This document shows, piece by piece, positions 1 through 64,000 of a DNA stretch of 64,000 nt. The translations under genes and the position numbers were made by a program. The notes under the pieces are model-generated. The model did not search any database. It was not told the origin of the DNA and worked only from the letters and a program-made list of their open reading frames with translations. The stretch comes from a virus (Duplodnaviria > Caudoviricetes): the IMG/VR virus record IMGVR_UViG_3300022555_000032, positions 21,428-85,427 of that record. The stretch is one strand, 5' to 3'. Each line of letters opens with the position of its first letter. Position 1 is the first letter of the stretch.

Positions 1-130
1 GTCCTGTTTCAGCTTCAGGGTTTACTACCTGAGCAATTATTTTTCCTCCACAGTCTACAATATCTTTAATGTAGGTGTCAAGATCTCCCTGGTGTTCACA
101 TTCATAAAATGATAGTTCTAGTTTTTCCAT
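1..130 (-). CDS. Hypothetical protein, truncated by window edge
   Basis: Read by hand: ATG at 130, MEKLELSFYECEHQGDLDTYIKDIVDCGG..., open to position 1; abuts upstream stop. Confidence 0.65.
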   Translation of the reverse strand, partial: MEKLELSFYECEHQGDLDTYIKDIVDCGGKIIAQVVNPEAETG

Positions 131-666
131 TATAGTATAATTATTTCAGATTCTAAGTTACGATCGATATAAGCAAAGACTTCATCTTTAGATACCCATC
201 TTGATAGTATCATTTCTTTATTAAAAAGATCTTTATACTGTTCAGCATAGGTTCTTGATGTTGTCCAACTGATACCATCATCATCATTTGAGTTGCATGC
301 TCTAAAGACTATAAAGACATCTTGAAGTTCTCTTAACTTCTTAGTTTCTTCAGGAGTACTAAAGTAGTATCTATTTGGCCTTTTAGAGCGCATTAGAGAA
401 CGGAATAGATCAACATTGACCAATCCACCAGTTATGATCCATACTATCCTTAAAAGCTCCCAATAGCGTTCATCAGAAAGATTCTTCTTTTCTTTGATGA
501 ATATGGATAGTAATTTCTCTTCATCATGTTCATTATCCCATGCCTGAATGATCTTTTTAGCAATCTTACTATCTCTTTCAAGCACTTTACGAGCCAGCTT
601 AGGATAATGTCTTGTCATCACTACTGTCTCATTAGTTGCTAATGGTTTAAGATTTAAACTTTCCAT
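130..666 (-). CDS. Putative mono-ADP-ribosyltransferase (R-S-ExE class)
   Basis: C-terminal half has VFRAC ... GISWTTS ... AYIDRNLESEIII, the R / S / ExE triad spacing of cholera-toxin-like ARTs. Confidence 0.55.
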   Translation of the reverse strand: MESLNLKPLATNETVVMTRHYPKLARKVLERDSKIAKKIIQAWDNEHDEEKLLSIFIKEKKNLSDERYWELLRIVWIITGGLVNVDLFRSLMRSKRPNRYYFSTPEETKKLRELQDVFIVFRACNSNDDDGISWTTSRTYAEQYKDLFNKEMILSRWVSKDEVFAYIDRNLESEIIIL

Positions 667-884
667 AATGAAATTGGTCTTATTGGATCAGAATAATTAA
701 AGTCTCCTGTTACATGAGTTCCATCTGGAAATTGTTGAAGAATAATTGTCATCATATAATTATCCATTCTTGTAGGTATTTTTTTACCATCAGGATTTTC
801 TAACCATATTTCAATAATATTTTGAGGATGATCAATATCACCGATTGAAGAAAATTTAATTCTAATTATATAATATTCATACAT
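654..884 (-). CDS. Hypothetical protein
   Basis: ORF tightly packed in operon. Confidence 0.7.
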   Translation of the reverse strand: MYEYYIIRIKFSSIGDIDHPQNIIEIWLENPDGKKIPTRMDNYMMTIILQQFPDGTHVTGDFNYSDPIRPISLWKV

Positions 885-887
885 AAC

Positions 888-1433
888 TTAAGATTTAAAG
901 AAGTCTTCATAGTCTTTATCTGGTAACTTACCAAGTTTAATAAAGTGATTAAGTAGATGTCTTCTCATTAGTTCTTCGTACCTGGATATGTGTCCGGAAG
1001 TGGTAGCATGATGATGATTGGCACACTTGATACGATTATTGATAGATTCCAATGCAAGATGTTCAAATGCCCGTCTACCCTTTTCTAAGGGATGATGGAA
1101 GTTGTAAGTGTGTTTAGTTTCTCCAAGATATGCAAATTGAGCCCAGATTATTGGAAGAGTTTTATACCATGATTGACTATTCTCTCCTAAAAGTATCTCT
1201 ATTGCTTTATCTTCATCTTTTCCTTCTTCCACCCATACTTCAAAAAGACATTCTTCGCAGTAATGAGGTCTCTGTTGCCACATCTTAGTCCATAGAGCCT
1301 TCAATAGATCGCTTTCCAGCTTGTTTTTATCTTGAGTTGATAGTACTCCTTCCTTTTGAGGTTTAGTTCTTCTAATACCACCGTATTGTTTTTTAGGAGT
1401 CTTCTCGGGTTTATAATCTGGTAGTCCGCTCAT
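888..1433 (-). CDS. HNH/NinG-like Zn nuclease
   Basis: CEEC ... HHPLEK ... N..IKCANHH pattern. Confidence 0.6.
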   Translation of the reverse strand: MSGLPDYKPEKTPKKQYGGIRRTKPQKEGVLSTQDKNKLESDLLKALWTKMWQQRPHYCEECLFEVWVEEGKDEDKAIEILLGENSQSWYKTLPIIWAQFAYLGETKHTYNFHHPLEKGRRAFEHLALESINNRIKCANHHHATTSGHISRYEELMRRHLLNHFIKLGKLPDKDYEDFFKS

Positions 1434-1693
1434 AATGATTTATAGTTACGATCAATTAAGTTGTACCAGGTAAGTATTCCTACTAACCAATAGATGTTAA
1501 AGTCATCTGAGGACATGGAGGCTGGTTCTTCGTCAAGATCAGCATTAAGAAAGTAGATATCAAAGTTCTCATACTTCATATTAATAACTACTTCACATTT
1601 ATCATTGATGAATCTATTTTCTGTTACATCATGTAGTCCATTCAACCTTAAGAATCTTCTTACTGAGTCTAAAGGATCATTTCTTTGTTCCAT
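1430..1693 (-). CDS. Hypothetical protein
   Basis: ORF overlapping neighbours by a few nt. Confidence 0.7.
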   Translation of the reverse strand: MEQRNDPLDSVRRFLRLNGLHDVTENRFINDKCEVVINMKYENFDIYFLNADLDEEPASMSSDDFNIYWLVGILTWYNLIDRNYKSL

Positions 1694-1976
1694 ATTCAGT
1701 TATGTAATATTTAATAGTATCCCAGGTTATTCCAATGCCAGCATCATGGTTATGGATCATGTTCTCCAAGGCTTCTTGCGCTTGTTTCTTATTGATCTTC
1801 CAACCTTTTAGTTTATATTCGGTAAAGTCTTCTACTGACCATTCAATAGACTCTTTTTGATATTGATTAAATCGTTCTTCAATTAAGTCAAAGAGTTGAT
1901 CTGTTGCTTTAGAAGCAAGCACTCCATTTCTGGAATACTTACTAACTATCTTTAGGATCTCAGTCTTTTGTATCAT
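1677..1976 (-). CDS. Hypothetical protein
   Basis: ORF in operon. Confidence 0.7.
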   Translation of the reverse strand: MIQKTEILKIVSKYSRNGVLASKATDQLFDLIEERFNQYQKESIEWSVEDFTEYKLKGWKINKKQAQEALENMIHNHDAGIGITWDTIKYYITEYGTKK

Positions 1977-2472
1977 CGTCTTCTGGATTTTCTGTTACTG
2001 GTTCCTTTGGAAATTCTAATTCAGTCTGATCTTTAGGCGCTCTCTTACCTTTGATGTATTCTTCAATGCCTTCTAGGATCGATTCTAAGAGTTCTACGCA
2101 TGCTTCAGGAAGAAGTGGTGCATCACTATCATCATCAATGTGTTCTGCTGGCAGATAAGGCGTATTGATCAATAACGGACTATTGGTAGAGTCAAGATCG
2201 ACAAGAACCGTTATAACAGCGCCAAGGATATTATTCTTATAGGAAAACGATATGCTTCTTACTTCTGCATCTTTACAGTAGTCTTTTGGCATAGAACAAA
2301 TCGTTTCCACATGAGGACGAAGTTGATCTAACAGCATAACCAATTCACTAACTGGTCTGTCTTTTGCTTCAAAGGATACATGAGCTTTATCAGTAGGTAC
2401 TATTGGTATACCTTCATACTCAATCTCTACTGTACTCTTTTTACGATTGTAATTGAATCTTTTTATTTTCAT
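1960..2472 (-). CDS. Hypothetical protein
   Basis: 170 aa ORF, acidic C-terminus, in operon. Confidence 0.8.
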   Translation of the reverse strand: MKIKRFNYNRKKSTVEIEYEGIPIVPTDKAHVSFEAKDRPVSELVMLLDQLRPHVETICSMPKDYCKDAEVRSISFSYKNNILGAVITVLVDLDSTNSPLLINTPYLPAEHIDDDSDAPLLPEACVELLESILEGIEEYIKGKRAPKDQTELEFPKEPVTENPEDDDTKD

Positions 2473-2473
2473 A

Positions 2474-2710
2474 TTATTTAAACCAATTAGGATTAGGTAA
2501 AAACATTGTATCTGGTAATATTGATTTGACTAGATTAGGATTGTCTATTACTGTTTCTGCTCTTCTTAATGCTTTATGATATGAAGGATAACAGATAACG
2601 CTTCTTATATCTGGAAGAACATAACCATGATAGACTGATCCATCGGTACAAGGACATGAAATGATAACAATAGCGATATCTTTATAGATCTCTATCCTTT
2701 CAGAGTTCAT
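2474..2710 (-). CDS. Hypothetical protein
   Basis: ORF in operon. Confidence 0.65.
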   Translation of the reverse strand: MNSERIEIYKDIAIVIISCPCTDGSVYHGYVLPDIRSVICYPSYHKALRRAETVIDNPNLVKSILPDTMFLPNPNWFK

Positions 2711-2711
2711 A

Positions 2712-2990
2712 TTATCCTAATTGAATTGCTTCTTTAAGGTCAGCAATAACCTTTTTATATTCATCAATCCATTCCTTGATAGAAACCTGATTTACTTTGT
2801 CATTCATAATATCAAAACTGATCCGTTCTAATGCTCTTGCTAGATCGCAACCAAATGCTATTGATGTTTCTTTCTCTTTGCCAATGTTCTTAGAACCTTC
2901 TTTAGTGGTTATAGATACCCTATAAAGATCGAATCTGTCATTACTTGCTGGTGTCTGACGAAGAATGTAATTACCATATTTTATATCCAT
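2712..2990 (-). CDS. Hypothetical protein
   Basis: ORF with A-rich Bacteroidetes-type initiation region. Confidence 0.75.
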   Translation of the reverse strand: MDIKYGNYILRQTPASNDRFDLYRVSITTKEGSKNIGKEKETSIAFGCDLARALERISFDIMNDKVNQVSIKEWIDEYKKVIADLKEAIQLG

Positions 2991-3005
2991 TGTTTTGAGT
3001 TTTAA

Positions 3006-3080
3006 AAAGGATAACGAGAATCAGGCATGCTTTAGGAGTATAAAGACATTCATTTTAAGCATCCTGATCCCCGGTCCTTT
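3006..3080 (-). terminator. Long intergenic stem-loop followed by U-tract (terminator or processing site)
   Basis: Minus strand AAAGGA/UCCUUU, CGGGGAUCAGG/CCUGAUUCUCG (two G-U), AUGCUU/AAGCAU; ends UCCUUUUU. Confidence 0.6.
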
Positions 3081-3086
3081 GTTGGT

Positions 3087-3983
3087 TTAATTAACTATTT
3101 CTGCATAAGTCTCTCCTCCTAATTCAAAATGATTAATTAGGAATTGACTTGTAGCAATGTTATTATCAATAATAAGTGGAAGATCAGTCATTCCAGCTTT
3201 ATGATTTTCTGTAATATGATTATAGAATCTCCATAAAGAGATAGGTCGTTCATCTTCTTTGATACCAAGGTATTTTTCGGCCACCTGGTTGATTTGAGAT
3301 GCGCTAAGTGGATAAGCACGTTCAGTACGATACTTATCACGTCCTATACGAAGCATAGTCATGAATCCAAGTACTTCAGCAACTTTCTCATGTGCCATGG
3401 TAATTTGTTTCATCTGGTTCATTACCGCTACATCATAGTTTCTCTTTTGTCCATGCTCTTCGGCCCAAGTAGCGATAACTTCTAACATCTTTTGAAAAGA
3501 AGGCATTACTTCTGATAAACCATTGGTATAGGTCGACATACTATTACCAGCACCTAAGATTGAAAGGTTAGAACATACTCTTACATTCTGACCATAAGCA
3601 ATCTGAATACCTTTTTGATGAAAATTAACCGCAATCATTCCATGAGATTCATCATCCTGAAAATCAGTTAAGGAAATACCACCTATTACTCTTCTTAAAA
3701 TAGTAGCTGGTAAACTCTTATTACCATACTTTTCTTCTAAGATAGGAATGCGTGCTACTCCTGGCAATGCTCTGTCACCACCATCAGAGATATACAAAGG
3801 CATAGGTGTATTGGCTACGTTCTTCTTATCCAATACTTCTTGTATTGCTTCATAAATCTGAAAGTGTTCAATACCATGTAATGGCCTTCCCGAAGACTGA
3901 GCTTCACTACATGATAATTTTAACTCAGGTAATGAGATAGTCTGAGTTTTATCTTTTTCGAAATCTAATGTTCTGATATCCAT
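3087..3983 (-). CDS. DUF932-like protein
   Basis: GIQIAYG.NV.VCSN motif and C-terminal SLW.FYN..TE pattern resemble DUF932 family; recombination module context. Confidence 0.55.
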   Translation of the reverse strand: MDIRTLDFEKDKTQTISLPELKLSCSEAQSSGRPLHGIEHFQIYEAIQEVLDKKNVANTPMPLYISDGGDRALPGVARIPILEEKYGNKSLPATILRRVIGGISLTDFQDDESHGMIAVNFHQKGIQIAYGQNVRVCSNLSILGAGNSMSTYTNGLSEVMPSFQKMLEVIATWAEEHGQKRNYDVAVMNQMKQITMAHEKVAEVLGFMTMLRIGRDKYRTERAYPLSASQINQVAEKYLGIKEDERPISLWRFYNHITENHKAGMTDLPLIIDNNIATSQFLINHFELGGETYAEIVN

Positions 3984-3984
3984 T

Positions 3985-5019
3985 TTAAATAGTTTTTATT
4001 GTGTTACGATCTTTACAGTCATAAATTGGACAAGTGATGCAATTCTCTGGCATAGGAGTTGTCTTCCATCCATTCTTATGATGATGTTCAATCTCACTAA
4101 CCACCGTTCTTATTGTTTGAAACATCTCTCTTTTTCTTACAGAGGCTATGTTTGCAGATTTAGGATCAGGATCATTGATATCGGTGTTTACCGGAACTAG
4201 TTTCCATCCTCTATCATTCCTTTTATAATCTATCACTAAATAGAAGAAAGGAAGCGATAGGGCGAAGGAATAGAGATAAGCCTGTATGTTATCCATCTTT
4301 TCAGGTTCACCCCAACAGAACTCACCAAAACAGCCATTACGATCAATTGTAAGCTTAAGATCAATAACAGCTAGGTCATGTTGAAATGATTTATAATGGA
4401 TTTGGCTTATAAGGTCGGTCTCCAGCTCAATAAAGATATCAAATGGAAAGTCTTCCCTGGTAGTAGGATCAGCATTAAGAGTAGTAAACTGTCTCCATAT
4501 TACTTGTGGATCGATAATAAGATCTAACTGAGGAACAATATTGTTCTTAAAGTTAAATACCTGTTCGTCAATCCTTAAATGATCTGCAGACTTCTTATTA
4601 CCTCTTAACAATGGAAGAGTTAACACATCACCATTCTTATCTATACCGCCATTTAATGCATGCGCTTCAAAATAGTTGCCTTTCTGCATGCTCATAGTCG
4701 GTTTAGAGCGTATCTCGCAAGTGATGTATGTCTTATACAGCTTTAAAGCACAGAAGTCTCTTCGGTCTCCTTTAAAGGTCATAGCCTTGATCATACTCTG
4801 ATGAATGAACACTTCTTTAATAGTTCTATTAGATTTTAAGACTAGCCTTGAATCAAAGTACTTTCTTTTTTCTTCTGTTATATTTAAGGAAGAATCTGCA
4901 GATACGGATGGATGATCAATAACATCTTCATGAAGAATCTTTTTGTCCTCCACAGGAGTATAAGTACTCCCATGGATAGACATAAGATTATTGTAATATT
5001 GATCTAGGTCAACGAACAT
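3985..5019 (-). CDS. PD-(D/E)XK exonuclease (RecE/Cas4-like)
   Basis: ETD...VIDLKLT, QAYLY, C-terminal CITCPIYDC. Confidence 0.7.
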   Translation of the reverse strand: MFVDLDQYYNNLMSIHGSTYTPVEDKKILHEDVIDHPSVSADSSLNITEEKRKYFDSRLVLKSNRTIKEVFIHQSMIKAMTFKGDRRDFCALKLYKTYITCEIRSKPTMSMQKGNYFEAHALNGGIDKNGDVLTLPLLRGNKKSADHLRIDEQVFNFKNNIVPQLDLIIDPQVIWRQFTTLNADPTTREDFPFDIFIELETDLISQIHYKSFQHDLAVIDLKLTIDRNGCFGEFCWGEPEKMDNIQAYLYSFALSLPFFYLVIDYKRNDRGWKLVPVNTDINDPDPKSANIASVRKREMFQTIRTVVSEIEHHHKNGWKTTPMPENCITCPIYDCKDRNTIKTI

Positions 5020-5020
5020 T

Positions 5021-5767
5021 TTAAGATGGTTTTTGGTTTACATAGACTAAGAAGATCTCTGCCTGTTCAATCAGCTTGGTTATAAGTCTCTTCTTTACAA
5101 CCAATCTTCCGGTAGTAGGATCCGTTTCCTCGTCATTACCTTTCAAATGAGTATAGCTTGGTAAATCCATACAGGAGATAGCATTATCCAGGCAAGAGAA
5201 TCTTATCTCTACTGAATCCCTGTTCAGGTCTGTACCATCTTTGGTAACATAAGCCTGAATAGAGTTAGCCATGATCTGTAAAGCTTTATCATTAACAGCC
5301 ATAAGATGAAAAGGATCTCTCTCGTCTGCAGGCATAGCACTAAACTCTTCCGTCCACTCATTAAGTTTCCAAAGCATTCTTAAGACTCTTCTTAAGGATT
5401 CTGAATAAAACTTAGGTCCGGTAACAGAAGGATCGTTCCAGGTACTCTTAGATGATCCAGATGGGCCTGCAGGAGTTAATGGATTACCATTAGCATCAAT
5501 CAGTTCAACCTTTGTTAAAACGATCCTGGTACGATCATCCTTAGTCTTTTCTTCTGACTGAGCCTTGATACGATCACCTGGCTTGAGTGGCTGAGGACCA
5601 TTCTCTTCAAGTTTACGGACATACCTTAAGACATCATCTTCTTCAAATAGGACCTTCCATCGGTAGAACTTCTTACCCATTTCATAGTCATAGTAATGCT
5701 TATCGTCTTTAGCATCCTTTGTAATACTCTTCACTATACCAGTGAAGTTTTCTTTTTCTTTTGCCAT
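5021..5767 (-). CDS. Hypothetical protein, possible OB-fold ssDNA-binding/annealing protein
   Basis: Beta-rich N-terminus; position between exonuclease and ATPase; function is inference. Confidence 0.4.
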   Translation of the reverse strand: MAKEKENFTGIVKSITKDAKDDKHYYDYEMGKKFYRWKVLFEEDDVLRYVRKLEENGPQPLKPGDRIKAQSEEKTKDDRTRIVLTKVELIDANGNPLTPAGPSGSSKSTWNDPSVTGPKFYSESLRRVLRMLWKLNEWTEEFSAMPADERDPFHLMAVNDKALQIMANSIQAYVTKDGTDLNRDSVEIRFSCLDNAISCMDLPSYTHLKGNDEETDPTTGRLVVKKRLITKLIEQAEIFLVYVNQKPS

Positions 5768-5994
5768 TAGTGTGATTCTTGAATTTGTGGTTCGAAATAT
5801 GATAATTCTTTTATGTTGTTATCATGGGCATGACGAGACTCTGATACTTTATCAGTCCAAAACATAGCAAGTTTTTTTTCTATTTGATCAAGTATGATTT
5901 TTTGATCTTTACCTAAGAAATTATTAATCAGTTCATTATAGAATAAATTACAGAGTTCTTCTTTCTTTTTGTTTAATTCATCAACTTCATTCAT
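5767..5994 (-). CDS. Hypothetical protein
   Basis: ORF with TAATG overlap. Confidence 0.7.
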   Translation of the reverse strand: MNEVDELNKKKEELCNLFYNELINNFLGKDQKIILDQIEKKLAMFWTDKVSESRHAHDNNIKELSYFEPQIQESH

Positions 5995-5998
5995 GGTT

Positions 5999-7351
5999 TT
6001 ATTCTCCTACAATTATTTTACAATCAACATTTTCATCATCAGTTACAAGTTGTCCAAAGACCATACGATTACTTTTCTTAGAGATTTCCATGATCTTCTT
6101 ACGGCTTTCCTTATCGTATAAGGACCAGTCTCCAATATTGACAAAATCACTTGTTGTAATGGAGCATAAGAGGTCCATGATAGCTAATCTTGCTTCCGTC
6201 TCAGAAACAGAACTTTCATCCAGCGCAAACCCGTTAAGAGTAATATTCTCTTCATCAAAGGATAGGCCAGCTGGTAACGAAGAGTTTTTAATAATCTCCA
6301 TCTTTTCCTGTTTAGCCTTTTCAATTTGACTATTAAGATCTTCAAGAGATTTATTAACCTGTTCAAGTTCCTGTAAAGCCAGATTTCGTTGATCAAGCCT
6401 TCCTTGATATATTCTTGCACTAGAGATCTTTTTGTCTCCTGTCTCGATACGGGTAGCCAGGACATTAGGATCATCTTCCAAAAGCTTTTCAAAACCTTTG
6501 ATATCTTCATTGATAGCATTTTTAGTATTACCAAAGAACTCAAGCATCTGAGCAATATCTGGAAGATCAGCATCGAATCCTACTGCATCTGAGAACTCAG
6601 ATATCTTTCTTATGATTTCATCTGCAGCACCGATCCTTGCCTTTAATTCCTTAATAGAAGCTTCATATGTTGCTCTTTCGGTCTGTTTCTTCCTGAGATC
6701 AGCTAACTGTTTTTCCATGGTGGGAATAAGGGCAATCTCTTTCTTTTCCTCTTCGGTAACAACAGTATTCCTTAAGACAGAATTCTTTTCTTCAATAGTC
6801 TTATTGATAGTTGCTCTTCTGAAATAGAGATTACCTTCAGTCTCTTTATTCTTCTTATCGGAAACAGAACGGTCAAGATCAGCTATTTTAACCCTCTGAT
6901 CGACCGTAAGACATGCATAAAGCACATCTTTAACGAACTTACGCCTTCCTTCAGCATATTTAAGCATCTCGTAGACTTCGGCAACGGTAAGCGCTGAATA
7001 GGATCCCAACAGTTCCCTGATTCGCTTTGGATCAGATATAATTTTGGTATTCCCAGATTTATCAAGATAGCTTGCTCTAAAAATACTTTGTGTTTCAGTA
7101 ATATCCCACTCAACTGTGATAGGGTTTCCATCTCTATCAAGTCCTTTTCTAATGACCTTACCTGACTCTTTTCCTCTTTGAATGGGATCAGTGATAGTAT
7201 TATCAACAAGCGCAATTGATTCAAGGCACTGGATGATAGTTGATTTTCCTGACCCGTTCTTTCCAATGAAGGCAAACATCTGACCTCCACTAAAGTCCAT
7301 AAAGGTTTTTTCGTGAAGTTTAATATTGATTAATTCGATACTTCTTTCCAT
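5999..7351 (-). CDS. SMC/SbcC-like coiled-coil ATPase
   Basis: N-terminal Walker A GKNGSGKST, long central coiled coil, degenerate C-terminal ABC half. Confidence 0.75.
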   Translation of the reverse strand: MERSIELINIKLHEKTFMDFSGGQMFAFIGKNGSGKSTIIQCLESIALVDNTITDPIQRGKESGKVIRKGLDRDGNPITVEWDITETQSIFRASYLDKSGNTKIISDPKRIRELLGSYSALTVAEVYEMLKYAEGRRKFVKDVLYACLTVDQRVKIADLDRSVSDKKNKETEGNLYFRRATINKTIEEKNSVLRNTVVTEEEKKEIALIPTMEKQLADLRKKQTERATYEASIKELKARIGAADEIIRKISEFSDAVGFDADLPDIAQMLEFFGNTKNAINEDIKGFEKLLEDDPNVLATRIETGDKKISSARIYQGRLDQRNLALQELEQVNKSLEDLNSQIEKAKQEKMEIIKNSSLPAGLSFDEENITLNGFALDESSVSETEARLAIMDLLCSITTSDFVNIGDWSLYDKESRKKIMEISKKSNRMVFGQLVTDDENVDCKIIVGE

Positions 7352-7372
7352 AAGTGGTTATTTATAGGATTA

Positions 7373-7654
7373 TTAAAATAATGGTTCGTCTTCATTAATT
7401 GGTGAGGCTGGAATGTCTGCATCTTTCACGATCTTGTTTCCTAATGCAACTCCAAGGTTTAATGTCTTGGCTGATCCGGCCTGTGAACTAGAGATAAGAG
7501 TTTCTTTATTAATCCCTATTCCTGGCGGTGGTGGTATTGGTACTTCTTTCTTTACTCCCTTCTTTAAGTCCATGTAACGCTGGACTAACTCAAGATTGTT
7601 TTGCGTTAAGACCTTTATAAGATCTTCTGATAATTGTTCAAATGAATCTGACAT
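7373..7654 (-). CDS. Hypothetical protein
   Basis: ORF; DDEPLF-type acidic tail. Confidence 0.7.
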   Translation of the reverse strand: MSDSFEQLSEDLIKVLTQNNLELVQRYMDLKKGVKKEVPIPPPPGIGINKETLISSSQAGSAKTLNLGVALGNKIVKDADIPASPINEDEPLF

Positions 7655-7666
7655 TGTTATTAATAT

Positions 7667-9226
7667 TTAAAATGATGGTTCTTCGTCTGGTTCTGATAAT
7701 GGTCCTTCATTGGGATCCGGTTCAATTATATCTGCTTGATCAAATGTTACTTTTTGACCTTTTGTTCCCTGTTGAGGATCATAATAGTCAATCTCTTTGA
7801 AGATATTATAGTCTAAAGAACATAGGAAATGAATGACTCCTTCCCCAACATCAATGTTATCATCTTCTCTTGATGCGCCAACATCGACAATGAATATCTT
7901 TTTAAGATTCTCTTTCCTATCTCCTTTATAGTCCGATAGAAGGTCTTTACGTTTGCCAGGAGAGTTGATAAGCAATACTTGATTAGGAACCCTTCTGAAC
8001 GCTTCAGTACCCTTTATATCGGTTAATCTGGGCCTATAACCATTGGCAATGTTCTCTTTATTCTGTTGAGCATCGTTAAAGTGATGAACAACCAAGATCA
8101 AAGCATTGGTCTCTTGCCTAATATTGGAAATCTGACTCATTACATAATCATACATTCCATTAAGATCATGCTGATATCTCTCCCGATCTCCTAACTGAAG
8201 AATATTATCAATGACTAGTATCTTGAACTTCTCTGGTCTCTTATCACAGAATAGCTTAAAATGAAGTCTGATCTTCTCAATAGTAAGACTCTTTTCAATG
8301 AAGTTGATATCAAATCCTTGCAATGTAGTTACATGCTTATTGATGATAGGAAGAACATCTGCAGAGAAAGTATTCTTTTTGATATCCTTTCCTTTGATAA
8401 ACACTTTTGAAGAAAGATAATGAGTCCAGATATCCAGAGCTGCATCCTCAAGAGTTACCCAGTCAACGGCAATATCCTTATAGTTTTCTAACAGATACAT
8501 TATAAGCATAGTTAGGAACTTGGTCTTGCCATCTTTTGCAGCACCAGCGAGAAGAATAATCTTATTAGATCCTATTACTACCTTCTCATTGAATTCTTTC
8601 CAAGGGGTCTGATAGAATAGCATTGGAACACCAGTAACTTGCTTCTTATTGATCATATTGAATACCTGCTGATGAACAGTAGTATTATCTATCGCAAATC
8701 TTTCACGATCTCGTTCATCAATGGCATTAAAGGAGTGCTGAATAGATTCAATAAGGTCAAAGACATCTGTAGTATCCTGGTAAGCATCTTTGATCGCTGT
8801 AGAGCCAATTCTGATGATCTCCCTGAGCATGAACTTCTGTTGAAGTATCTTGTATTGATACTCTATATGATCCGGCCTTGTAGCCTTCATTAGAAGCTGA
8901 GAGACATAATACCTCCCCCCTGCTTGCTCAAGAGTACCATTAAGCCTTAACTGTTCACACACGATAAGAAGATCGATTGGTTTATTAGCTGTATAAAGAT
9001 CAATAATAGCCTGTGCTATTAACTGATGTTCTGTTTTATAGAATACTTCCATCTTGAAGATCCTAAAAATAGCAAAGTTGCATTTACCATCAATTATTAT
9101 ACCTAAGACATTCTCTTCAATTGCAGTATCTTGTGGAGGTATTTTTCCGAACTCTACAAATATCTCATTAAAATCATTTTTAGATTTCCGTTTAAAACGT
9201 ACTGGCTTTTTCTCTTCATTCTCCAT
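7667..9226 (-). CDS. dnaB: Replicative DNA helicase DnaB-like
   Basis: DnaB N-domain GKIPPQ..IEENVLG, Walker A GAAKDGKT, Walker B LVIDN, RPRLTDIKG motif. Confidence 0.85.
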   Translation of the reverse strand: MENEEKKPVRFKRKSKNDFNEIFVEFGKIPPQDTAIEENVLGIIIDGKCNFAIFRIFKMEVFYKTEHQLIAQAIIDLYTANKPIDLLIVCEQLRLNGTLEQAGGRYYVSQLLMKATRPDHIEYQYKILQQKFMLREIIRIGSTAIKDAYQDTTDVFDLIESIQHSFNAIDERDRERFAIDNTTVHQQVFNMINKKQVTGVPMLFYQTPWKEFNEKVVIGSNKIILLAGAAKDGKTKFLTMLIMYLLENYKDIAVDWVTLEDAALDIWTHYLSSKVFIKGKDIKKNTFSADVLPIINKHVTTLQGFDINFIEKSLTIEKIRLHFKLFCDKRPEKFKILVIDNILQLGDRERYQHDLNGMYDYVMSQISNIRQETNALILVVHHFNDAQQNKENIANGYRPRLTDIKGTEAFRRVPNQVLLINSPGKRKDLLSDYKGDRKENLKKIFIVDVGASREDDNIDVGEGVIHFLCSLDYNIFKEIDYYDPQQGTKGQKVTFDQADIIEPDPNEGPLSEPDEEPSF

Positions 9227-9644
9227 CAGATTTAAGTTTTAAGCTATTTACAAAAGCCTTGCGTTGTTTAGTAAGAAACTCAGTAGCTATATCTCCAAAA
9301 AGATAAAGATCTCTAGTAGGAGATTCGCTCTGAGCGTCAAAATCAATAGTATACATCTTAAGTCCAAGGAAATTCAAGAAGTTCTTCCTTTTCATAGCAT
9401 CCGCTTTTTGAATAAAGCCAGACTCAGCCTTCTTCCCATATCTTTTAGTCCATAAGGATATATGTGCTCTATATCTACTTAAAACTAGTTCATAGGTAAG
9501 ATCGGGTATATTCCCAGGATTCTTTGGATTAAGATGGTATTTTAGTTGTTCTAGGCACATGCTATAATTGAGGTCTTCATCAATAAATATAGCGGATACA
9601 TCTGCCCTTAACTGATCTCTATCAGGTATAAACTTGGTGTCCAT
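9216..9644 (-). CDS. Hypothetical protein upstream of helicase (possible loader/initiator)
   Basis: ORF overlapping dnaB start; role inferred from position only. Confidence 0.55.
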   Translation of the reverse strand: MDTKFIPDRDQLRADVSAIFIDEDLNYSMCLEQLKYHLNPKNPGNIPDLTYELVLSRYRAHISLWTKRYGKKAESGFIQKADAMKRKNFLNFLGLKMYTIDFDAQSESPTRDLYLFGDIATEFLTKQRKAFVNSLKLKSDGE

Positions 9645-9695
9645 AAATAGTGTTTGGAAGTGTAAATATAGTTATATCCCTACATTTAAGAAGGA

Positions 9696-9992
9696 TTATT
9701 TTTCAACATTTTCACTTTCCTCAAAGACAAATATCTGATTAAGTAATCCATCGATCCTTCCCTGGAGCCAGGTAGTAATCTGAACAACCGTATCTAATTG
9801 ATCTTTTAAGGCGTTAAGTTGCTTTATTTCATCTGAAGGTAGTATCATGCCACTATCTCTTTTTCTGCTTAATGTAGCATATCCAGATTCGATCTCAGCA
9901 CCAATGCCAAGGTAGTATTCAAGGATAGCTATTTCATCGGCTAAGGATAGTTTTGATAGGATCTCAAAGTTTGGTTTAAGGATTTTGCTCAT
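9696..9992 (-). CDS. Hypothetical protein
   Basis: ORF in operon. Confidence 0.7.
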   Translation of the reverse strand: MSKILKPNFEILSKLSLADEIAILEYYLGIGAEIESGYATLSRKRDSGMILPSDEIKQLNALKDQLDTVVQITTWLQGRIDGLLNQIFVFEESENVEK

Positions 9993-10257
9993 GTTCTGGT
10001 TCTTTAAAGTAGGTAGTATGTTTAGATTTGAATTCCTCTAACTGAGACTGAACTAATAGAAATTCATTAGTCATATCTACTGATTGGTGAGTAATAATAT
10101 TAACAGCAAGGAGATTGGCTCTGAATATCCAATGAAATTTAACGTCTGGTCCATTAGAAATAAGTAATTGTTCCATACGGATCAGATATGGAAGAAGGTC
10201 ATCTTTTAAAACAGGTTTAATAAAGTCTTGATCGCTTTCTATTGGATCTATGTTCAT
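9976..10257 (-). CDS. Hypothetical protein
   Basis: ORF in operon. Confidence 0.7.
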   Translation of the reverse strand: MNIDPIESDQDFIKPVLKDDLLPYLIRMEQLLISNGPDVKFHWIFRANLLAVNIITHQSVDMTNEFLLVQSQLEEFKSKHTTYFKEPEHEQNP

Positions 10258-10469
10258 AATAATGATTCTTCGGTATATTTCTTACATTCTTTTTCCATGA
10301 AACCTAATCCATTATTTATTCTATTCATGTCTTTGAAAGATTTGGATATGTTTTCATTAAATAAATGTATTTTAACAATTGGTCTACGTTCTCTATCAGA
10401 TAAAGGAAAATCAAACTTTAGAATAACTCCGGTTCCGAATGGAGTAACTACTGTATCTCCTACTTTCAT
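10254..10469 (-). CDS. Hypothetical protein (SH3/KOW-like start)
   Basis: MKVGDTVVTPFGTGVI. Confidence 0.7.
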   Translation of the reverse strand: MKVGDTVVTPFGTGVILKFDFPLSDRERRPIVKIHLFNENISKSFKDMNRINNGLGFMEKECKKYTEESLL

Positions 10470-10639
10470 CCTCCATCGATATTAAAGTTAGATTCTACAT
10501 ATTGTTCTTTTGTAGGTAATGGACAATCATCCGGAATAGAATTAAGATCAATTCTTCTGTTTAATAGGAAGCAATCACCTAATTCCTGATCACAATTTCC
10601 ACAATCATGGCAACATGTAATTTCAAGTATCTTTATCAT
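10466..10639 (-). CDS. Cys-rich 57 aa microprotein (not in ORF track)
   Basis: Hand translation MIKILEITCCHDCGNCDQELGDCFLLNRRIDLNSIPDDCPLPTKEQYVESNFNIDGG; 4-nt overlaps at both ends. Confidence 0.7.
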   Translation of the reverse strand: MIKILEITCCHDCGNCDQELGDCFLLNRRIDLNSIPDDCPLPTKEQYVESNFNIDGG

Positions 10640-11328
10640 AATGCTCCGTTATCAGCAAAAGAATAGTATTCATCACCGCCTACAATTATATGATCTAATA
10701 CTGCACATTCAAGTAATACTCCACAATCTTTAACTCTCTTAGTTATGGTATGGTCAGCATCACTAGCCTGGATTGATTTTGAAGGATGATTATGTCCTAA
10801 TATCATTGAAGAAGCATGATTAGAGAGCGCCAGTTGAAAGATCTTCTTTGGATCAACTACCGTACCGGATACACCACCTTCGCTTATCTTAACCGTTCTA
10901 ATGACCTTATTTGCTCTATTCATAAGTATGCACCAGAACTCTTCATATTGAAGATCTGATAGTATTGGATGGAAGATATCAAAAGCATCTCTTGACTTGG
11001 TTATCTTACCCATTTCTAAAGCTTGGTTAAGAGATCTTCTCTTACCTAATTCAAAAGCAGATAGTAATGTAGTAGCTTTTTGAGTTGTTAATCCAAGGAA
11101 TTTAAGATCACCAATACTCATTTTAGCTATCCTATTAAAATCATTATTAGCTTCCTTTAGAATTGACTTGGATAACTCAAGGAGATTGTTATTACATGAT
11201 CCACCACCTATAATGATACATAGTAACTCAGCATCGCTTAAGGCATTTTTACCTTTAACAAGCATCTTATAGACTGGCTGATCTTCTTTCACCCAGTCTT
11301 TCATTGGAACTTGATCAGTGGAGATCAT
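10636..11328 (-). CDS. radC: RadC-family JAB/MPN protein
   Basis: MKDWVKEDQP..K...KG..ALSDAEL N-domain, EEFW, HNHPS..S..D, LDHIIVG; start moved to MISTDQ. Confidence 0.9.
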   Translation of the reverse strand: MISTDQVPMKDWVKEDQPVYKMLVKGKNALSDAELLCIIIGGGSCNNNLLELSKSILKEANNDFNRIAKMSIGDLKFLGLTTQKATTLLSAFELGKRRSLNQALEMGKITKSRDAFDIFHPILSDLQYEEFWCILMNRANKVIRTVKISEGGVSGTVVDPKKIFQLALSNHASSMILGHNHPSKSIQASDADHTITKRVKDCGVLLECAVLDHIIVGGDEYYSFADNGAL

Positions 11329-11560
11329 CTTCGATAATGACTTTAGTACAGATAATCTCTTTGTTACCCTTAATATGTTTAAGGAACCATTTTCCCTTAT
11401 GTTCTTCATTCATAAGGATTTCAGCTTCATTAATAGTGACAGGAGTATAATAGTATAATCCTCCTTTAATGAATTCAACAGCTAATGTTTGAGTAGGTTC
11501 ATCATAGCCTAACTTGCTTATTAACTGTGAGTATACTGGTATTAAATCAATCTTTACCAT
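11315..11560 (-). CDS. KTSC-domain protein
   Basis: S..I...GYD..TQTLAVEF.KGG.Y.Y..V.......KGKWF...IKG; start moved to MVKID. Confidence 0.85.
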   Translation of the reverse strand: MVKIDLIPVYSQLISKLGYDEPTQTLAVEFIKGGLYYYTPVTINEAEILMNEEHKGKWFLKHIKGNKEIICTKVIIEDDLH

Positions 11561-11702
11561 CGTTTTTCTTTTTAAGTGGACACCATGTTGGTTGACAAGA
11601 CACATTACCTATGACTTTCTTAGTCAATAAGCATTTACAATGATTTCCTCGGGTAGATAGATGTTCGCATATTTCACATCTGATTGGTTCGTCTTCGCTC
11701 AT
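11547..11702 (-). CDS. Cys-rich 51 aa microprotein (not in ORF track)
   Basis: Hand translation MSEDEPIRCEICEHLSTRGNHCKCLLTKKVIGNVSCQPTWCPLKKKNDGKD; fills the intergenic gap. Confidence 0.7.
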   Translation of the reverse strand: MSEDEPIRCEICEHLSTRGNHCKCLLTKKVIGNVSCQPTWCPLKKKNDGKD

Positions 11703-11944
11703 ATCATTATTACCTTTTTATCTTTAAGAAGTTCAACAGATTCAGATAATGCAACTTCGTCAATAGATCCATTAAGATTGATACATTGCCATCTGAGATG
11801 CATAACTATTACTTCTTTCCTTATCATCTTTTTTAAAGGAAAGTCTGATAGTCCACAGCCGGATAAAGGAGAAATGTCAATGTCTGGATAGGAGATGTTC
11901 TTCCTGATCTCATCAACTACTTGTTTAATTTCAGTTTTATTCAT
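11699..11944 (-). CDS. Hypothetical protein
   Basis: ORF in operon. Confidence 0.7.
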   Translation of the reverse strand: MNKTEIKQVVDEIRKNISYPDIDISPLSGCGLSDFPLKKMIRKEVIVMHLRWQCINLNGSIDEVALSESVELLKDKKVIMI

Positions 11945-12209
11945 TGAATCCGTTTATGTTATCGTAAATAAGAGTTCCGTCATCATTATAAACTTCCATG
12001 GTAGATTGACCATCATTTTCTTCAATAGTCATTTGTTCTTCTGTTTCTACCTGAAATTCATAACTAAGATTAATATTTGGTAAATGATCATAAATATCAT
12101 TAGAAGAAGTTATCTTATCTTCTAAAATTAAATCAAGAAGTTTTTCCCCATCAGCTATATCTGATATCTGAACTTTCTCCCAACATGTTACCTTAAAATT
12201 AGCGTACAT
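11937..12209 (-). CDS. Hypothetical protein
   Basis: Acidic ORF in operon. Confidence 0.7.
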   Translation of the reverse strand: MYANFKVTCWEKVQISDIADGEKLLDLILEDKITSSNDIYDHLPNINLSYEFQVETEEQMTIEENDGQSTMEVYNDDGTLIYDNINGFNE

Positions 12210-12361
12210 ATCTCTTGATTAAGTATTTATTAAACTGTTTTAATTGTATACATGCATTACCATGTCTGAAGTAGGTACAATATAGTCTTAACCGAATCAA
12301 CTTACGTTGTTCATCATCTTGCATTTTAGACCATATGTGAGTGTCGATGTGCTTATGTATC

Positions 12362-13261
12362 CTATTCCTCTGTTGGAAGGAGATCGTCTGTCGTAGGTTC
12401 CTTATCTTGCTTATTAAGGTATGTTTCCAAGTCATAGTCATCTGATGTATGGAAGATTTCATCAACAAGGTTTGAAAGATAGTTCTGATTAACCTCAGTA
12501 ATCTTACCTGAAGCTAAATCAGCCTGAATACGATCAATCATTGCATTGAAGTAATGAATATCAACACCTATGAGTTGATCATACATGATTTTAGGATTCT
12601 TAAGATCAAGAGCATTAAGCTGAAAAGCCATCTTAAAGATATCGCCAGCGCTTATTGTCCATCCTCTGGTCAAGAACTTCCTTAATCTAAAGAATGATGC
12701 TAAAGGATATAAGGAACCTACATAGCGTAATTCTTTAGCAAGGATAGCTTCCATTGAATCGGGATTAAGTCTCAGTTTACCATCTTTCGATAACCAGTAG
12801 GACTTAACATGAACAAAGTCATAGTTCTTATGGATTTCTTCTGCAGGTCCATAGAACCGGATGATAAGCTGAACCTGATTAGTTAAAGAGATAGCATTAT
12901 CTGTTATTACAGCTGGATAGAACTTCTTTCCTTTGTAACAAGGTCTCTTTATACCATCTGATTTAATCTGAAAACGGATTCTTCCATCTGGATCCTCGAC
13001 AATCTTTGTATTATTCATCCAGGTCTCATTCTCCTTGAGTAGTAATGAACGATAATAATTACATACCGCTAAGACTGTTTCTTTATTGGTAAAATAGATA
13101 TCAAAGTCATTAACCTCTTCGTTAAGGACTAGTGATACTATTGCCCCACCAGTAATGATAGAATTGTCTTTTACTAATTGCCTTACCTTTTCATCTGTTA
13201 TTGATTTAAGGAATAAGGCAAACTGACCTCTGAGGATCTTTTCACACGTTATAGCTTTCAT
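12362..13261 (-). CDS. Pol-beta superfamily nucleotidyltransferase (phage type)
   Basis: ITGGAIVSL...VNDFDIYF (GG + DxD), YDFVH, LRY..S.YPL.S..RLRKF..RGW. Confidence 0.75.
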   Translation of the reverse strand: MKAITCEKILRGQFALFLKSITDEKVRQLVKDNSIITGGAIVSLVLNEEVNDFDIYFTNKETVLAVCNYYRSLLLKENETWMNNTKIVEDPDGRIRFQIKSDGIKRPCYKGKKFYPAVITDNAISLTNQVQLIIRFYGPAEEIHKNYDFVHVKSYWLSKDGKLRLNPDSMEAILAKELRYVGSLYPLASFFRLRKFLTRGWTISAGDIFKMAFQLNALDLKNPKIMYDQLIGVDIHYFNAMIDRIQADLASGKITEVNQNYLSNLVDEIFHTSDDYDLETYLNKQDKEPTTDDLLPTEE

Positions 13262-14544
13262 ATTGTTTTTGCTAATTGTTTAATTACTTTCTTATTGCTA
13301 TTGACTAGTCTTACAATCTCTTTATGATATGGGGAATCATCATTATTTAATCCTCTTGCCTGAACAACTTTCATTTCCGATAAAGAGAATTCTATTGTTT
13401 CTAATCTCTGGTTATCTTTCCTTGCCGATAGTATTAATGAGTCTTCATCAGCATAGTATTCATTGCTAAATACGCAATGATTAAGGCTATCTCCTTCTAT
13501 TACAAACTCATTAACATCTTTTAGAACTACTACTGAGAAATTATCATTAGAGAACTGAAGAGGGAAGAACTTACTTTTAGATTGTTGATAAAGGATATTG
13601 GCTTCTGCTATCTTAGCTTTTAGTTTAGCAATACCTTCTTTTCTTCTTCTTTCATTACTCTTTCTGATATATCTCTGGTGTTCTAATTTGAGATCAACAG
13701 GACAGATGAACTTAGGGTTGTAGATGTCCTTTTCAAACGATATGAGCATGTCTATCTGATCAAGCCACGTAGCTACATCTTTAACAAGATAGTTGTTCCT
13801 GATGCATATTCTGATTTGAGGCCAGTACTCTTTGATCTTTTGATTATACCTATGATATTCACTAAGAAGATTAAACTGACCAGTCTTGATCAATGTCTCT
13901 GTTTTTGATTCGGATAGGATTATAGAGAATAGATAAGCCGGATGAAGCTGATGAAAACTATACTTAAAACCATTTCGTCTTAAAGTCTTAAGATAGCGTT
14001 TGCCTGGACAAATATCCTTTCCATAGGTATAATATTTGTCTTTAATGTTCCGAATCTCCATGTCAGATCCCCAAATCCATTTGTCTCCATATCCAAAAGC
14101 ATTATCCTTTACGGCTCTTACTACACTTAATCCATCTTCTCTTATCCAGTGCTGAATGACCTCCATGGAACTATATACAGCCTTCTTACCAGCATAACAG
14201 CGCTGATGAATCCAAACAATCCTTACTATCTGATAGTTCTTATGAGTAGACATATAGAAATAATACTCTTTATCGAACTTATGCCTTATACGTCCTTCTA
14301 AGACCTTTAGGTCGCATCCACACTTAGGACAAGTAAATCCACCTACTTTAACTAGAAGTGATCCCTTAACGTCTGAATTAGGCCATTTATGACCACATTC
14401 TAAGCAAATAACTTCATGCTTTGTCTTATAAGCATATTTCTTAAAGAGATTCTTTCTGGCCCAGGGAAGAGATGATTTGATAATTGGAGAAAGAGACTTA
14501 GATAGATGATCGACTTCAATCTGAATCTTTGTCTTTGGTTTCAT
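13258..14544 (-). CDS. pcfJ: PcfJ-like protein
   Basis: Zn ribbon CLECG/CPKCG; C-terminal EG..LNHCV...Y...SLILSAR....ETIE....VVQARG..N PcfJ domain. Confidence 0.85.
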   Translation of the reverse strand: MKPKTKIQIEVDHLSKSLSPIIKSSLPWARKNLFKKYAYKTKHEVICLECGHKWPNSDVKGSLLVKVGGFTCPKCGCDLKVLEGRIRHKFDKEYYFYMSTHKNYQIVRIVWIHQRCYAGKKAVYSSMEVIQHWIREDGLSVVRAVKDNAFGYGDKWIWGSDMEIRNIKDKYYTYGKDICPGKRYLKTLRRNGFKYSFHQLHPAYLFSIILSESKTETLIKTGQFNLLSEYHRYNQKIKEYWPQIRICIRNNYLVKDVATWLDQIDMLISFEKDIYNPKFICPVDLKLEHQRYIRKSNERRRKEGIAKLKAKIAEANILYQQSKSKFFPLQFSNDNFSVVVLKDVNEFVIEGDSLNHCVFSNEYYADEDSLILSARKDNQRLETIEFSLSEMKVVQARGLNNDDSPYHKEIVRLVNSNKKVIKQLAKTI

Positions 14545-14758
14545 TAGAAATTTTCTTTACTTCTTCAATGAAGGCTCTACAATGACGACCATCTTTAGTC
14601 TTTCCGTATAAGAAATAGTTAAACTGTGTTCCTACTTTTCTTACACATGAAGGAAAATCCCGTATGATGAATCTTTCACCTGTCTTTACAAGATTTTCTC
14701 CTTTATAATCTTTAGTTAATTCTAATGTTTCACCTATGCAAAATCCTGGATCTTTCAT
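14516..14758 (-). CDS. Hypothetical protein
   Basis: ORF between pcfK-like and pcfJ. Confidence 0.7.
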   Translation of the reverse strand: MKDPGFCIGETLELTKDYKGENLVKTGERFIIRDFPSCVRKVGTQFNYFLYGKTKDGRHCRAFIEEVKKISNETKDKDSD

Positions 14759-15177
14759 TAGAACAAACTTAATTCTTCTGTTTTAGCAACTTCTTTCTTA
14801 GCTGGAATAATAGTAGGTGCCTGTTTCTTTCGCATAGAGGCCATAGCATCATCCTGGACCTTTTGGATAGCTTCTTTACGTGCTTTGTCTTTCTCTTCTT
14901 GAGTAAGCTCAACGGTATGATTAACCACTACTGTAGCATCAATAGCCTTTCCTATATCGATGATCTCTTCGTCATAGTAGTGTACTGCCATTGAATAGAC
15001 TTCTGCATCTGTAAAGCCATTAATACCGCTTTTCTGAACAGTATTTAAGATATAAGTACAACAGTCTTCAATGTTCTTCTTATCGTTCTTAAACTTGACT
15101 GCAAAGAGTTCATCCTGTTCTGCTTTTACTTCAAGATGTTTCTGTATTGCTGCTTTGAAAAAATCAGATCTTTTCAT
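14758..15177 (-). CDS. acrIIA9: PcfK / AcrIIA9-family protein (candidate Cas9 inhibitor)
   Basis: DELFA...KNIEDCCTYILN.V.KSG..GFTD.EVYSMAVHYYDE..IDIG.....VVVNH.VELT.EEK..AR matches recalled PcfK/AcrIIA9 pattern; next to pcfJ. Confidence 0.75.
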   Translation of the reverse strand: MKRSDFFKAAIQKHLEVKAEQDELFAVKFKNDKKNIEDCCTYILNTVQKSGINGFTDAEVYSMAVHYYDEEIIDIGKAIDATVVVNHTVELTQEEKDKARKEAIQKVQDDAMASMRKKQAPTIIPAKKEVAKTEELSLF

Positions 15178-15448
15178 TTAAATGAGCATTTAAATAATCA
15201 AATGAAAGTTGTTCGAATTTAAGTTTTGTATAAAAATATGCTTTAACACCACCTATTTCAATAGAAAAAGAATCTAATGGAGTTAATTTCTGATCCATAG
15301 AAATTTTCCAAACTGGTATAGGCTTATATACTGTCCTTGATATGAATTCAAGTTCATAAAATCTATCGTATTCACATTCTATTACAATTACAGAATGTTT
15401 ATACTTAGGTTCGTCAAGATATGCTAATATCTTAAATAATTTATCCAT
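15164..15448 (-). CDS. Hypothetical protein
   Basis: ORF in operon. Confidence 0.65.
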   Translation of the reverse strand: MDKLFKILAYLDEPKYKHSVIVIECEYDRFYELEFISRTVYKPIPVWKISMDQKLTPLDSFSIEIGGVKAYFYTKLKFEQLSFDYLNAHLNEKI

Positions 15449-15691
15449 CTAAAATGCTTTATAAGGGTAAGGATTGTTCAAAATGTAAAACTCTAAGGCT
15501 TTTTGTGCTGTTTCGCTAGCTTTAATAAGCTGTATTATTAAGTCATAAGGATCCTGTCCTTGTGCTAAGGCGGTTACAACAGTATGAAATAGAGCCGATG
15601 TCTTATACATTTCTTCTTTTTGATCGACTGGAAACTTATCAATAGTCTCCTGGACTTTTATAAACCATTCTTCTTTATTCATTTTTTCCAT
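15449..15691 (-). CDS. Hypothetical protein
   Basis: ORF in operon. Confidence 0.7.
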   Translation of the reverse strand: MEKMNKEEWFIKVQETIDKFPVDQKEEMYKTSALFHTVVTALAQGQDPYDLIIQLIKASETAQKALEFYILNNPYPYKAF

Positions 15692-15897
15692 TCATTATAT
15701 CCTACTTCAAAAGCAATAGGATCAAGTTTTCGAATAATTGTACCATATTTATTTTGAAGTCCTTTCTTTAAAGCCCAATTCTTTTCTCTTGAAGTTTTAT
15801 CATTACCGGCCCAACAATGTTCTGTAAGATCTCTACATTGATGAAAGTCATATAATTGATTAAGATATTCTTCATAATCATTTTTTGTCTTTTCCAT
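15679..15897 (-). CDS. Hypothetical protein
   Basis: ORF; DPIAFEVGYNEW motif common in small phage proteins. Confidence 0.7.
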   Translation of the reverse strand: MEKTKNDYEEYLNQLYDFHQCRDLTEHCWAGNDKTSREKNWALKKGLQNKYGTIIRKLDPIAFEVGYNEWKK

Positions 15898-16090
15898 GTT
15901 TAACTTCTTTATCGTTTAATAATACCAATCTGTTTAAAGGAACTATTGCTTCAACTTTAGCCTTGGATTGACATAAAGCCTTATCTTTTTCCACCAATCT
16001 CATAATCCTTACTGGTATTCCTCTTGAATTAGTAACCTTATACCACTTTACAATAAGGTTAGGACTATTATTGACCTCTGGGTACCTCAT
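15878..16090 (-). CDS. Hypothetical protein
   Basis: ORF in operon. Confidence 0.6.
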   Translation of the reverse strand: MRYPEVNNSPNLIVKWYKVTNSRGIPVRIMRLVEKDKALCQSKAKVEAIVPLNRLVLLNDKEVKHGKDKK

Positions 16091-16322
16091 TGGTCTTAAT
16101 AAGTTTCATTAGGTCAAGTAATCGGATCATATAAGGCGCATAGACTTCATTACCAAGATTAGTCCTTACAGTTAGCACTCCGGCTTCAATACACTTCTTA
16201 GGATCGCTTATCTTAAGCCAGGGATAGAGTTGTATAGGTCCATCTGGAATGCCGTTAGACTTGAAGAAAGACTCTATCTCGTCAATCTTTGCTTTCCAGT
16301 GTGCCTTGGTTGGATTTGACAT
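16068..16322 (-). CDS. Hypothetical protein
   Basis: ORF in operon. Confidence 0.7.
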   Translation of the reverse strand: MSNPTKAHWKAKIDEIESFFKSNGIPDGPIQLYPWLKISDPKKCIEAGVLTVRTNLGNEVYAPYMIRLLDLMKLIKTNEVPRGQ

Positions 16323-16596
16323 CTTCCTTTAGTAATCTGTATTCAATAAATTGATAACCTACTCCTTCATGTTCCCAATTAGGATTCCTTGGTCTATACT
16401 TAAAGGTAACTCCATTGATTCTGCCTTGTAATAGAGAAGGATCATTAAGATTAAGGTCAATAGTTCTGATAAGGATAGACAAGCATACCCATTCCGAATG
16501 CTTATCATCATTAATGATTTGATTCTTAAACTTAGCTTTTAGCCATTCTCTAATAGCTGATTCATTCTTGCTATATTCTTTCTTCTTTCCTTTCAT
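16282..16596 (-). CDS. Hypothetical protein
   Basis: ORF in operon. Confidence 0.7.
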   Translation of the reverse strand: MKGKKKEYSKNESAIREWLKAKFKNQIINDDKHSEWVCLSILIRTIDLNLNDPSLLQGRINGVTFKYRPRNPNWEHEGVGYQFIEYRLLKEDVKSNQGTLESKD

Positions 16597-16793
16597 AAAG
16601 CATTATCTTTTAAGAATTTATTTTTACCATCAGTATCTACAAAAACAATCTTCTTAGCCTTACTAATGACATGATCAGTTGATTCTTGTTTAAAACACCA
16701 GATATTTACCTGATCGAATGTATGTTTTTTAGCACAACTAAGAAGATCGTCTCTTGAGAATGACAGAAATCTATTATCTGGATCCCAAATCAT
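16593..16793 (-). CDS. Hypothetical protein
   Basis: ORF with TAATG overlap. Confidence 0.65.
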   Translation of the reverse strand: MIWDPDNRFLSFSRDDLLSCAKKHTFDQVNIWCFKQESTDHVISKAKKIVFVDTDGKNKFLKDNAL

Positions 16794-17203
16794 TAGAAAA
16801 CAAATTGATTAAGCTTATAAAGATCAATCTCATTGTCTTCAATCATAGTTGCAAGCATATTCCTTGTACCTTCATCATCACCAAGATCCTTAATGATCTC
16901 CTTTTGCTTGATCTGGATAGTCTCATAGCCGACTATGATCTCCCTGAAGGCATTTTTAGGACCGTTAAGATCACTTCTGAACACATCTAAGGACTTTGTA
17001 TCAACCGTATAAGGATCGCCCATCCCAACGATTCTTTCAGCTATCTTATCAGCATTATCTTCTGCCTTTTGATAAATTGATTCAAAGAACTTATGAAGCT
17101 CAAGGAAGTTAGATGCTTTGATATTCCAATGAGCATTTCTGGTATTTAAAAAAAGATTCCAATAGAGATAACTAAGATCTCTCAATTTGTCAACTGTTGT
17201 CAT
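16793..17203 (-). CDS. dps: Dps/ferritin-like DNA-protecting protein
   Basis: NAHWNIK..NF.ELHKFFE.IY......D.IAERI..MG Dps signature. Confidence 0.9.
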   Translation of the reverse strand: MTTVDKLRDLSYLYWNLFLNTRNAHWNIKASNFLELHKFFESIYQKAEDNADKIAERIVGMGDPYTVDTKSLDVFRSDLNGPKNAFREIIVGYETIQIKQKEIIKDLGDDEGTRNMLATMIEDNEIDLYKLNQFVF

Positions 17204-17248
17204 TGTCTTTTATTTAATGGTTAATTCCTCGCCTGTGAGGGCGTAAAT

Positions 17249-18145
17249 TCATGCTTTCTGCGTTTTATCTGTTATAGGATCTTTCCAGCTAGCACAAGCA
17301 CCACCTAAAGACTTGTAAGCACAATAAACTTTCTTATTAAGCTTATTAGCGTATTCCTGAGCTATTTGTCCAATCCTTGTATGGTCACCAGGTGTCCATT
17401 GTAAGTCTTGATGAAGAACATCTGAGAATGCATAATCATTTAATTTAAGACTTCTTCTATTAAGAGCAACAATACCTATAGTCATTGATTCTTTTCTTAA
17501 GTCTATACCAGTATCGCTAAATAATGAATCTGAGTTAGAGTGCCAAGGACCCTTCAAAGATACAGATTCTCCATTTTCAAGAGGCCAGGTTAATGTTGCT
17601 CCACCATAGCCTTGAAATTCTCTGTAGTTAGGATCCTGTTCTATTTTCTCTGCTTCTACATGGATATCGCTTGCCTTACTGTTGCCATTAACCGGAATGA
17701 TCCATCTCTTACCACTTTTGCCAATAACAACCTTATAAAGTATCTTTTCATCACTTCTTTCATAAGAAGGTCCATGGAGTGAGAACAGAACTTCTCCTTC
17801 TAAGAGTTCATCTTTTTTTGTTTCTTTCTTAACTGGTCTTTCAGGAAAGGAAGGAACATCACAAATGATATTACAGATAGGAAGGTTAGATATCATGTTA
17901 TACCGAATGCTTCTGATAGGCTCTGATATCACTTCAGCTTCATACAAAGTCTTAAGCAGACCTGGACATTTATATTCTGGTATGGCTGTCTCTAATGGCT
18001 TTAAATCAACATCTGGAATGTTTACAGTAGCATCACAGTAGGGTTCACCATCCGACATATAAAGACGTATAGCTATTCTATCATTATTCTCATACTGATT
18101 AAATTGGATAGTAAGCTCATTACCATCATGGATTATCTTTTTCAT
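17249..18145 (-). CDS. Two-domain hypothetical protein (N-terminus DUF4313-like)
   Basis: Y.NN.RIAIRL...DGEPY.DATVN pattern. Confidence 0.5.
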   Translation of the reverse strand: MKKIIHDGNELTIQFNQYENNDRIAIRLYMSDGEPYCDATVNIPDVDLKPLETAIPEYKCPGLLKTLYEAEVISEPIRSIRYNMISNLPICNIICDVPSFPERPVKKETKKDELLEGEVLFSLHGPSYERSDEKILYKVVIGKSGKRWIIPVNGNSKASDIHVEAEKIEQDPNYREFQGYGGATLTWPLENGESVSLKGPWHSNSDSLFSDTGIDLRKESMTIGIVALNRRSLKLNDYAFSDVLHQDLQWTPGDHTRIGQIAQEYANKLNKKVYCAYKSLGGACASWKDPITDKTQKA

Positions 18146-18384
18146 TATAAAATAAGTTTAAATACTGAACGAACTCTTTTGTTACCATCATCATCCATTG
18201 TCCACATACAATCATCACCAACAGGTATGATATAAGTATACATCTCTCCATGAATGATAAGTCCTACTGAATAGCCAATTCTCCCGAATCTGTATCCAAA
18301 ATAAAGCTCTTGCTTTTTAACTTCTACAGACCCGGGATGAAACTTCTTAGGATCCTTCTGACTCAGATACTCCTGGAAGGTCAT
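18145..18384 (-). CDS. Hypothetical protein
   Basis: Start moved to MTFQEYL to reduce overlap. Confidence 0.6.
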   Translation of the reverse strand: MTFQEYLSQKDPKKFHPGSVEVKKQELYFGYRFGRIGYSVGLIIHGEMYTYIIPVGDDCMWTMDDDGNKRVRSVFKLIL

Positions 18385-18712
18385 GTTTGTCTTTTTTAAA
18401 GAAACTCTTATGAATAGGAATCTCGATATGGATGAAGTTGGTATTATCATCGATATTGCCAGCATTGAAACGTCCTTCAAATTCAGAAAGAGTATAGACA
18501 GTAGAATTCTTAATCGCCAGTTCCATGAGTTTATTAACCGCATCTGGATGATACATATTATCAATCTTTTCATCTAAGACATCAGCTACTTCAGCAACAT
18601 AGATCTTTATATCGTTCTTGATAAAATTCTCTACAAGCTTATGTGTCTCTTTGCGTGTTAGATTGTCGAAGTTATCATGGATATAATCCACTATTACATT
18701 GATTGTGTTCAT
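18347..18712 (-). CDS. Hypothetical protein
   Basis: ORF in operon. Confidence 0.7.
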   Translation of the reverse strand: MNTINVIVDYIHDNFDNLTRKETHKLVENFIKNDIKIYVAEVADVLDEKIDNMYHPDAVNKLMELAIKNSTVYTLSEFEGRFNAGNIDDNTNFIHIEIPIHKSFFKKDKHDLPGVSESEGS

Positions 18713-18867
18713 TCTTCTTCAATTTTAGCGATTAATATTGAGTCTTCATGTTCAAATCCGATAAAGAAAGGATCTTCTAGTATATCATCAATAAGATTCT
18801 TTAATGATCGTGCTATCTGATCCTTTGTACCAGAACCAGTGATAGTAACCGTATATTCTTTTTCCAT
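18709..18867 (-). CDS. 52 aa hypothetical protein (not in ORF track)
   Basis: MEKEYTVTITGSGTKDQIARSLKNLIDD...; ATGA overlap downstream. Confidence 0.65.
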   Translation of the reverse strand: MEKEYTVTITGSGTKDQIARSLKNLIDDILEDPFFIGFEHEDSILIAKIEEE

Positions 18868-18871
18868 AGGA

Positions 18872-19462
18872 TTAATTAATTAAAGCTTCAACAAGATCTG
18901 ATTTACAACCATGTTCATCATCATCTGTAATAAGCTGATTACAGGAAAGGACATTATCATAGATAGCCGACCGCTCGATTTGTTCTTCAAGATACCAATC
19001 AGGAACCAAATTTAAGCCTGTAGGACATACGTTAGCCTTAAGCTGATAGCTTATATCACTTTTAACTGAAGTCTCTTCCAGCGCCTTTATTTTAATGTTC
19101 TGATACTCTTCAGGGAGTAGTTTAGATAACAATGGAACAGCGCTTAGATAAAAGGCATCTAATTCCATTTGAAAGGAGATCTTTTTAAACTGATTGATCA
19201 TTGATAGATAGAATTTAGGCTTTGGCCTATAGAACAATGTACCATCTTCGAGCGTAACCTTCTCTTCAACATAATCCTTAACAAGGACACCGCTCTTGTT
19301 AGTAAATGGATTTGATATAATTATCTTATCTTTGTCAGACTTGATAACATATCCTGCTTTTTCGGCCCAACCAGCTATTAGTTTTGTCTCTGAAGGACGA
19401 AGATCATTACTAAAGTTGTTTAATACAAATTGATTAACAATAAACGAACTATTCTTTTTCAT
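18872..19462 (-). CDS. Hypothetical protein
   Basis: Start moved to MKKNSSF. Confidence 0.7.
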   Translation of the reverse strand: MKKNSSFIVNQFVLNNFSNDLRPSETKLIAGWAEKAGYVIKSDKDKIIISNPFTNKSGVLVKDYVEEKVTLEDGTLFYRPKPKFYLSMINQFKKISFQMELDAFYLSAVPLLSKLLPEEYQNIKIKALEETSVKSDISYQLKANVCPTGLNLVPDWYLEEQIERSAIYDNVLSCNQLITDDDEHGCKSDLVEALIN

Positions 19463-19699
19463 AATACATAGGTTTAATAACGTGAAACTGATTAATAAGA
19501 ACAATACTTATCTCACTATCTACAAGAAGCTAGGCTTTAAAGACTCAAAGCTATTGTCTGCAGTGGAGATGGTGCTGAAAATGCACATTAATGAATTACA
19601 AAAGGAAGTAAAAGGTCCAGGACGGATCCTCATGCCAACCATGCTGATCAAGACAAGACGACCAGACAGAAAGAAAATAAGATGAACATAACCAAAAAG

Positions 19700-19729
19700 A
19701 AAGGCCCGGACATTAAATCCCGGGCCTTT
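19700..19729 (-). terminator. Intrinsic terminator, possibly bidirectional
   Basis: 10-bp stem AAAGGCCCGG/CCGGGCCTTT with A/T tracts both sides. Confidence 0.8.
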
Positions 19730-19765
19730 TAAATAACAGATAATATAAATCAAGTGGCTAAATTA

Positions 19766-20182
19766 TCAGGCTATAGCTTGCCGTTGTATGGAGCCGTTAC
19801 GAGCAACCGGGTTAATAGCCGGATATGTTTTATGGTAGAAAGGATTAACAGGGGAATAAGAAGTATGGCCAAACATAAATTCACTCTTATAAGTTATCCC
19901 TTTTGTCCTTTCGCTCCACATAAGAGCTGAAACACAGATATAATCCTTATACGGATCATCTGCAGGCCGGAATCCCGGGTTATTGGTTGATAAAGCACTC
20001 CAGGATTCTCCTGGCAGGTCGGCAGTCATCGTGGATATATTTATTAAACTAACTGATACATACGTACCAGGTGGCTTAACAATCAATCCAGAAGATGCCT
20101 GAGAGGTCATAACGCTCCCAATCAGCAAGATCATAAGAAGTCCAAAAACTCCGTAGATCCATTTCATTGTTTTCATAGGCAC
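19766..20182 (-). CDS. Secreted/membrane-anchored hypothetical protein
   Basis: N-terminal hydrophobic segment ending SQA. Confidence 0.55.
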   Translation of the reverse strand: MPMKTMKWIYGVFGLLMILLIGSVMTSQASSGLIVKPPGTYVSVSLINISTMTADLPGESWSALSTNNPGFRPADDPYKDYICVSALMWSERTKGITYKSEFMFGHTSYSPVNPFYHKTYPAINPVARNGSIQRQAIA

Positions 20183-20364
20183 TCCTATTGGTTAGTTATT
20201 AATCATCATTTCTCATGTAGATAGGTTAAACTACTGATGATTAGAATCCTATTTTAGTCATAAAAGCAATATAGATATTGATATTAAAAAGAAAGTACAG
20301 TGCTATTAACAAGCACGTTCCACTAACACATATTCCTAAATAATGCCATGGATAATCCTTAATA

Positions 20365-20859
20365 TCAGTTAGGATTGTTTTGATCGTTGATCGGGATAAT
20401 AATCGAATGATCGCAGACGTATGGACATGGTCCGGATCCTTGACTTGGTGTTGCATAGTATAATGTATTAATATTGTTTCCATTACGATCTGTTGAACAT
20501 ACTGTAGAAATGTTAAGAGTACCATCTTTGGCTATAGTTATCCTACAGCCTACGGTTGATTCGCTTTGAAAAAGAATAGACATTGCTTCGTATTGCCAAC
20601 GATTAACTAAGAATGATTTAAATACACCATTAATAGGTGTTGGCTTAGAATTGAGATATTGTTCCTGGAATTCTTTCGCAAGACCATACGAGATAAGCTG
20701 CATAAATGGATTGTTTTGAGGCTGTATAACAGCTTCTTTTAGGTTAGCCGAAGGATATACTGGTTTAGCTTCGTCCTTCTTCGTACAACTCATAATAGAG
20801 AATACAAGCATGTACATCAAAACGCAAAACGCAAAGATTCGTACCTGATGTTTTTTCAT
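20365..20859 (-). CDS. Lipoprotein
   Basis: Signal peptide + IMSC lipobox followed by TKKDE; C-terminal GPCPYVC. Confidence 0.75.
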   Translation of the reverse strand: MKKHQVRIFAFCVLMYMLVFSIMSCTKKDEAKPVYPSANLKEAVIQPQNNPFMQLISYGLAKEFQEQYLNSKPTPINGVFKSFLVNRWQYEAMSILFQSESTVGCRITIAKDGTLNISTVCSTDRNGNNINTLYYATPSQGSGPCPYVCDHSIIIPINDQNNPN

Positions 20860-20900
20860 TGTAACTGTTTTAGTTAATGGTTAATGATTTGAAGAAAAGA

Positions 20901-20975
20901 AAAGAAAGGATGGATAGTAATTGAGGAAATATAGCTACACATTTGTCAACTGATGAGGCACCCATACCTTTCTTT
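20901..20975 (-). promoter_or_regulatory. Leader stem-loop/attenuator or small RNA
   Basis: Outer AAAGAAAGG/CCUUUCUUU stem, inner AAAUGUG/UAUAUUU with G-U pairs valid only on minus strand, followed by U-rich tract. Confidence 0.55.
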
Positions 20976-20990
20976 CTATGAATGGAACAA

Positions 20991-20998
20991 CAAATATA
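20991..20998 (-). promoter_or_regulatory. Bacteroidetes sigma70 -7 element
   Basis: TATATTTG on minus strand (TAnnTTTG consensus). Confidence 0.6.
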
Positions 20999-21128
20999 TA
21001 AAATAAATTATGAAAAATCAGATAAGCAAAAGAAATGAATATGCTAAACGGTATTGATTAAATTTTCCCCTCTCTTTTCAACACCTATGCTTACACCAGC
21101 TTCCTTTCATTTCTTCGCTCAAGACTAA

Positions 21129-21243
21129 GACATATGCTAACTGAGGTAACTAGGAGTTATCACTACCCCATGGATCCAGATTTCGATCCCCATTGTTGCC
21201 TGTTTCACTTGACTCACCCCTTCCCGAGAGGATAACATATGCC
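21129..21243 (-). ncRNA. Candidate structured multibranch RNA
   Basis: Closing stem GGCAUAUGUUA/UUAGCAUAUGUC with G-U pairs only on minus strand; internal hairpins. Confidence 0.45.
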
Positions 21244-21390
21244 TTAAATATCATCTTCTCTTGAATCTATTTCTTTCTCTTTGTTCATAGTCAGCACGAA
21301 CTTCTGCCTCCCTACTTTTATCAGTAATGAAGATGATTGTCTTACCACCATTCAACACTATCGGATATTTGTCTTTTACAGATCCACAAA

Positions 21391-21585
21391 TTACTCAATA
21401 GAATCAAACCATCCGGCAATATATATTGTGGAATCTATGTCAAAGATACAATCTGAAAGCAATTCACAACTAATCCCTTGTTGTTGATCAAGAATATCAA
21501 CCTTAGCTCTCCTTTTACGTTCCATTTCTTTAAACTCTTTTCTAGTTGTAATTCTAGAAGGAGTAACCGCATACCTACGTTTCAT
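21391..21585 (-). CDS. Hypothetical protein, possibly continued in -1 frame to 21251
   Basis: 64 aa ORF; adjacent frame open 21394-21251 without ATG. Confidence 0.4.
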   Translation of the reverse strand: MKRRYAVTPSRITTRKEFKEMERKRRAKVDILDQQQGISCELLSDCIFDIDSTIYIAGWFDSIE

Positions 21586-21620
21586 AAAGATTTAATTAGA
21601 TTGTTAAACAAATGTATGAA

Positions 21621-21716
21621 TTATGATAGAATGTTAGCAATTATTACCAGTGCGCCCATTGCTAAGGCACCAAGAATGATCTTGATAAGTATTACTGGAA
21701 CTTCGACTAGTTTCAT
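21621..21716 (-). CDS. 31 aa hydrophobic membrane peptide (not in ORF track)
   Basis: MKLVEVPVILIKIILGALAMGALVIIANILS, 4 nt after lipoprotein stop. Confidence 0.5.
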   Translation of the reverse strand: MKLVEVPVILIKIILGALAMGALVIIANILS

Positions 21717-21720
21717 ATAG

Positions 21721-22107
21721 CTAATTTTTATAGACTATTGTTAGTTTCAATTGAATGATTGTACCTGGAGATGCATTAAGTCTTCCTATCAGACTATTAT
21801 CATCATTCATTAGATACTTAATATCTAAATTTTGATTAAAATATCCTTTAGATAGGACTATTGAATCAAGATCATTTGATGATTTAGTCTTTAAAAGTAG
21901 TAGAACCGGACTCTTATCTGTATATACTGTACCATTCATACCTAAAACACTAATAGGATTACTCATTAATGTTTTAAAGGTAGGAATATTAAAATCACCA
22001 ACAGGTATTGAGATCTGAATGGTTTGAAAGGGAAGGATATCTGATTGTTCCTGTTTAGAACAAGAGATCAATGCCAAAATGATAATAAGAAACAAAGTTG
22101 TTTTCAT
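21721..22107 (-). CDS. Lipoprotein
   Basis: MKTTLFLIIILALISC lipobox then SKQEQ. Confidence 0.75.
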   Translation of the reverse strand: MKTTLFLIIILALISCSKQEQSDILPFQTIQISIPVGDFNIPTFKTLMSNPISVLGMNGTVYTDKSPVLLLLKTKSSNDLDSIVLSKGYFNQNLDIKYLMNDDNSLIGRLNASPGTIIQLKLTIVYKN

Positions 22108-22150
22108 CGTCTTGATATTAGGTTAATAAATGAATGAATAAGGCTAAAAG

Positions 22151-22226
22151 AAGCCCCTGGATACACGATCGGCGCAAGATGACCCTATGACATATCATCA
22201 ACAGCAACTACGTTCACCAGAGGCTT
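22151..22226 (-). terminator. Large-loop stem followed by U-tract
   Basis: AAGCCUCUGG/CCAGGGGCUU (G-U on minus strand), then CUUUU. Confidence 0.5.
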
Positions 22227-22236
22227 AATGTTATTC

Positions 22237-22409
22237 TTCAAAGAGGGAGAATCGGACTCCCTTTCAGATCTTTCTTCTTCGATTAATCTGTGTACTCCCA
22301 CTGTACGACCTTGCCAGCAATAAGTAAAGATCTCTTGCAGGACTTATATCCTCTTATAAGCCGAATGATATTGATCAAGTGATACAATACTATAGATTGT
22401 ACTCTTTGA
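22237..22409 (-). ncRNA. tRNA-like structured RNA with expanded interior
   Basis: 7-bp UCAAAGA/UCUUUGA acceptor-like stem, stacked 5-bp GGGAG/CUCCC arm with UCCGAUU loop, discriminator A, no encoded CCA, several internal hairpins. Confidence 0.55.
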
Positions 22410-22479
22410 TGCGAACCAGCCACTCATAAGCTATTAAATAGACAAGAGATCTCTTAGGTGATACTTACTTAAGTAATAA

Positions 22480-22761
22480 TCACTCAAGCAATTCTTTTTG
22501 ATTAGAAAACAGATAAACTTTTTTATCTGAAGAAATTTCATGAGAAACACAGGCACGTATACCCTGATATTTAAGTGAATTTAGTCTATTGGGTTCATTA
22601 GTTTCAGTAGGACATACTCCGTATACTTGAAATATACCAGCATCAACCTGAGCAATAAATTGTTTCTGTCCGTCTGTATCTATTAATCCAATACATGCGT
22701 GATCATCAATCTTATCCAATGGTATGACTGGTTCCTGTTGATACTTAATAATTCTTTGCAT
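22480..22761 (-). CDS. Hypothetical protein
   Basis: ORF, ATG at 22761. Confidence 0.65.
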   Translation of the reverse strand: MQRIIKYQQEPVIPLDKIDDHACIGLIDTDGQKQFIAQVDAGIFQVYGVCPTETNEPNRLNSLKYQGIRACVSHEISSDKKVYLFSNQKELLE

Positions 22762-22920
22762 AATCAATTCTCCTTTAAGTTAGTTAAACATTAATACTCT
22801 ATAACTCTACATTCCGGCCCCAACGATCGCATGTACGAACACTTGAACCAGAACTGATGAACAACTCAACTCCACCTGCCAACCTCCCTATATAGCTCGC
22901 TACGCATCCACATCACCATT

Positions 22921-22954
22921 CCCGACCATTATACCCTATTACCCCTTTACCCCC
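22921..22954 (-). other. G-quadruplex-like tract
   Basis: Minus strand GGGGG-TAAA-GGGG-TAATA-GGG-TATAATGGTC-GGG. Confidence 0.4.
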
Positions 22955-23064
22955 ATAATAAACACTATTAAGGTTATCACAAGAGACAAAGGATAGATGA
23001 AAGCCTTATCACTACTGATGTTTCAGCTACTCTTATAGTCTATTATGATAATATCTTAAAAGGT

Positions 23065-23285
23065 ATAAATGATCATCATGAGCTCTCTCTATTAATAGAT
23101 GAATATTAATTGATTAGCTATGTTATTTAGAAAGTACAATTTTACACATGCCTTTTGGGTTGTCTCCACTCGGGAGATAATTAAACTAAAGGTCTGATAA
23201 TCAATCCTAGCATGTCCATTCTAAATAAGGAATTGACTTGTGACTATACCATGTGTATCCCTCCATGCATAAATGATCATTATGA
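23065..23285 (+). repeat. 17-bp direct repeat pair ATAAATGATCATYATGA
   Basis: Copies at 23065-23081 and 23269-23285, one mismatch. Confidence 0.6.
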
Positions 23286-23794
23286 ATGACTCTTGAGCAC
23301 CCTATGAATTGATCCAATAATAATAAGTGTGCGATTTTAGGCACGCCATATATATATAGGAACAATTAAAAAAAATAAACCAAGCACACGTCAGTTCGTG
23401 ATTAAGATCTCTTGTACGGGAATAGCGCGATGAGATCACTTGGTTTAACTCAGGCAATAACTGGTCGCTAACCCTTCTCTTTGGCCTTATATGATCAAGC
23501 GTGTACGATCAATGCCCCCATGATAACATATAATGAATCAGGTCTTATCGTTTGTTCAAAGATACCTGATGATCATCCATCTTTTCTATTTGCTATCAAA
23601 ATCTCAACACATCAAAATAGTGCTGAACATATTGATAACAGTGATTAAGAACAACAAAAATAGTAAAGTTAACTCATTCTCCTTGCGATATAAATAGTTC
23701 TCCCTATGGATGGACGTAATTATAAGCACCAGGAAGAGATGATCGCCATACAAGTATTAACCTCGTCCTATAGATTGACTAGAAGAAAAAAAAG

Positions 23795-23814
23795 TCCTTC
23801 CCCGAAGGGAAGGA
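23795..23814 (-). terminator. Intrinsic terminator with cUUCGg tetraloop
   Basis: 8-bp stem TCCTTCCC/GGGAAGGA, UUCG loop and poly-U on minus strand. Confidence 0.9.
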
Positions 23815-23821
23815 TCTTTTC

Positions 23822-24211
23822 TTAACGGTGGCTTACAACCATCCTGAACGGGAACTGAGGATTACTTGCATCTGCTTCGTAACCAACCTCAACGCCTGCC
23901 TTAAAGCGAACAAAGCCTTCTGCTGAACCTTTCTCAAACAATGGTTCATTGTTGTACTTTGCCTGCCAAACGCCCATAATGGTGCTTGCATAGGTCTTGA
24001 CGTTCTGCCCTGTTAGCCTCATCTTAAGCACGAAGTCAGGCGTATCAACGCCTTTCTTCTTACGCTCGGTGATTGAAACAATGACAGGTGAAACAGGAGA
24101 TATCTCGCTCTTAGGGAGCCATCCTCCAATCTCACTTGGTTTAACATTGTTCAATAAGGACAAAGGAATTTCAATTCCTTGTTCCGTCGATGTTGTTGCT
24201 AAATCGATCAT
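23822..24211 (-). CDS. Hypothetical protein, first gene of leftward arm
   Basis: Likely start MIDLATT after A-rich leader; own terminator. Confidence 0.75.
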   Translation of the reverse strand: MIDLATTSTEQGIEIPLSLLNNVKPSEIGGWLPKSEISPVSPVIVSITERKKKGVDTPDFVLKMRLTGQNVKTYASTIMGVWQAKYNNEPLFEKGSAEGFVRFKAGVEVGYEADASNPQFPFRMVVSHR

Positions 24212-24262
24212 TTTACTTTTTGTTAGGATTGTTAATACTAATTTAATTTTACCCAACCACTC

Positions 24263-24318
24263 GGGAGGTGTAGGGGGGTGCCTGGGGAGAGGGGTATATC
24301 AAATAAAAAAGGGGTGGG
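24263..24318 (+). other. G-quadruplex motif at strand switch
   Basis: GGG-AGGTGTA-GGGGGG-TGCCT-GGGG-AGA-GGGG plus GGGG-T-GGG downstream. Confidence 0.55.
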
Positions 24319-24393
24319 TGTGTTTAAAACTCACTATTGGTATGTTGTTGATAAATTTAATAGAAATGATAAGGGGGTATGTTTGAGTATATG

Positions 24394-24401
24394 TAAATTT
24401 G
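24394..24401 (+). promoter_or_regulatory. Bacteroidetes -7 element
   Basis: TAAATTTG 13 nt before HNH start; a second TATGTTTG at 24378. Confidence 0.5.
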
Positions 24402-24414
24402 TAGAAAAAAGAAT

Positions 24415-24924
24415 ATGAAAAGAGAGTCAGAAGTTTTAATGAAGTATGATGTTACCAAGGATGGTATTGTCTCAAATAGAGAGACTGGTAGGATTTTGAA
24501 GCATCAGGTATCGTATAAGGGGTATCTAAGGGTTGCAGTTTTTCTTGAAGGTAAGCAGCACAATGTACGGATACATAGATTAGTTGCGACTAAGTATGTT
24601 CCCAATCCATTTGAGTATTCTCAGGTGAATCATAAAGATTCTAATAAACAGAACAATCATTATTCTAACCTTGAGTGGTGTACTAATAAGATGAATCACG
24701 ATCATGCAGTTGATAATGGAACAATAATTCATCTCGGTAGTCATGCACCTATGGCAGTATTGAATGAAGAAGAGGTATTGGACATCCGGATTAGATTAAG
24801 GAATGGTGAATCACACAGTAGTCTTTACAATGGGTTTAAGGATAGGATCAGCTGGTGGACCTTCAGGGATATGTTAAGAGGAAAGGCATGGAAGCATGTT
24901 GTTCTTGAAGATTGCAAACAATGA
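24415..24924 (+). CDS. HNH homing endonuclease
   Basis: HRLVA.KYVPNP...QVNHKD.NK.NN..SNLEWCT. Confidence 0.9.
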   Translation: MKRESEVLMKYDVTKDGIVSNRETGRILKHQVSYKGYLRVAVFLEGKQHNVRIHRLVATKYVPNPFEYSQVNHKDSNKQNNHYSNLEWCTNKMNHDHAVDNGTIIHLGSHAPMAVLNEEEVLDIRIRLRNGESHSSLYNGFKDRISWWTFRDMLRGKAWKHVVLEDCKQ

Positions 24925-24975
24925 GATGTTAAAAAAAGATTGATAGGAATGATATGTTGTATTGTACGGGATACT

Positions 24976-24983
24976 TATATTTG
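24976..24983 (+). promoter_or_regulatory. Bacteroidetes -7 element
   Basis: TATATTTG upstream of DUF2829 gene. Confidence 0.6.
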
Positions 24984-25012
24984 CTCTTAGTATTCATTTA
25001 AAGATATGTTAT

Positions 25013-25354
25013 ATGTTATTTAGAGATGTAAGTGGTCAGTTAAGAGATGGGTTGATGGTAAGAAGGACATCGTGGCCGGAGGGTACGTTTATCTTCAGAC
25101 AGGTGCCAGCTATCATCAGCAAGACGATCGTTCCAGGGATGCAGTCTTTACCCGCTGTAGTCAAAGAAGAGTTCCTAAGACGTTTTAAGGACGATTCATA
25201 CCAGGTTAGTGAGATCTATTACAACGATCAGATAGCGATCGTCAACGCTTCCAATTTGATCCAGGGATGGGGCGCATTGCCTGTAGACTTGCTAGCAGAA
25301 GACTGGACCGTCTATTATGTCATTACTAACATCATTCCAGTACCGGAGGGATAG
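25013..25354 (+). CDS. tad2: DUF2829 / Tad2-like signal-sponge anti-defence protein
   Basis: G.MVRR.SW....FRQVPA.I....P.MQSLP ... W....D.LAEDW; start moved to MLFRD. Confidence 0.75.
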   Translation: MLFRDVSGQLRDGLMVRRTSWPEGTFIFRQVPAIISKTIVPGMQSLPAVVKEEFLRRFKDDSYQVSEIYYNDQIAIVNASNLIQGWGALPVDLLAEDWTVYYVITNIIPVPEG

Positions 25355-25355
25355 T

Positions 25356-25529
25356 ATGTGCTACATGGGTGCCAAAGGTAAAGAAGAAAAGAAGTTTAAG
25401 AAACTTGAATGGGAAGGTCATACAGTTAAGATAACTGATGCTAGTCCACTTGATCAGGATGGTCCAAGATGGATAATCATTGATCCGGAAGAGTTCTTTA
25501 AGGAGAAAAGAAACAATGTTCCTCTATAA
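25356..25529 (+). CDS. Hypothetical protein
   Basis: Start moved to MCYMG. Confidence 0.6.
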   Translation: MCYMGAKGKEEKKFKKLEWEGHTVKITDASPLDQDGPRWIIIDPEEFFKEKRNNVPL

Positions 25530-25540
25530 GTTAATTTAAG

Positions 25541-25771
25541 ATGTTTATAGGATACATAAGAGATAAGTTGGCACCACCTATCATAGTACTTATTATCTCG
25601 TCTCTACTGACCTATATCGGCAATATAAAAAGCATGGATAGAGAAGATAACAGGAAGTCAACTGACGATCGCCAGGATGAATGTATCCAAGATAGAATAG
25701 ATCACGACAGAATTCAGGATAGCACAATAGCATTAATTCTTAAATACCAATACGATGGCATTAAACATTGA
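25541..25771 (+). CDS. Small membrane protein
   Basis: N-terminal hydrophobic helix. Confidence 0.6.
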   Translation: MFIGYIRDKLAPPIIVLIISSLLTYIGNIKSMDREDNRKSTDDRQDECIQDRIDHDRIQDSTIALILKYQYDGIKH

Positions 25772-26000
25772 GAACAAACTGCATATGACTCTTCGGGATA
25801 AAGAAGAGAAGAAGATCTATGTAGGAACAACTAAAGAGCCTCTGGCTGAAGCTGCAGGTATCCATGTCAATACTCTATGGAACTATTATAACAGCGCCAT
25901 ATCACAAGGAGGATTCTTTGAAAACGATAGATATATGTTGTTGGTTTCGTGGATCTATGTCAAAGCTAATCGTGGTCGTAAAAGTATTAACTTGACTTAA
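25755..26000 (+). CDS. Hypothetical protein, possible HTH
   Basis: LAEAAGIHVNTLWNY. Confidence 0.6.
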   Translation: MALNIENKLHMTLRDKEEKKIYVGTTKEPLAEAAGIHVNTLWNYYNSAISQGGFFENDRYMLLVSWIYVKANRGRKSINLT

Positions 26001-26023
26001 TCAAAAGAAAACTATTATATTTG
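25992..26023 (+). promoter_or_regulatory. Bacteroidetes sigma70 promoter (-33/-7)
   Basis: TTG at 25992, 21-nt spacer, TATATTTG at 26016. Confidence 0.65.
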
Positions 26024-26040
26024 TTACTCACTACCTCGTC

Positions 26041-26394
26041 ATGCAAAACCAAGAACCTATAGCCAAGACTGATAAGAGATTCAGATTAGAAAGGTTTCAC
26101 TCTCACTTGCTTATTCCATGGAAGATAGCTCAACAAGCGGTTAAAGAAAACGATAGCGAACCTATCTTGCTCTGGATCGATGCCTATCAGACCGGATATC
26201 ATTTTAAGGAAGGAGACGAAGTTGCTCATAAGGAATATCCTATTCAGAAGATGTTCGTCCAAAAGATCTTGGTATCAAATATAACTCGCAAGGACAACAC
26301 TAAACTTGTTAAGATGATAGGGATCCTTTGCCATTGGTTCGAATCTTGTCCATGCATTGATGATGTTAAATATCAATCAAGTGAAAAAGAATAA
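26041..26394 (+). CDS. Hypothetical protein
   Basis: FKEGDEVAHK...CHWF, YodC-like pattern. Confidence 0.65.
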   Translation: MQNQEPIAKTDKRFRLERFHSHLLIPWKIAQQAVKENDSEPILLWIDAYQTGYHFKEGDEVAHKEYPIQKMFVQKILVSNITRKDNTKLVKMIGILCHWFESCPCIDDVKYQSSEKE

Positions 26395-26551
26395 GATTTA
26401 TACACAGCTTTCAAAAGAACATATCTCTAAGATCAATGTTATCATATGTGGCACTCTGTATATCATGCCAGTAGTGTTAATCGAATCAACCAGAGGTACC
26501 GAAATCATTCCAATCAATTAACTAATCTTAAACCTATTAAAAACAGATTCT

Positions 26552-27541
26552 ATGCAAAGAGAAATTAGTAAACAAGAGGTGATCTTCATGTTAGACAGAT
26601 TATCACAAGTTAAAGAAGTTGAGAGCACTCAGTTCAACTATGCCGTTAATAGGAGTATTGATTTCATTTCTCCTATAGTAACCAGGATGAAAAAGTCTCT
26701 TAATTATACTCCTGAGATGCAGAAGTATACCGAAGACAAAGGCAAGATCGTTGCCAAGTACTTCAAAGAGAAAGATCATGTCCTGACAGACGAAGAGCAG
26801 ATTCAACTCAGAGAAGAGATTGAAGAATACGCAAAGAATAATGAAGACGTATATCGTGGCCGGATCAGACAGGTCAACAGTTATCATCAACAGTTAAGAG
26901 AGAAGATCGATATTACCTTCCATGGTCTTCCTTTTTCTTCTACACATATCCCAGAGAACATTTCCATTGCCAATCTTTTCAATGCAGCTTATATCCTTGA
27001 CTGGAAAACATGGATGAAAACAATCCGTCCTGATGCTCCTATACAGGTGGAACCAGCTACATGCATGAATGTCTTTAAGATCATTCCGGTACTTATCAAT
27101 GTGTTTGTTTCCAATCCTGAACAACAGCATGTGTTCAATATTAAAATGGCCTATAACCTCTTCTCCATGTACCAGGAGATGGTTAAGATCATCATCTCTC
27201 CCGAGTATACTAAATGGATGGCAGAATACGATTCGAAAAGAGTTGAACTATCTGAAAGGTTTGCAGCAAAGGATATCTACGGTGATCCACAGATGGACAA
27301 GAACGAGTTTGTCATTGAGGACCAGGCCGGATTTAACGAGGCTATAAGCGCTCTTTCCGAAGAAGTAAAGGAGACTATCGATGCAAAGAATAAGTTGCTG
27401 GAAACGCCTATAAACATCAATGTCTATCAATTTAGTCTTGACATGTTTCCGAACAATCTTACAACGGAAGTCATGGCTGAACTTACACGATTCATAAAGT
27501 TTGAAGAAGAAGAGACTCCAGTAGGACCAGGTAACGAGTAA
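26552..27541 (+). CDS. Hypothetical protein with internal two-fold repeat
   Basis: Halves end KIDITFH..F....PENIS and PININVYQF....PNNLT. Confidence 0.75.
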   Translation: MQREISKQEVIFMLDRLSQVKEVESTQFNYAVNRSIDFISPIVTRMKKSLNYTPEMQKYTEDKGKIVAKYFKEKDHVLTDEEQIQLREEIEEYAKNNEDVYRGRIRQVNSYHQQLREKIDITFHGLPFSSTHIPENISIANLFNAAYILDWKTWMKTIRPDAPIQVEPATCMNVFKIIPVLINVFVSNPEQQHVFNIKMAYNLFSMYQEMVKIIISPEYTKWMAEYDSKRVELSERFAAKDIYGDPQMDKNEFVIEDQAGFNEAISALSEEVKETIDAKNKLLETPININVYQFSLDMFPNNLTTEVMAELTRFIKFEEEETPVGPGNE

Positions 27542-27567
27542 TTAATAATAATCTAAAATTAACGAAA

Positions 27568-28158
27568 ATGAAAAAGTATCTTTTTATCTTAATCGGTTTA
27601 TTCATCACCCTTGCTTCCTTTAGCCAGGGATCAGGTTCGCTTGGAGATCCACATCGAAGAACATCAAGGGTTAGTACAGATCCAATAGAAGGAACTACAC
27701 TTACACTAACCGGAACTGCAGTAATAGGATCTACAATAACATTTCCTACACCTTTTATCCTTGGCGCTACAGCAGTAACAACTACCGGAACTAAATTCAA
27801 CTATCTTACATCGGCAACTGGAACTACCGGAACTGCAACAACTAATATCGTATTCTCAACAAGTCCAACCATTACAACTCCTACATTTATAACTAATCTA
27901 ACCTTACCTAATACTAAGACCATTACTAAAACAACTGGCAATGGAAATAGCTCTACAATAGATGGATCTTTAGCAGTAGGAGATACTATAACTGGCAATT
28001 CTATAAAAACAAATGCCAAACTAAGATTTGCAGCTATTACAGATACGACCATTAAAAGTATTGGACTATCGGTTATAGGTACAGTATTATATTTCTGTAA
28101 TGGAACCTATTATTATCCTGTAGTATTTTCAAAAAATGGTGCAACATTTACACGATAA
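27568..28158 (+). CDS. Thr-rich fibre-like protein with Sec signal peptide
   Basis: MKKYLFILIGLFITLASFS|Q; TGTTGTATTNIVFSTSPTITTPT. Confidence 0.7.
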   Translation: MKKYLFILIGLFITLASFSQGSGSLGDPHRRTSRVSTDPIEGTTLTLTGTAVIGSTITFPTPFILGATAVTTTGTKFNYLTSATGTTGTATTNIVFSTSPTITTPTFITNLTLPNTKTITKTTGNGNSSTIDGSLAVGDTITGNSIKTNAKLRFAAITDTTIKSIGLSVIGTVLYFCNGTYYYPVVFSKNGATFTR

Positions 28159-28161
28159 ACT

Positions 28162-28656
28162 ATGAAAAAGATACTTTTAATTTTCGTCTTGACAACGATC
28201 TCCCTTCTGACTTTTGCTCAGAGGGGAGTATTCGTTACTAATCTCCCAGAGATAGGATCATCTACTGTTAACTACGATAGTCTTCGTAATGCTATCAATA
28301 GAACAAATACATTAGTAACTATTCTTAGTATCAAGATGGATAGTCTTAAGGCTGCACAGAATAGAACTACTGCCTGGTCTACACTACTTGAAAAGAAAGT
28401 TGATACCACCTATAGGCTTCAATTTGGACTTAATGGAGGTGTCTTTGTAAATGATGCTAATGTTCATAATGGACAGTTTAATGGAATACAAGTTATCGCA
28501 GATGCTATATTAGCAACTGTAACTGCTGATCTTGCAAGTCCATTAACTGGAACTATAACTGGCATAACTCTTCCTGCAGGTATGTGGATACCTATTCAAT
28601 GCACGACAGTAACATTAACAAGTGGCAAGGTATATCTCCCATTAAGAATTAAGTAA
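28162..28656 (+). CDS. Coiled-coil + beta-domain protein with Sec signal peptide
   Basis: MKKILLIFVLTTISLLTFA|Q; heptad region; GITLPAGMWIP...VTL.SG C-domain. Confidence 0.7.
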   Translation: MKKILLIFVLTTISLLTFAQRGVFVTNLPEIGSSTVNYDSLRNAINRTNTLVTILSIKMDSLKAAQNRTTAWSTLLEKKVDTTYRLQFGLNGGVFVNDANVHNGQFNGIQVIADAILATVTADLASPLTGTITGITLPAGMWIPIQCTTVTLTSGKVYLPLRIK

Positions 28657-31253
28657 TGAAAAGGATCATTCTTTTACTGCTCATAATTTCTCCTATTTGG
28701 TCCTTTGCTCAGTTAGGATTGGGGATAGGGATAGGTCGGGGATCATCTTCAACACCTATTTCTAATCCTATCCAATACTTTGACGGAACAATCGCTAAAT
28801 CCGGCAACCTTTACTATTTAAAGGATAAAATAGGTACAAGAGATGCACTATTAATGGATGCTCCTTGTCTTAATATTCCGGCTTCATCAACCTATTATGC
28901 GGATTTAGGTAATACTGTCTATCCTACCAATACAAATGATTTCTTGATTGTGGCAAATGATTCAGTAACATTTGAATACGAGTTCATTTTACCTATCACT
29001 AATCCCAATGTTTATCAGGCTATGTATAATAATGGAGGTACGGCTAATGGAGACAAGGGCATAAGGATAAGGATGGGGGATGATAGACATATAACAATAG
29101 GAATAAGTGATGGCGTTGTAAAACAAGAAATAAGGTGCGCAACTGTCAATACTGCCGGATATAATAAGGTTTCCATAACATTAGGACTTGTTGGTAAGAC
29201 CTGTACATTTGTTGTTAATGGAACAACAACAAAACAGAATATAACGTCAAATGCTAATATTCCCGCAAATACAGCAATAAAATTATTTTACTATGGTTCA
29301 GGATCAACATATTCATTGATAAGTAGTTTCATACGATTCAAATTTTATAGAAATAATGTTGCTCTACATGAGTGGTATTTTAATGACGGAATGAAAACTA
29401 TTTTGGAGTACAACGAGCATTATGTTATTCCTGATTTAATTGGAACATTTAATTTATATTTACGTAAGCCAACTACTTCAACTTTCGGAGGATCACCCTT
29501 TACAGCAGTTCAAAACTCTGACTTTTATTTACAAGAACAAGGATATACAGTATATTCAAGGGTTCAGAATCCTGATGAAATATACATCTGCCCAAAAAGA
29601 AGGGATGCAACTGTTACTACACAGATTGGCGTTGGATATTCACGTTTTGTTTCTACGCAATCAATATCATCAACTGAATTTGGTTATCATGCTTGGAAAA
29701 CAATAGACTTTAATCCAGCAGATAGTGTAAGTTCATTTTATGATTATTGGGATACTTCTAACTCATTATTTTGGACTGCTGCTGCCCGTAGTGATGGTAA
29801 TTATCATGGAGGTACGGCAGGTAATAAATGGCAAGTTGATAGATCGTGGCTCAATAAAACAACTTTAGATGCCTATACTGTTAAGGGGAATATTCATGCA
29901 AAAAGATCATTCCTTAATTTTAACGATGTTTCTTTGACTTATTGTACCAAGTTAACAAGCATCAGAACTTATTCATCTAATTATACAAGACCTGTTGTAG
30001 ATGAATATTTAACAACAAGAAAGAATAATCTATATTTTACCCGACCCCTTATGGCAGGGGGAACTCCGGGATATTTGGTTGCGGTAAAAGATAATAAATA
30101 TCTATGCCTTGCTGGAAATAATCTATATTATTCTTCTGATTATGGGGTGACATACGGATCTCCGGTTAATATTTCAACAACTACTGGGATAACACTTTTA
30201 CAAAAGGATAGGTATTTTATAACCCCCACTGGAACTATTCTGTTTGTTCCAGATGGTAATAAAAAGGTATTTCGCTCAACTGATAATAATATAAATTGGA
30301 CTGAATCCACTTATCAATTATATTATAGAGGAACAGATACCATTTTTAAACATCGGACTAATCCAGCATATCCGGGAACATTTTTCAGACCAATGGACGG
30401 ATTTTATATTAATCCGGCAAGTGGTTCTAATCCTCAAATTATACTGATTGGTAATTATGGTTGTTCTGTCACTGGGGCTGCTCCAGCAATAGTATGGTAC
30501 TCAATAGATGATGGTGCATCTTGGAAGGTTGCTTATGCCTTTGGTCAAGCACTTCAATATAGAGATGATGGTACAGCAGAAGGAGGTGTTACAGGAACAT
30601 TATTAGGAGATGCAACCAATCCAATAACAGTAAGACACATTTATGCAATCAATATGAATCCTTATGATGGCACATTTTGGGTGTTCACAGGAGACGGGGG
30701 CTACAAAAATCAATGGATGCGAGGTACTTATAATTATGTTGCAGACACATGGAGTTGGGAGAAAATGAAAGATTCATCTAATGATGCTAATGAAGATTTC
30801 AGAATCATTCGTGCCACTTTTAAAGATGCAAACACGATGATTATTCCCGAAGATGCGGGAATATTTACATCTGGTTATGTGATGTATCAGGTTCCTATTT
30901 CAACATTAAATCAAACTAATACATGGACGGGGTTAGCTACTCCTTATCATAATAAATCTATCTATTGGCTTAGATGTTGGGATAATGGCAAAGTGTTGAT
31001 AGTATTCGATTATGATGCTTCATATACTGCTAAAATATATTATTCATTAGATTGGGGAACAACATGGAGCAGTACAGATAATCCAGTATATGAAAATTAC
31101 AGAGGACTTACAAGTGCGGGTTATATTCCAACAAAATTAAGATTTGACTTTGTATTTGATTACCCTGATAGCAAGGGCAAGATGCTTAGTCCATTTCCAG
31201 ATTATACAGGAAACGGATTGTTTTATTTACATTCTGGAGATATAACTCCTTAG
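28656..31253 (+). CDS. Receptor-binding/depolymerase-like protein (LamG-like + BNR/Asp-box propeller) with signal peptide
   Basis: MKRIILLLLIISPIWSFA|Q; Asp-boxes YSSDYGVTY, RSTDNNINW, YSIDDGASW, YSLDWGTTW. Confidence 0.65.
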   Translation: MKRIILLLLIISPIWSFAQLGLGIGIGRGSSSTPISNPIQYFDGTIAKSGNLYYLKDKIGTRDALLMDAPCLNIPASSTYYADLGNTVYPTNTNDFLIVANDSVTFEYEFILPITNPNVYQAMYNNGGTANGDKGIRIRMGDDRHITIGISDGVVKQEIRCATVNTAGYNKVSITLGLVGKTCTFVVNGTTTKQNITSNANIPANTAIKLFYYGSGSTYSLISSFIRFKFYRNNVALHEWYFNDGMKTILEYNEHYVIPDLIGTFNLYLRKPTTSTFGGSPFTAVQNSDFYLQEQGYTVYSRVQNPDEIYICPKRRDATVTTQIGVGYSRFVSTQSISSTEFGYHAWKTIDFNPADSVSSFYDYWDTSNSLFWTAAARSDGNYHGGTAGNKWQVDRSWLNKTTLDAYTVKGNIHAKRSFLNFNDVSLTYCTKLTSIRTYSSNYTRPVVDEYLTTRKNNLYFTRPLMAGGTPGYLVAVKDNKYLCLAGNNLYYSSDYGVTYGSPVNISTTTGITLLQKDRYFITPTGTILFVPDGNKKVFRSTDNNINWTESTYQLYYRGTDTIFKHRTNPAYPGTFFRPMDGFYINPASGSNPQIILIGNYGCSVTGAAPAIVWYSIDDGASWKVAYAFGQALQYRDDGTAEGGVTGTLLGDATNPITVRHIYAINMNPYDGTFWVFTGDGGYKNQWMRGTYNYVADTWSWEKMKDSSNDANEDFRIIRATFKDANTMIIPEDAGIFTSGYVMYQVPISTLNQTNTWTGLATPYHNKSIYWLRCWDNGKVLIVFDYDASYTAKIYYSLDWGTTWSSTDNPVYENYRGLTSAGYIPTKLRFDFVFDYPDSKGKMLSPFPDYTGNGLFYLHSGDITP

Positions 31254-31284
31254 ATAGCGATAAAGAATATTAAAACAATAAGGA

Positions 31285-31842
31285 ATGTTAAATCTTCAAA
31301 TAGAAAGATACCGTAATGACCTTCAATCTTCGATAGGCCGTTTAATAATTGACGGTAATCTATTTATTTCAACTCTTGAACCACCAGTTGGTAAAGTCAA
31401 TGATCGTGGCATTCAATCAATATCAGAAGGGACCTATAAACTGGTTCCTTATTTTTCTTATAAGTTTCAATGTATTGTTCCTTTGCTTACAACCGATCTT
31501 CATAACCTGGATACTCTTAAGGATGATGAAGACATTTCTAAGCATTGTTATGAGATCCATTGGGGCAACTCACATCACGATACCGACAGGTGCATACTAT
31601 TAGGCAAGCTCGATCATGTTGACTGGATCGTAGATAGTAAATATTGGTTTAAGCAATTCATGTACGGATACTTCTTAAAAGCTACTACCAGGAAATCAGT
31701 AGAGTTACTTAATAAATACTTCGAGAGTTTACAGGGAAAAGAATCAAGTGAGATGTCTAATCTACAGTGGGAAACTGTTTCTAATGAAGATTATGCTAGA
31801 GAGGACCAAGATGTTATTCTTACTATCATAAATTCATTTTAA
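31285..31842 (+). CDS. DUF5675-family endolysin (putative L-Ala-D-Glu peptidase)
   Basis: SIGRL.IDG....TLEP...I.EGTY...YFS.KF...P.L...EIHWGN...DT..CILLG; precedes holin. Confidence 0.8.
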   Translation: MLNLQIERYRNDLQSSIGRLIIDGNLFISTLEPPVGKVNDRGIQSISEGTYKLVPYFSYKFQCIVPLLTTDLHNLDTLKDDEDISKHCYEIHWGNSHHDTDRCILLGKLDHVDWIVDSKYWFKQFMYGYFLKATTRKSVELLNKYFESLQGKESSEMSNLQWETVSNEDYAREDQDVILTIINSF

Positions 31843-31853
31843 CACTTCGCATT

Positions 31854-32123
31854 ATGAAAAAGGCATTAATATGGTTATCTACTATTGTTTGCGACCAAGC
31901 TGGACAGATATCCAGTAAGCGATTAGGATTCTACTGGTGTCTATGGATGCTGTCAAGGGCCGTATCATCACCTACGATCAACGAAATTGTTATCTGGGCC
32001 ATAGTTGGTCTTGCGTTTGGTTTAGCCGGTCTAACGATCCCTGAATGGTTTTCTCAGAAGGGTATCAATGGAACCACTACTACAATGAAGGCAAGTTCTA
32101 CCGAGACTACTACAATTAAGTAA
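31854..32123 (+). CDS. Putative holin
   Basis: SSKRL motif, two hydrophobic segments, lysis cassette. Confidence 0.65.
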   Translation: MKKALIWLSTIVCDQAGQISSKRLGFYWCLWMLSRAVSSPTINEIVIWAIVGLAFGLAGLTIPEWFSQKGINGTTTTMKASSTETTTIK

Positions 32124-32145
32124 CAATCCTATAAATCCTGCAACT

Positions 32146-32601
32146 ATGACAAAGACTAAGGAAGATTCAATCGTTAGGGCTATACGATATCTACATTCTA
32201 CTAAATTTAAGACAGCATTCTTTTGGATTATTGTTTCTACTATTTTTTCGTTACTTGGAACATTAACAGTATTATCCATTAAGAATAATGCAAACGGAGA
32301 GGCAAGAGAACGAGTACTTGATATTACCTTATCAAAGATTAACGAAATAGATAAGAAGTTAGATAATAAGGCAGATGCTTCAACTAATTCAGAAGATCAT
32401 AAAGAGATACTTAATGTTTTAAAAGACTTCCAATGTTCTCTTAATGATGTTAAGTTAGGGGTTAATAAACTTAATTGGATACATCATCTTGAGTCAATTT
32501 CAAGATATGAGAATAGAGTTTATTGCCAACCTCCATTTCAAATATCAACACCATATAGTTTTAATAATAAAAACGAACAATATTTAGAACAAGGACCATG
32601 A
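32146..32601 (+). CDS. Membrane protein with coiled coil (lysis-associated)
   Basis: One TM helix then coiled coil. Confidence 0.6.
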   Translation: MTKTKEDSIVRAIRYLHSTKFKTAFFWIIVSTIFSLLGTLTVLSIKNNANGEARERVLDITLSKINEIDKKLDNKADASTNSEDHKEILNVLKDFQCSLNDVKLGVNKLNWIHHLESISRYENRVYCQPPFQISTPYSFNNKNEQYLEQGP

Positions 32602-33131
32602 AAAGAAGCGTTATAGGATCGATTATGTTTGTACTGGCACTATGTGTCATTTTTAGTTGTAGGCCCTCTCAGAAACTTTGTAATAAGTGTTATCCTCCAA
32701 AAGAAAGCATAAGAGACTCCATCGATCATTCAGTAGAATGGATAAAGCATGATTCATCAACAACCATTCCAGGAGACTCAGCCTGGTATAAACTTTGGAT
32801 CGATTGTCAGAAAGACAAAGATGGTAATTGGAAACCAGTCATTATCAATCAACAAGGACAACAAGGAAAGAACATTGAGATACAAACTGAATACGAGAAC
32901 AGTATCTTCTATGTTACTGCCAAGATCGATTCGCTAAAAGTATTCTGGTCTTATTGGGATAAATATGTTAAAGACTCTCATTTTAAGTATGTAGTCAAAA
33001 GTGAACAAGTAGTATACATTCCATGGTATATCAAAGCACTTGCCTTCATAGGAGGGATCGTATTAGGCATTGCCGTTATCTATTATGCATGGAAGTGTAT
33101 AAAGTTCTATCTTCTTAAAAAACCATTTTAA
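32598..33131 (+). CDS. Putative unimolecular spanin
   Basis: N-terminal lipobox IFSC and C-terminal TM helix IPWYIKALAFIGGIVLGIAVIYYAW. Confidence 0.65.
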   Translation: MKRSVIGSIMFVLALCVIFSCRPSQKLCNKCYPPKESIRDSIDHSVEWIKHDSSTTIPGDSAWYKLWIDCQKDKDGNWKPVIINQQGQQGKNIEIQTEYENSIFYVTAKIDSLKVFWSYWDKYVKDSHFKYVVKSEQVVYIPWYIKALAFIGGIVLGIAVIYYAWKCIKFYLLKKPF

Positions 33132-33141
33132 TATCAGTATC

Positions 33142-33204
33142 ATGGGAAAATGTGGTGGTGACAAGCCAAAGCCTAAAGGACCAAAAAAAGGACCTAAAAA
33201 GTAA
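33142..33204 (+). CDS. 20 aa basic micropeptide (not in ORF track)
   Basis: MGKCGGDKPKPKGPKKGPKK; fills gap between spanin stop and TerS ATG. Confidence 0.55.
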   Translation: MGKCGGDKPKPKGPKKGPKK

Positions 33205-33208
33205 AGAG

Positions 33209-33793
33209 ATGTTTATTTACTATGATGATAACCAGGGAGTACAAATCCTACCAGAAGCAATGAAGTTTGCTGAAGTGGACGAATTATATAAATCAGACCG
33301 CACCACGAATAAGACATCATGGAAGCGCTGGCTGACGTATATATATTACACTTACAAAAAGGATGGAATACTCTCTGGTGATCTCATGTCTCAGAAAAGG
33401 AAGGAAGTAATCAATCGTTTCTTTCCAGATAGTAACGTAGAGTTCTTCGAAAAGAATCCAAAGGTTACTGCAGTCATAAAGTTGTTCATCAGAAAGCAAT
33501 ACACGCTCAAGGAGAGGCTTTATGAGAAATGGAAGGAAGATGTTGATGCTTACATTACCTATCTCACTGAGGTACCCTATTTCAAAGAGAAACTTATATC
33601 TGTACCTGGACAGGATGGACAACCTGATGGACAAACCATTGAGAAGATCCCAAACATAGACGAAAAGAAAAAGGCTCAACAAGCTATTCAGGATCTTGTT
33701 GAAACCGGAAAGAAACTAGAACAAAGTATTCTTCAGGAGAAGAAAGAGAATAAGGGTAATATTGATCCTCTATTTGACAACGATGGCAAATAA
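33209..33793 (+). CDS. Putative terminase small subunit
   Basis: Helical crAss-type protein upstream of terL; start moved to MFIYY. Confidence 0.55.
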   Translation: MFIYYDDNQGVQILPEAMKFAEVDELYKSDRTTNKTSWKRWLTYIYYTYKKDGILSGDLMSQKRKEVINRFFPDSNVEFFEKNPKVTAVIKLFIRKQYTLKERLYEKWKEDVDAYITYLTEVPYFKEKLISVPGQDGQPDGQTIEKIPNIDEKKKAQQAIQDLVETGKKLEQSILQEKKENKGNIDPLFDNDGK

Positions 33794-34814
33794 TGGCGCT
33801 ACTCTTTTACCAAGTTCTACAACACCTAAGATGGTTGGTAATCCTATCTATGATAAGTTCGTAGTTAAGAATACTGAGCCAATGGGAACAAGGTTAGAAC
33901 CTAGTGAAGAAAGAGATTATAGGAAGTGGATGGAGAAGATTGGTCATACCTATGAAAACGGAATGAATGTTTCTCCTGTAGGTTACAATGGACTTGACTA
34001 TGATTATCGTGGATATTATAAAGAACATGGTCCGGTTGACATGCAGAAAGGCGAACACTTTACTGATACATACAAATATCCAAATCATCCCACCTTCAGT
34101 ATTGAAAGTAAGTATGTAAATTTTCAAAATATTTCTCAGGCCGGCAGATGGGAAGGAGAACAGTATATTCATGCCAATGGTTATAACAAGCCAGAGGAAG
34201 AACAACCAATCAGTTTAAAGGATACCAGAATTATCAATCCAGTATCAGGACAACCGCTTAAAAGTACTCACAATAGATCATTAGACGTAAATCCAACTAT
34301 GCTTAAGACTCTTGTTAATGTCTCTAAAATAGGTGGAGTTGATCCCTGGCGGTCTTTAGCAACAGCATGGCAAGAGACTAATTTTGGAAAAGCTGATGGA
34401 AACGTAGGACATGTCAATATAGATCCTGGTAAGTTTTCTGATCAATTATCAGTAGATCCTTCAAAACACGAAGATGGTTCTCAGTATAACAGTATCATTT
34501 CTCTTGTAGATGCTATTAAACAAAAGAATGCGTATGCTAAACAGATTGCATTAAAGAAAAAGTTAGTTCCCGGGTCTCCTGGTTATTCTGATTTCGAAAC
34601 GCAGATCTATAATGGAATGTCCAATATAGGAGTCAATACCGAAAAGACTTACCACAATAGAACAGGCAGATCAACAAATTCATTCTATGGAGTAGAAGTA
34701 AAGAACAAACCGATGAATACCGCTACTCTTCTTCCATATGCCAAGACCATAAATTCACTTATAGGTGAATTAAAAAAGAATCCAGATATTGTTAAGATAG
34801 TTGAAGGAAAATGA
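33783..34814 (+). CDS. Virion-associated protein with putative lysozyme-like domain
   Basis: HFTDTYKYPNHPTFS..SKY N-domain; ATAWQETNFG C-domain. Confidence 0.5.
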   Translation: MANNGATLLPSSTTPKMVGNPIYDKFVVKNTEPMGTRLEPSEERDYRKWMEKIGHTYENGMNVSPVGYNGLDYDYRGYYKEHGPVDMQKGEHFTDTYKYPNHPTFSIESKYVNFQNISQAGRWEGEQYIHANGYNKPEEEQPISLKDTRIINPVSGQPLKSTHNRSLDVNPTMLKTLVNVSKIGGVDPWRSLATAWQETNFGKADGNVGHVNIDPGKFSDQLSVDPSKHEDGSQYNSIISLVDAIKQKNAYAKQIALKKKLVPGSPGYSDFETQIYNGMSNIGVNTEKTYHNRTGRSTNSFYGVEVKNKPMNTATLLPYAKTINSLIGELKKNPDIVKIVEGK

Positions 34815-37800
34815 TCTTTAAAGATACCTTTAGATTCTCGCCAGTAATCTATGAACATGATCTTCCACACAAGGAGGATTATTTTCATATTACACCGGAT
34901 GGTATCAATAAGGAGATAATTTCTAATAGTGTTGTTGATTCTATATGGTGGAACAAACAGAAAGATCGTTGTCTTAACGGTTACTATGTCGATGATGCTA
35001 TTGATAAAGGTGGAGATGCCCTTGTCGATGGAATAGATGCGATATGGACGGGGAACGATTGTTACCTGCCAGAATACGATGTCCGGATCATCAACAGGCG
35101 TGTATGGATCTCTGGAAGGCTTTATTTCTATCTTAACTTTTGGCCCATTTACGGTCTTAAGCTTGGTGCCAGGTTCAAGGACTTGATCAATCCTAAATTC
35201 CTAATGCTTGACTTTCTCTTTGCCTCAAGAGTAGAACAGTGTTTCGCTCAGATGAAGGATATGGAAGAGGCTAAGGCAAGACAGTTAGGTTTCTCTGAGA
35301 AGATAGCTGGTATGATGGTAGGCTATAACTATACCTTTATACCAGCGTCAGTTAATATCATTATCGGTGGTACTGAAGCTGATAGTGAACATATGTTTGA
35401 GAATACTGTTCGTGGTCTTGACTACTTAAGGAATACTCAATTCTACAAAATCAGGTCTATCAATAAGATGTCCGACCTTTTCATTAAGGCTAAGAACTTC
35501 AAGAGTGAAGTAAGGGCATTAACGGCAAAGGATAAACCCCAAGCAATTTCGCGTTATTGTTTTGGTAAGAATACTAAGGTTAGAATGTTTAATGGATCTA
35601 TTAAAAATATTCAAGACATTTTAATAGGCGATAAGTTAATGGGTATTGATTCAAAAGAACGAATTGTTAAAGATGTACATGCTGGAATAGACCAGATGTA
35701 TAAAATTTCATCAATTAAGACAGATTCTTTTATTTGTAATGCAAATCATTTATTGTATTGTTACCATAAACCAATGTTAAGAAAGAAACTAGGAAATGGT
35801 AAATATGTTCAGAATAATTTTAATTATCCAAATGTTACTAAAGTTGATGATAATCATTTTTTGATTCGTGCAGAAGATTATTATAACTCAAGTTTAACAT
35901 TTAAACGTTATTCATCAATTGAAAAATCTATTGGTATTGAATATAAAAAAAAGAAACAATTAATTGATCCATATTTTTTAGGATTATGGTTAGGTGATGG
36001 TGAAGTTGGAACATTAAGATTTACTGTTAATATTGAAGAAAAAGAAATTTTAGAATATCTAACATATTTTGCTTTTTATCATTGTTGTGAAGTTAAAATA
36101 GAACCTCCTACATTTTGTAAATTTCTTAATAGAGATTCAAAAGCATGCCGAGTAAGAATATCTTATAGAGATAGAATAGGTAAATCATATAAACCTATGA
36201 AAAACTATCTTATAGAAGAAATGAAGAAATTAAAAATACTAAGAGATAAATTCATTCCTAAAAAATATTTATTTTCTTCAAGAGATGATAGACTATTATT
36301 ACTTGCCGGATTAATAGATACAGACGGATGGAGAGTGAAAACAAAAGAAGGATTTGAACATTATGCAATTTCCCAGGTTAATAAAAAGCTTATTTACCAA
36401 ATTAAAGAACTTTGTGAAAGTCTTGGGTTTTATACCAATATAAGCGAGCCAAAATATAATGGAAACATTAATGGATATAAATCACAACCAATTTTTGAAT
36501 TATACATTAGTGGTGAAAATATTCATCATATTCCGGTTAGATTAGAAAAAAAGAAAATCAAACAACATAATTATATTAAAAATCCTCTTCATTCAGTATT
36601 TACAATAGAAAAACTTAATCAAGATAAATATTATGGAATTGAAATAGATGGTGATCAATTGTTTTTATTACAAGATTATACAATCGTTCATAACTCGCCT
36701 ACCTTAGTTGTTTATGAAGAAATTGGTAAATGGAAGAAAGGACTTATCCGTAAGACAAAGAAGTTTGTAGATATCTCCTTATGGACAGAGACAACTAAGA
36801 CAGGACTATCGGTTGATATTGGTACTGGTGGAGACATGAAGGCCGGAGCTGCAGACATGGAAAGAATGGTCTATAATCCAAAGGCTAATAACTTCGTTGA
36901 GTATAATAATCGCTGGACTAAAGAAGGAGATAACCTTGCATTATCCAAAGTAGGTCACTTCTCTCCTAAGTGGATGTATAAGATCGTTGATAAAGATGGT
37001 AATCCTCAGAAGGAAGAAAGCCTTATCAAGATCGAAGCAGAGATCCTTAATGTTCCTCCAGATGAAAGGATAACTGAAAGAGCAAACCAAGCATGCTATC
37101 TTAACGAGATGTTCCTTATCCCTGGCGGTGGATTCTTCGGTGAAGAGATCGTAGGAAACCTTAATGCTCAGAAGAGCGATATAAATACGCACAAGGACCT
37201 TAAGACCTTTGTTAAGAACTACAGATTAGAATGGATTGATAAGAGGGATATCACAAAGGGAGTTAAAGCTATCCAGGATGATGAAAAAGGATGGTGTAAG
37301 ATCCACGAACTTCCTACAACGCATAAGAAGACCGGAGAAGTAATTCAGAACCTCTACGGGGCTGCTACGGACTCCTACGACTACGATGAAGCGCTTACAT
37401 CATCATCTAAGGGATCCTGTTGGATTTATAAAAGGCTTTATAGTGCTGATCAGATCTATAGGACTTGGGTAGCTGGTTATGTTGAAAGACCTGAGACTGC
37501 AGAGGGTGGAGCTGATCTATTCTATGAGAGATGTGCTATGTTATGCGTGTTCTATCGTGCCATCAACCTTATAGAGTGGAGTAAGATAAGAATCTTTGAC
37601 TGGTTCAAAAGGAATAACCTTACCTCATACCTTAAGGAAAGACCTCAGTTTGTATTAGCCAGACTAATTAAAGATACTAAACAGGTTAATGAATATGGTA
37701 TTGATCCAGCAACTAAACCTGAATGGCTTAAATCATTAAGAGATCATCTAGCAGAACCGGAGAACATTAAGAAAGTCTATTTTGTGGACCTATTGGAAGC

Positions 37801-37993
37801 CTGGGCGAACTTTAAGTATGATCCTTCAGGTAAGAAGTACAACTGCGATATAACGATCTCTACATCGCTTAATTTGATCTTAGAAGAAGATGAAAGACTA
37901 TTGGAGATAGGAAGAGAAGAACCTGAGAATAAAAGAAGGTCTTTTCCTGTATATTCAACTGATGAAGATGGAAACTTTGCAATGTCATTCTAA
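34811..37993 (+). CDS. terL: Terminase large subunit, intein-containing
   Basis: KARQLGFSE Walker-A region, VVYEE Walker B, C-terminal RNase H-like DSYD...D motifs. Confidence 0.9.
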   Translation: MIFKDTFRFSPVIYEHDLPHKEDYFHITPDGINKEIISNSVVDSIWWNKQKDRCLNGYYVDDAIDKGGDALVDGIDAIWTGNDCYLPEYDVRIINRRVWISGRLYFYLNFWPIYGLKLGARFKDLINPKFLMLDFLFASRVEQCFAQMKDMEEAKARQLGFSEKIAGMMVGYNYTFIPASVNIIIGGTEADSEHMFENTVRGLDYLRNTQFYKIRSINKMSDLFIKAKNFKSEVRALTAKDKPQAISRYCFGKNTKVRMFNGSIKNIQDILIGDKLMGIDSKERIVKDVHAGIDQMYKISSIKTDSFICNANHLLYCYHKPMLRKKLGNGKYVQNNFNYPNVTKVDDNHFLIRAEDYYNSSLTFKRYSSIEKSIGIEYKKKKQLIDPYFLGLWLGDGEVGTLRFTVNIEEKEILEYLTYFAFYHCCEVKIEPPTFCKFLNRDSKACRVRISYRDRIGKSYKPMKNYLIEEMKKLKILRDKFIPKKYLFSSRDDRLLLLAGLIDTDGWRVKTKEGFEHYAISQVNKKLIYQIKELCESLGFYTNISEPKYNGNINGYKSQPIFELYISGENIHHIPVRLEKKKIKQHNYIKNPLHSVFTIEKLNQDKYYGIEIDGDQLFLLQDYTIVHNSPTLVVYEEIGKWKKGLIRKTKKFVDISLWTETTKTGLSVDIGTGGDMKAGAADMERMVYNPKANNFVEYNNRWTKEGDNLALSKVGHFSPKWMYKIVDKDGNPQKEESLIKIEAEILNVPPDERITERANQACYLNEMFLIPGGGFFGEEIVGNLNAQKSDINTHKDLKTFVKNYRLEWIDKRDITKGVKAIQDDEKGWCKIHELPTTHKKTGEVIQNLYGAATDSYDYDEALTSSSKGSCWIYKRLYSADQIYRTWVAGYVERPETAEGGADLFYERCAMLCVFYRAINLIEWSKIRIFDWFKRNNLTSYLKERPQFVLARLIKDTKQVNEYGIDPATKPEWLKSLRDHLAEPENIKKVYFVDLLEAWANFKYDPSGKKYNCDITISTSLNLILEEDERLLEIGREEPENKRRSFPVYSTDEDGNFAMSF
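35558..36694 (+). mobile_element. Intein with LAGLIDADG endonuclease (379 aa)
   Basis: Starts CFGKNTKVRMFNG, ends TIVHN before S+1; FLGLWLGDG and LAGLIDTDG; AT-richer than exteins. Confidence 0.95.
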
Positions 37994-38667
37994 TGGAACC
38001 TCAACCAAATAGACTTAGGCCAATCATAGTTAACGATCCTAACGATCCAAGACTAAAGGCATATCAGGATAGTTCTTATTCGGTTAAGTATGGAAATCTA
38101 TTACAAAAATTTTTAATGAATAAACCTAAGTTTCCTATTTATGCAGACTATCAAAACAAATTAAGAACTTCATTAAATCCAAATATTGAACCTATTGGAT
38201 GGTCTAAGAAATATCCTATAAACACAGAAGGAAATAGAAACATTACTCCAACTCTTGAAGCACCTATTTATAAACAACCAGTTCAAGAAGTAATATTAAA
38301 TCAAGAAGGAGATAATAGAGATTTTCAAAACAGAAGATTTATGGATACTGGTAATGGAGTTCCAATGTTATTAAGAGACAAAAGACAATTAATTAATCCT
38401 ATTGTTAATCAACAAAGAGAACCTATTGCTATTAATAAATTACAACTAATAGAAACTGAATTTGCTAAACCAGAAATAGTTCCTGATAAGATCCAATCAC
38501 AAGGAAATGGATTCTTTACTGACATGCCCGGGCAACCAGGAATAAGAGTATTCATCTCTAATGGAAGACCAGTTTATATGCAAGACTCAAAAGGTAACAG
38601 ATCATCTTATAACGCATCTAACAACTGGCAGTTACCTACTATTGAACCTAGTAAACCTCAACAATAA
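37993..38667 (+). CDS. Hypothetical protein between terL and portal
   Basis: TAATG coupling at both ends; DPRLKAYQDS motif. Confidence 0.7.
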   Translation: MEPQPNRLRPIIVNDPNDPRLKAYQDSSYSVKYGNLLQKFLMNKPKFPIYADYQNKLRTSLNPNIEPIGWSKKYPINTEGNRNITPTLEAPIYKQPVQEVILNQEGDNRDFQNRRFMDTGNGVPMLLRDKRQLINPIVNQQREPIAINKLQLIETEFAKPEIVPDKIQSQGNGFFTDMPGQPGIRVFISNGRPVYMQDSKGNRSSYNASNNWQLPTIEPSKPQQ

Positions 38668-41300
38668 TGCAAAATATAGAAGTTCGATTTGGAGAAGATA
38701 GTACCACTCAGGAAGGAAGAGAACGCATCCTTCGTACTATCATTCATAATACAGTTGATTTTGGAGGAAAGAAGAACGATCAGATCTGTTGGGATTACTA
38801 CAACAACAAACAGGATCCAAACAAATTCAACTATCTAAGGAAGGTAGGTAACTTTGAATTTCCAGCCAAGGTAAGAAGGATACCAAAGCAAAGACCTTAT
38901 ATAGATAATCTCGTTTCTCAGCAAAGTCAAAGACCCTTTGCTTTTTCTGTTTATTCAGTAGACGATGAATCGATCTCCAAGAAGTATGATGAAAAGATAA
39001 GGTCGATGATTGGTATGGCTGAAGAGAAGGCCGCTCAAGCCTATTACATGCTCACAGGACAGCTTCAATCTTTGGAACAACAAAGACAGCAGTTAATGGG
39101 CCAACTTCAACAGCAGTCTCGTAATGAAGAGGAACAGGCACAACAGCAACAACTTCAGCAACAGTTACCCCAGATAACATCTCAATTAGACTTTCTCAAA
39201 AGACAGATCACACAGGCACAATCTGTATCGCAAGACGATATGGATAAACAAGAAGAGTTCTTTAAATATAAGTATAAGGATGTCTCTGAGATCATTGCTC
39301 AAAAGTCAATGCGTTTTCTTCGTCAGGACCTTAATGTAGCCTATAAAGAAGTCCAGGGAATAAAGCATAGATGTGTTACCGGAAAAGAATATCTCTATGT
39401 AAACTATACTATTGGAAATAAACTTCCAGACTTTGAAGTACTTAATGAACAGAAGGTCTATTTACCTATTTCCGATATTGTCTATAATGCTCAGGATGGT
39501 CCTTGGGTAAGAATAGAAGAAGGACTTAGTTATGATCAGATCTTAGATAAGTTCAGCATATGGCTTGATGGAGAGGATAAGGCAGCACTTGATAAGCAAA
39601 TGCCCTATTACTCAACTACTGAGATGGGTAACTTCGTAGCTACTCAGAATGGCGCTATCATGCGTGATACACTCAAGGGTGTCTATTCCGGTTCTACGAG
39701 GGGAGCTGGTATCTATATAACCAATCGAGTCTGGTGGAGAGCGCCAAGGATCATCAAGTATAAAAAAGTACCTAGTCCTTTCGAACCTGGTAAGGAGTTA
39801 ACTCATTTCATTCCTACTACAAAGACTATCATCTTTGAATCAGATTACAACTACAATCCCAAGACTAAAGAATGGGTTAGTAAGAATAATGAAGAAGATA
39901 CCTATAAGGCCAATCAGGTAGAGACCATCAATAAGGCAAAAGGAGAATATGTAAAGAGTAAGACTGTCTATGATAGGTACTTCGGATTCTCCATTAACAA
40001 TTCCATATTCAAAGCTTTTAAGGATCCTATTCAACCAAGACCTTATAATGATCCTTCTCATGTCCTTCTTCCAGTAGTAGGTAGAATGTATAACGCCTCT
40101 ACAGATGTTCCTTATTCTCTTATCTGGAATACGATCGACCTCCAGGAGACCTACGATATCATTCATTACCATAGAGAACTTATGCTTGCCCTTTCGGGTG
40201 TAGCTGGTGTAGTAATGGATATCTCTCAGAAGCCGGAAGCAATGTCTGAAGAAGAATGGTACTATCACATGAAGCTTGGTAGATATCTTATTGAGACCGT
40301 TACTAAGACCGGAAGAAAGAACTTTGCCTTTAACCAATTCCCAAGAGTAGATATGTCTCTTACGGCATCAGTTCAGTATCTTGACCAGATGTTAAGATCA
40401 GTTGATGAGACCATGGGAATGGTAATGGGTGTTACCAGGCAACGATTAGGACAAACAGTTAATACCGATCAGGTAGGAACCTTTGAGATGTCCAGGAACC
40501 TATCTATGCTCACCACAGAGATCATCTTCAGGGAACATGATGAAACCATTAGGCAAGCGCTTACCATCTGTCTCAACCTCGCATTTAGGTACTGTTGGGA
40601 TAAGGGAGCGCTACTTCAGTTAGTCGATGATGGAATAGAACACTTCTCCATTCCTCCGGACGTACTAAATCAGATTGAATTCGTCTGTAAGATGGAGAAT
40701 AATACCCAGGAAGCCTTTAGTCTTGATGAACTAAAGAAGCTTGGTATGCAGCTATCCATGAAGGGCCAGTTAAACTTTAAAGAGTTTGTCTCTATCTATA
40801 CTTCTGATTCTGTTAGAGGTCTTGAACTGAAATTAGAGTCGTTAGCTCGTAAGGCAGAAGAGATGATGAACCTTCGTGCCGAACAAGGACAAAACGCTCA
40901 AGGACAAATTGATCAGCAAAAAGCTGAGTTTGATAAGGAACTCCTTCAGATGAAACTTGATAGTGAAGCTAAATTCAAAGAGATGTCTGCACAACTTGAT
41001 ATGGCTAAACAGGATGCTATCAATCAATTAAAAGCTAAAGAACTTGAACTTAAGGAAAAACAGTTTGAATCCGAACAGGAATTCTCCGGAATTGAACTTC
41101 AGTCTAAATCAGATCTTGAAAATCGTAAAATTGATTCAACACTAGTTATTGCCGAGATGAACCAACAGATACAGGCGGTAGCTAAGAAGATGGAATTCTT
41201 ACTTAAAAACAGAGAGATCACCAGTAACGAGACTATCAATAAGGAAAAGATCAATATGGAGGGAAGGAAGTTATCTCATGCCAATGCTAATGCTACCTAA
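38667..41300 (+). CDS. Portal protein (crAss-type)
   Basis: 877 aa, after terL, Gln-rich coiled coil and long C-terminal helix. Confidence 0.85.
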   Translation: MQNIEVRFGEDSTTQEGRERILRTIIHNTVDFGGKKNDQICWDYYNNKQDPNKFNYLRKVGNFEFPAKVRRIPKQRPYIDNLVSQQSQRPFAFSVYSVDDESISKKYDEKIRSMIGMAEEKAAQAYYMLTGQLQSLEQQRQQLMGQLQQQSRNEEEQAQQQQLQQQLPQITSQLDFLKRQITQAQSVSQDDMDKQEEFFKYKYKDVSEIIAQKSMRFLRQDLNVAYKEVQGIKHRCVTGKEYLYVNYTIGNKLPDFEVLNEQKVYLPISDIVYNAQDGPWVRIEEGLSYDQILDKFSIWLDGEDKAALDKQMPYYSTTEMGNFVATQNGAIMRDTLKGVYSGSTRGAGIYITNRVWWRAPRIIKYKKVPSPFEPGKELTHFIPTTKTIIFESDYNYNPKTKEWVSKNNEEDTYKANQVETINKAKGEYVKSKTVYDRYFGFSINNSIFKAFKDPIQPRPYNDPSHVLLPVVGRMYNASTDVPYSLIWNTIDLQETYDIIHYHRELMLALSGVAGVVMDISQKPEAMSEEEWYYHMKLGRYLIETVTKTGRKNFAFNQFPRVDMSLTASVQYLDQMLRSVDETMGMVMGVTRQRLGQTVNTDQVGTFEMSRNLSMLTTEIIFREHDETIRQALTICLNLAFRYCWDKGALLQLVDDGIEHFSIPPDVLNQIEFVCKMENNTQEAFSLDELKKLGMQLSMKGQLNFKEFVSIYTSDSVRGLELKLESLARKAEEMMNLRAEQGQNAQGQIDQQKAEFDKELLQMKLDSEAKFKEMSAQLDMAKQDAINQLKAKELELKEKQFESEQEFSGIELQSKSDLENRKIDSTLVIAEMNQQIQAVAKKMEFLLKNREITSNETINKEKINMEGRKLSHANANAT

Positions 41301-41311
41301 TACTATAACCT

Positions 41312-41509
41312 ATGCCTGCCTTAACTGTCGATGTAAGACTAATTGAACATATTGTTAAATGTCACAGAGAGAACAAGTGTAAAGATGGATGTTTATCCAA
41401 GAACGATATTGATCAGTTATCACATCTAATAGAAGTTGAGAAGAATAGACAACAAAAGAAGATCGCTAATCTAAGAAACTACAAAATCAAAAAAACTACT
41501 AACACTTAA
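41312..41509 (+). CDS. Hypothetical protein
   Basis: Small ORF after portal. Confidence 0.55.
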   Translation: MPALTVDVRLIEHIVKCHRENKCKDGCLSKNDIDQLSHLIEVEKNRQQKKIANLRNYKIKKTTNT

Positions 41510-41523
41510 CATTTTAACATCAT

Positions 41524-41531
41524 TATATTTG
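41524..41531 (+). promoter_or_regulatory. Bacteroidetes -7 element driving scaffold-capsid operon
   Basis: TATATTTG 32 nt before scaffold ATG. Confidence 0.65.
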
Positions 41532-41563
41532 CATATTATTATTAATCCTAAAGACTAAAGAAA

Positions 41564-42619
41564 ATGGAAGCAGAAGAAGTACAGAAACTAGATGAAGGTA
41601 TTGCAGCTATCTTAAACGAAGACAGTACCGATATTGTCGTTCCAGGAGCAACCGGATCACCAACTGACCCTACTCCTCCTGCAGGTAATAACGATCCACC
41701 ACCAGCTACTCCTGAGCCTATAAAGCCAGCAGATCCGGCACCAGTTAATGATGAAGTCTTATCCATTAAGGATATGGCTAGTATCTTAAAAGCAAGGGTT
41801 AGTAATGATCAGTATCAATATGAGATTCCTGATGATATTGTAACAGGAATAAATAAGGAAGGAAAGAAATTAACAAAAGATGAATTGTTTGATCGTATGC
41901 ATTCAGAGATCTTACAGTTTACTGATACTGGTGATGATGATTTCACCATGTCATATAAGAAGGCAAAAGCTGATCCTAATTTCAAGATGGATGAATTCAT
42001 AGGATCATACAATCAATCTTATTCCTTCTTGAAATTACCGGATGATGAAGTGCTATTTCAGGGTCTTAAAGCCCGGGTAGGAGAAAGTCTATCCGACCAG
42101 GACATCAAGGAACATATTGGACAAATGAGTAAGATTGATAAGGTTACTCAGGCAAAAGGAATAAGAGATGCCTACAAGACCTTTATGGATCAACAGAATA
42201 TTGCAAAACAAACTGAATCAAAGACTTTAAGAGATAAGGAAATTGTTTCCAGAAAACTTAAGGATACAACTGACCTTGATCTATTATTCAAGAAAATTTC
42301 AACTACTGATAATATAGGTGGCCTACCCCATGGCAAAGCCGAACAGGAAACCTTCAATAAAGCTTTTGCGAGCCTCTACGACATTGACTCCGAGACTGGA
42401 AAACGTCAATACGAAAAACTGTTAGAGGATCCAGAGACTTTGTATCAAGCGTTGTTTTTTATTACCAAGTTGAAAGGTGGTGAAGTTAAATCTTATCTGA
42501 GCAAGCGCTTTGAGGAATTTAAAACATCAACTATTGACAAACTAGGTATAGGACAAAGAGCATCTGACGGAACGATTGTGACTAAAACGCCACCATCTCC
42601 TGATGATTATGTCGATTAA
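41564..42619 (+). CDS. Capsid scaffolding/assembly protein
   Basis: Acidic, Pro-rich N-terminus, immediately before major capsid. Confidence 0.65.
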   Translation: MEAEEVQKLDEGIAAILNEDSTDIVVPGATGSPTDPTPPAGNNDPPPATPEPIKPADPAPVNDEVLSIKDMASILKARVSNDQYQYEIPDDIVTGINKEGKKLTKDELFDRMHSEILQFTDTGDDDFTMSYKKAKADPNFKMDEFIGSYNQSYSFLKLPDDEVLFQGLKARVGESLSDQDIKEHIGQMSKIDKVTQAKGIRDAYKTFMDQQNIAKQTESKTLRDKEIVSRKLKDTTDLDLLFKKISTTDNIGGLPHGKAEQETFNKAFASLYDIDSETGKRQYEKLLEDPETLYQALFFITKLKGGEVKSYLSKRFEEFKTSTIDKLGIGQRASDGTIVTKTPPSPDDYVD

Positions 42620-42652
42620 CAACCAATTAAATTAATTCCAAATTCTGAACAA

Positions 42653-44125
42653 ATGGGTTTATTGAGATTATTGCCTGGTCAACCGGCTGACATTGCTGGT
42701 GAATCCATTACCAGTTATTCGCTGGTAAGAAATGCGATTGCTAATCCCGATCTCCTTCCGCTTGTTTGGCAGCTCTTCAAAGATGATGAAGCACCTCTTT
42801 CTGCTCTCTTAGGCATGAAAGGACTTTATACTAAAGGCTTGCGAGACAATTCGACCATGGGGAACTACAGGGTAGTCAAATCAAACCATGTCATGTACGG
42901 TATCAAGAACACTGACCGGAGAAAGATGCACTTTGTTGCAAACTCTTCAGGTAAGACTTATGTTGATGATGCCAACGCTGTAAGTGGTAAAATTGGATAC
43001 GGAAAAGTTCCGTTCTACATTTACCTGAACTCTAACTGGGCTCGTCCTAACGAAATCATTGAACTTGGTGACAACACTACTCAGCTCTTCATCTACAACG
43101 AAGAAGAACCGAAGTATGAGGATGGTGCTTACCGTTATGAAGTAATCCTTCACTCCCGTTCAAAGGAAGACTATATGGATGCTGAATTGCTTGCTGCAGG
43201 TGCAGAAGCAGGTGTCGGTATGACCGCCTATGAACATGACTTCTCAGAAACAGGATCAGAGAAATACACATTTGATACCTGGGGCCATTCATACATGACT
43301 CTTCAGAGAGTAAAAATGTCCATCTCCGGTACTGCAGAAGCAATGGGAGAAAGCAAAGAGTGGCACATGTTCCAGAGTGCAAAAGGGAAAGATGCTCCTA
43401 CCTACGTTACCTATGCAGAGCGCGAAATGCTTCGTAGGATCGCTGAATACCACGAATACCAGGTAGTATTTGGTAAAGGATCAGTCGAAGAATCTGGCAA
43501 TGTAATCCTTCATAACAAACGTGGTCGTGAGATCATGACCGGAGACGGTATCCTTAACCAAGGCGAAGGCGCTTACGAATATCCAATGAATGGAGAATGG
43601 AATCTTCGTTTCCTTGAGAACATCATGACAGACGTTGATATCCGTTCAGGAGAAGATGGACTGAAAGAAGTTGTCCTTGGAATGGGAAAACAATCCATGA
43701 ACTCATTCACCAGGATGATGAGAAGGGAAAACTTCATTACTCTTAATCACAACATTGAAGGAACCGGAGCAACGAAAGGCGTTGTTAATACATATGGTTA
43801 CTTCGAAATGAATGATGTAAGAGTTATCCCTAAACATCTTCGTTGGATGGATGATCCAGGAAGACCTTCAAAATGGTTATCCGATGGTACTCGCAAGTCC
43901 TCATGGGATTGTGTAGCTATTCCAATCGGAACCATGCCAGGAGGCGACAGGATGATCGAACTCGTCCAGCTTCGTCCTATGGTCCAGGGAACGGTTAACG
44001 GTATGAATAAAGGTGGTGATGGTATGGCAACATCAGTTGATGGAAAGCATACTCACGTCTTGATTCAGTCCGGTGTGATCTTCCGTGGTAAGGCAATGCG
44101 GATCTTCCGTCATTTCAAATCATAG
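42653..44125 (+). CDS. Major capsid protein (crAss-type HK97 fold)
   Basis: 490 aa; PFYIYL..NW...E, YRYEV, IMTGDGIL.Q, W.DDP patterns of crAss MCP; synteny. Confidence 0.85.
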   Translation: MGLLRLLPGQPADIAGESITSYSLVRNAIANPDLLPLVWQLFKDDEAPLSALLGMKGLYTKGLRDNSTMGNYRVVKSNHVMYGIKNTDRRKMHFVANSSGKTYVDDANAVSGKIGYGKVPFYIYLNSNWARPNEIIELGDNTTQLFIYNEEEPKYEDGAYRYEVILHSRSKEDYMDAELLAAGAEAGVGMTAYEHDFSETGSEKYTFDTWGHSYMTLQRVKMSISGTAEAMGESKEWHMFQSAKGKDAPTYVTYAEREMLRRIAEYHEYQVVFGKGSVEESGNVILHNKRGREIMTGDGILNQGEGAYEYPMNGEWNLRFLENIMTDVDIRSGEDGLKEVVLGMGKQSMNSFTRMMRRENFITLNHNIEGTGATKGVVNTYGYFEMNDVRVIPKHLRWMDDPGRPSKWLSDGTRKSSWDCVAIPIGTMPGGDRMIELVQLRPMVQGTVNGMNKGGDGMATSVDGKHTHVLIQSGVIFRGKAMRIFRHFKS

Positions 44126-44158
44126 TATTTTTAAACATAATCTTTAAAATCAATTACA

Positions 44159-45016
44159 ATGATAAAGAAGCAAGAAACCCAAGAAGTAATAAGGGAGAAG
44201 ATCATTAAGATTTATTCTCTTGATAAAAGGTATCGGAGAAGTCCTTATCCATCTGTTCCAGCTGAAGATGTTCAGAATGGAACCTTTGTTACAGGACAAC
44301 ACTTCGAACCTGGAAGAGAAGGATACTATCTTACAGTAGAGGAAATGCGTGGACAGAAAGACTTGACTGCTGCAAAGCAAAAAGCTTTTCCATACGTTAT
44401 CAATCCTGACCATACGATTCAGATCGTACATGGATCTTCATTCAACCTTACTAAAGATGCTGAAGGTGGCTACAAGTATCCAAAGGATGCAGCCACATTT
44501 GCATATATCAAGCTACAAGATTATGTCGCTCCCACTAAATCCGAGTACAGAGAGGGTAAGCATTACTTCTATATTGATGATCACGAACAGAACGCAGAGA
44601 AAGTAGTATCAACCATTAACAAGGAGTTTATGGCTATGAAGTTCATCATGGATAATACCGCAAGAGAGAAGATGCGAGAAATCGCCTTACTTCTTCAGTA
44701 CTACATGAAGGGATTCACTGTAGACTTTAAGAACTGGACTGATACTATGATCATGGAGAAACTTCTTACAACGGCTAAGTCAAACCCGGGAGAGATCATG
44801 TTATGCCAAACCAAAGAGGCAGAAAATGATCTTTACATCTTGAAGTTATCCAATGCTGGTATCATCAAGCATGATAGTGATGGATTCTACGATGGTAAGA
44901 CCTTCCTGGGATCAACTTGTACTCAGGTATATTCTATGATAAAAAGCAAAGAGAACGAGGCGTTGGCCTCAAGGTATGCTACAAGTCTTTCAAAACTCAC
45001 AGAGGAAGAAAACTAA
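44159..45016 (+). CDS. Conserved crAss-like protein after MCP
   Basis: Synteny. Confidence 0.6.
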   Translation: MIKKQETQEVIREKIIKIYSLDKRYRRSPYPSVPAEDVQNGTFVTGQHFEPGREGYYLTVEEMRGQKDLTAAKQKAFPYVINPDHTIQIVHGSSFNLTKDAEGGYKYPKDAATFAYIKLQDYVAPTKSEYREGKHYFYIDDHEQNAEKVVSTINKEFMAMKFIMDNTAREKMREIALLLQYYMKGFTVDFKNWTDTMIMEKLLTTAKSNPGEIMLCQTKEAENDLYILKLSNAGIIKHDSDGFYDGKTFLGSTCTQVYSMIKSKENEALASRYATSLSKLTEEEN

Positions 45017-45021
45017 AGAAG

Positions 45022-45828
45022 ATGAACAATTTATCTTTACTTACTACAGAAGATTATTATAAGGCTACTCTCAATAGTGTACGTAAAACGCATACTGTTG
45101 TACTTGATCCTACTCAATGGAATGCTTTGATTAATCTAGCTGAACTTGAATATGTAATGAGTAAACTTCCTGAAAGGGAAATGACTCAAAAGCGTATTGA
45201 TGATCTTTCTGTACTAAGAGTCTTCACTGATGGAAAGTTTAAGTATAATGGCACACTGGTTAAACCGATTCAACCAATATTGAATTCAACCATGTTCCCT
45301 CTTCCAAAGACATCTTCATCCTATTACGATAAAACATCTGGAATGATTAAGATTGGATCAGATTATTATCCGATCTATCTTTCCGGTTGCCGTGTAGATT
45401 TTAAGATTCTTGGATCATGGGTTCCAGCTATAATGCTTTATTCTGACCTAAAGAGTTCTACAAGGACCAGTCGTTACCGTAAACCACGTATTGATAAGAT
45501 ATACTACGAAATGGCCGGAGAATTTATTACTGGTTATTTCCCTACCGGAACATCTGCAGCAGAGATGAACATTGAGTACTACACCTATCCACGTAGAGTA
45601 TTCTATGATGAATCTTGTCCTGCAGACATTGATGTTTCCTTACTAAAATCATCTCAATCAAATACTAATTTTTATCAAGCTGGTAATGGTAGCATAAATA
45701 GCATATTTGAAGAAATACAGAAGCGAGAGATAATAGATATCGCAACGAGGAACTATCTAGAGATAGTTGAATCAGCACGATACAAATCAATGCTTAATGA
45801 ATTTGCAATTAAAAACCGAAATAAATAA
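45022..45828 (+). CDS. Tail ring (adaptor) protein
   Basis: RIDDLS.L, IEY..YP, EIIDIA patterns; start moved to MNNLS. Confidence 0.6.
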   Translation: MNNLSLLTTEDYYKATLNSVRKTHTVVLDPTQWNALINLAELEYVMSKLPEREMTQKRIDDLSVLRVFTDGKFKYNGTLVKPIQPILNSTMFPLPKTSSSYYDKTSGMIKIGSDYYPIYLSGCRVDFKILGSWVPAIMLYSDLKSSTRTSRYRKPRIDKIYYEMAGEFITGYFPTGTSAAEMNIEYYTYPRRVFYDESCPADIDVSLLKSSQSNTNFYQAGNGSINSIFEEIQKREIIDIATRNYLEIVESARYKSMLNEFAIKNRNK

Positions 45829-45834
45829 TTCAAT

Positions 45835-47265
45835 ATGAATAATACTGGAGGACCATTAACTTATCGGGATAAACCGATTCTTGTAAATGGAGCAGCAGCA
45901 GATGATCTTGCTGTATTTACCGATACGGTGAAGACCATTAAAATGCTTAATTTCAAGAAACATGGTATTACCCTGCCCGCTAAAGAAGTAACGGGTGGAT
46001 CCTTAATTGGATCATATTCAAGATCGAAATACTATCCAGGATCTTATAAGATGGTAAACATAGTTATCAATCCGGATTGTCCTTGCGAGGATTGTAATTA
46101 CAACTATGCACTTGCTATCACTTCTGAGATTCAGAATCCTGGTGTGTTTAATTCTCAATGGGTGCCGGAAAGAAGGACTTATGCTTCATTTGTGCCAGCA
46201 ATTGGTACATGTAATGGAACAAAGCTTTCAGCAGCCGATATCCTTACCATTGAAACTGAACTGTTAAAGCAGATTCATCAGGACGATGGACGGGGGTCAT
46301 ACGATAACCTTCCTAACGCAAATGGAGGCCCTGGTGCTGTCGTTTATGCTCGTAGGTATTATATCATTGATGCTGATGAAACAGCAGACAGTGGCTTTAC
46401 AGTCACTAAAGCAGATGGTACTACCTATGTGTATTTGACCACACATTCAGGAACAACTGCAGGATTATTGGCAATTCAGTTTAATGCCAACGCCAATGTT
46501 AACACTATTCTTAACTGTATCCGTATTGGTGCAAGTAAGTACATGATCATCAGTAAAGATGAAGGTTATGTATTTACACTTGGAACATTGGTAAGTGCTA
46601 CACAGGCTGAAAGAGGAATTAACCTTCGTGCTAAGTACATCAAACTGAAATTCTATGTTAATTACGATGGTAATTTCTGTACCCATTACGGTGTTAACTG
46701 GTATGAGATTACTGATTCAGCAGCCACATTTGCTGTTGGTGGTGTTGACATGGAGTTCTATACCGATGGTGCCAAAACACTTTTAGCAGACAAACCGGCA
46801 AGTTCTCCTGGATCTATTAAACTTGTTGCTGACATCAACGGAACAACCACTGGAGTTACTACCAATGGATTCTGGGCCTCAAGTATTGTAACCGATACAA
46901 CTATTGTAATTGCTAACATCAACCAGACTCATGATTACTGGATGGCTCTTACCAATACATCAATTGCTACAGTTGGTATTACAAACTATACCGGATCAGG
47001 ATCTTTTGAAAGATTATCAATGGATGAAGTCTATCGTGAATTTTCACAGCTTCCTTTCGATGGTATCTTAAGGTCTCAGCACAGGGTTGAACTTCCATTA
47101 CTCGGATCCTACTATGATCGCTTTGTCATTACCTGTAATCAGGGAACATACGGACTTCATGGTGCTTCTCATGGCGCTGGATATCGGAGTGAGGTTATAG
47201 CTTATGTTCGAACCGATGTGGCAGATGCCTTCGAGACCCTGTTATCAGGTTCTTGGCTGGTATAA
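45835..47265 (+). CDS. Auxiliary capsid/structural protein
   Basis: 476 aa, before terminator, position of crAss auxiliary capsid gene. Confidence 0.55.
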   Translation: MNNTGGPLTYRDKPILVNGAAADDLAVFTDTVKTIKMLNFKKHGITLPAKEVTGGSLIGSYSRSKYYPGSYKMVNIVINPDCPCEDCNYNYALAITSEIQNPGVFNSQWVPERRTYASFVPAIGTCNGTKLSAADILTIETELLKQIHQDDGRGSYDNLPNANGGPGAVVYARRYYIIDADETADSGFTVTKADGTTYVYLTTHSGTTAGLLAIQFNANANVNTILNCIRIGASKYMIISKDEGYVFTLGTLVSATQAERGINLRAKYIKLKFYVNYDGNFCTHYGVNWYEITDSAATFAVGGVDMEFYTDGAKTLLADKPASSPGSIKLVADINGTTTGVTTNGFWASSIVTDTTIVIANINQTHDYWMALTNTSIATVGITNYTGSGSFERLSMDEVYREFSQLPFDGILRSQHRVELPLLGSYYDRFVITCNQGTYGLHGASHGAGYRSEVIAYVRTDVADAFETLLSGSWLV

Positions 47266-47287
47266 GTTGTCAATACTGACAGAAAAC

Positions 47288-47311
47288 AGAGGGTAGGGTT
47301 TCCTACCCTCT
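47288..47311 (+). terminator. Intrinsic terminator of capsid operon
   Basis: 10-bp stem AGAGGGTAGG/CCTACCCTCT then T-rich tract. Confidence 0.8.
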
Positions 47312-47339
47312 TATCTATTTAATCCTAATTCCTTTTCAA

Positions 47340-48038
47340 ATGGTTAAGACACTCAATACAATAGTAGATACTTTGATGGAAGAACTATCAAACTATCGTC
47401 CTACAGATGATTTCTACATTGATCCTCTTTATCTAAAGGATAAGGCTGTTGTTATTAATTGCTCATTAGTAAAGGAAGAATTCGGGGCCACTGGCAAGGT
47501 GAACGAACAGTTCTATCAAAAGATACCATGCCTTAATATAGAGTGCCTTGGAGTTGACTGTATTGTCGGTGGACTAGTAATCCACGAGGATCTTCCGATC
47601 CACAAGGCACCTATTCCGGCCCTTATGCCATTCATAGGAGATAAGGATATCATCTATCTAGGAACAAGTAATATGAAGAATAACTTCCGTAGGGTAACTA
47701 TGGGAGGTTTTCCATTTAATGAGTTCTATCATTTCACTAAAAGAAGACCAGTTTATACCATGGTAGGTAATGAGGTATTCTTAAAAGACTTGCCTACTTC
47801 CAGTATGAAGATCTTGTATATGGTTTGTATCTTGGCTGATCCAAGAAATGCCCCAGGATGGGATGATGATGTAAATATCTTTCCTACTCCTAGTCCGTTT
47901 AAACTTGAGATGCTTATCAAACAGGATATCTTTAAGTCTTATGGAGTAATGCCAGACGTATCCGATAATGCTCAGAGAGCAATGCAACAACAGAGTCCAG
48001 TACAAGCACAGCAACAGAATCAAGAAGAAGGACAATAA
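47340..48038 (+). CDS. Tail ring protein
   Basis: crAss ring pattern, ILADP motif; synteny. Confidence 0.6.
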   Translation: MVKTLNTIVDTLMEELSNYRPTDDFYIDPLYLKDKAVVINCSLVKEEFGATGKVNEQFYQKIPCLNIECLGVDCIVGGLVIHEDLPIHKAPIPALMPFIGDKDIIYLGTSNMKNNFRRVTMGGFPFNEFYHFTKRRPVYTMVGNEVFLKDLPTSSMKILYMVCILADPRNAPGWDDDVNIFPTPSPFKLEMLIKQDIFKSYGVMPDVSDNAQRAMQQQSPVQAQQQNQEEGQ

Positions 48039-48283
48039 TGAGTAGAATTCACGATATTATCAATGGATGGAGTCATGTTATCTGGCCTATACCTGAAGCT
48101 GAAGAGAAAGCTAAAGTAAGATTATCTATCTGTCTTCAATGTGAAATGCTTGGTAAGAAACCTTTCGAATATTGCAGACTATGTAATTGTCCTATCGATG
48201 CAAAGGTTAGGGCCTTTACCTTAACCAATGCTTGTAAGATAGGTAAATGGAAAGCTGAACCATTAACATCTATATCAACATGA
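48038..48283 (+). CDS. Small Cys-rich protein
   Basis: RL.IC..C...C..C.C...K.....C...KW. Confidence 0.7.
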   Translation: MSRIHDIINGWSHVIWPIPEAEEKAKVRLSICLQCEMLGKKPFEYCRLCNCPIDAKVRAFTLTNACKIGKWKAEPLTSIST

Positions 48284-48753
48284 TAGGATACATCCAAATG
48301 ATGGAAACCTGGAAGGCACCTGATAATAAGATCTTCATCTTTAGTCAGGTTTTTCCATTTTATGTAATAGGTCCAGCTTCTACAGATTATCCTAAAGGTT
48401 ATTGGTTTTGTATTGAAGGAGAGAAAGCTTATAAGGTTCCAATGGAAGTAGCTGCAGTGGCAAATAAGAAGTTCTCCAAGGAGAATAAGACCATGGAGCA
48501 ACGATGGATCGACTTATTGACGATCGATGCTTATACGGACTCTAATGGAGTCTTTGACCTTGTTTCTGCAGTTAAGGACTTCTATGGATTTGATATCAAG
48601 TCAAAGCCATTCGGAGATCAAACAGATTACGAAATATCGCTAGAATTAATCAATAAAATCCTAGAAAGAGAAAGAGATGATAACCCCGAGGTTTCGCAAG
48701 ACGTACGGGAAACAAGTTCGACTGAGGTACACTCAGTTGATGAATCCGTATGA
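48280..48753 (+). CDS. Hypothetical protein
   Basis: ORF in tail operon. Confidence 0.7.
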   Translation: MIGYIQMMETWKAPDNKIFIFSQVFPFYVIGPASTDYPKGYWFCIEGEKAYKVPMEVAAVANKKFSKENKTMEQRWIDLLTIDAYTDSNGVFDLVSAVKDFYGFDIKSKPFGDQTDYEISLELINKILERERDDNPEVSQDVRETSSTEVHSVDESV

Positions 48754-49192
48754 TGCTAAAGAGGCAAAAGTATTTGATGAAAAACTAACAAAACTTTTAA
48801 GGAATTATTTTAATCATACTGGTAAAAAGGGAGGAAAAAGAGAAAGAGAGAGATTCAAAAGAATGATTATTATCTCGTTCTGGATAGAAGTTACCAGGCA
48901 GATGATTGAAGAGAATAAAGCTTTTGAGTTTAATAACCACATGATTAGAATATCAATAGCAAGATTACCAATAGGAAAAGATGGTCAGTTGTATAAACTG
49001 ATGAATTCAAAAAAGAGAAATGTAGTTTTTACTTCTCTTGCATATAAGAAAGAACAGGTTTTCCTTAGCATAAGACTCAATCAAAGAAACAAGAGACATT
49101 TAATATCAGAACTTTACAAAGGTCATACCTACGATATAGGGAAACCAAAATTCAACAACCATGGCAGTAGTAGACAATCAAAAGTATCTTGA
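48740..49192 (+). CDS. Basic protein, possibly IHF/HU-like
   Basis: Highly basic; position of crAss IHF-like genes; start moved to MNPYD. Confidence 0.45.
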   Translation: MNPYDAKEAKVFDEKLTKLLRNYFNHTGKKGGKRERERFKRMIIISFWIEVTRQMIEENKAFEFNNHMIRISIARLPIGKDGQLYKLMNSKKRNVVFTSLAYKKEQVFLSIRLNQRNKRHLISELYKGHTYDIGKPKFNNHGSSRQSKVS

Positions 49193-50132
49193 CTATCAGT
49201 TCATCATTCCTAAAGTCTCCCGGGCAGTAAAAGAACTAGGAATCATTGTAATTAAAGAAGATATTGCAGAATGGTGTTCTGAATGTGAGATAGATTATAT
49301 TGCTCAGGAACAATGGATGGTTAAATACATTCGAATACCATTACGAGTCATAAATGGTTATGCCAAGTTACCATGTAATGTTTACCGGATCCTTGATGTC
49401 TATAATGGTTACTCCTGGATCAACTATGAAACTGATGGATCATTCATAAAGCTTCATCCTAGTTACAACCATCCTTATATCTTCATTAACTTCTGGGGAA
49501 TACCGATCAACGAAGAAGGAATACCTTATATTCTAAAAGGTCATGAACAGGCTTGCGAAGCTTTCTGTATCTGGAAATTAGTCTATCCTTTTTGGATAGC
49601 TGGCAAGATGCAGGCACAGATCTATAAGGATATTGAAGACAGATTAGATATCCAGGTACAAGCTGCAAAGAATGGTTATCGACATAAGGATCGTGAAACC
49701 GTTAATCATATGATGATGATATTTGGTAATATGGTTCCCAAGATTGGATCATTAACACTTTACCATCAAGCCTTCGTAGACTTCGGAGAAGGATCATTAG
49801 AGAGCGTACAGGGCATTGGAACATCTCCAAGGGAAGAAACCTTCACCGATGAAGAGAACAACGCTAATACGCATTGTAATACATCTAAAACAAAAGAAGA
49901 AATGATCTGTGTTAAAGTAGAAAACGTAACCTACGGAATAGGTCGTGAACAATTCATAGCAACTCAAGATCAAGTTTCCTTTACAGTTAAGGATTCCATT
50001 AAACTAAATAGTAACTGTATGCTTATAAGAAGAGGATCTATGCAAGATTCTTCTTCTTACACAATACAAGGACAAGTTATTACATTGCTTGTTCCATGTG
50101 ATGAAGGTGATGTAATCATAGTAATCAACTAA
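49161..50132 (+). CDS. Tail ring protein with extra C-terminal beta domain
   Basis: Ring-like N-part (LPCNVYRILDV); C-terminal FIATQDQVSFTV...YTI.G..ITL..P...GDVI. Confidence 0.6.
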   Translation: MAVVDNQKYLDYQFIIPKVSRAVKELGIIVIKEDIAEWCSECEIDYIAQEQWMVKYIRIPLRVINGYAKLPCNVYRILDVYNGYSWINYETDGSFIKLHPSYNHPYIFINFWGIPINEEGIPYILKGHEQACEAFCIWKLVYPFWIAGKMQAQIYKDIEDRLDIQVQAAKNGYRHKDRETVNHMMMIFGNMVPKIGSLTLYHQAFVDFGEGSLESVQGIGTSPREETFTDEENNANTHCNTSKTKEEMICVKVENVTYGIGREQFIATQDQVSFTVKDSIKLNSNCMLIRRGSMQDSSSYTIQGQVITLLVPCDEGDVIIVIN

Positions 50133-50143
50133 TAATTAAACAA

Positions 50144-52225
50144 ATGAAAAAAACATTTCTTTTATTCCTATTACTATTAACTCTTATCTTACATGCAGGA
50201 GATATATCCTGGATTGGTGTTAATACTATCCATGAAAGATTTAACCAGACACTATCAGTAAATAGATATGTTATAATCAATGATAGTTGTAGATCTGGAA
50301 TATTCGTGTTCTATAGGTTAAGCCACAAGGTAGATCCTACTGATTCAATGACTACTGTATTCAGAAATAGATGGTATGAAAGATTTGCTTCTCCATACAA
50401 CACATACATATCAAACTATGCACTAAAAACATATGCTGATTCTATTGGTAATAGTAGCGCTTGGATTCACAATACAAACAAAACCATTCTAAGAAACATT
50501 AATGATAAGGTAGGAATAGGAACTAATACTCCTGATTCTACATTAACAGTTATTGGTAGTGGTAGATTTTCAAAAAATATTAAGGTTAATGGAATAACAG
50601 TGGGATCTGGTGTAGCAACTTATGGAGGAAGTACCATTTTAGGGACATCAGTAAAAGATCCTGTGGGACCTTATAATACATATATTGGATTTTATAGTGG
50701 TAACTCTTCTACTGGCGGTGCTTATAATACCGGAGTAGGTCCCTATACTTTTCAATACAATACCACAGGTAGATATAATATAGCAGTTGGGCATCAGGCA
50801 CTTTGGTCAAATAGAACGGGAAATGGAAATACAGCAATTGGGTATGCAGCAGGAACCAATTATTCTGGAAATGCTAATACTGCGATTGGGTATTGGTCAA
50901 TGATTTCATCCCATGCAGGTGAAAATAATACTGCGATTGGATATTGGTCATTAAAATCGCTTTATAATGGATCAAATAATATAGGAATAGGATACGGTAG
51001 TTTATATAATTTAATAAATGCAAATCACAATATTGGAATTGGATATTATGCTTTATTTGAACATTTAACAGGCGAAGAAAATACTGCAATAGGCGATCAA
51101 GCATTATATAGTTTATCAAACGGTACTGGAAATACAGCATTAGGATATAATGCGTGTGTTGGTGGTAGATCAGGCTCAAATCCTAACTTTAATGGTAGTT
51201 ATAATACTGTTGTTGGACATCGTGCAGTAAATGAAATAACCACAGGAAGTGGTAATACAGTAATGGGTAATGCTGCTTGTCTTGAAATCCAAACAGGAAG
51301 CTATAACATATTTGTAGGTGATAGTGCTGGAACAGTGTGGCCTTATGTTTCAATGATTTCTGGAAACTATAACATTGGTATAGGTAAATACTCACTAAGC
51401 CAACCAAATGGAAGTTCAAATAATATAGCCATTGGATTAAGAGCAGGTAAATTACATTCATCTGGTAATGGTAATATTTATATAGGAGATAGCGCAGGAT
51501 CGGTTTATACAACTGAAACAGGTAAGGCGTATTTGTTTGCAAAAGACAGTACTTCTAACGGTATTATCTTTGATAAGTACAAGGGTTATGGTAACTGGAA
51601 TGGTGCATTCTTATCTAAGGACACCCTTGGTTCCGGATGGACATTATCAAATTTAAGTACGGGTTCGACGATGTTGTGGTATCCTAAAAAAGCATCATTC
51701 AGAGTTGGATTCATTGACACTCCATCATGGAATAATGATAGTACTGGCGTTGGGTCAATAGGACTTGGTATTAATCCAAAAGCAAAAGGACTGGGTGCTG
51801 TATCGTTTTCCAATGGTAATGCAAGTGGAGATTATTCGTTTGCGGGAAGTGATGGGAAGTCTCCCGGGTATGAATCATTTTCATGGGGTAATTGTATTGC
51901 CAATTCATCTTATGGGATTGCTATTGGAAATTGGAATATTGGTGGTGGTAATCCTTTCTCGGGTGCATGGATTGCTACTGATCCTTTATTTGAAATAGGT
52001 AATGGTACATCAACAGGGGCCAAATCAAATGCTCTTACTGTTTATAAGAATGGAAATACAATTATATCTGGTACAGTTACCGTTCCTGCGTTAATAATTA
52101 CTCCTTCCGACACAACCGGATATGGAATCCCTGCAAACGTAGGAATGTTAAAGTATCAATCATCAAACGATTCTCTTTATGTATTTAAGAAAGATCATTA
52201 TTGGCATCAGATAAAAACAGATTAA
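50144..52225 (+). CDS. Tail fibre/YadA-head-like repeat protein with signal peptide
   Basis: MKKTFLLFLLLLTLILHA; KVGIGTNTP; about 20 N(T/I)(A/G)IG repeats. Confidence 0.7.
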   Translation: MKKTFLLFLLLLTLILHAGDISWIGVNTIHERFNQTLSVNRYVIINDSCRSGIFVFYRLSHKVDPTDSMTTVFRNRWYERFASPYNTYISNYALKTYADSIGNSSAWIHNTNKTILRNINDKVGIGTNTPDSTLTVIGSGRFSKNIKVNGITVGSGVATYGGSTILGTSVKDPVGPYNTYIGFYSGNSSTGGAYNTGVGPYTFQYNTTGRYNIAVGHQALWSNRTGNGNTAIGYAAGTNYSGNANTAIGYWSMISSHAGENNTAIGYWSLKSLYNGSNNIGIGYGSLYNLINANHNIGIGYYALFEHLTGEENTAIGDQALYSLSNGTGNTALGYNACVGGRSGSNPNFNGSYNTVVGHRAVNEITTGSGNTVMGNAACLEIQTGSYNIFVGDSAGTVWPYVSMISGNYNIGIGKYSLSQPNGSSNNIAIGLRAGKLHSSGNGNIYIGDSAGSVYTTETGKAYLFAKDSTSNGIIFDKYKGYGNWNGAFLSKDTLGSGWTLSNLSTGSTMLWYPKKASFRVGFIDTPSWNNDSTGVGSIGLGINPKAKGLGAVSFSNGNASGDYSFAGSDGKSPGYESFSWGNCIANSSYGIAIGNWNIGGGNPFSGAWIATDPLFEIGNGTSTGAKSNALTVYKNGNTIISGTVTVPALIITPSDTTGYGIPANVGMLKYQSSNDSLYVFKKDHYWHQIKTD

Positions 52226-55200
52226 TGAAGGCACTAAATACTTTTACCGGAGGGATAATCTCAGACATTGATTATTCGGAAGTTAAACCTAACCAGACTG
52301 TTTTCCCAACGTCTGGTTTTCGGGTTTTTAATAAGGATGGAAAAGGATTCATAGCTACATTGGTTCCTGGTAATGTTAACTACTTCAATGTAACTGATGG
52401 ATTTGTTATCCTTGGTGCTTGTGAATACAATGGAATAGGATTCATCTTATCTTACAATCCTCAGACTGGTTATTCTGAAATAGGGTCTTTCCCTTCTCCG
52501 GAACTTATTACTCCCGGGTTCAATAAGATCTATAAACCTTTAAAGAACTTTTCTGTAGCTGGTGGTCCAGCTGCAGACTTTAGGACTAAACTTCTGAACT
52601 TTGATCTTGAGTATATTCTTGATGTTAAAGCAAAGGTCTCTTATGACAACTCAGTAGATATCTATTTTGCTGATTATAAAAATACAGATAAGGTTGTTAA
52701 TTGCGGATTCAAATTAACAGGAGAAAGCAATAACCGGATTATAAAGGATTCTTATTTTAATGGAAGGATAGATCATATTGTATCAAGTCTTAAACCATTA
52801 AATGTTGCTCCTACTATTAACATTGGAGGATCACTTCAGCCAGGGAACTACTTTCTATATATCAGATATCTTACCGATGATTATGTAAAGACAAATTTCG
52901 TAAAGGAAGTTGGTCCTATATCCATCTCAAGAGGAACCATGTTGTATAATCATAGTGGTCTTCAGGAAAAGGAATGGATTATTCAACAGGTACTTACTAC
53001 TGATAAGAAAATACAACTTCAGCTATCCAATGTTGATACCAGTTATACTTATATTCAAGTAGGAGTTATTCGTTATTCAAATCTTAGCGAGAATGCTCCA
53101 GCTACTAAAGATTCATATCTTGTAGATAAATATTTTGTAATCGATCCAAACAGCCCTAATCTTTCGCTAGAGATCACTGGAATAGAATCAAGGCAACTAC
53201 TCACCTTTGACGAGATCGTTACTCCTATCAATCCATATAAGGTATCAAGGTCAAGAACACAGGTCAACAAGAGACTCCTTCGTGCTAATCTTAAGAAAAT
53301 TGATATTGGTATTTATCGGGATAAGTTTAGAGACTTTGCACAGTTGATTAGAGTAACAGAAGATTATAATAAGCAATTCAATCTTGACAGGCCATTTACA
53401 GACTATGTAGGAAATAGAGTTGTAGATGATTATTCTAATGATCAATTCTGTTTCAACTTTACTGGATACTTCAAGGAACAGATCTATCCATTTGGAATAG
53501 TACTCCAATTTACAGATGGAACCGAATCAGAAGCATATCCAGTACAGGGGAATATAGGAACCGGATCTAATGGACTCTATAAATTCAGATCGTGGGAAGA
53601 AGTTCAACAGAGTCAAGGTAATACTATCAATAGAAGCTGGATTACTTATGTTCGTTTTCAAACCGGAATTGCTCCAATAGGATCATTATCAGCTAGAGAT
53701 TATTGGGATCAACATAGAACAACCTATTTCAAAGATGTAGTAGGATTCTATTTTGTTCGTGGTGAAAGAATTGATAATTTTATCTGTCAAGGATTAATGC
53801 TTCATGCCTATCATGGTATAAAGGCTATAATAAACGCTACTGATTTTATTTGTTCGTTTTCCGCTCCTCAAGGACATCAGGGAAGTTCTAATAATACAAC
53901 TGAGTGGGATCCAACAAATGGTGCAGAAATACCTTTATTTAGAGGTGCATTACCTACTGCATATGAACTCGCAAGACCAGGAGTAACAGATGAAATTAAT
54001 TATTATGTAGCCTCTGATTATCAGTACCATTTTAATGGAACTATACCTACTTCTTTACCAGGAGATCCAGTAAATAATTCTGGATATACTCTTCCTGGTA
54101 GAATACCATATAATGCACTAGGAGTAACTCAGCCGGATATGTTTACATCAACAAATCAATATGATCATAGACATGGTTTGTTTTCTCCTGATATGTTGTT
54201 TGAACTTACTAATCCAGTTGTACCCGAAGAAACATATGTTCAACCAATCTTCTCAATATTTAATGTTAATGATGTTAATGGTTTAAATGATCTTTTAACT
54301 CAAGCATCAAGAACAGTATTTCCTAAATGGGATATACTTGACATTGGTAAACTTCCACCTAGGCTTTATACAAAAAACAATGGATACATTAATGACTATG
54401 TTAAAGTTAAATCAATTGTAGTTAATCATAATGCTCCTAAAGGAAAGTATAATTTTATCGGATACTTTTCTGGTTATGATTATCCATTAGGGTTTAATAT
54501 GAATAGTCAATATAAAAACAGAAACATAGGAGTCTGCAGATATGTTGGTATTCAGGATGAAGATCCATTTCAATTAAAGAACTTATATCGATTTAGCACT
54601 ACTCATAATAATGAAACATTAAGTATTGTAAATCAATTAAAATATCCAGTTAATCAAAACTTTATAACCCAAGTAGATAATTCTTTTAATGTTGGTACTA
54701 CTTTCTATGGGAAAATTAGTTCATTAGTGATTCTTGATAATAGCAATATTTACAATTTTGATTATTATAAAGGAGATTGTTTCCTTCAAAAAACATGGTT
54801 TAGAAGTCATAGGTGGTATGCTATTGATCATCCAGATCAATTAGAATATTTTCCAGCCGGATCAAGTCAACAAGGTGAGTACATCCTTTATAGAGATCAG
54901 AATGGTGTTTGGTATCAGCATGGATTAATGATTGGTGTACTTACCGAGATGGTTCATAACTCAGGAATGAGAAATGAAGTATCTGTTATAAATGACAAAG
55001 AAGAACCAGTAGTCTATACATTCTTTCCTAAATGCCTTGATTACGGAATAGAACCAGTGGTCTTTACTTTAATGAATGATGGTAGATATCTTCAGGAAGC
55101 TTTACAGGTAAACGATGGATACAACATTACTCTTTCTCGTAACTCTTATAAGGGATACGAACCTACTGAGCCAGAAAGGGATTTAAGAAAGCCAAATCGT

Positions 55201-56388
55201 GTTGATGCCAGTGATGTTCATATCCCGGGATCCTTTATAGATGGTTATCGTAATATATCTGCCGGAACCTTTCAGGACTATGCTCTTGAAGATGGAGATA
55301 TCTATTACATTGGAGAAGTAATGAATATGCCTTTCATAGTTCAACGTAATGGTATCAATCAAATATTTACTGATGAACGATCATTAGGCCAAGGTGAAGG
55401 CGATACAGTTATTCTTGGAATGTCTCAGAACTTCTTTTCTCCAAAGCCAATTAAGATTGCTTCATATGGTACTCAGCATAAATCATCCGTTGTGAAAGGA
55501 TTTAGTTGGTACCATGGCTTTGATTTCCAAAAGAGGGTCTGGTGGATCATTGGAGAAGGACAGTCTCCTGTAGGCGCTAAAATCATCAAAACAGAAGACG
55601 TTACCTTGAAGTTATTAGTCCTTGATGAATTCATTGCATTCCTTGATCAGTACTCAAAGGATTCAACCAATATTGATATACTGGAAGACAAACCATTACT
55701 TGGAAAAGGTATTACATCTTATTACGATCCTCAGTTCAAAGAAGTAGGAATGTCATTCTTCGTTCCTTCATCAGTACCAGGTGAAGAAATCTTATTAAGG
55801 ACATATATCTTTAACGAGAAGATGCAAATGTTCTGGGGTAACTATCCTTTTGTAGAACCTTTCTATTTCAACATAGGTAATCTTCTTTTAAGTCAACATC
55901 ATAGATTTGTAGAAGGTCAACAGAAATCATTGGACTTTGTAACAGATAATGATGTTTACAAATACAATCAGGAACTATCTCTTTCTGGACAATCGAACTA
56001 TAATACATTCTTTGGTACTGAATATGAAGCAAAGCTTTCTTTTATAACTACTGGATATGACGAGAAAGAGAATCTTGCTAAGTATAAGAAGATGTTTAAT
56101 GCTCAAGCAATTGAAGCAAAGGACGAACAATTATTAAGAATTGAATTTGAAACTCAATATCAAAGGTCTATCTTTGATTTTCAAACAACCAAGTTCTGGA
56201 TCAAACCGGAATACAAATCTCATACCTGGTTATATTCAGTTACTAAACAGACTTCTTTAACAAACGATCAATACTCTCAAGGAAGTGAAATGATGGGATT
56301 TTGGTTAAAGACAACACTAGTTTATAAAGGAAACAAGGATCCTGAGATTAAGATAGTAGCAACAGACTTTACAGTAATAAGCATTTAA
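52225..56388 (+). CDS. Tail muzzle/stabilisation protein
   Basis: NTFTGG..SD start, 1387 aa, crAss synteny; start moved to MKALN. Confidence 0.8.
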   Translation: MKALNTFTGGIISDIDYSEVKPNQTVFPTSGFRVFNKDGKGFIATLVPGNVNYFNVTDGFVILGACEYNGIGFILSYNPQTGYSEIGSFPSPELITPGFNKIYKPLKNFSVAGGPAADFRTKLLNFDLEYILDVKAKVSYDNSVDIYFADYKNTDKVVNCGFKLTGESNNRIIKDSYFNGRIDHIVSSLKPLNVAPTINIGGSLQPGNYFLYIRYLTDDYVKTNFVKEVGPISISRGTMLYNHSGLQEKEWIIQQVLTTDKKIQLQLSNVDTSYTYIQVGVIRYSNLSENAPATKDSYLVDKYFVIDPNSPNLSLEITGIESRQLLTFDEIVTPINPYKVSRSRTQVNKRLLRANLKKIDIGIYRDKFRDFAQLIRVTEDYNKQFNLDRPFTDYVGNRVVDDYSNDQFCFNFTGYFKEQIYPFGIVLQFTDGTESEAYPVQGNIGTGSNGLYKFRSWEEVQQSQGNTINRSWITYVRFQTGIAPIGSLSARDYWDQHRTTYFKDVVGFYFVRGERIDNFICQGLMLHAYHGIKAIINATDFICSFSAPQGHQGSSNNTTEWDPTNGAEIPLFRGALPTAYELARPGVTDEINYYVASDYQYHFNGTIPTSLPGDPVNNSGYTLPGRIPYNALGVTQPDMFTSTNQYDHRHGLFSPDMLFELTNPVVPEETYVQPIFSIFNVNDVNGLNDLLTQASRTVFPKWDILDIGKLPPRLYTKNNGYINDYVKVKSIVVNHNAPKGKYNFIGYFSGYDYPLGFNMNSQYKNRNIGVCRYVGIQDEDPFQLKNLYRFSTTHNNETLSIVNQLKYPVNQNFITQVDNSFNVGTTFYGKISSLVILDNSNIYNFDYYKGDCFLQKTWFRSHRWYAIDHPDQLEYFPAGSSQQGEYILYRDQNGVWYQHGLMIGVLTEMVHNSGMRNEVSVINDKEEPVVYTFFPKCLDYGIEPVVFTLMNDGRYLQEALQVNDGYNITLSRNSYKGYEPTEPERDLRKPNRVDASDVHIPGSFIDGYRNISAGTFQDYALEDGDIYYIGEVMNMPFIVQRNGINQIFTDERSLGQGEGDTVILGMSQNFFSPKPIKIASYGTQHKSSVVKGFSWYHGFDFQKRVWWIIGEGQSPVGAKIIKTEDVTLKLLVLDEFIAFLDQYSKDSTNIDILEDKPLLGKGITSYYDPQFKEVGMSFFVPSSVPGEEILLRTYIFNEKMQMFWGNYPFVEPFYFNIGNLLLSQHHRFVEGQQKSLDFVTDNDVYKYNQELSLSGQSNYNTFFGTEYEAKLSFITTGYDEKENLAKYKKMFNAQAIEAKDEQLLRIEFETQYQRSIFDFQTTKFWIKPEYKSHTWLYSVTKQTSLTNDQYSQGSEMMGFWLKTTLVYKGNKDPEIKIVATDFTVISI

Positions 56389-56399
56389 TACTTTTTGTT

Positions 56400-58052
56400 A
56401 TGGCAGACTTAATTGGAGGTTTAATTGGTGGTGGATCAACACTTGCTGGTCTTGGAGCAGACTGGTTACTTAATAAATATGGATTCTCTTGGCAAGGTGC
56501 TAGATCTCGACAGATTATAGGAGGGAACATGGATGCTGGTAATGATAGTAAGAAGTTTACTTCATTAACTCCTACAATGATTTCTCCAGATATGTTGGCA
56601 CCAAATAGTCAGTATGCAGGTCTAAAGGGAGCTGCTATGACTCAGGGAGCATTTGGAAGTGTATGGGGTAGTGGTGCAGATTATAAGAAACCAGATAAAG
56701 GACAGAAACCATTATCTAATAATACGAGCAATCCATTTAATTATAATTGGCCTGGAACTAATCCTAATACATTACCAAATAAGGTATCTGCTTCTAAATT
56801 AAGTGGCGGTGAAGGATATAATCCTATTAATTATAATGTTGACCAAAATCAATTAGGAACATTAGGAACTTCAGTTATACCACCTCTTGGTTCTGATCAA
56901 GGAACTCAAATCGTATTAGGTGCCAAAGATGGAGTCAAAGAAGATGATCGTCCAGTAATGAAAGTAATCAATTATAAGAAAATAGGTGATGAAAAGAAAA
57001 AGGATAAGACTGATAAAATATCTATCAAAGTAAACGGTAAGGATGTGATGGCGTCTAATGGAGAAATCCTTGCAGACCTTAAGGATCATCTTGGCAATAC
57101 TACCCAGGCAGTCTTCAATACAGACCAGTGGAACGACTATCTCAACGGAAAGGATATAAACCATATCTTATCAGAGATGCCTTCTCTTGGCGAAGCTAAT
57201 AAGGCTAAAGACGGTATTATTGATCTTAATCTTACTTCTGGATTATCAAAGAGAATCAATCAGGACTTATCTAAGAAATTATTTGGAACTCCATTACAAG
57301 TAAGAAACTTACCTTCTTCTCATTTCCATAATATTCCAAATACTGTTATTAAAAACAATGAGATTATTCCAGGCGCAACAGGAGTATCTAAATTAACAGA
57401 GGACCAGGAATATCTTAAAGCGCTAAAAGAGAATCATGATACTACAAATGAAGCCAACTTTGCAAGGACGATAGCAAGTATGGGAAGTTCCATAGGTGGT
57501 ATTGTTTATAATAGTACGCATGAGAACAAGTATGACCCTACATACACTCCTAATGTTCCAGTAAGAAGAGTTGCTATTCATGAACCAGCAATGAATGAAG
57601 CGACTAATAATATTAAAGATTCATTTGTTACTACATTACGATATGCAATGGAGACTGGACAGGATCATCTCATTCCGGCTATCTATGCAGGTGCTAATAA
57701 AGCCTTTGCTCAATTAGGAGAACAGAAGTATAACCAACATCTTGCTGCAGAGAGCGAATCATCAAAGATCAATGCTTCATTAGCTGAAGGATCTGACAGA
57801 ACTAATGCTGGTATAAATACAGAGAACAATGCCCGTAATCAAGAGTTGAAAAAGTTAATATCACAACTGGATAACGAAAAGGATCAAAAGACTATTCAGA
57901 TGTTCTCAGATATTGGTAATGCCGGAACCATGTATAAGAAAAGCAAATCCGATACCGATCTTCAATATATCATGGCTAAACATCAGTTGTCAGATAACAA
58001 CATGGCCCAGATAGCACAAATGATTCATAACGCACTATATTCACAGGGTTAA
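56400..58052 (+). CDS. Internal (ejected) cargo protein
   Basis: Gly-rich hydrophobic N-terminus, AKDG motifs, follows muzzle. Confidence 0.6.
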   Translation: MADLIGGLIGGGSTLAGLGADWLLNKYGFSWQGARSRQIIGGNMDAGNDSKKFTSLTPTMISPDMLAPNSQYAGLKGAAMTQGAFGSVWGSGADYKKPDKGQKPLSNNTSNPFNYNWPGTNPNTLPNKVSASKLSGGEGYNPINYNVDQNQLGTLGTSVIPPLGSDQGTQIVLGAKDGVKEDDRPVMKVINYKKIGDEKKKDKTDKISIKVNGKDVMASNGEILADLKDHLGNTTQAVFNTDQWNDYLNGKDINHILSEMPSLGEANKAKDGIIDLNLTSGLSKRINQDLSKKLFGTPLQVRNLPSSHFHNIPNTVIKNNEIIPGATGVSKLTEDQEYLKALKENHDTTNEANFARTIASMGSSIGGIVYNSTHENKYDPTYTPNVPVRRVAIHEPAMNEATNNIKDSFVTTLRYAMETGQDHLIPAIYAGANKAFAQLGEQKYNQHLAAESESSKINASLAEGSDRTNAGINTENNARNQELKKLISQLDNEKDQKTIQMFSDIGNAGTMYKKSKSDTDLQYIMAKHQLSDNNMAQIAQMIHNALYSQG

Positions 58053-58064
58053 ACCTAATTACAT

Positions 58065-60542
58065 ATGGCAGATTATTCATCGGGAGTCTATGTGAAACCA
58101 CTAGACTTATTTTCATTTCAGTTCGGAGGTGGTCAGATGGCTTCTTCTAACAATGGTGTTGCCAGGGCAAAAGGATCTTCTGAAAAAGAAAAGGAAGATA
58201 AGTTTGATGCCCTTCAGACCATGGAACAGGAATTACGCAATAGAGACCTTGTAATCGATTATAGCAAGCAAGCTTTATCAATGCAGGCTATGAATGAGAT
58301 CAGGTCAGGTAAGGCTCCTATGGAAGTCCTAAACCAAGTTTATACAGCGAATCTATCTCTTCTTCAAGCAAAGAACAATAATACCGCACTTGCCAATGCA
58401 GAAAAGACAAAGAAAGCAAATTCTATAAAATGGAATGATGAAGTTGTTACAAAGAGAGCTGAAGGAAATTATGTCTTACAGAATGATGGAGATGTAATGA
58501 GGCCAGTTAATGATCCTCTATCAAAGCAAAGGCTTACCTATGGTAATTACTTTTCATTTGCTAATGCTCTTCATCTAGGTAACAATCCTGAAGAATTTGG
58601 TCGTTATGATGTCTCAGACGAGAACGGAATGCCAGTAGTAGATAAGGACCAGAATGGAAACTTAAGGCAACGTACAGCTCCATGGACTATGCAACTGCCT
58701 ATTATTTATGATAATAGTTCATTCCAAACCAATCTTTCATCAACCATAAAGGAATATGCTTCTTATACTAATGAAACAGGAAGTAAAATTGAGAATCTAT
58801 CTAAAGAACATATTGATACTCTTACCGGAATGGTACTTACGCCTACAACCGAATTTAGTAAGAAGACTAATCAACCAGCTTTTACAGATTTTGTTGATAG
58901 GATAGTAAGTAGAGTTGAAGCTGATCCCGAACTAAGACATAGCGCCTGGAACCAGTTCTATCAAGTAGTTGATAATAGAGGATCCATCATTGGAATGGTT
59001 AACAAGACAGATGATAAAGGAAATCTGATATTAGGTAAGGATAAGAAACCTATACTGGAAAAGGCAAGGATAAGCATTGTTGACTATGAGAAAATGAGAT
59101 CATTAAGAGAGCAGATGGCACAAGCACAGAAAGATGGTAATCAAGATGCTTATGCTAAGGCCAGCCAAGCCGAACACACTCTTATTAAGGATTCCTTCAG
59201 ACACTATATGACCGCCAGGATAGTACAGGATCTTAATCCGGCTATACAGATCACTACTAAAAATTCATTAACCTATGATAAGATAGGGAAAATTGATAAT
59301 GGAAATGGTGGCGGGGGTAAAGGTCCATATGCTTCATTTACTGGAGATGTAAGATCAGGAAGGTACAAAGACTGGAATCTTAGTATAGGAGAAAAGGTCG
59401 ATCTTAATTATAAGGATGCTAATGGAAGACAGGTTCAAATAAATGAACCAAGTTCAAAGATTATCGATCCTCAGAACTTCTCAACTAAGTCAGATTATGA
59501 ACAAGCTAGAAGATCAATCTTTCAGAATCAAGAAATTAATGCTGGTACATGGAAGGTTCCTCAGCAAAAAGTACAGGATTTAAGAAGTGATCTCTGGAAG
59601 GTATTTACAAAAGAGTTTCCTAAAGATGCTCAGAGCATGATTGGATTAGCAACTCCTGATAGAGATGCAGCAGTCATTAAGTACAATAACTTCATGGCTG
59701 ATAAGATTGACGAGTATCTTTTTAATACCGCTAATGGTACTACAAAAGAACTTCTTGTTCCTTCATTAAAAGGAAAATATGGAGATAACCAAACAATATC
59801 TAAAGAAGATGTTTCTTCTGGTAATTATCGTCCATGGCCATGGAAGGATGTCTCCGGTTATCAACAACCATTTCCTAAGTATAGCGAGATTGTTCAAGAT
59901 AGGTCTCCTAATGGATTAAAGGATAATGTTTACTTACGAAGGATGCCAATCATTCCTTATTTTGGTGATGAACAAACAAAGACTTCTGCATTTGGAGCCG
60001 AATTACAATCTATGCAAAATGTTAAAATAGGAAACAATTGGGTTAACGTAGGATCATTAATGAAGGTTGATGGTAAGAAACCAGTTATCACTAATCTTAG
60101 TTATATATCTCCTGAAGGTTATGATGAAAATAGAAACATCACAAATATCTCCGAAGGCAAATTGATGTTATCTAAAAATCAAGCAAAAACAATAATGGTT
60201 ACTATTGATGATAAACAAAAACCAATAACTGACTTAAGTGATGACGAATTAGCTAAACTTCAAATTAATACAACTACGTATAAGTTAACTAGAGAGACAA
60301 TGAAAAGTCTTAAACCTTCCTCAGAAGCAAGTATGCATGCTCAAGGATGGAATGATGGCGAAACAGTATATCAGGTTCCCTTTGCTATTAACTCAGATCA
60401 TTTTGTTCAGTATGATGCTTATCATATGGACGAAGAAACAAAAATGGATAACCTTAAAATTGATCAAGCAAATAGACCGAATTCAACTGATGGATATAAG
60501 GTTAATGAAGATATGTGGAAATACGTACATCCAATTAAATAA
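58065..60542 (+). CDS. Internal (ejected) cargo protein
   Basis: 825 aa helical protein in cargo block. Confidence 0.6.
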   Translation: MADYSSGVYVKPLDLFSFQFGGGQMASSNNGVARAKGSSEKEKEDKFDALQTMEQELRNRDLVIDYSKQALSMQAMNEIRSGKAPMEVLNQVYTANLSLLQAKNNNTALANAEKTKKANSIKWNDEVVTKRAEGNYVLQNDGDVMRPVNDPLSKQRLTYGNYFSFANALHLGNNPEEFGRYDVSDENGMPVVDKDQNGNLRQRTAPWTMQLPIIYDNSSFQTNLSSTIKEYASYTNETGSKIENLSKEHIDTLTGMVLTPTTEFSKKTNQPAFTDFVDRIVSRVEADPELRHSAWNQFYQVVDNRGSIIGMVNKTDDKGNLILGKDKKPILEKARISIVDYEKMRSLREQMAQAQKDGNQDAYAKASQAEHTLIKDSFRHYMTARIVQDLNPAIQITTKNSLTYDKIGKIDNGNGGGGKGPYASFTGDVRSGRYKDWNLSIGEKVDLNYKDANGRQVQINEPSSKIIDPQNFSTKSDYEQARRSIFQNQEINAGTWKVPQQKVQDLRSDLWKVFTKEFPKDAQSMIGLATPDRDAAVIKYNNFMADKIDEYLFNTANGTTKELLVPSLKGKYGDNQTISKEDVSSGNYRPWPWKDVSGYQQPFPKYSEIVQDRSPNGLKDNVYLRRMPIIPYFGDEQTKTSAFGAELQSMQNVKIGNNWVNVGSLMKVDGKKPVITNLSYISPEGYDENRNITNISEGKLMLSKNQAKTIMVTIDDKQKPITDLSDDELAKLQINTTTYKLTRETMKSLKPSSEASMHAQGWNDGETVYQVPFAINSDHFVQYDAYHMDEETKMDNLKIDQANRPNSTDGYKVNEDMWKYVHPIK

Positions 60543-60548
60543 CTATAG

Positions 60549-63500
60549 ATGGACCAGTTAGCAAATTCAGTTCCGAATACAGACAATCGGTTTAATATTA
60601 GTGATGCTCTTTTAGATGGAAAGAGTATGAGTGAAATTAAAAGTTTCGTTCAAGGTACTAATGTTCCAACAATCTTTGATAGTCCAGAGAAATTTAAAGA
60701 AAAATACCCTACTCTTCCGGCTGAAGCTTATAGTGGATTGATCAATAAGTATCATCAAGATGTTGCTACTGATGTTGTAAACAAACAACAGGCAGGAGAA
60801 TTCTCTCCTACTAATGCCTTAATGGATTATAGTAAATGGCAATTAGCACCTACCAAGGCTAACATTGATCGTGGTTATAAGACCTATGCTCCTACTCCTT
60901 CTGAAAGTGCATTTAGAACAGCACAGATCGAAGTAGAGACTCCTGGTGGTGGTTCATTACAACAGTATACTCCTAATGAAGTAGCAAGCAAGAATGACTT
61001 CTTCATGGATAAGTTTGGTAAGATCCAACCTATTTCCTTAATGGATAAGTTGACTACCAATCCGGTCCAATTCGAAATGACTCCTGATGGAAATGGAGCA
61101 TATTGGAAAGAGATAGGAGACGATCAATATCTTGATCCTACCAAGATGAAATCATGGATGGGAGATGCTACAGTACATACAGGGAATGTTCTTACTTCTA
61201 TCCCAAGAGGTTTATGGAGTGGTGGAGTTCCATTGATACTTAAAGGTACAGGTGCTATATTCAGTTTAGCTAATACTGCTTATTCTGATATAACAAACTT
61301 CAATGACATGATTACCCCAGGTGCCTATGTCAAACCTGAGAAGACGTGGATGTATTATTCGTCTCGATGGCTAAGTAATACCGGATCTCAAATGACAAAA
61401 ATGAACCTTGACGAACAGCAAGGTTTGTTTAGTAATTGGGCGAACACACTTTATAATGTCAGTAATGGTATTACCCAGATAGTAGGAACTATGCTTCCGT
61501 CTACTGCAATAGGTGGTCTGTTAGCTAAAGTAGGTGCTACTGCAACCTGGGCCGAAAGAGGTGGTGAAGTTGCTGGTATACTTGCAGGTGCTAGTCAATC
61601 AAATGCAATGATGCAAGATCAGTTAAGAACGCAAAACTTTGATGAAGAGGATGTTCAAAGATTTGGTGCTTTATACATGATACCTACTATTTTATCTGAA
61701 TCAGTTCCATGGGCTAGATTGCCAATTATCAAAAGCGCTAAACTTGGAGTTAAGTGGGCCGGTAAGATGGAGGCCAGAGAAGGTGCCGAGTTAATTAATA
61801 GTCCTGTAGGTGCAGTATTAAATGATGTAGCAAAGGATCAATCTGGAATAAGAAAGATAGTCTCTAAAGCATTAAACTTTACTCAAACACCACAATTCAA
61901 AAGCCAACTTAAAGAAACACTTGCTGCAGGTTTATTCGAAGGTCTTGAAGAGTTTCCAGTCGAATCCACTATGCAAGGATGGGTAAGTGATATCCATAAT
62001 GCAACTAATCAAGTTTGGGCTAAGAATTATAATGAAATGTCTAATGGATGGTCTATCGATGCTAATCCGGATGGTATAGCACAAGGTAAACCATTTAAGC
62101 TTATTGATAGTAAAGGTAATTCTAAACCTATCTCGGAAAGCGAAATGGCAACTATCAATGCCGATAAAAAAAGAGCTGATGATATCCTTACTGGTAAACT
62201 AGTAGATGATCAGTGGACTGGTAACGATTGGAGACAATCTTTAGTGGCTACGTTATCTACTTTTGCTTCCATGGGTATTATGAGTGGAGTAGGTTCTATG
62301 ATCACACGTAAGAATACCTTATCACAACAGAATAGATTAGCCGGTGTTGGTATTGATATTGCCCTTGGAAATCAGAAGAGGGAGACTATGGTTAATGTTT
62401 TCAATGAACTTGACAGTAAACATGGATACTGGGGAAGTCACGATGTTGATATCAATGGTAAGCCTAAGACAGATGATAATCCAGACTTTGTATCTCAGGC
62501 AGACTACTGGAAAGGAGTTGCTTTACAGACTATCGATTCTTATACTCAGATAGCAAAGGACTATAAGCTTACTTCTCCACAGGTAATGACCGCATTAAAT
62601 GTTGGAAAGCAAGGTCAGGATAATAGGGATCTTATGAGTCAGGCAACAGTTATTGCTAAGAGTATAGAGTTCTTAAAGTCAAAGGTTGATGATAAAGGTG
62701 GTCCGGTACAGATAACAGAACAGGAACGTAATGAGAATGACTTATTTCATTTCTGGGATAACGATGGCAAGAAGTCAAAACAGATTAGCCAGGAAGACAT
62801 AAATAAGACGATTACAGATAGGCAAGCCGAATTACAGCAGTATATTACTCCAAAGGATACAAAGTTCATTGGAAACGATGGTAAGGAGCATACAGCACAG
62901 TTTAGTCCTAAGTATACTGAGAAGTTCTTAAACATGAACTATGCCCTTGAACAGATCAGGGGAGCAGCAGAGAAGAACGCTGTTGATAAGGTTGGACTAC
63001 AGACAGATCCTAAGAACAAGAAGTTATCAGATAAAAAGTACCAGGATAAGTACCAAAAGGAATATGATAAACAGATTCAAAACCTTTACAAGTCTGGTAT
63101 TACTCTTCCGTTCGAAGGTAAGAGTAAATTCTTTCCCGCAGTATCAATCTTTGCTATGGACAATTCTTCTTTCAGTGAAGAGTTCGATGCCAGGACTGCA
63201 GACTTTACAAACGCACTTACAAGTTATGTAGATAAGCAGAATAAAGAGATTAATGATCATAAACCTATTGAAGAAGGAATATGGAATAACTCAGTTTCAA
63301 GAATGACTCAGCTGGCTAATGATATAGCCGGATACTTCCATAATCATAAAAGAGAAGGTCTAGCTAATTTCAATGTAAGATCAGTATCAGAGTCAGGTAT
63401 CGATAAGATGATGGGAGAATACAATCAACTTAAAGATGCATTAGAGGGAGACTTAAGAAACAACCAGGATAAGACTCAAAGAGATCAACGTCTTGAACAA

Positions 63501-64000
63501 TATACTAAAGCCAATCTTAATCATCAGTCTTTATTTGACGATGAAGTTACTCCTGTAGCTGATCAGATGGATAAGGCTATAGAAGACGTTACAACAGATG
63601 AAGATGTTACTCTTGATGCAAATGATGATGCTAGCGCTGGCCGTTCCAATAGACTCCTTAATGATGTTAGGAAGCCATTAACTCCTAACACTACTCATAG
63701 GACACCTATCACAGTTGAATCCTTAAGTAACGAACAAAAACTTGAGGCTATTAAGACTATGCTTGATGATATTCGGTCTACTGATGGATCAGTATCATTC
63801 GGAGAGATCTTAAATCATCTTATCGGATTAGCAAATAATCCTGCAGGTGTGATTAGTAATACTGCAATGGCCCAAGATATTATCAATATGCTTGAGAATA
63901 CATTTGGAGAGAAAGGAAAACTCACTAACTGGATGGAAGCTAATCTTGGATTCATTCAAAAGAAGGTTGAAAACAGTGATGAAACAAAAGAGCATTCTCC
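60549..64000 (+). CDS. Giant cargo protein, N-terminal ~1150 aa (runs off window; not in ORF track)
   Basis: ATG at 60549; frame spot-checked open at 61503 (TAIGGLLAKVG), 61923 (AAGLFEGLEEFP) and the window end. Confidence 0.8.
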   Translation, partial: MDQLANSVPNTDNRFNISDALLDGKSMSEIKSFVQGTNVPTIFDSPEKFKEKYPTLPAEAYSGLINKYHQDVATDVVNKQQAGEFSPTNALMDYSKWQLAPTKANIDRGYKTYAPTPSESAFRTAQIEVETPGGGSLQQYTPNEVASKNDFFMDKFGKIQPISLMDKLTTNPVQFEMTPDGNGAYWKEIGDDQYLDPTKMKSWMGDATVHTGNVLTSIPRGLWSGGVPLILKGTGAIFSLANTAYSDITNFNDMITPGAYVKPEKTWMYYSSRWLSNTGSQMTKMNLDEQQGLFSNWANTLYNVSNGITQIVGTMLPSTAIGGLLAKVGATATWAERGGEVAGILAGASQSNAMMQDQLRTQNFDEEDVQRFGALYMIPTILSESVPWARLPIIKSAKLGVKWAGKMEAREGAELINSPVGAVLNDVAKDQSGIRKIVSKALNFTQTPQFKSQLKETLAAGLFEGLEEFPVESTMQGWVSDIHNATNQVWAKNYNEMSNGWSIDANPDGIAQGKPFKLIDSKGNSKPISESEMATINADKKRADDILTGKLVDDQWTGNDWRQSLVATLSTFASMGIMSGVGSMITRKNTLSQQNRLAGVGIDIALGNQKRETMVNVFNELDSKHGYWGSHDVDINGKPKTDDNPDFVSQADYWKGVALQTIDSYTQIAKDYKLTSPQVMTALNVGKQGQDNRDLMSQATVIAKSIEFLKSKVDDKGGPVQITEQERNENDLFHFWDNDGKKSKQISQEDINKTITDRQAELQQYITPKDTKFIGNDGKEHTAQFSPKYTEKFLNMNYALEQIRGAAEKNAVDKVGLQTDPKNKKLSDKKYQDKYQKEYDKQIQNLYKSGITLPFEGKSKFFPAVSIFAMDNSSFSEEFDARTADFTNALTSYVDKQNKEINDHKPIEEGIWNNSVSRMTQLANDIAGYFHNHKREGLANFNVRSVSESGIDKMMGEYNQLKDALEGDLRNNQDKTQRDQRLEQYTKANLNHQSLFDDEVTPVADQMDKAIEDVTTDEDVTLDANDDASAGRSNRLLNDVRKPLTPNTTHRTPITVESLSNEQKLEAIKTMLDDIRSTDGSVSFGEILNHLIGLANNPAGVISNTAMAQDIINMLENTFGEKGKLTNWMEANLGFIQKKVENSDETKEHS

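Follow-up and report, generated by a model that had tools for sequence, protein, structure and literature searches.

Fibre-type genes with Bacteroidetes Q-rule leaders ahead of the lysis genes of a crAss-like phage and a possible periplasmic route for their products

The window analysed here, a stretch of 64,000 nucleotides, belongs to the 85,427-base genome of an uncultured crAss-like phage. The placement in Crassvirales was obtained from matches to Crass_capsid (88 bits), CrAss_Ring_1 (31.4 bits) and crAss_MUZ (51.5 bits), each of which exceeded its cut-off, and the portal protein is 22-25% identical to crassvirus portals. Three adjacent genes, hereafter P1, P2 and P3, stand immediately ahead of a lysis block ( Table 1 ). 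The start of P3 overlaps the stop of P2 (ATGA).

Table 1. Positions of P1-P3, their parts and the neighbouring genes in the window.
Feature	Position	Strand	Details
P1, 196 aa	27568..28158	+	Leader residues 1-19 (27568-27624), Gln20 at +1
P2, 164 aa	28162..28656	+	Leader residues 1-19 (28162-28218), Gln20 at +1
P3, 865 aa	28656..31253	+	Leader residues 1-18 (28656-28709), Gln19 at +1
P3 Gly-Ile/Leu motif	28713-28742		Residues 20-29
P3 LamG/ConA-like lectin domain			About residues 40-290; middle domain after it
P3 7-bladed BNR-type propeller	30015-31244		About residues 454-863
DUF5675 protein, likely endolysin	31285..31842	+	PF18925, E 2.3e-17; phrog_1501; start of lysis block
Three small envelope proteins	31854..33131	+	Functions from sequence features only
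Holin candidate, 89 aa	within 31854..33131	+	Two hydrophobic segments
151-aa protein	within 31854..33131	+	One N-terminal membrane segment
Spanin-like lipoprotein, 177 aa	within 31854..33131	+	Cys at lipobox, C-terminal membrane segment
CrAss_Ring_1 protein	49161-50132
Fibre-type protein, 693 aa	50144..52225	+	Between ring-1 and muzzle genes, conserved tail module
crAss_MUZ (muzzle) protein	52201-56388

The original prediction held that all three genes carry Q-rule signal peptides. In our analysis the three open reading frames were indeed found to begin with a Sec/signal-peptidase-I leader followed by Gln at +1. Each n-region has two basic residues at positions 2-3, each hydrophobic core comprises 12-13 residues, and small residues occupy the -3 and -1 positions. 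The predicted cleavage falls between SFS and Q after residue 19 in P1, between TFA and Q after residue 19 in P2, and between SFA and Q after residue 18 in P3. Q-rule leaders are characterised by a basic n-region, an h-region of about 10-15 residues without acidic residues, small uncharged residues at -3/-1 and Gln at +1. A strict filter was then applied to the 218 six-frame ORFs of 50 aa or more that the complete 85,427-base genome contains. Leader-like N-termini were found in 9 of the 218 ORFs, and a Q-rule site in P1, P2 and P3 only. Since the only three Q-rule leaders of the genome fall exactly on three adjacent genes, chance can be excluded. Bacteroidetes Q-rule substrates of Sec and signal peptidase I expose Gln at +1 (Bochtler et al. 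2018, PMC5837995; PMC10653852) and share the leader design of P1-P3, but they are cellular proteins, whereas P1-P3 are late phage proteins of fibre/receptor-binding type. Judging from the sequence, it is very likely that the leaders of P1-P3 lead to export and cleavage by the host.

A T9SS C-terminal domain had been thought to be missing, and the searches were in line with this view. No T9SS sorting domain (Por_Secre_tail / TIGR04183) was matched in P1-P3 with either Pfam or NCBIfam, and the same Pfam library detected Por_Secre_tail in the relative P0036. Nor was a lipobox found in P1-P3, whose cleavage sites and adjoining residues contain no Cys; other phage genes do have one (20365-20859, 21721-22107 and 32598-33131).

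The use of downstream internal starts had been named as one objection to export. For P1 and P2, however, a cytoplasmic form could not be rescued in this way: P1 has no second Met and no ATG, GTG or TTG near the leader, and the next Met of P2 is residue 59. In P3 the sole candidate is a TTG at codon 22, whose context is poor, the region upstream of it not being A-rich, in contrast to that upstream of the ATG. These results bear on the interpretation that the hydrophobic N-termini are left uncleaved, the proteins being cytoplasmic or tethered to the inner membrane, with the helix serving for docking or membrane association and with P3 made leaderless from the TTG codon. Such a start would give P3 a beginning like that of its leaderless homologues. 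In addition, gp22 of crAss001 docks into the tail hub via its first 26 residues (PMC10172136), and the leader of the 693-aa protein of the tail module has no good site at -3/-1/+1. A core of 12-13 residues is, however, not long enough to anchor a protein stably in the membrane, the -3/-1 residues and the Gln at +1 suit signal peptidase I in all three genes, and leaders of this type are found again on relatives from other phages and from cells. We consider this interpretation very improbable.

The mature parts had been described as fibre-like or receptor-binding, and the domain analysis agreed with that description. Mature P1 is a fibre shaft, rich in Thr and with a conserved tail-fibre repeat, that carries a small tip at the C-terminus. 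The repeat is common to 11 relatives from metagenomic proteins; the repeat relatives P0008 and P0009 also bear Q-rule leaders, and several others have typical leaderless N-termini. Viral contig L040 has a P1-like leader-bearing gene within its tail module. Modelling of three copies of residues 21-196 resulted in an intertwined homotrimer with an ipSAE of 0.78, against 0.00 for the best of three controls; the ipSAE mark was reached by 20 of 30 solved homo-pairs and 1 of 23 single chains, counts that are rough because the mark was calibrated on two copies. The interface extends along residues 34-158, the contact agreement between runs was at least 80%, and the pLDDT was at least 68. P1 thus models as a trimeric fibre shaft. 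In mature P2, a small beta domain (about residues 80-164) comes after a helical, coiled-coil-like segment. Residues 93-157 match phrog_34166, a family with no assigned function (E 2.3e-6), and the C-terminal domain of the Atlas model matches virus-only clusters of 82-99 aa (TM 0.71-0.88 by target). For P1 and P3, PHROG and Pfam gave no structural-protein match.

In the AlphaFold model of P3 (pLDDT 82, pTM 0.74), a LamG domain is followed by a middle domain and then by a 7-bladed propeller. The LamG domain was aligned with 4dqa (Z 16.4, rmsd 2.6, 180 aligned), and in VIA-align the propeller matched generic 7-bladed propellers (Z about 17). The top Foldseek matches were NanB/NanC sialidases (E 1e-11), with TM of about 0.15-0.2, which reflects the domain architecture only. 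GH33 sialidases of the NanB/NanC type have a six-bladed catalytic propeller with an Arg triad and a Tyr/Glu nucleophile pair. Pfam gave only a sub-threshold Sortilin-Vps10/Asp-box match, and the BFVD entries matched by P3 are named ConA-like lectin/glucanase superfamily, BNR repeat domain protein and tail fiber protein.

The P3 family comprises 206 representatives. P3 is alone among 151 of the family representatives in combining a leader with the Gly-Ile motif. The same motif opens 16 leaderless relatives, and the leaderless homologue P0018 begins at the point that matches the cleavage site of P3. It had been suggested that homologues should be checked for absence of the signal peptide; leaderless homologues do exist, but so do leader-bearing relatives. 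In viral contigs L004, L005 and L006, the family occupies the last tail-gene slot ahead of the lysis genes. In viral contig L002, a P3-family gene lies beside two further leader-bearing genes next to the portal gene.

The closest full-length relatives of P3 (40-44% identity) include secreted cellular proteins of Bacteroidota. The Bacteroidota LamG-propeller proteins (an 825-aa ORF of contig L034, P0002 and P0016) are 36-44% identical to P3 across the LamG domain, the middle domain and the propeller. The 825-aa Q-rule protein, 40% identical to P3, is encoded on an 82-kb bacterial contig, where it adjoins RNase Y and a T9SS protein and belongs to a cluster of three Q-rule proteins. P0016 has BACON and dockerin-like modules. 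The Planctomycetota homologues of the propeller are stand-alone proteins with Tat signals that resemble ordinary periplasmic proteins. All of these cellular proteins bear export signals, as P3 does. They differ from P3 in being chromosomal (next to RNase Y or typA), in having extra BACON, Fn3, cadherin-like or dockerin-like modules, and in having no Gly-Ile motif like the one behind the leader of P3. P3 itself could have been captured from a host as an exoprotein whose task lies outside the virion.

Capture might also be assumed for the whole block, as a set of recently acquired host exoprotein genes (morons) that benefit the host or are idle and are unrelated to the virion or to lysis. The similar cluster of three Q-rule proteins in L034 is consistent with this assumption, as is the fact that no relatives were found in GenBank phages or by single-protein IMG/VR scans. 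The genome, however, is DTR-ended, lytic-type and crAss-like, and the three genes are tightly packed and translationally coupled in a late rightward operon. Furthermore, the relatives of P1 are fibre-repeat proteins, several of them leaderless, and the block and the remainder of the genome do not differ in composition. We consider it very improbable that the block is a recent acquisition of this kind.

The location of the three genes just before a lysis cassette was also confirmed. The next gene encodes the DUF5675 protein, a homologue of crAss001 gp30 (annotated L,D-carboxypeptidase/transpeptidase; BLASTP E 3e-8), and is followed by genes for membrane proteins and a lipoprotein. The remaining large proteins of the structural block are terminase, portal, capsid, ring and muzzle, together with three proteins after the muzzle that occupy the site of the crAss001 cargo genes. 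In family scans of the rest of the window's structural block, no leaderless fibre candidate was evident.

The 693-aa protein is a fourth leader-bearing protein of fibre type, although its leader-like N-terminus has no Gln at +1. It gave PHROG matches to 'tail spike' and 'virion structural protein' (E 1e-27 to 1e-45), and in tblastn it matched annotated tail fibres from several phages, among them those of Pelagibacter and Roseobacter. It contains 10 D[ST][AILVMT] sequons against 1.6 expected, and P2 contains 3 against 0.63. Across the leader-bearing set this host O-glycosylation sequon occurs more often than expected (21 vs about 7), and in the leaderless proteins it occurs less often (19 vs about 29). 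The excess is owed mainly to the 693-aa protein and the lipoprotein, whereas in P3 there is no excess (3 vs 3.6 expected).

Q-rule leaders like those of P1-P3 were found in two Cellulophaga phages, on gp085-gp087 of phi18:3 (NC_021794) and gp091-gp094 of phi10:1 (NC_021802). These late proteins of Bacteroidota phages have 317-785 aa, and their leaders are built of basic residues, a hydrophobic core, a small-x-small site and Gln at +1. Their genes stand next to one another before that of the endolysin. The gene order of phi18:3 is that of the window, with the leader-bearing proteins followed by endolysin (gp092), terminase (gp098) and portal (gp099). The GenBank notes describe the proteins of both phages as virion proteins by 'experimental MS/MS proteomics analysis', although stoichiometric attachment and leader removal are not thereby proven. 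The published records of phi18:3 and phi10:1 are silent on the leaders, and in the literature we found no paper on export leaders on phage fibre genes. The Cellulophaga proteins have no sequence similarity to P1-P3 by tblastn, and phi18:3 (Pachyviridae) and phi10:1 (Assiduviridae) are, unlike the phage of the window, not members of Crassvirales.

Both crAss001 (NC_049977) and the phage of the window have the crAss-type capsid, ring and muzzle families. The fibre cluster of crAss001, gp22-26, is directly upstream of the lysis genes gp27-30, just as P1-P3 are directly upstream of the gp30 homologue. Docking in crAss001 is by the very N-terminus of the fibres (PMC10172136). In crAss001 the fibre-lysis block is flanked by the portal and capsid genes, whereas in the window it stands upstream of the terminase gene. 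The crAss001 fibres show no sequence similarity to P1-P3 and, unlike P1-P3, have no leaders. Since gp22-26 are without leaders, the leader trait is not general to Crassvirales.

There is another possible interpretation of the export of P1-P3. The proteins may be exported but never enter the particle, and may serve as accessory proteins of the periplasm or the envelope that are composed of fibre/receptor-binding modules. Possible roles are to bind or trim nascent capsule or LPS glycans, to mask the receptor, or to aid envelope breakdown at lysis. Receptor masking, which is well established for lipoproteins such as T5 Llp, might spare superinfecting phages or released progeny loss on infected cells and debris. 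The genuine leaders and the adjoining lysis cassette are consistent with such roles. A non-virion periplasmic role, such as the secreted decoys or lysis aids of the original prediction, is conceivable for P3 in particular, because its closest relatives include cellular secreted proteins. The propeller family is widespread in cells as a Sec- or Tat-exported protein. Prophages of Porphyromonas gingivalis encode predicted Q-rule signal-peptidase-I substrates of unassigned function, which have been read as an adaptation to the host secretion system (Matrishin et al. 2023, PMC10367356) and may modify the host outer membrane (PMC10367356); unlike P1-P3, they are not described as fibre-type or as part of a fibre-lysis block. 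An accessory role would, however, leave the phage without a recognisable receptor-binding protein. It would also sit poorly with the trimeric model of P1, with the motif that P3 retains from leaderless homologues, with the MS/MS-based virion annotation of the leader-bearing Cellulophaga counterparts, and with the fourth leader-bearing fibre gene within the conserved tail module. Moreover, P1-P3 have no lipobox or T9SS domain that would bring them to the surface of the cell, the site at which most receptors are exposed. An exclusively accessory role seems less likely to us.

The reading that we prefer, although we regard it as evenly balanced, is that P1-P3 and the 693-aa protein are peripheral fibre or receptor-binding proteins, made as Sec precursors, matured in the periplasm and joined to virions at lysis. 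This periplasmic route is indirectly supported by the position of P1-P3 directly upstream of the endolysin gene, like the crAss001 fibre cluster, and by the same leaders on Cellulophaga proteins annotated as virion proteins. It is also supported by the N-terminal motif of leaderless homologues, kept right after the cleavage site of P3, and by the lack of a leaderless fibre candidate in the remaining structural block. As far as can be read from the genes, the host-recognition gear is probably sent to the periplasm and not folded in the cytoplasm.

Along this route, the precursors of P1-P3 and the 693-aa protein would cross the inner membrane late in infection, and host signal peptidase I would cut after SFS, TFA and SFA. 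The new N-terminal Gln would be cyclised by host glutaminyl cyclase, as in the Bacteroidetes Q-rule. Folding and oligomerisation would take place in the periplasm, P1 becoming a trimeric shaft and P3 a lectin-plus-propeller glycan binder, with access to disulfide formation and possibly to host general O-glycosylation. Once the neighbouring lysis genes have opened the inner membrane, mature fibres would come into contact with fibre-less particles assembled in the cytoplasm and dock, P3 by means of the Gly-Ile motif at its new N-terminus. We infer that docking of P1-P3 to virions is moderately likely.

The assembly of tailed phages is taught as purely cytoplasmic. We tentatively suggest, at slightly less than even confidence, that in many Bacteroidota phages, and perhaps in those infecting other phyla, the particle and its outer host-recognition parts mature in different compartments, the window being a crAss-like example. 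The host-recognition parts would be exported by Sec, cut by signal peptidase I and given a pyroglutamate cap, perhaps with O-glycans and disulfide bonds acquired in the periplasm, and would join cytoplasmically built particles only when the holin opens the inner membrane. If P1-P3 are instead non-virion proteins, they would represent a class of periplasmic effectors derived from receptor-binding proteins, which is also little explored. If the fibres of Bacteroidota phages do mature in the periplasm, the final assembly step would be tied to lysis. Receptor-binding proteins could then bear pyroglutamate, O-glycans and disulfides that affect their stability in the gut or in water, and recombinant production or engineering of such fibres would have to pass through the periplasm. 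Gene calling and annotation that discard 'secreted' proteins as non-structural would, in that case, mislabel host-range determinants of abundant phages, including crAss-like phages.

The N-termini of P1, P2 and P3, three adjoining genes of the fibre region, each show a Met and a pair of basic residues ahead of a hydrophobic core of 12-13 residues, after which come the predicted cleavage sites SFS↓Q, TFA↓Q and SFA↓Q, respectively. The leaders were called by rule-based screens. Under the strict rule an N-terminus had to contain a basic residue but no acidic one, an apolar window of 11 residues and a small-x-small-Gln site; it was applied to every one of the 218 six-frame ORFs in the whole genome that reach 50 aa. 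Leader-like N-termini were found in nine of these ORFs, and a Q-rule site in only three of the nine, namely P1, P2 and P3 (see the table). The three consecutive Q-rule leaders of the original prediction are thus the only such sites among the genome's ORFs, and the leaders of P1-P3 are real sequence features.

Use of downstream internal starts had been named as a finding that would speak against export. P1 contains a single Met and offers no other start codon close to the leader, and the next Met of P2 is residue 59. An internal start for either was rejected since none exists; P1 and P2, if made, are therefore made with the leader. For P3 the answer is less clean: codon 22 is a TTG, yet A-rich sequence precedes the ATG and not this codon. 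Neither a T9SS sorting domain, the absence of which had been expected, nor a lipobox was detected in P1-P3. Clusters at 90% identity contain almost no variants that would allow a comparison of the leaders among close relatives. Judged from their sequences, P1-P3 are very probably exported, and uncleaved or cytoplasmic forms of the three proteins are unlikely.

The general O-glycosylation sequon of Bacteroidetes is D-(S/T)-(A/I/L/V/M/T). The sequon counts in the predicted proteins fit exported, glycosylatable proteins, the signal being weak for P1 and absent for P3.

Leader-bearing and neighbouring features, with observed and expected O-glycosylation sequons
Feature	Coordinates	Strand	Length (aa)	Remark	Observed	Expected
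Secreted protein, early strand	19766-20182	-	138	leader-like, without Q-rule site
Lipoprotein	20365-20859	-	164	leader-like, without Q-rule site
Lipoprotein	21721-22107	-	128	leader-like, without Q-rule site
P1	27568-28158	+	196	Q-rule site	2	0.8
P2	28162-28656	+	164	Q-rule site	3	0.63
P3	28656-31253	+	865	Q-rule site; ATG overlaps P2 stop	3	3.6
Lipoprotein	32598-33131	+	177	leader-like, without Q-rule site	3	0.34
Large terminase subunit	34811-37993	+	1,060	carries intein
Tail-fibre-type protein	50144-52225	+	693	leader-like, no Gln at +1	10	1.6
Small ORF	outside window			leader-like, without Q-rule site
22 leaderless proteins, pooled					19	about 29

The window covers bases 21428-85427 of a virus record of 85,427 bases with direct terminal repeats, and by its protein matches the phage is a distant crAss-like one. 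The capsid, ring-1 and muzzle proteins gave above-threshold matches to Pfam crassvirus families, the portal was 22-25% identical to crassvirus portals, and terminase, portal and capsid were recognised by PHROGs. P1-P3 are tightly packed and follow a 329-aa gene. The gene immediately 3' of P3 encodes a DUF5675 protein, a homologue of gp30 of the Bacteroides phage crAss001, and gp30 is annotated as an L,D-carboxypeptidase-type lysis enzyme; three small envelope proteins, two unknown genes, the terminase and the portal follow. The block therefore does lie just before a lysis cassette, as had been predicted from the sequence.

The 177-aa lipoprotein, whose gene overlaps the stop of the preceding gene for a 151-aa membrane protein, combines a lipobox Cys with a membrane segment at the C-terminus, as a unimolecular spanin would. 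The terminase insert is an intein, since it starts with Cys, contains a LAGLIDADG-type homing-endonuclease motif and ends in a His-Asn-Ser junction; PHROG terminase matches flank it on both sides (residues about 247-643 and 630-1041). The three small early-strand genes (19766-22107, minus strand) may serve in envelope modification or superinfection exclusion, and the 164-aa lipoprotein among them resembles the N1 domain of CTXphi pIII weakly, with a match below threshold.

The tail-fibre genes of crAss001 (gp22-26) immediately precede its lysis genes (gp27-30), and P1-P3 are likewise upstream of lysis genes. The fibre-lysis block, however, precedes the terminase in this phage and follows the portal in crAss001, and the crAss001 fibres are without leaders. 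No leaderless fibre candidate was seen in the structural block of the window, the large proteins of which are terminase, portal, capsid, ring, muzzle and three post-muzzle proteins in the position of the crAss001 cargo genes. The one further fibre-type protein, the 693-aa protein between ring-1 and muzzle, also bears a leader. It is unlikely that P1-P3 are a passive moron block.

The mature parts had been described as resembling fibre or receptor-binding proteins, and this description was supported. P1 has 11 relatives with a common conserved Thr/Ser-rich repeat; the N-termini of most are of the usual leaderless kind, whereas two (P0008 and P0009) have Q-rule leaders. A 66.7-kb viral contig has, within its tail module, a P1/P0009-like gene that carries a Q-rule leader. 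Three copies of mature P1 were modelled as an intertwined trimer with an interface along residues 34-158 (ipSAE 0.78 against 0.00 for the best control, at least 80% contact agreement between runs, pLDDT at least 68), figures that express model confidence, calibrated on two copies, and not measurement. P2 consists of a helical segment and a C-terminal domain that matches phrog_34166 and virus-only clusters of 82-99 aa of unknown function. BLASTP comparison of P2 with the DAC15 head fibre, and with the small genes that precede P3 homologues on contigs L004, L005 and L006, gave no significant similarity. The model of P2 folded alone (pLDDT 35) was discarded.

The model of P3 (pLDDT 82) showed a LamG/ConA-like lectin domain, a middle domain and a 7-bladed propeller with Asp-box motifs. 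The lectin domain matches a Bacteroides ovatus carbohydrate-binding protein (Z 16.4). Streptococcal NanB/NanC sialidases lead the Foldseek matches because the lectin-plus-propeller architecture is common to both. Since the propeller matches are generic, no enzyme activity was assigned, and a sialidase or GH74 assignment was set aside. PDB sequence searches with P3 and DUF5675 gave no useful match, single-protein scans of IMG/VR, from which records near the window may be missing, returned no relatives of P1, P2, P3 or the portal, and among GenBank phages neither DNA nor protein searches matched the region, P1, P3, DUF5675 or P0016, a metagenomic relative of P3.

An exhaustive HMMER search gave a P3 family of 206 representatives. 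It had been proposed to check whether homologues lack the leader. Among 151 representatives, 16 have a Gly-Ile/Val alternating motif directly after Met, and 25 bear Sec leaders, almost always followed by Gln at +1. Planctomycete stand-alone propellers have twin-arginine signals, and the N-termini outside these classes are varied. Only P3 combines leader and Gly-Ile motif. The leaderless P0018, 36% identical to P3 over the full length, starts at the position of the P3 cleavage site, so that the P3 leader has been added cleanly in front of a protein that otherwise begins with the motif. The gene call of P0017 (750 aa) is truncated: on the 82-kb Bacteroidota metagenome contig L034 the open frame (10001-12478) begins 75 codons further upstream, and does so with a Q-rule leader. 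Gene-calling can thus hide leaders, and the counts of leaderless family members are upper bounds.

Loci of the P3 family were scanned with the narrower alignments A2 and A3, the wide alignment A1 being too diverse. In the viral contigs L004 and L006, a leaderless member closes the tail genes, just ahead of holin and endolysin; the corresponding place in L005 is taken by a member that has a leader or lipobox. The L002 member precedes two further leader-bearing genes, next to portal and head genes. In Bacteroidales genomes, secreted proteins of 1,800-2,000 aa that end in a P3-type propeller adjoin typA, and in L034 an 825-aa Q-rule homologue (40% identity) lies beside two more Q-rule proteins. 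Thus, the module is common to phage tail ends and cellular exoproteins.

The L034 trio (10001-16079) comprises this homologue, a 345-aa ORF and a 776-aa beta-helix-type protein. The leader of the 345-aa ORF begins at an internal Met, and its repeat is common in Bacteroidota 'tail-fibre-like' cell proteins. The first and third proteins have similar short segments directly after the leader, which suggests that modules have been swapped behind an N-terminal adaptor common to both. Stand-alone homologues of the P3 propeller (about 400-440 aa; L014, L018, L019, L021, L023, L028, L031, L032) carry Tat signals in Pirellulaceae, other Planctomycetota and Chitinophagaceae, and none in Poribacteria and Armatimonadota. 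P0016 (1,430 aa, 43% identity, among the closest relatives of P3) begins with a Q-rule leader; its P3-like core is flanked on either side by BACON and 'viral BACON' domains, and a dockerin-like repeat lies at the C-terminus.

It is worth considering another interpretation, namely that P1-P3 stay in the envelope as glycan binders derived from receptor-binding proteins, as receptor maskers or as lysis aids. The cellular secreted proteins among the P3 relatives favour this main rival, as do the Q-rule proteins of unknown function encoded by P. gingivalis prophages (PMC10367356). We regard it as possible but rather doubtful.

Cultured Cellulophaga phages offer a precedent for attachment to the virion. 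In phi18:3, gp085, gp086 and gp087 have N-terminal Q-rule leaders, and the record gives their annotation as virion, structural or tail proteins as 'based on experimental MS/MS proteomics analysis'; endolysin gp092, terminase gp098 and portal gp099 follow, the same order as in the window. In phi10:1, gp091-gp094 have Q-rule leaders and the same annotation, and gp095 also bears a leader. These annotations indicate that leader-bearing fibre-region proteins of Bacteroidota phages occur in purified particles. When every protein of the window was compared by tblastn with phi18:3, phi10:1 and crAss001, the terminase and portal of crAss001 were the only matches. P1-P3 have no detectable sequence similarity to the two Cellulophaga phages, and the link is therefore one of analogy and gene order, not homology.

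We propose that the precursors of P1-P3 would pass through Sec and lose their leaders to signal peptidase I, and that the new Gln N-terminus would be cyclised, as in the Q-rule of Bacteroidetes (PMC5837995, PMC10653852). The proteins would then fold and oligomerise in the periplasm until the neighbouring lysis genes open the inner membrane, whereupon the fibres would meet the particles and dock. P3 might dock by its Gly-Ile motif, now N-terminal, by analogy with crAss001 gp22, the first 26 residues of which sit in the tail hub (PMC10172136). For the full route, including virion attachment, we see roughly even chances. Our literature searches brought up no description of exported tail fibres, but only the Q-rule itself, a single account of prophage-encoded Q-rule proteins without assigned function, and passing signal-peptide counts for Bacteroides phage genomes. 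What this phage adds is a leader joined precisely to the motif with which members of a leaderless fibre family begin.
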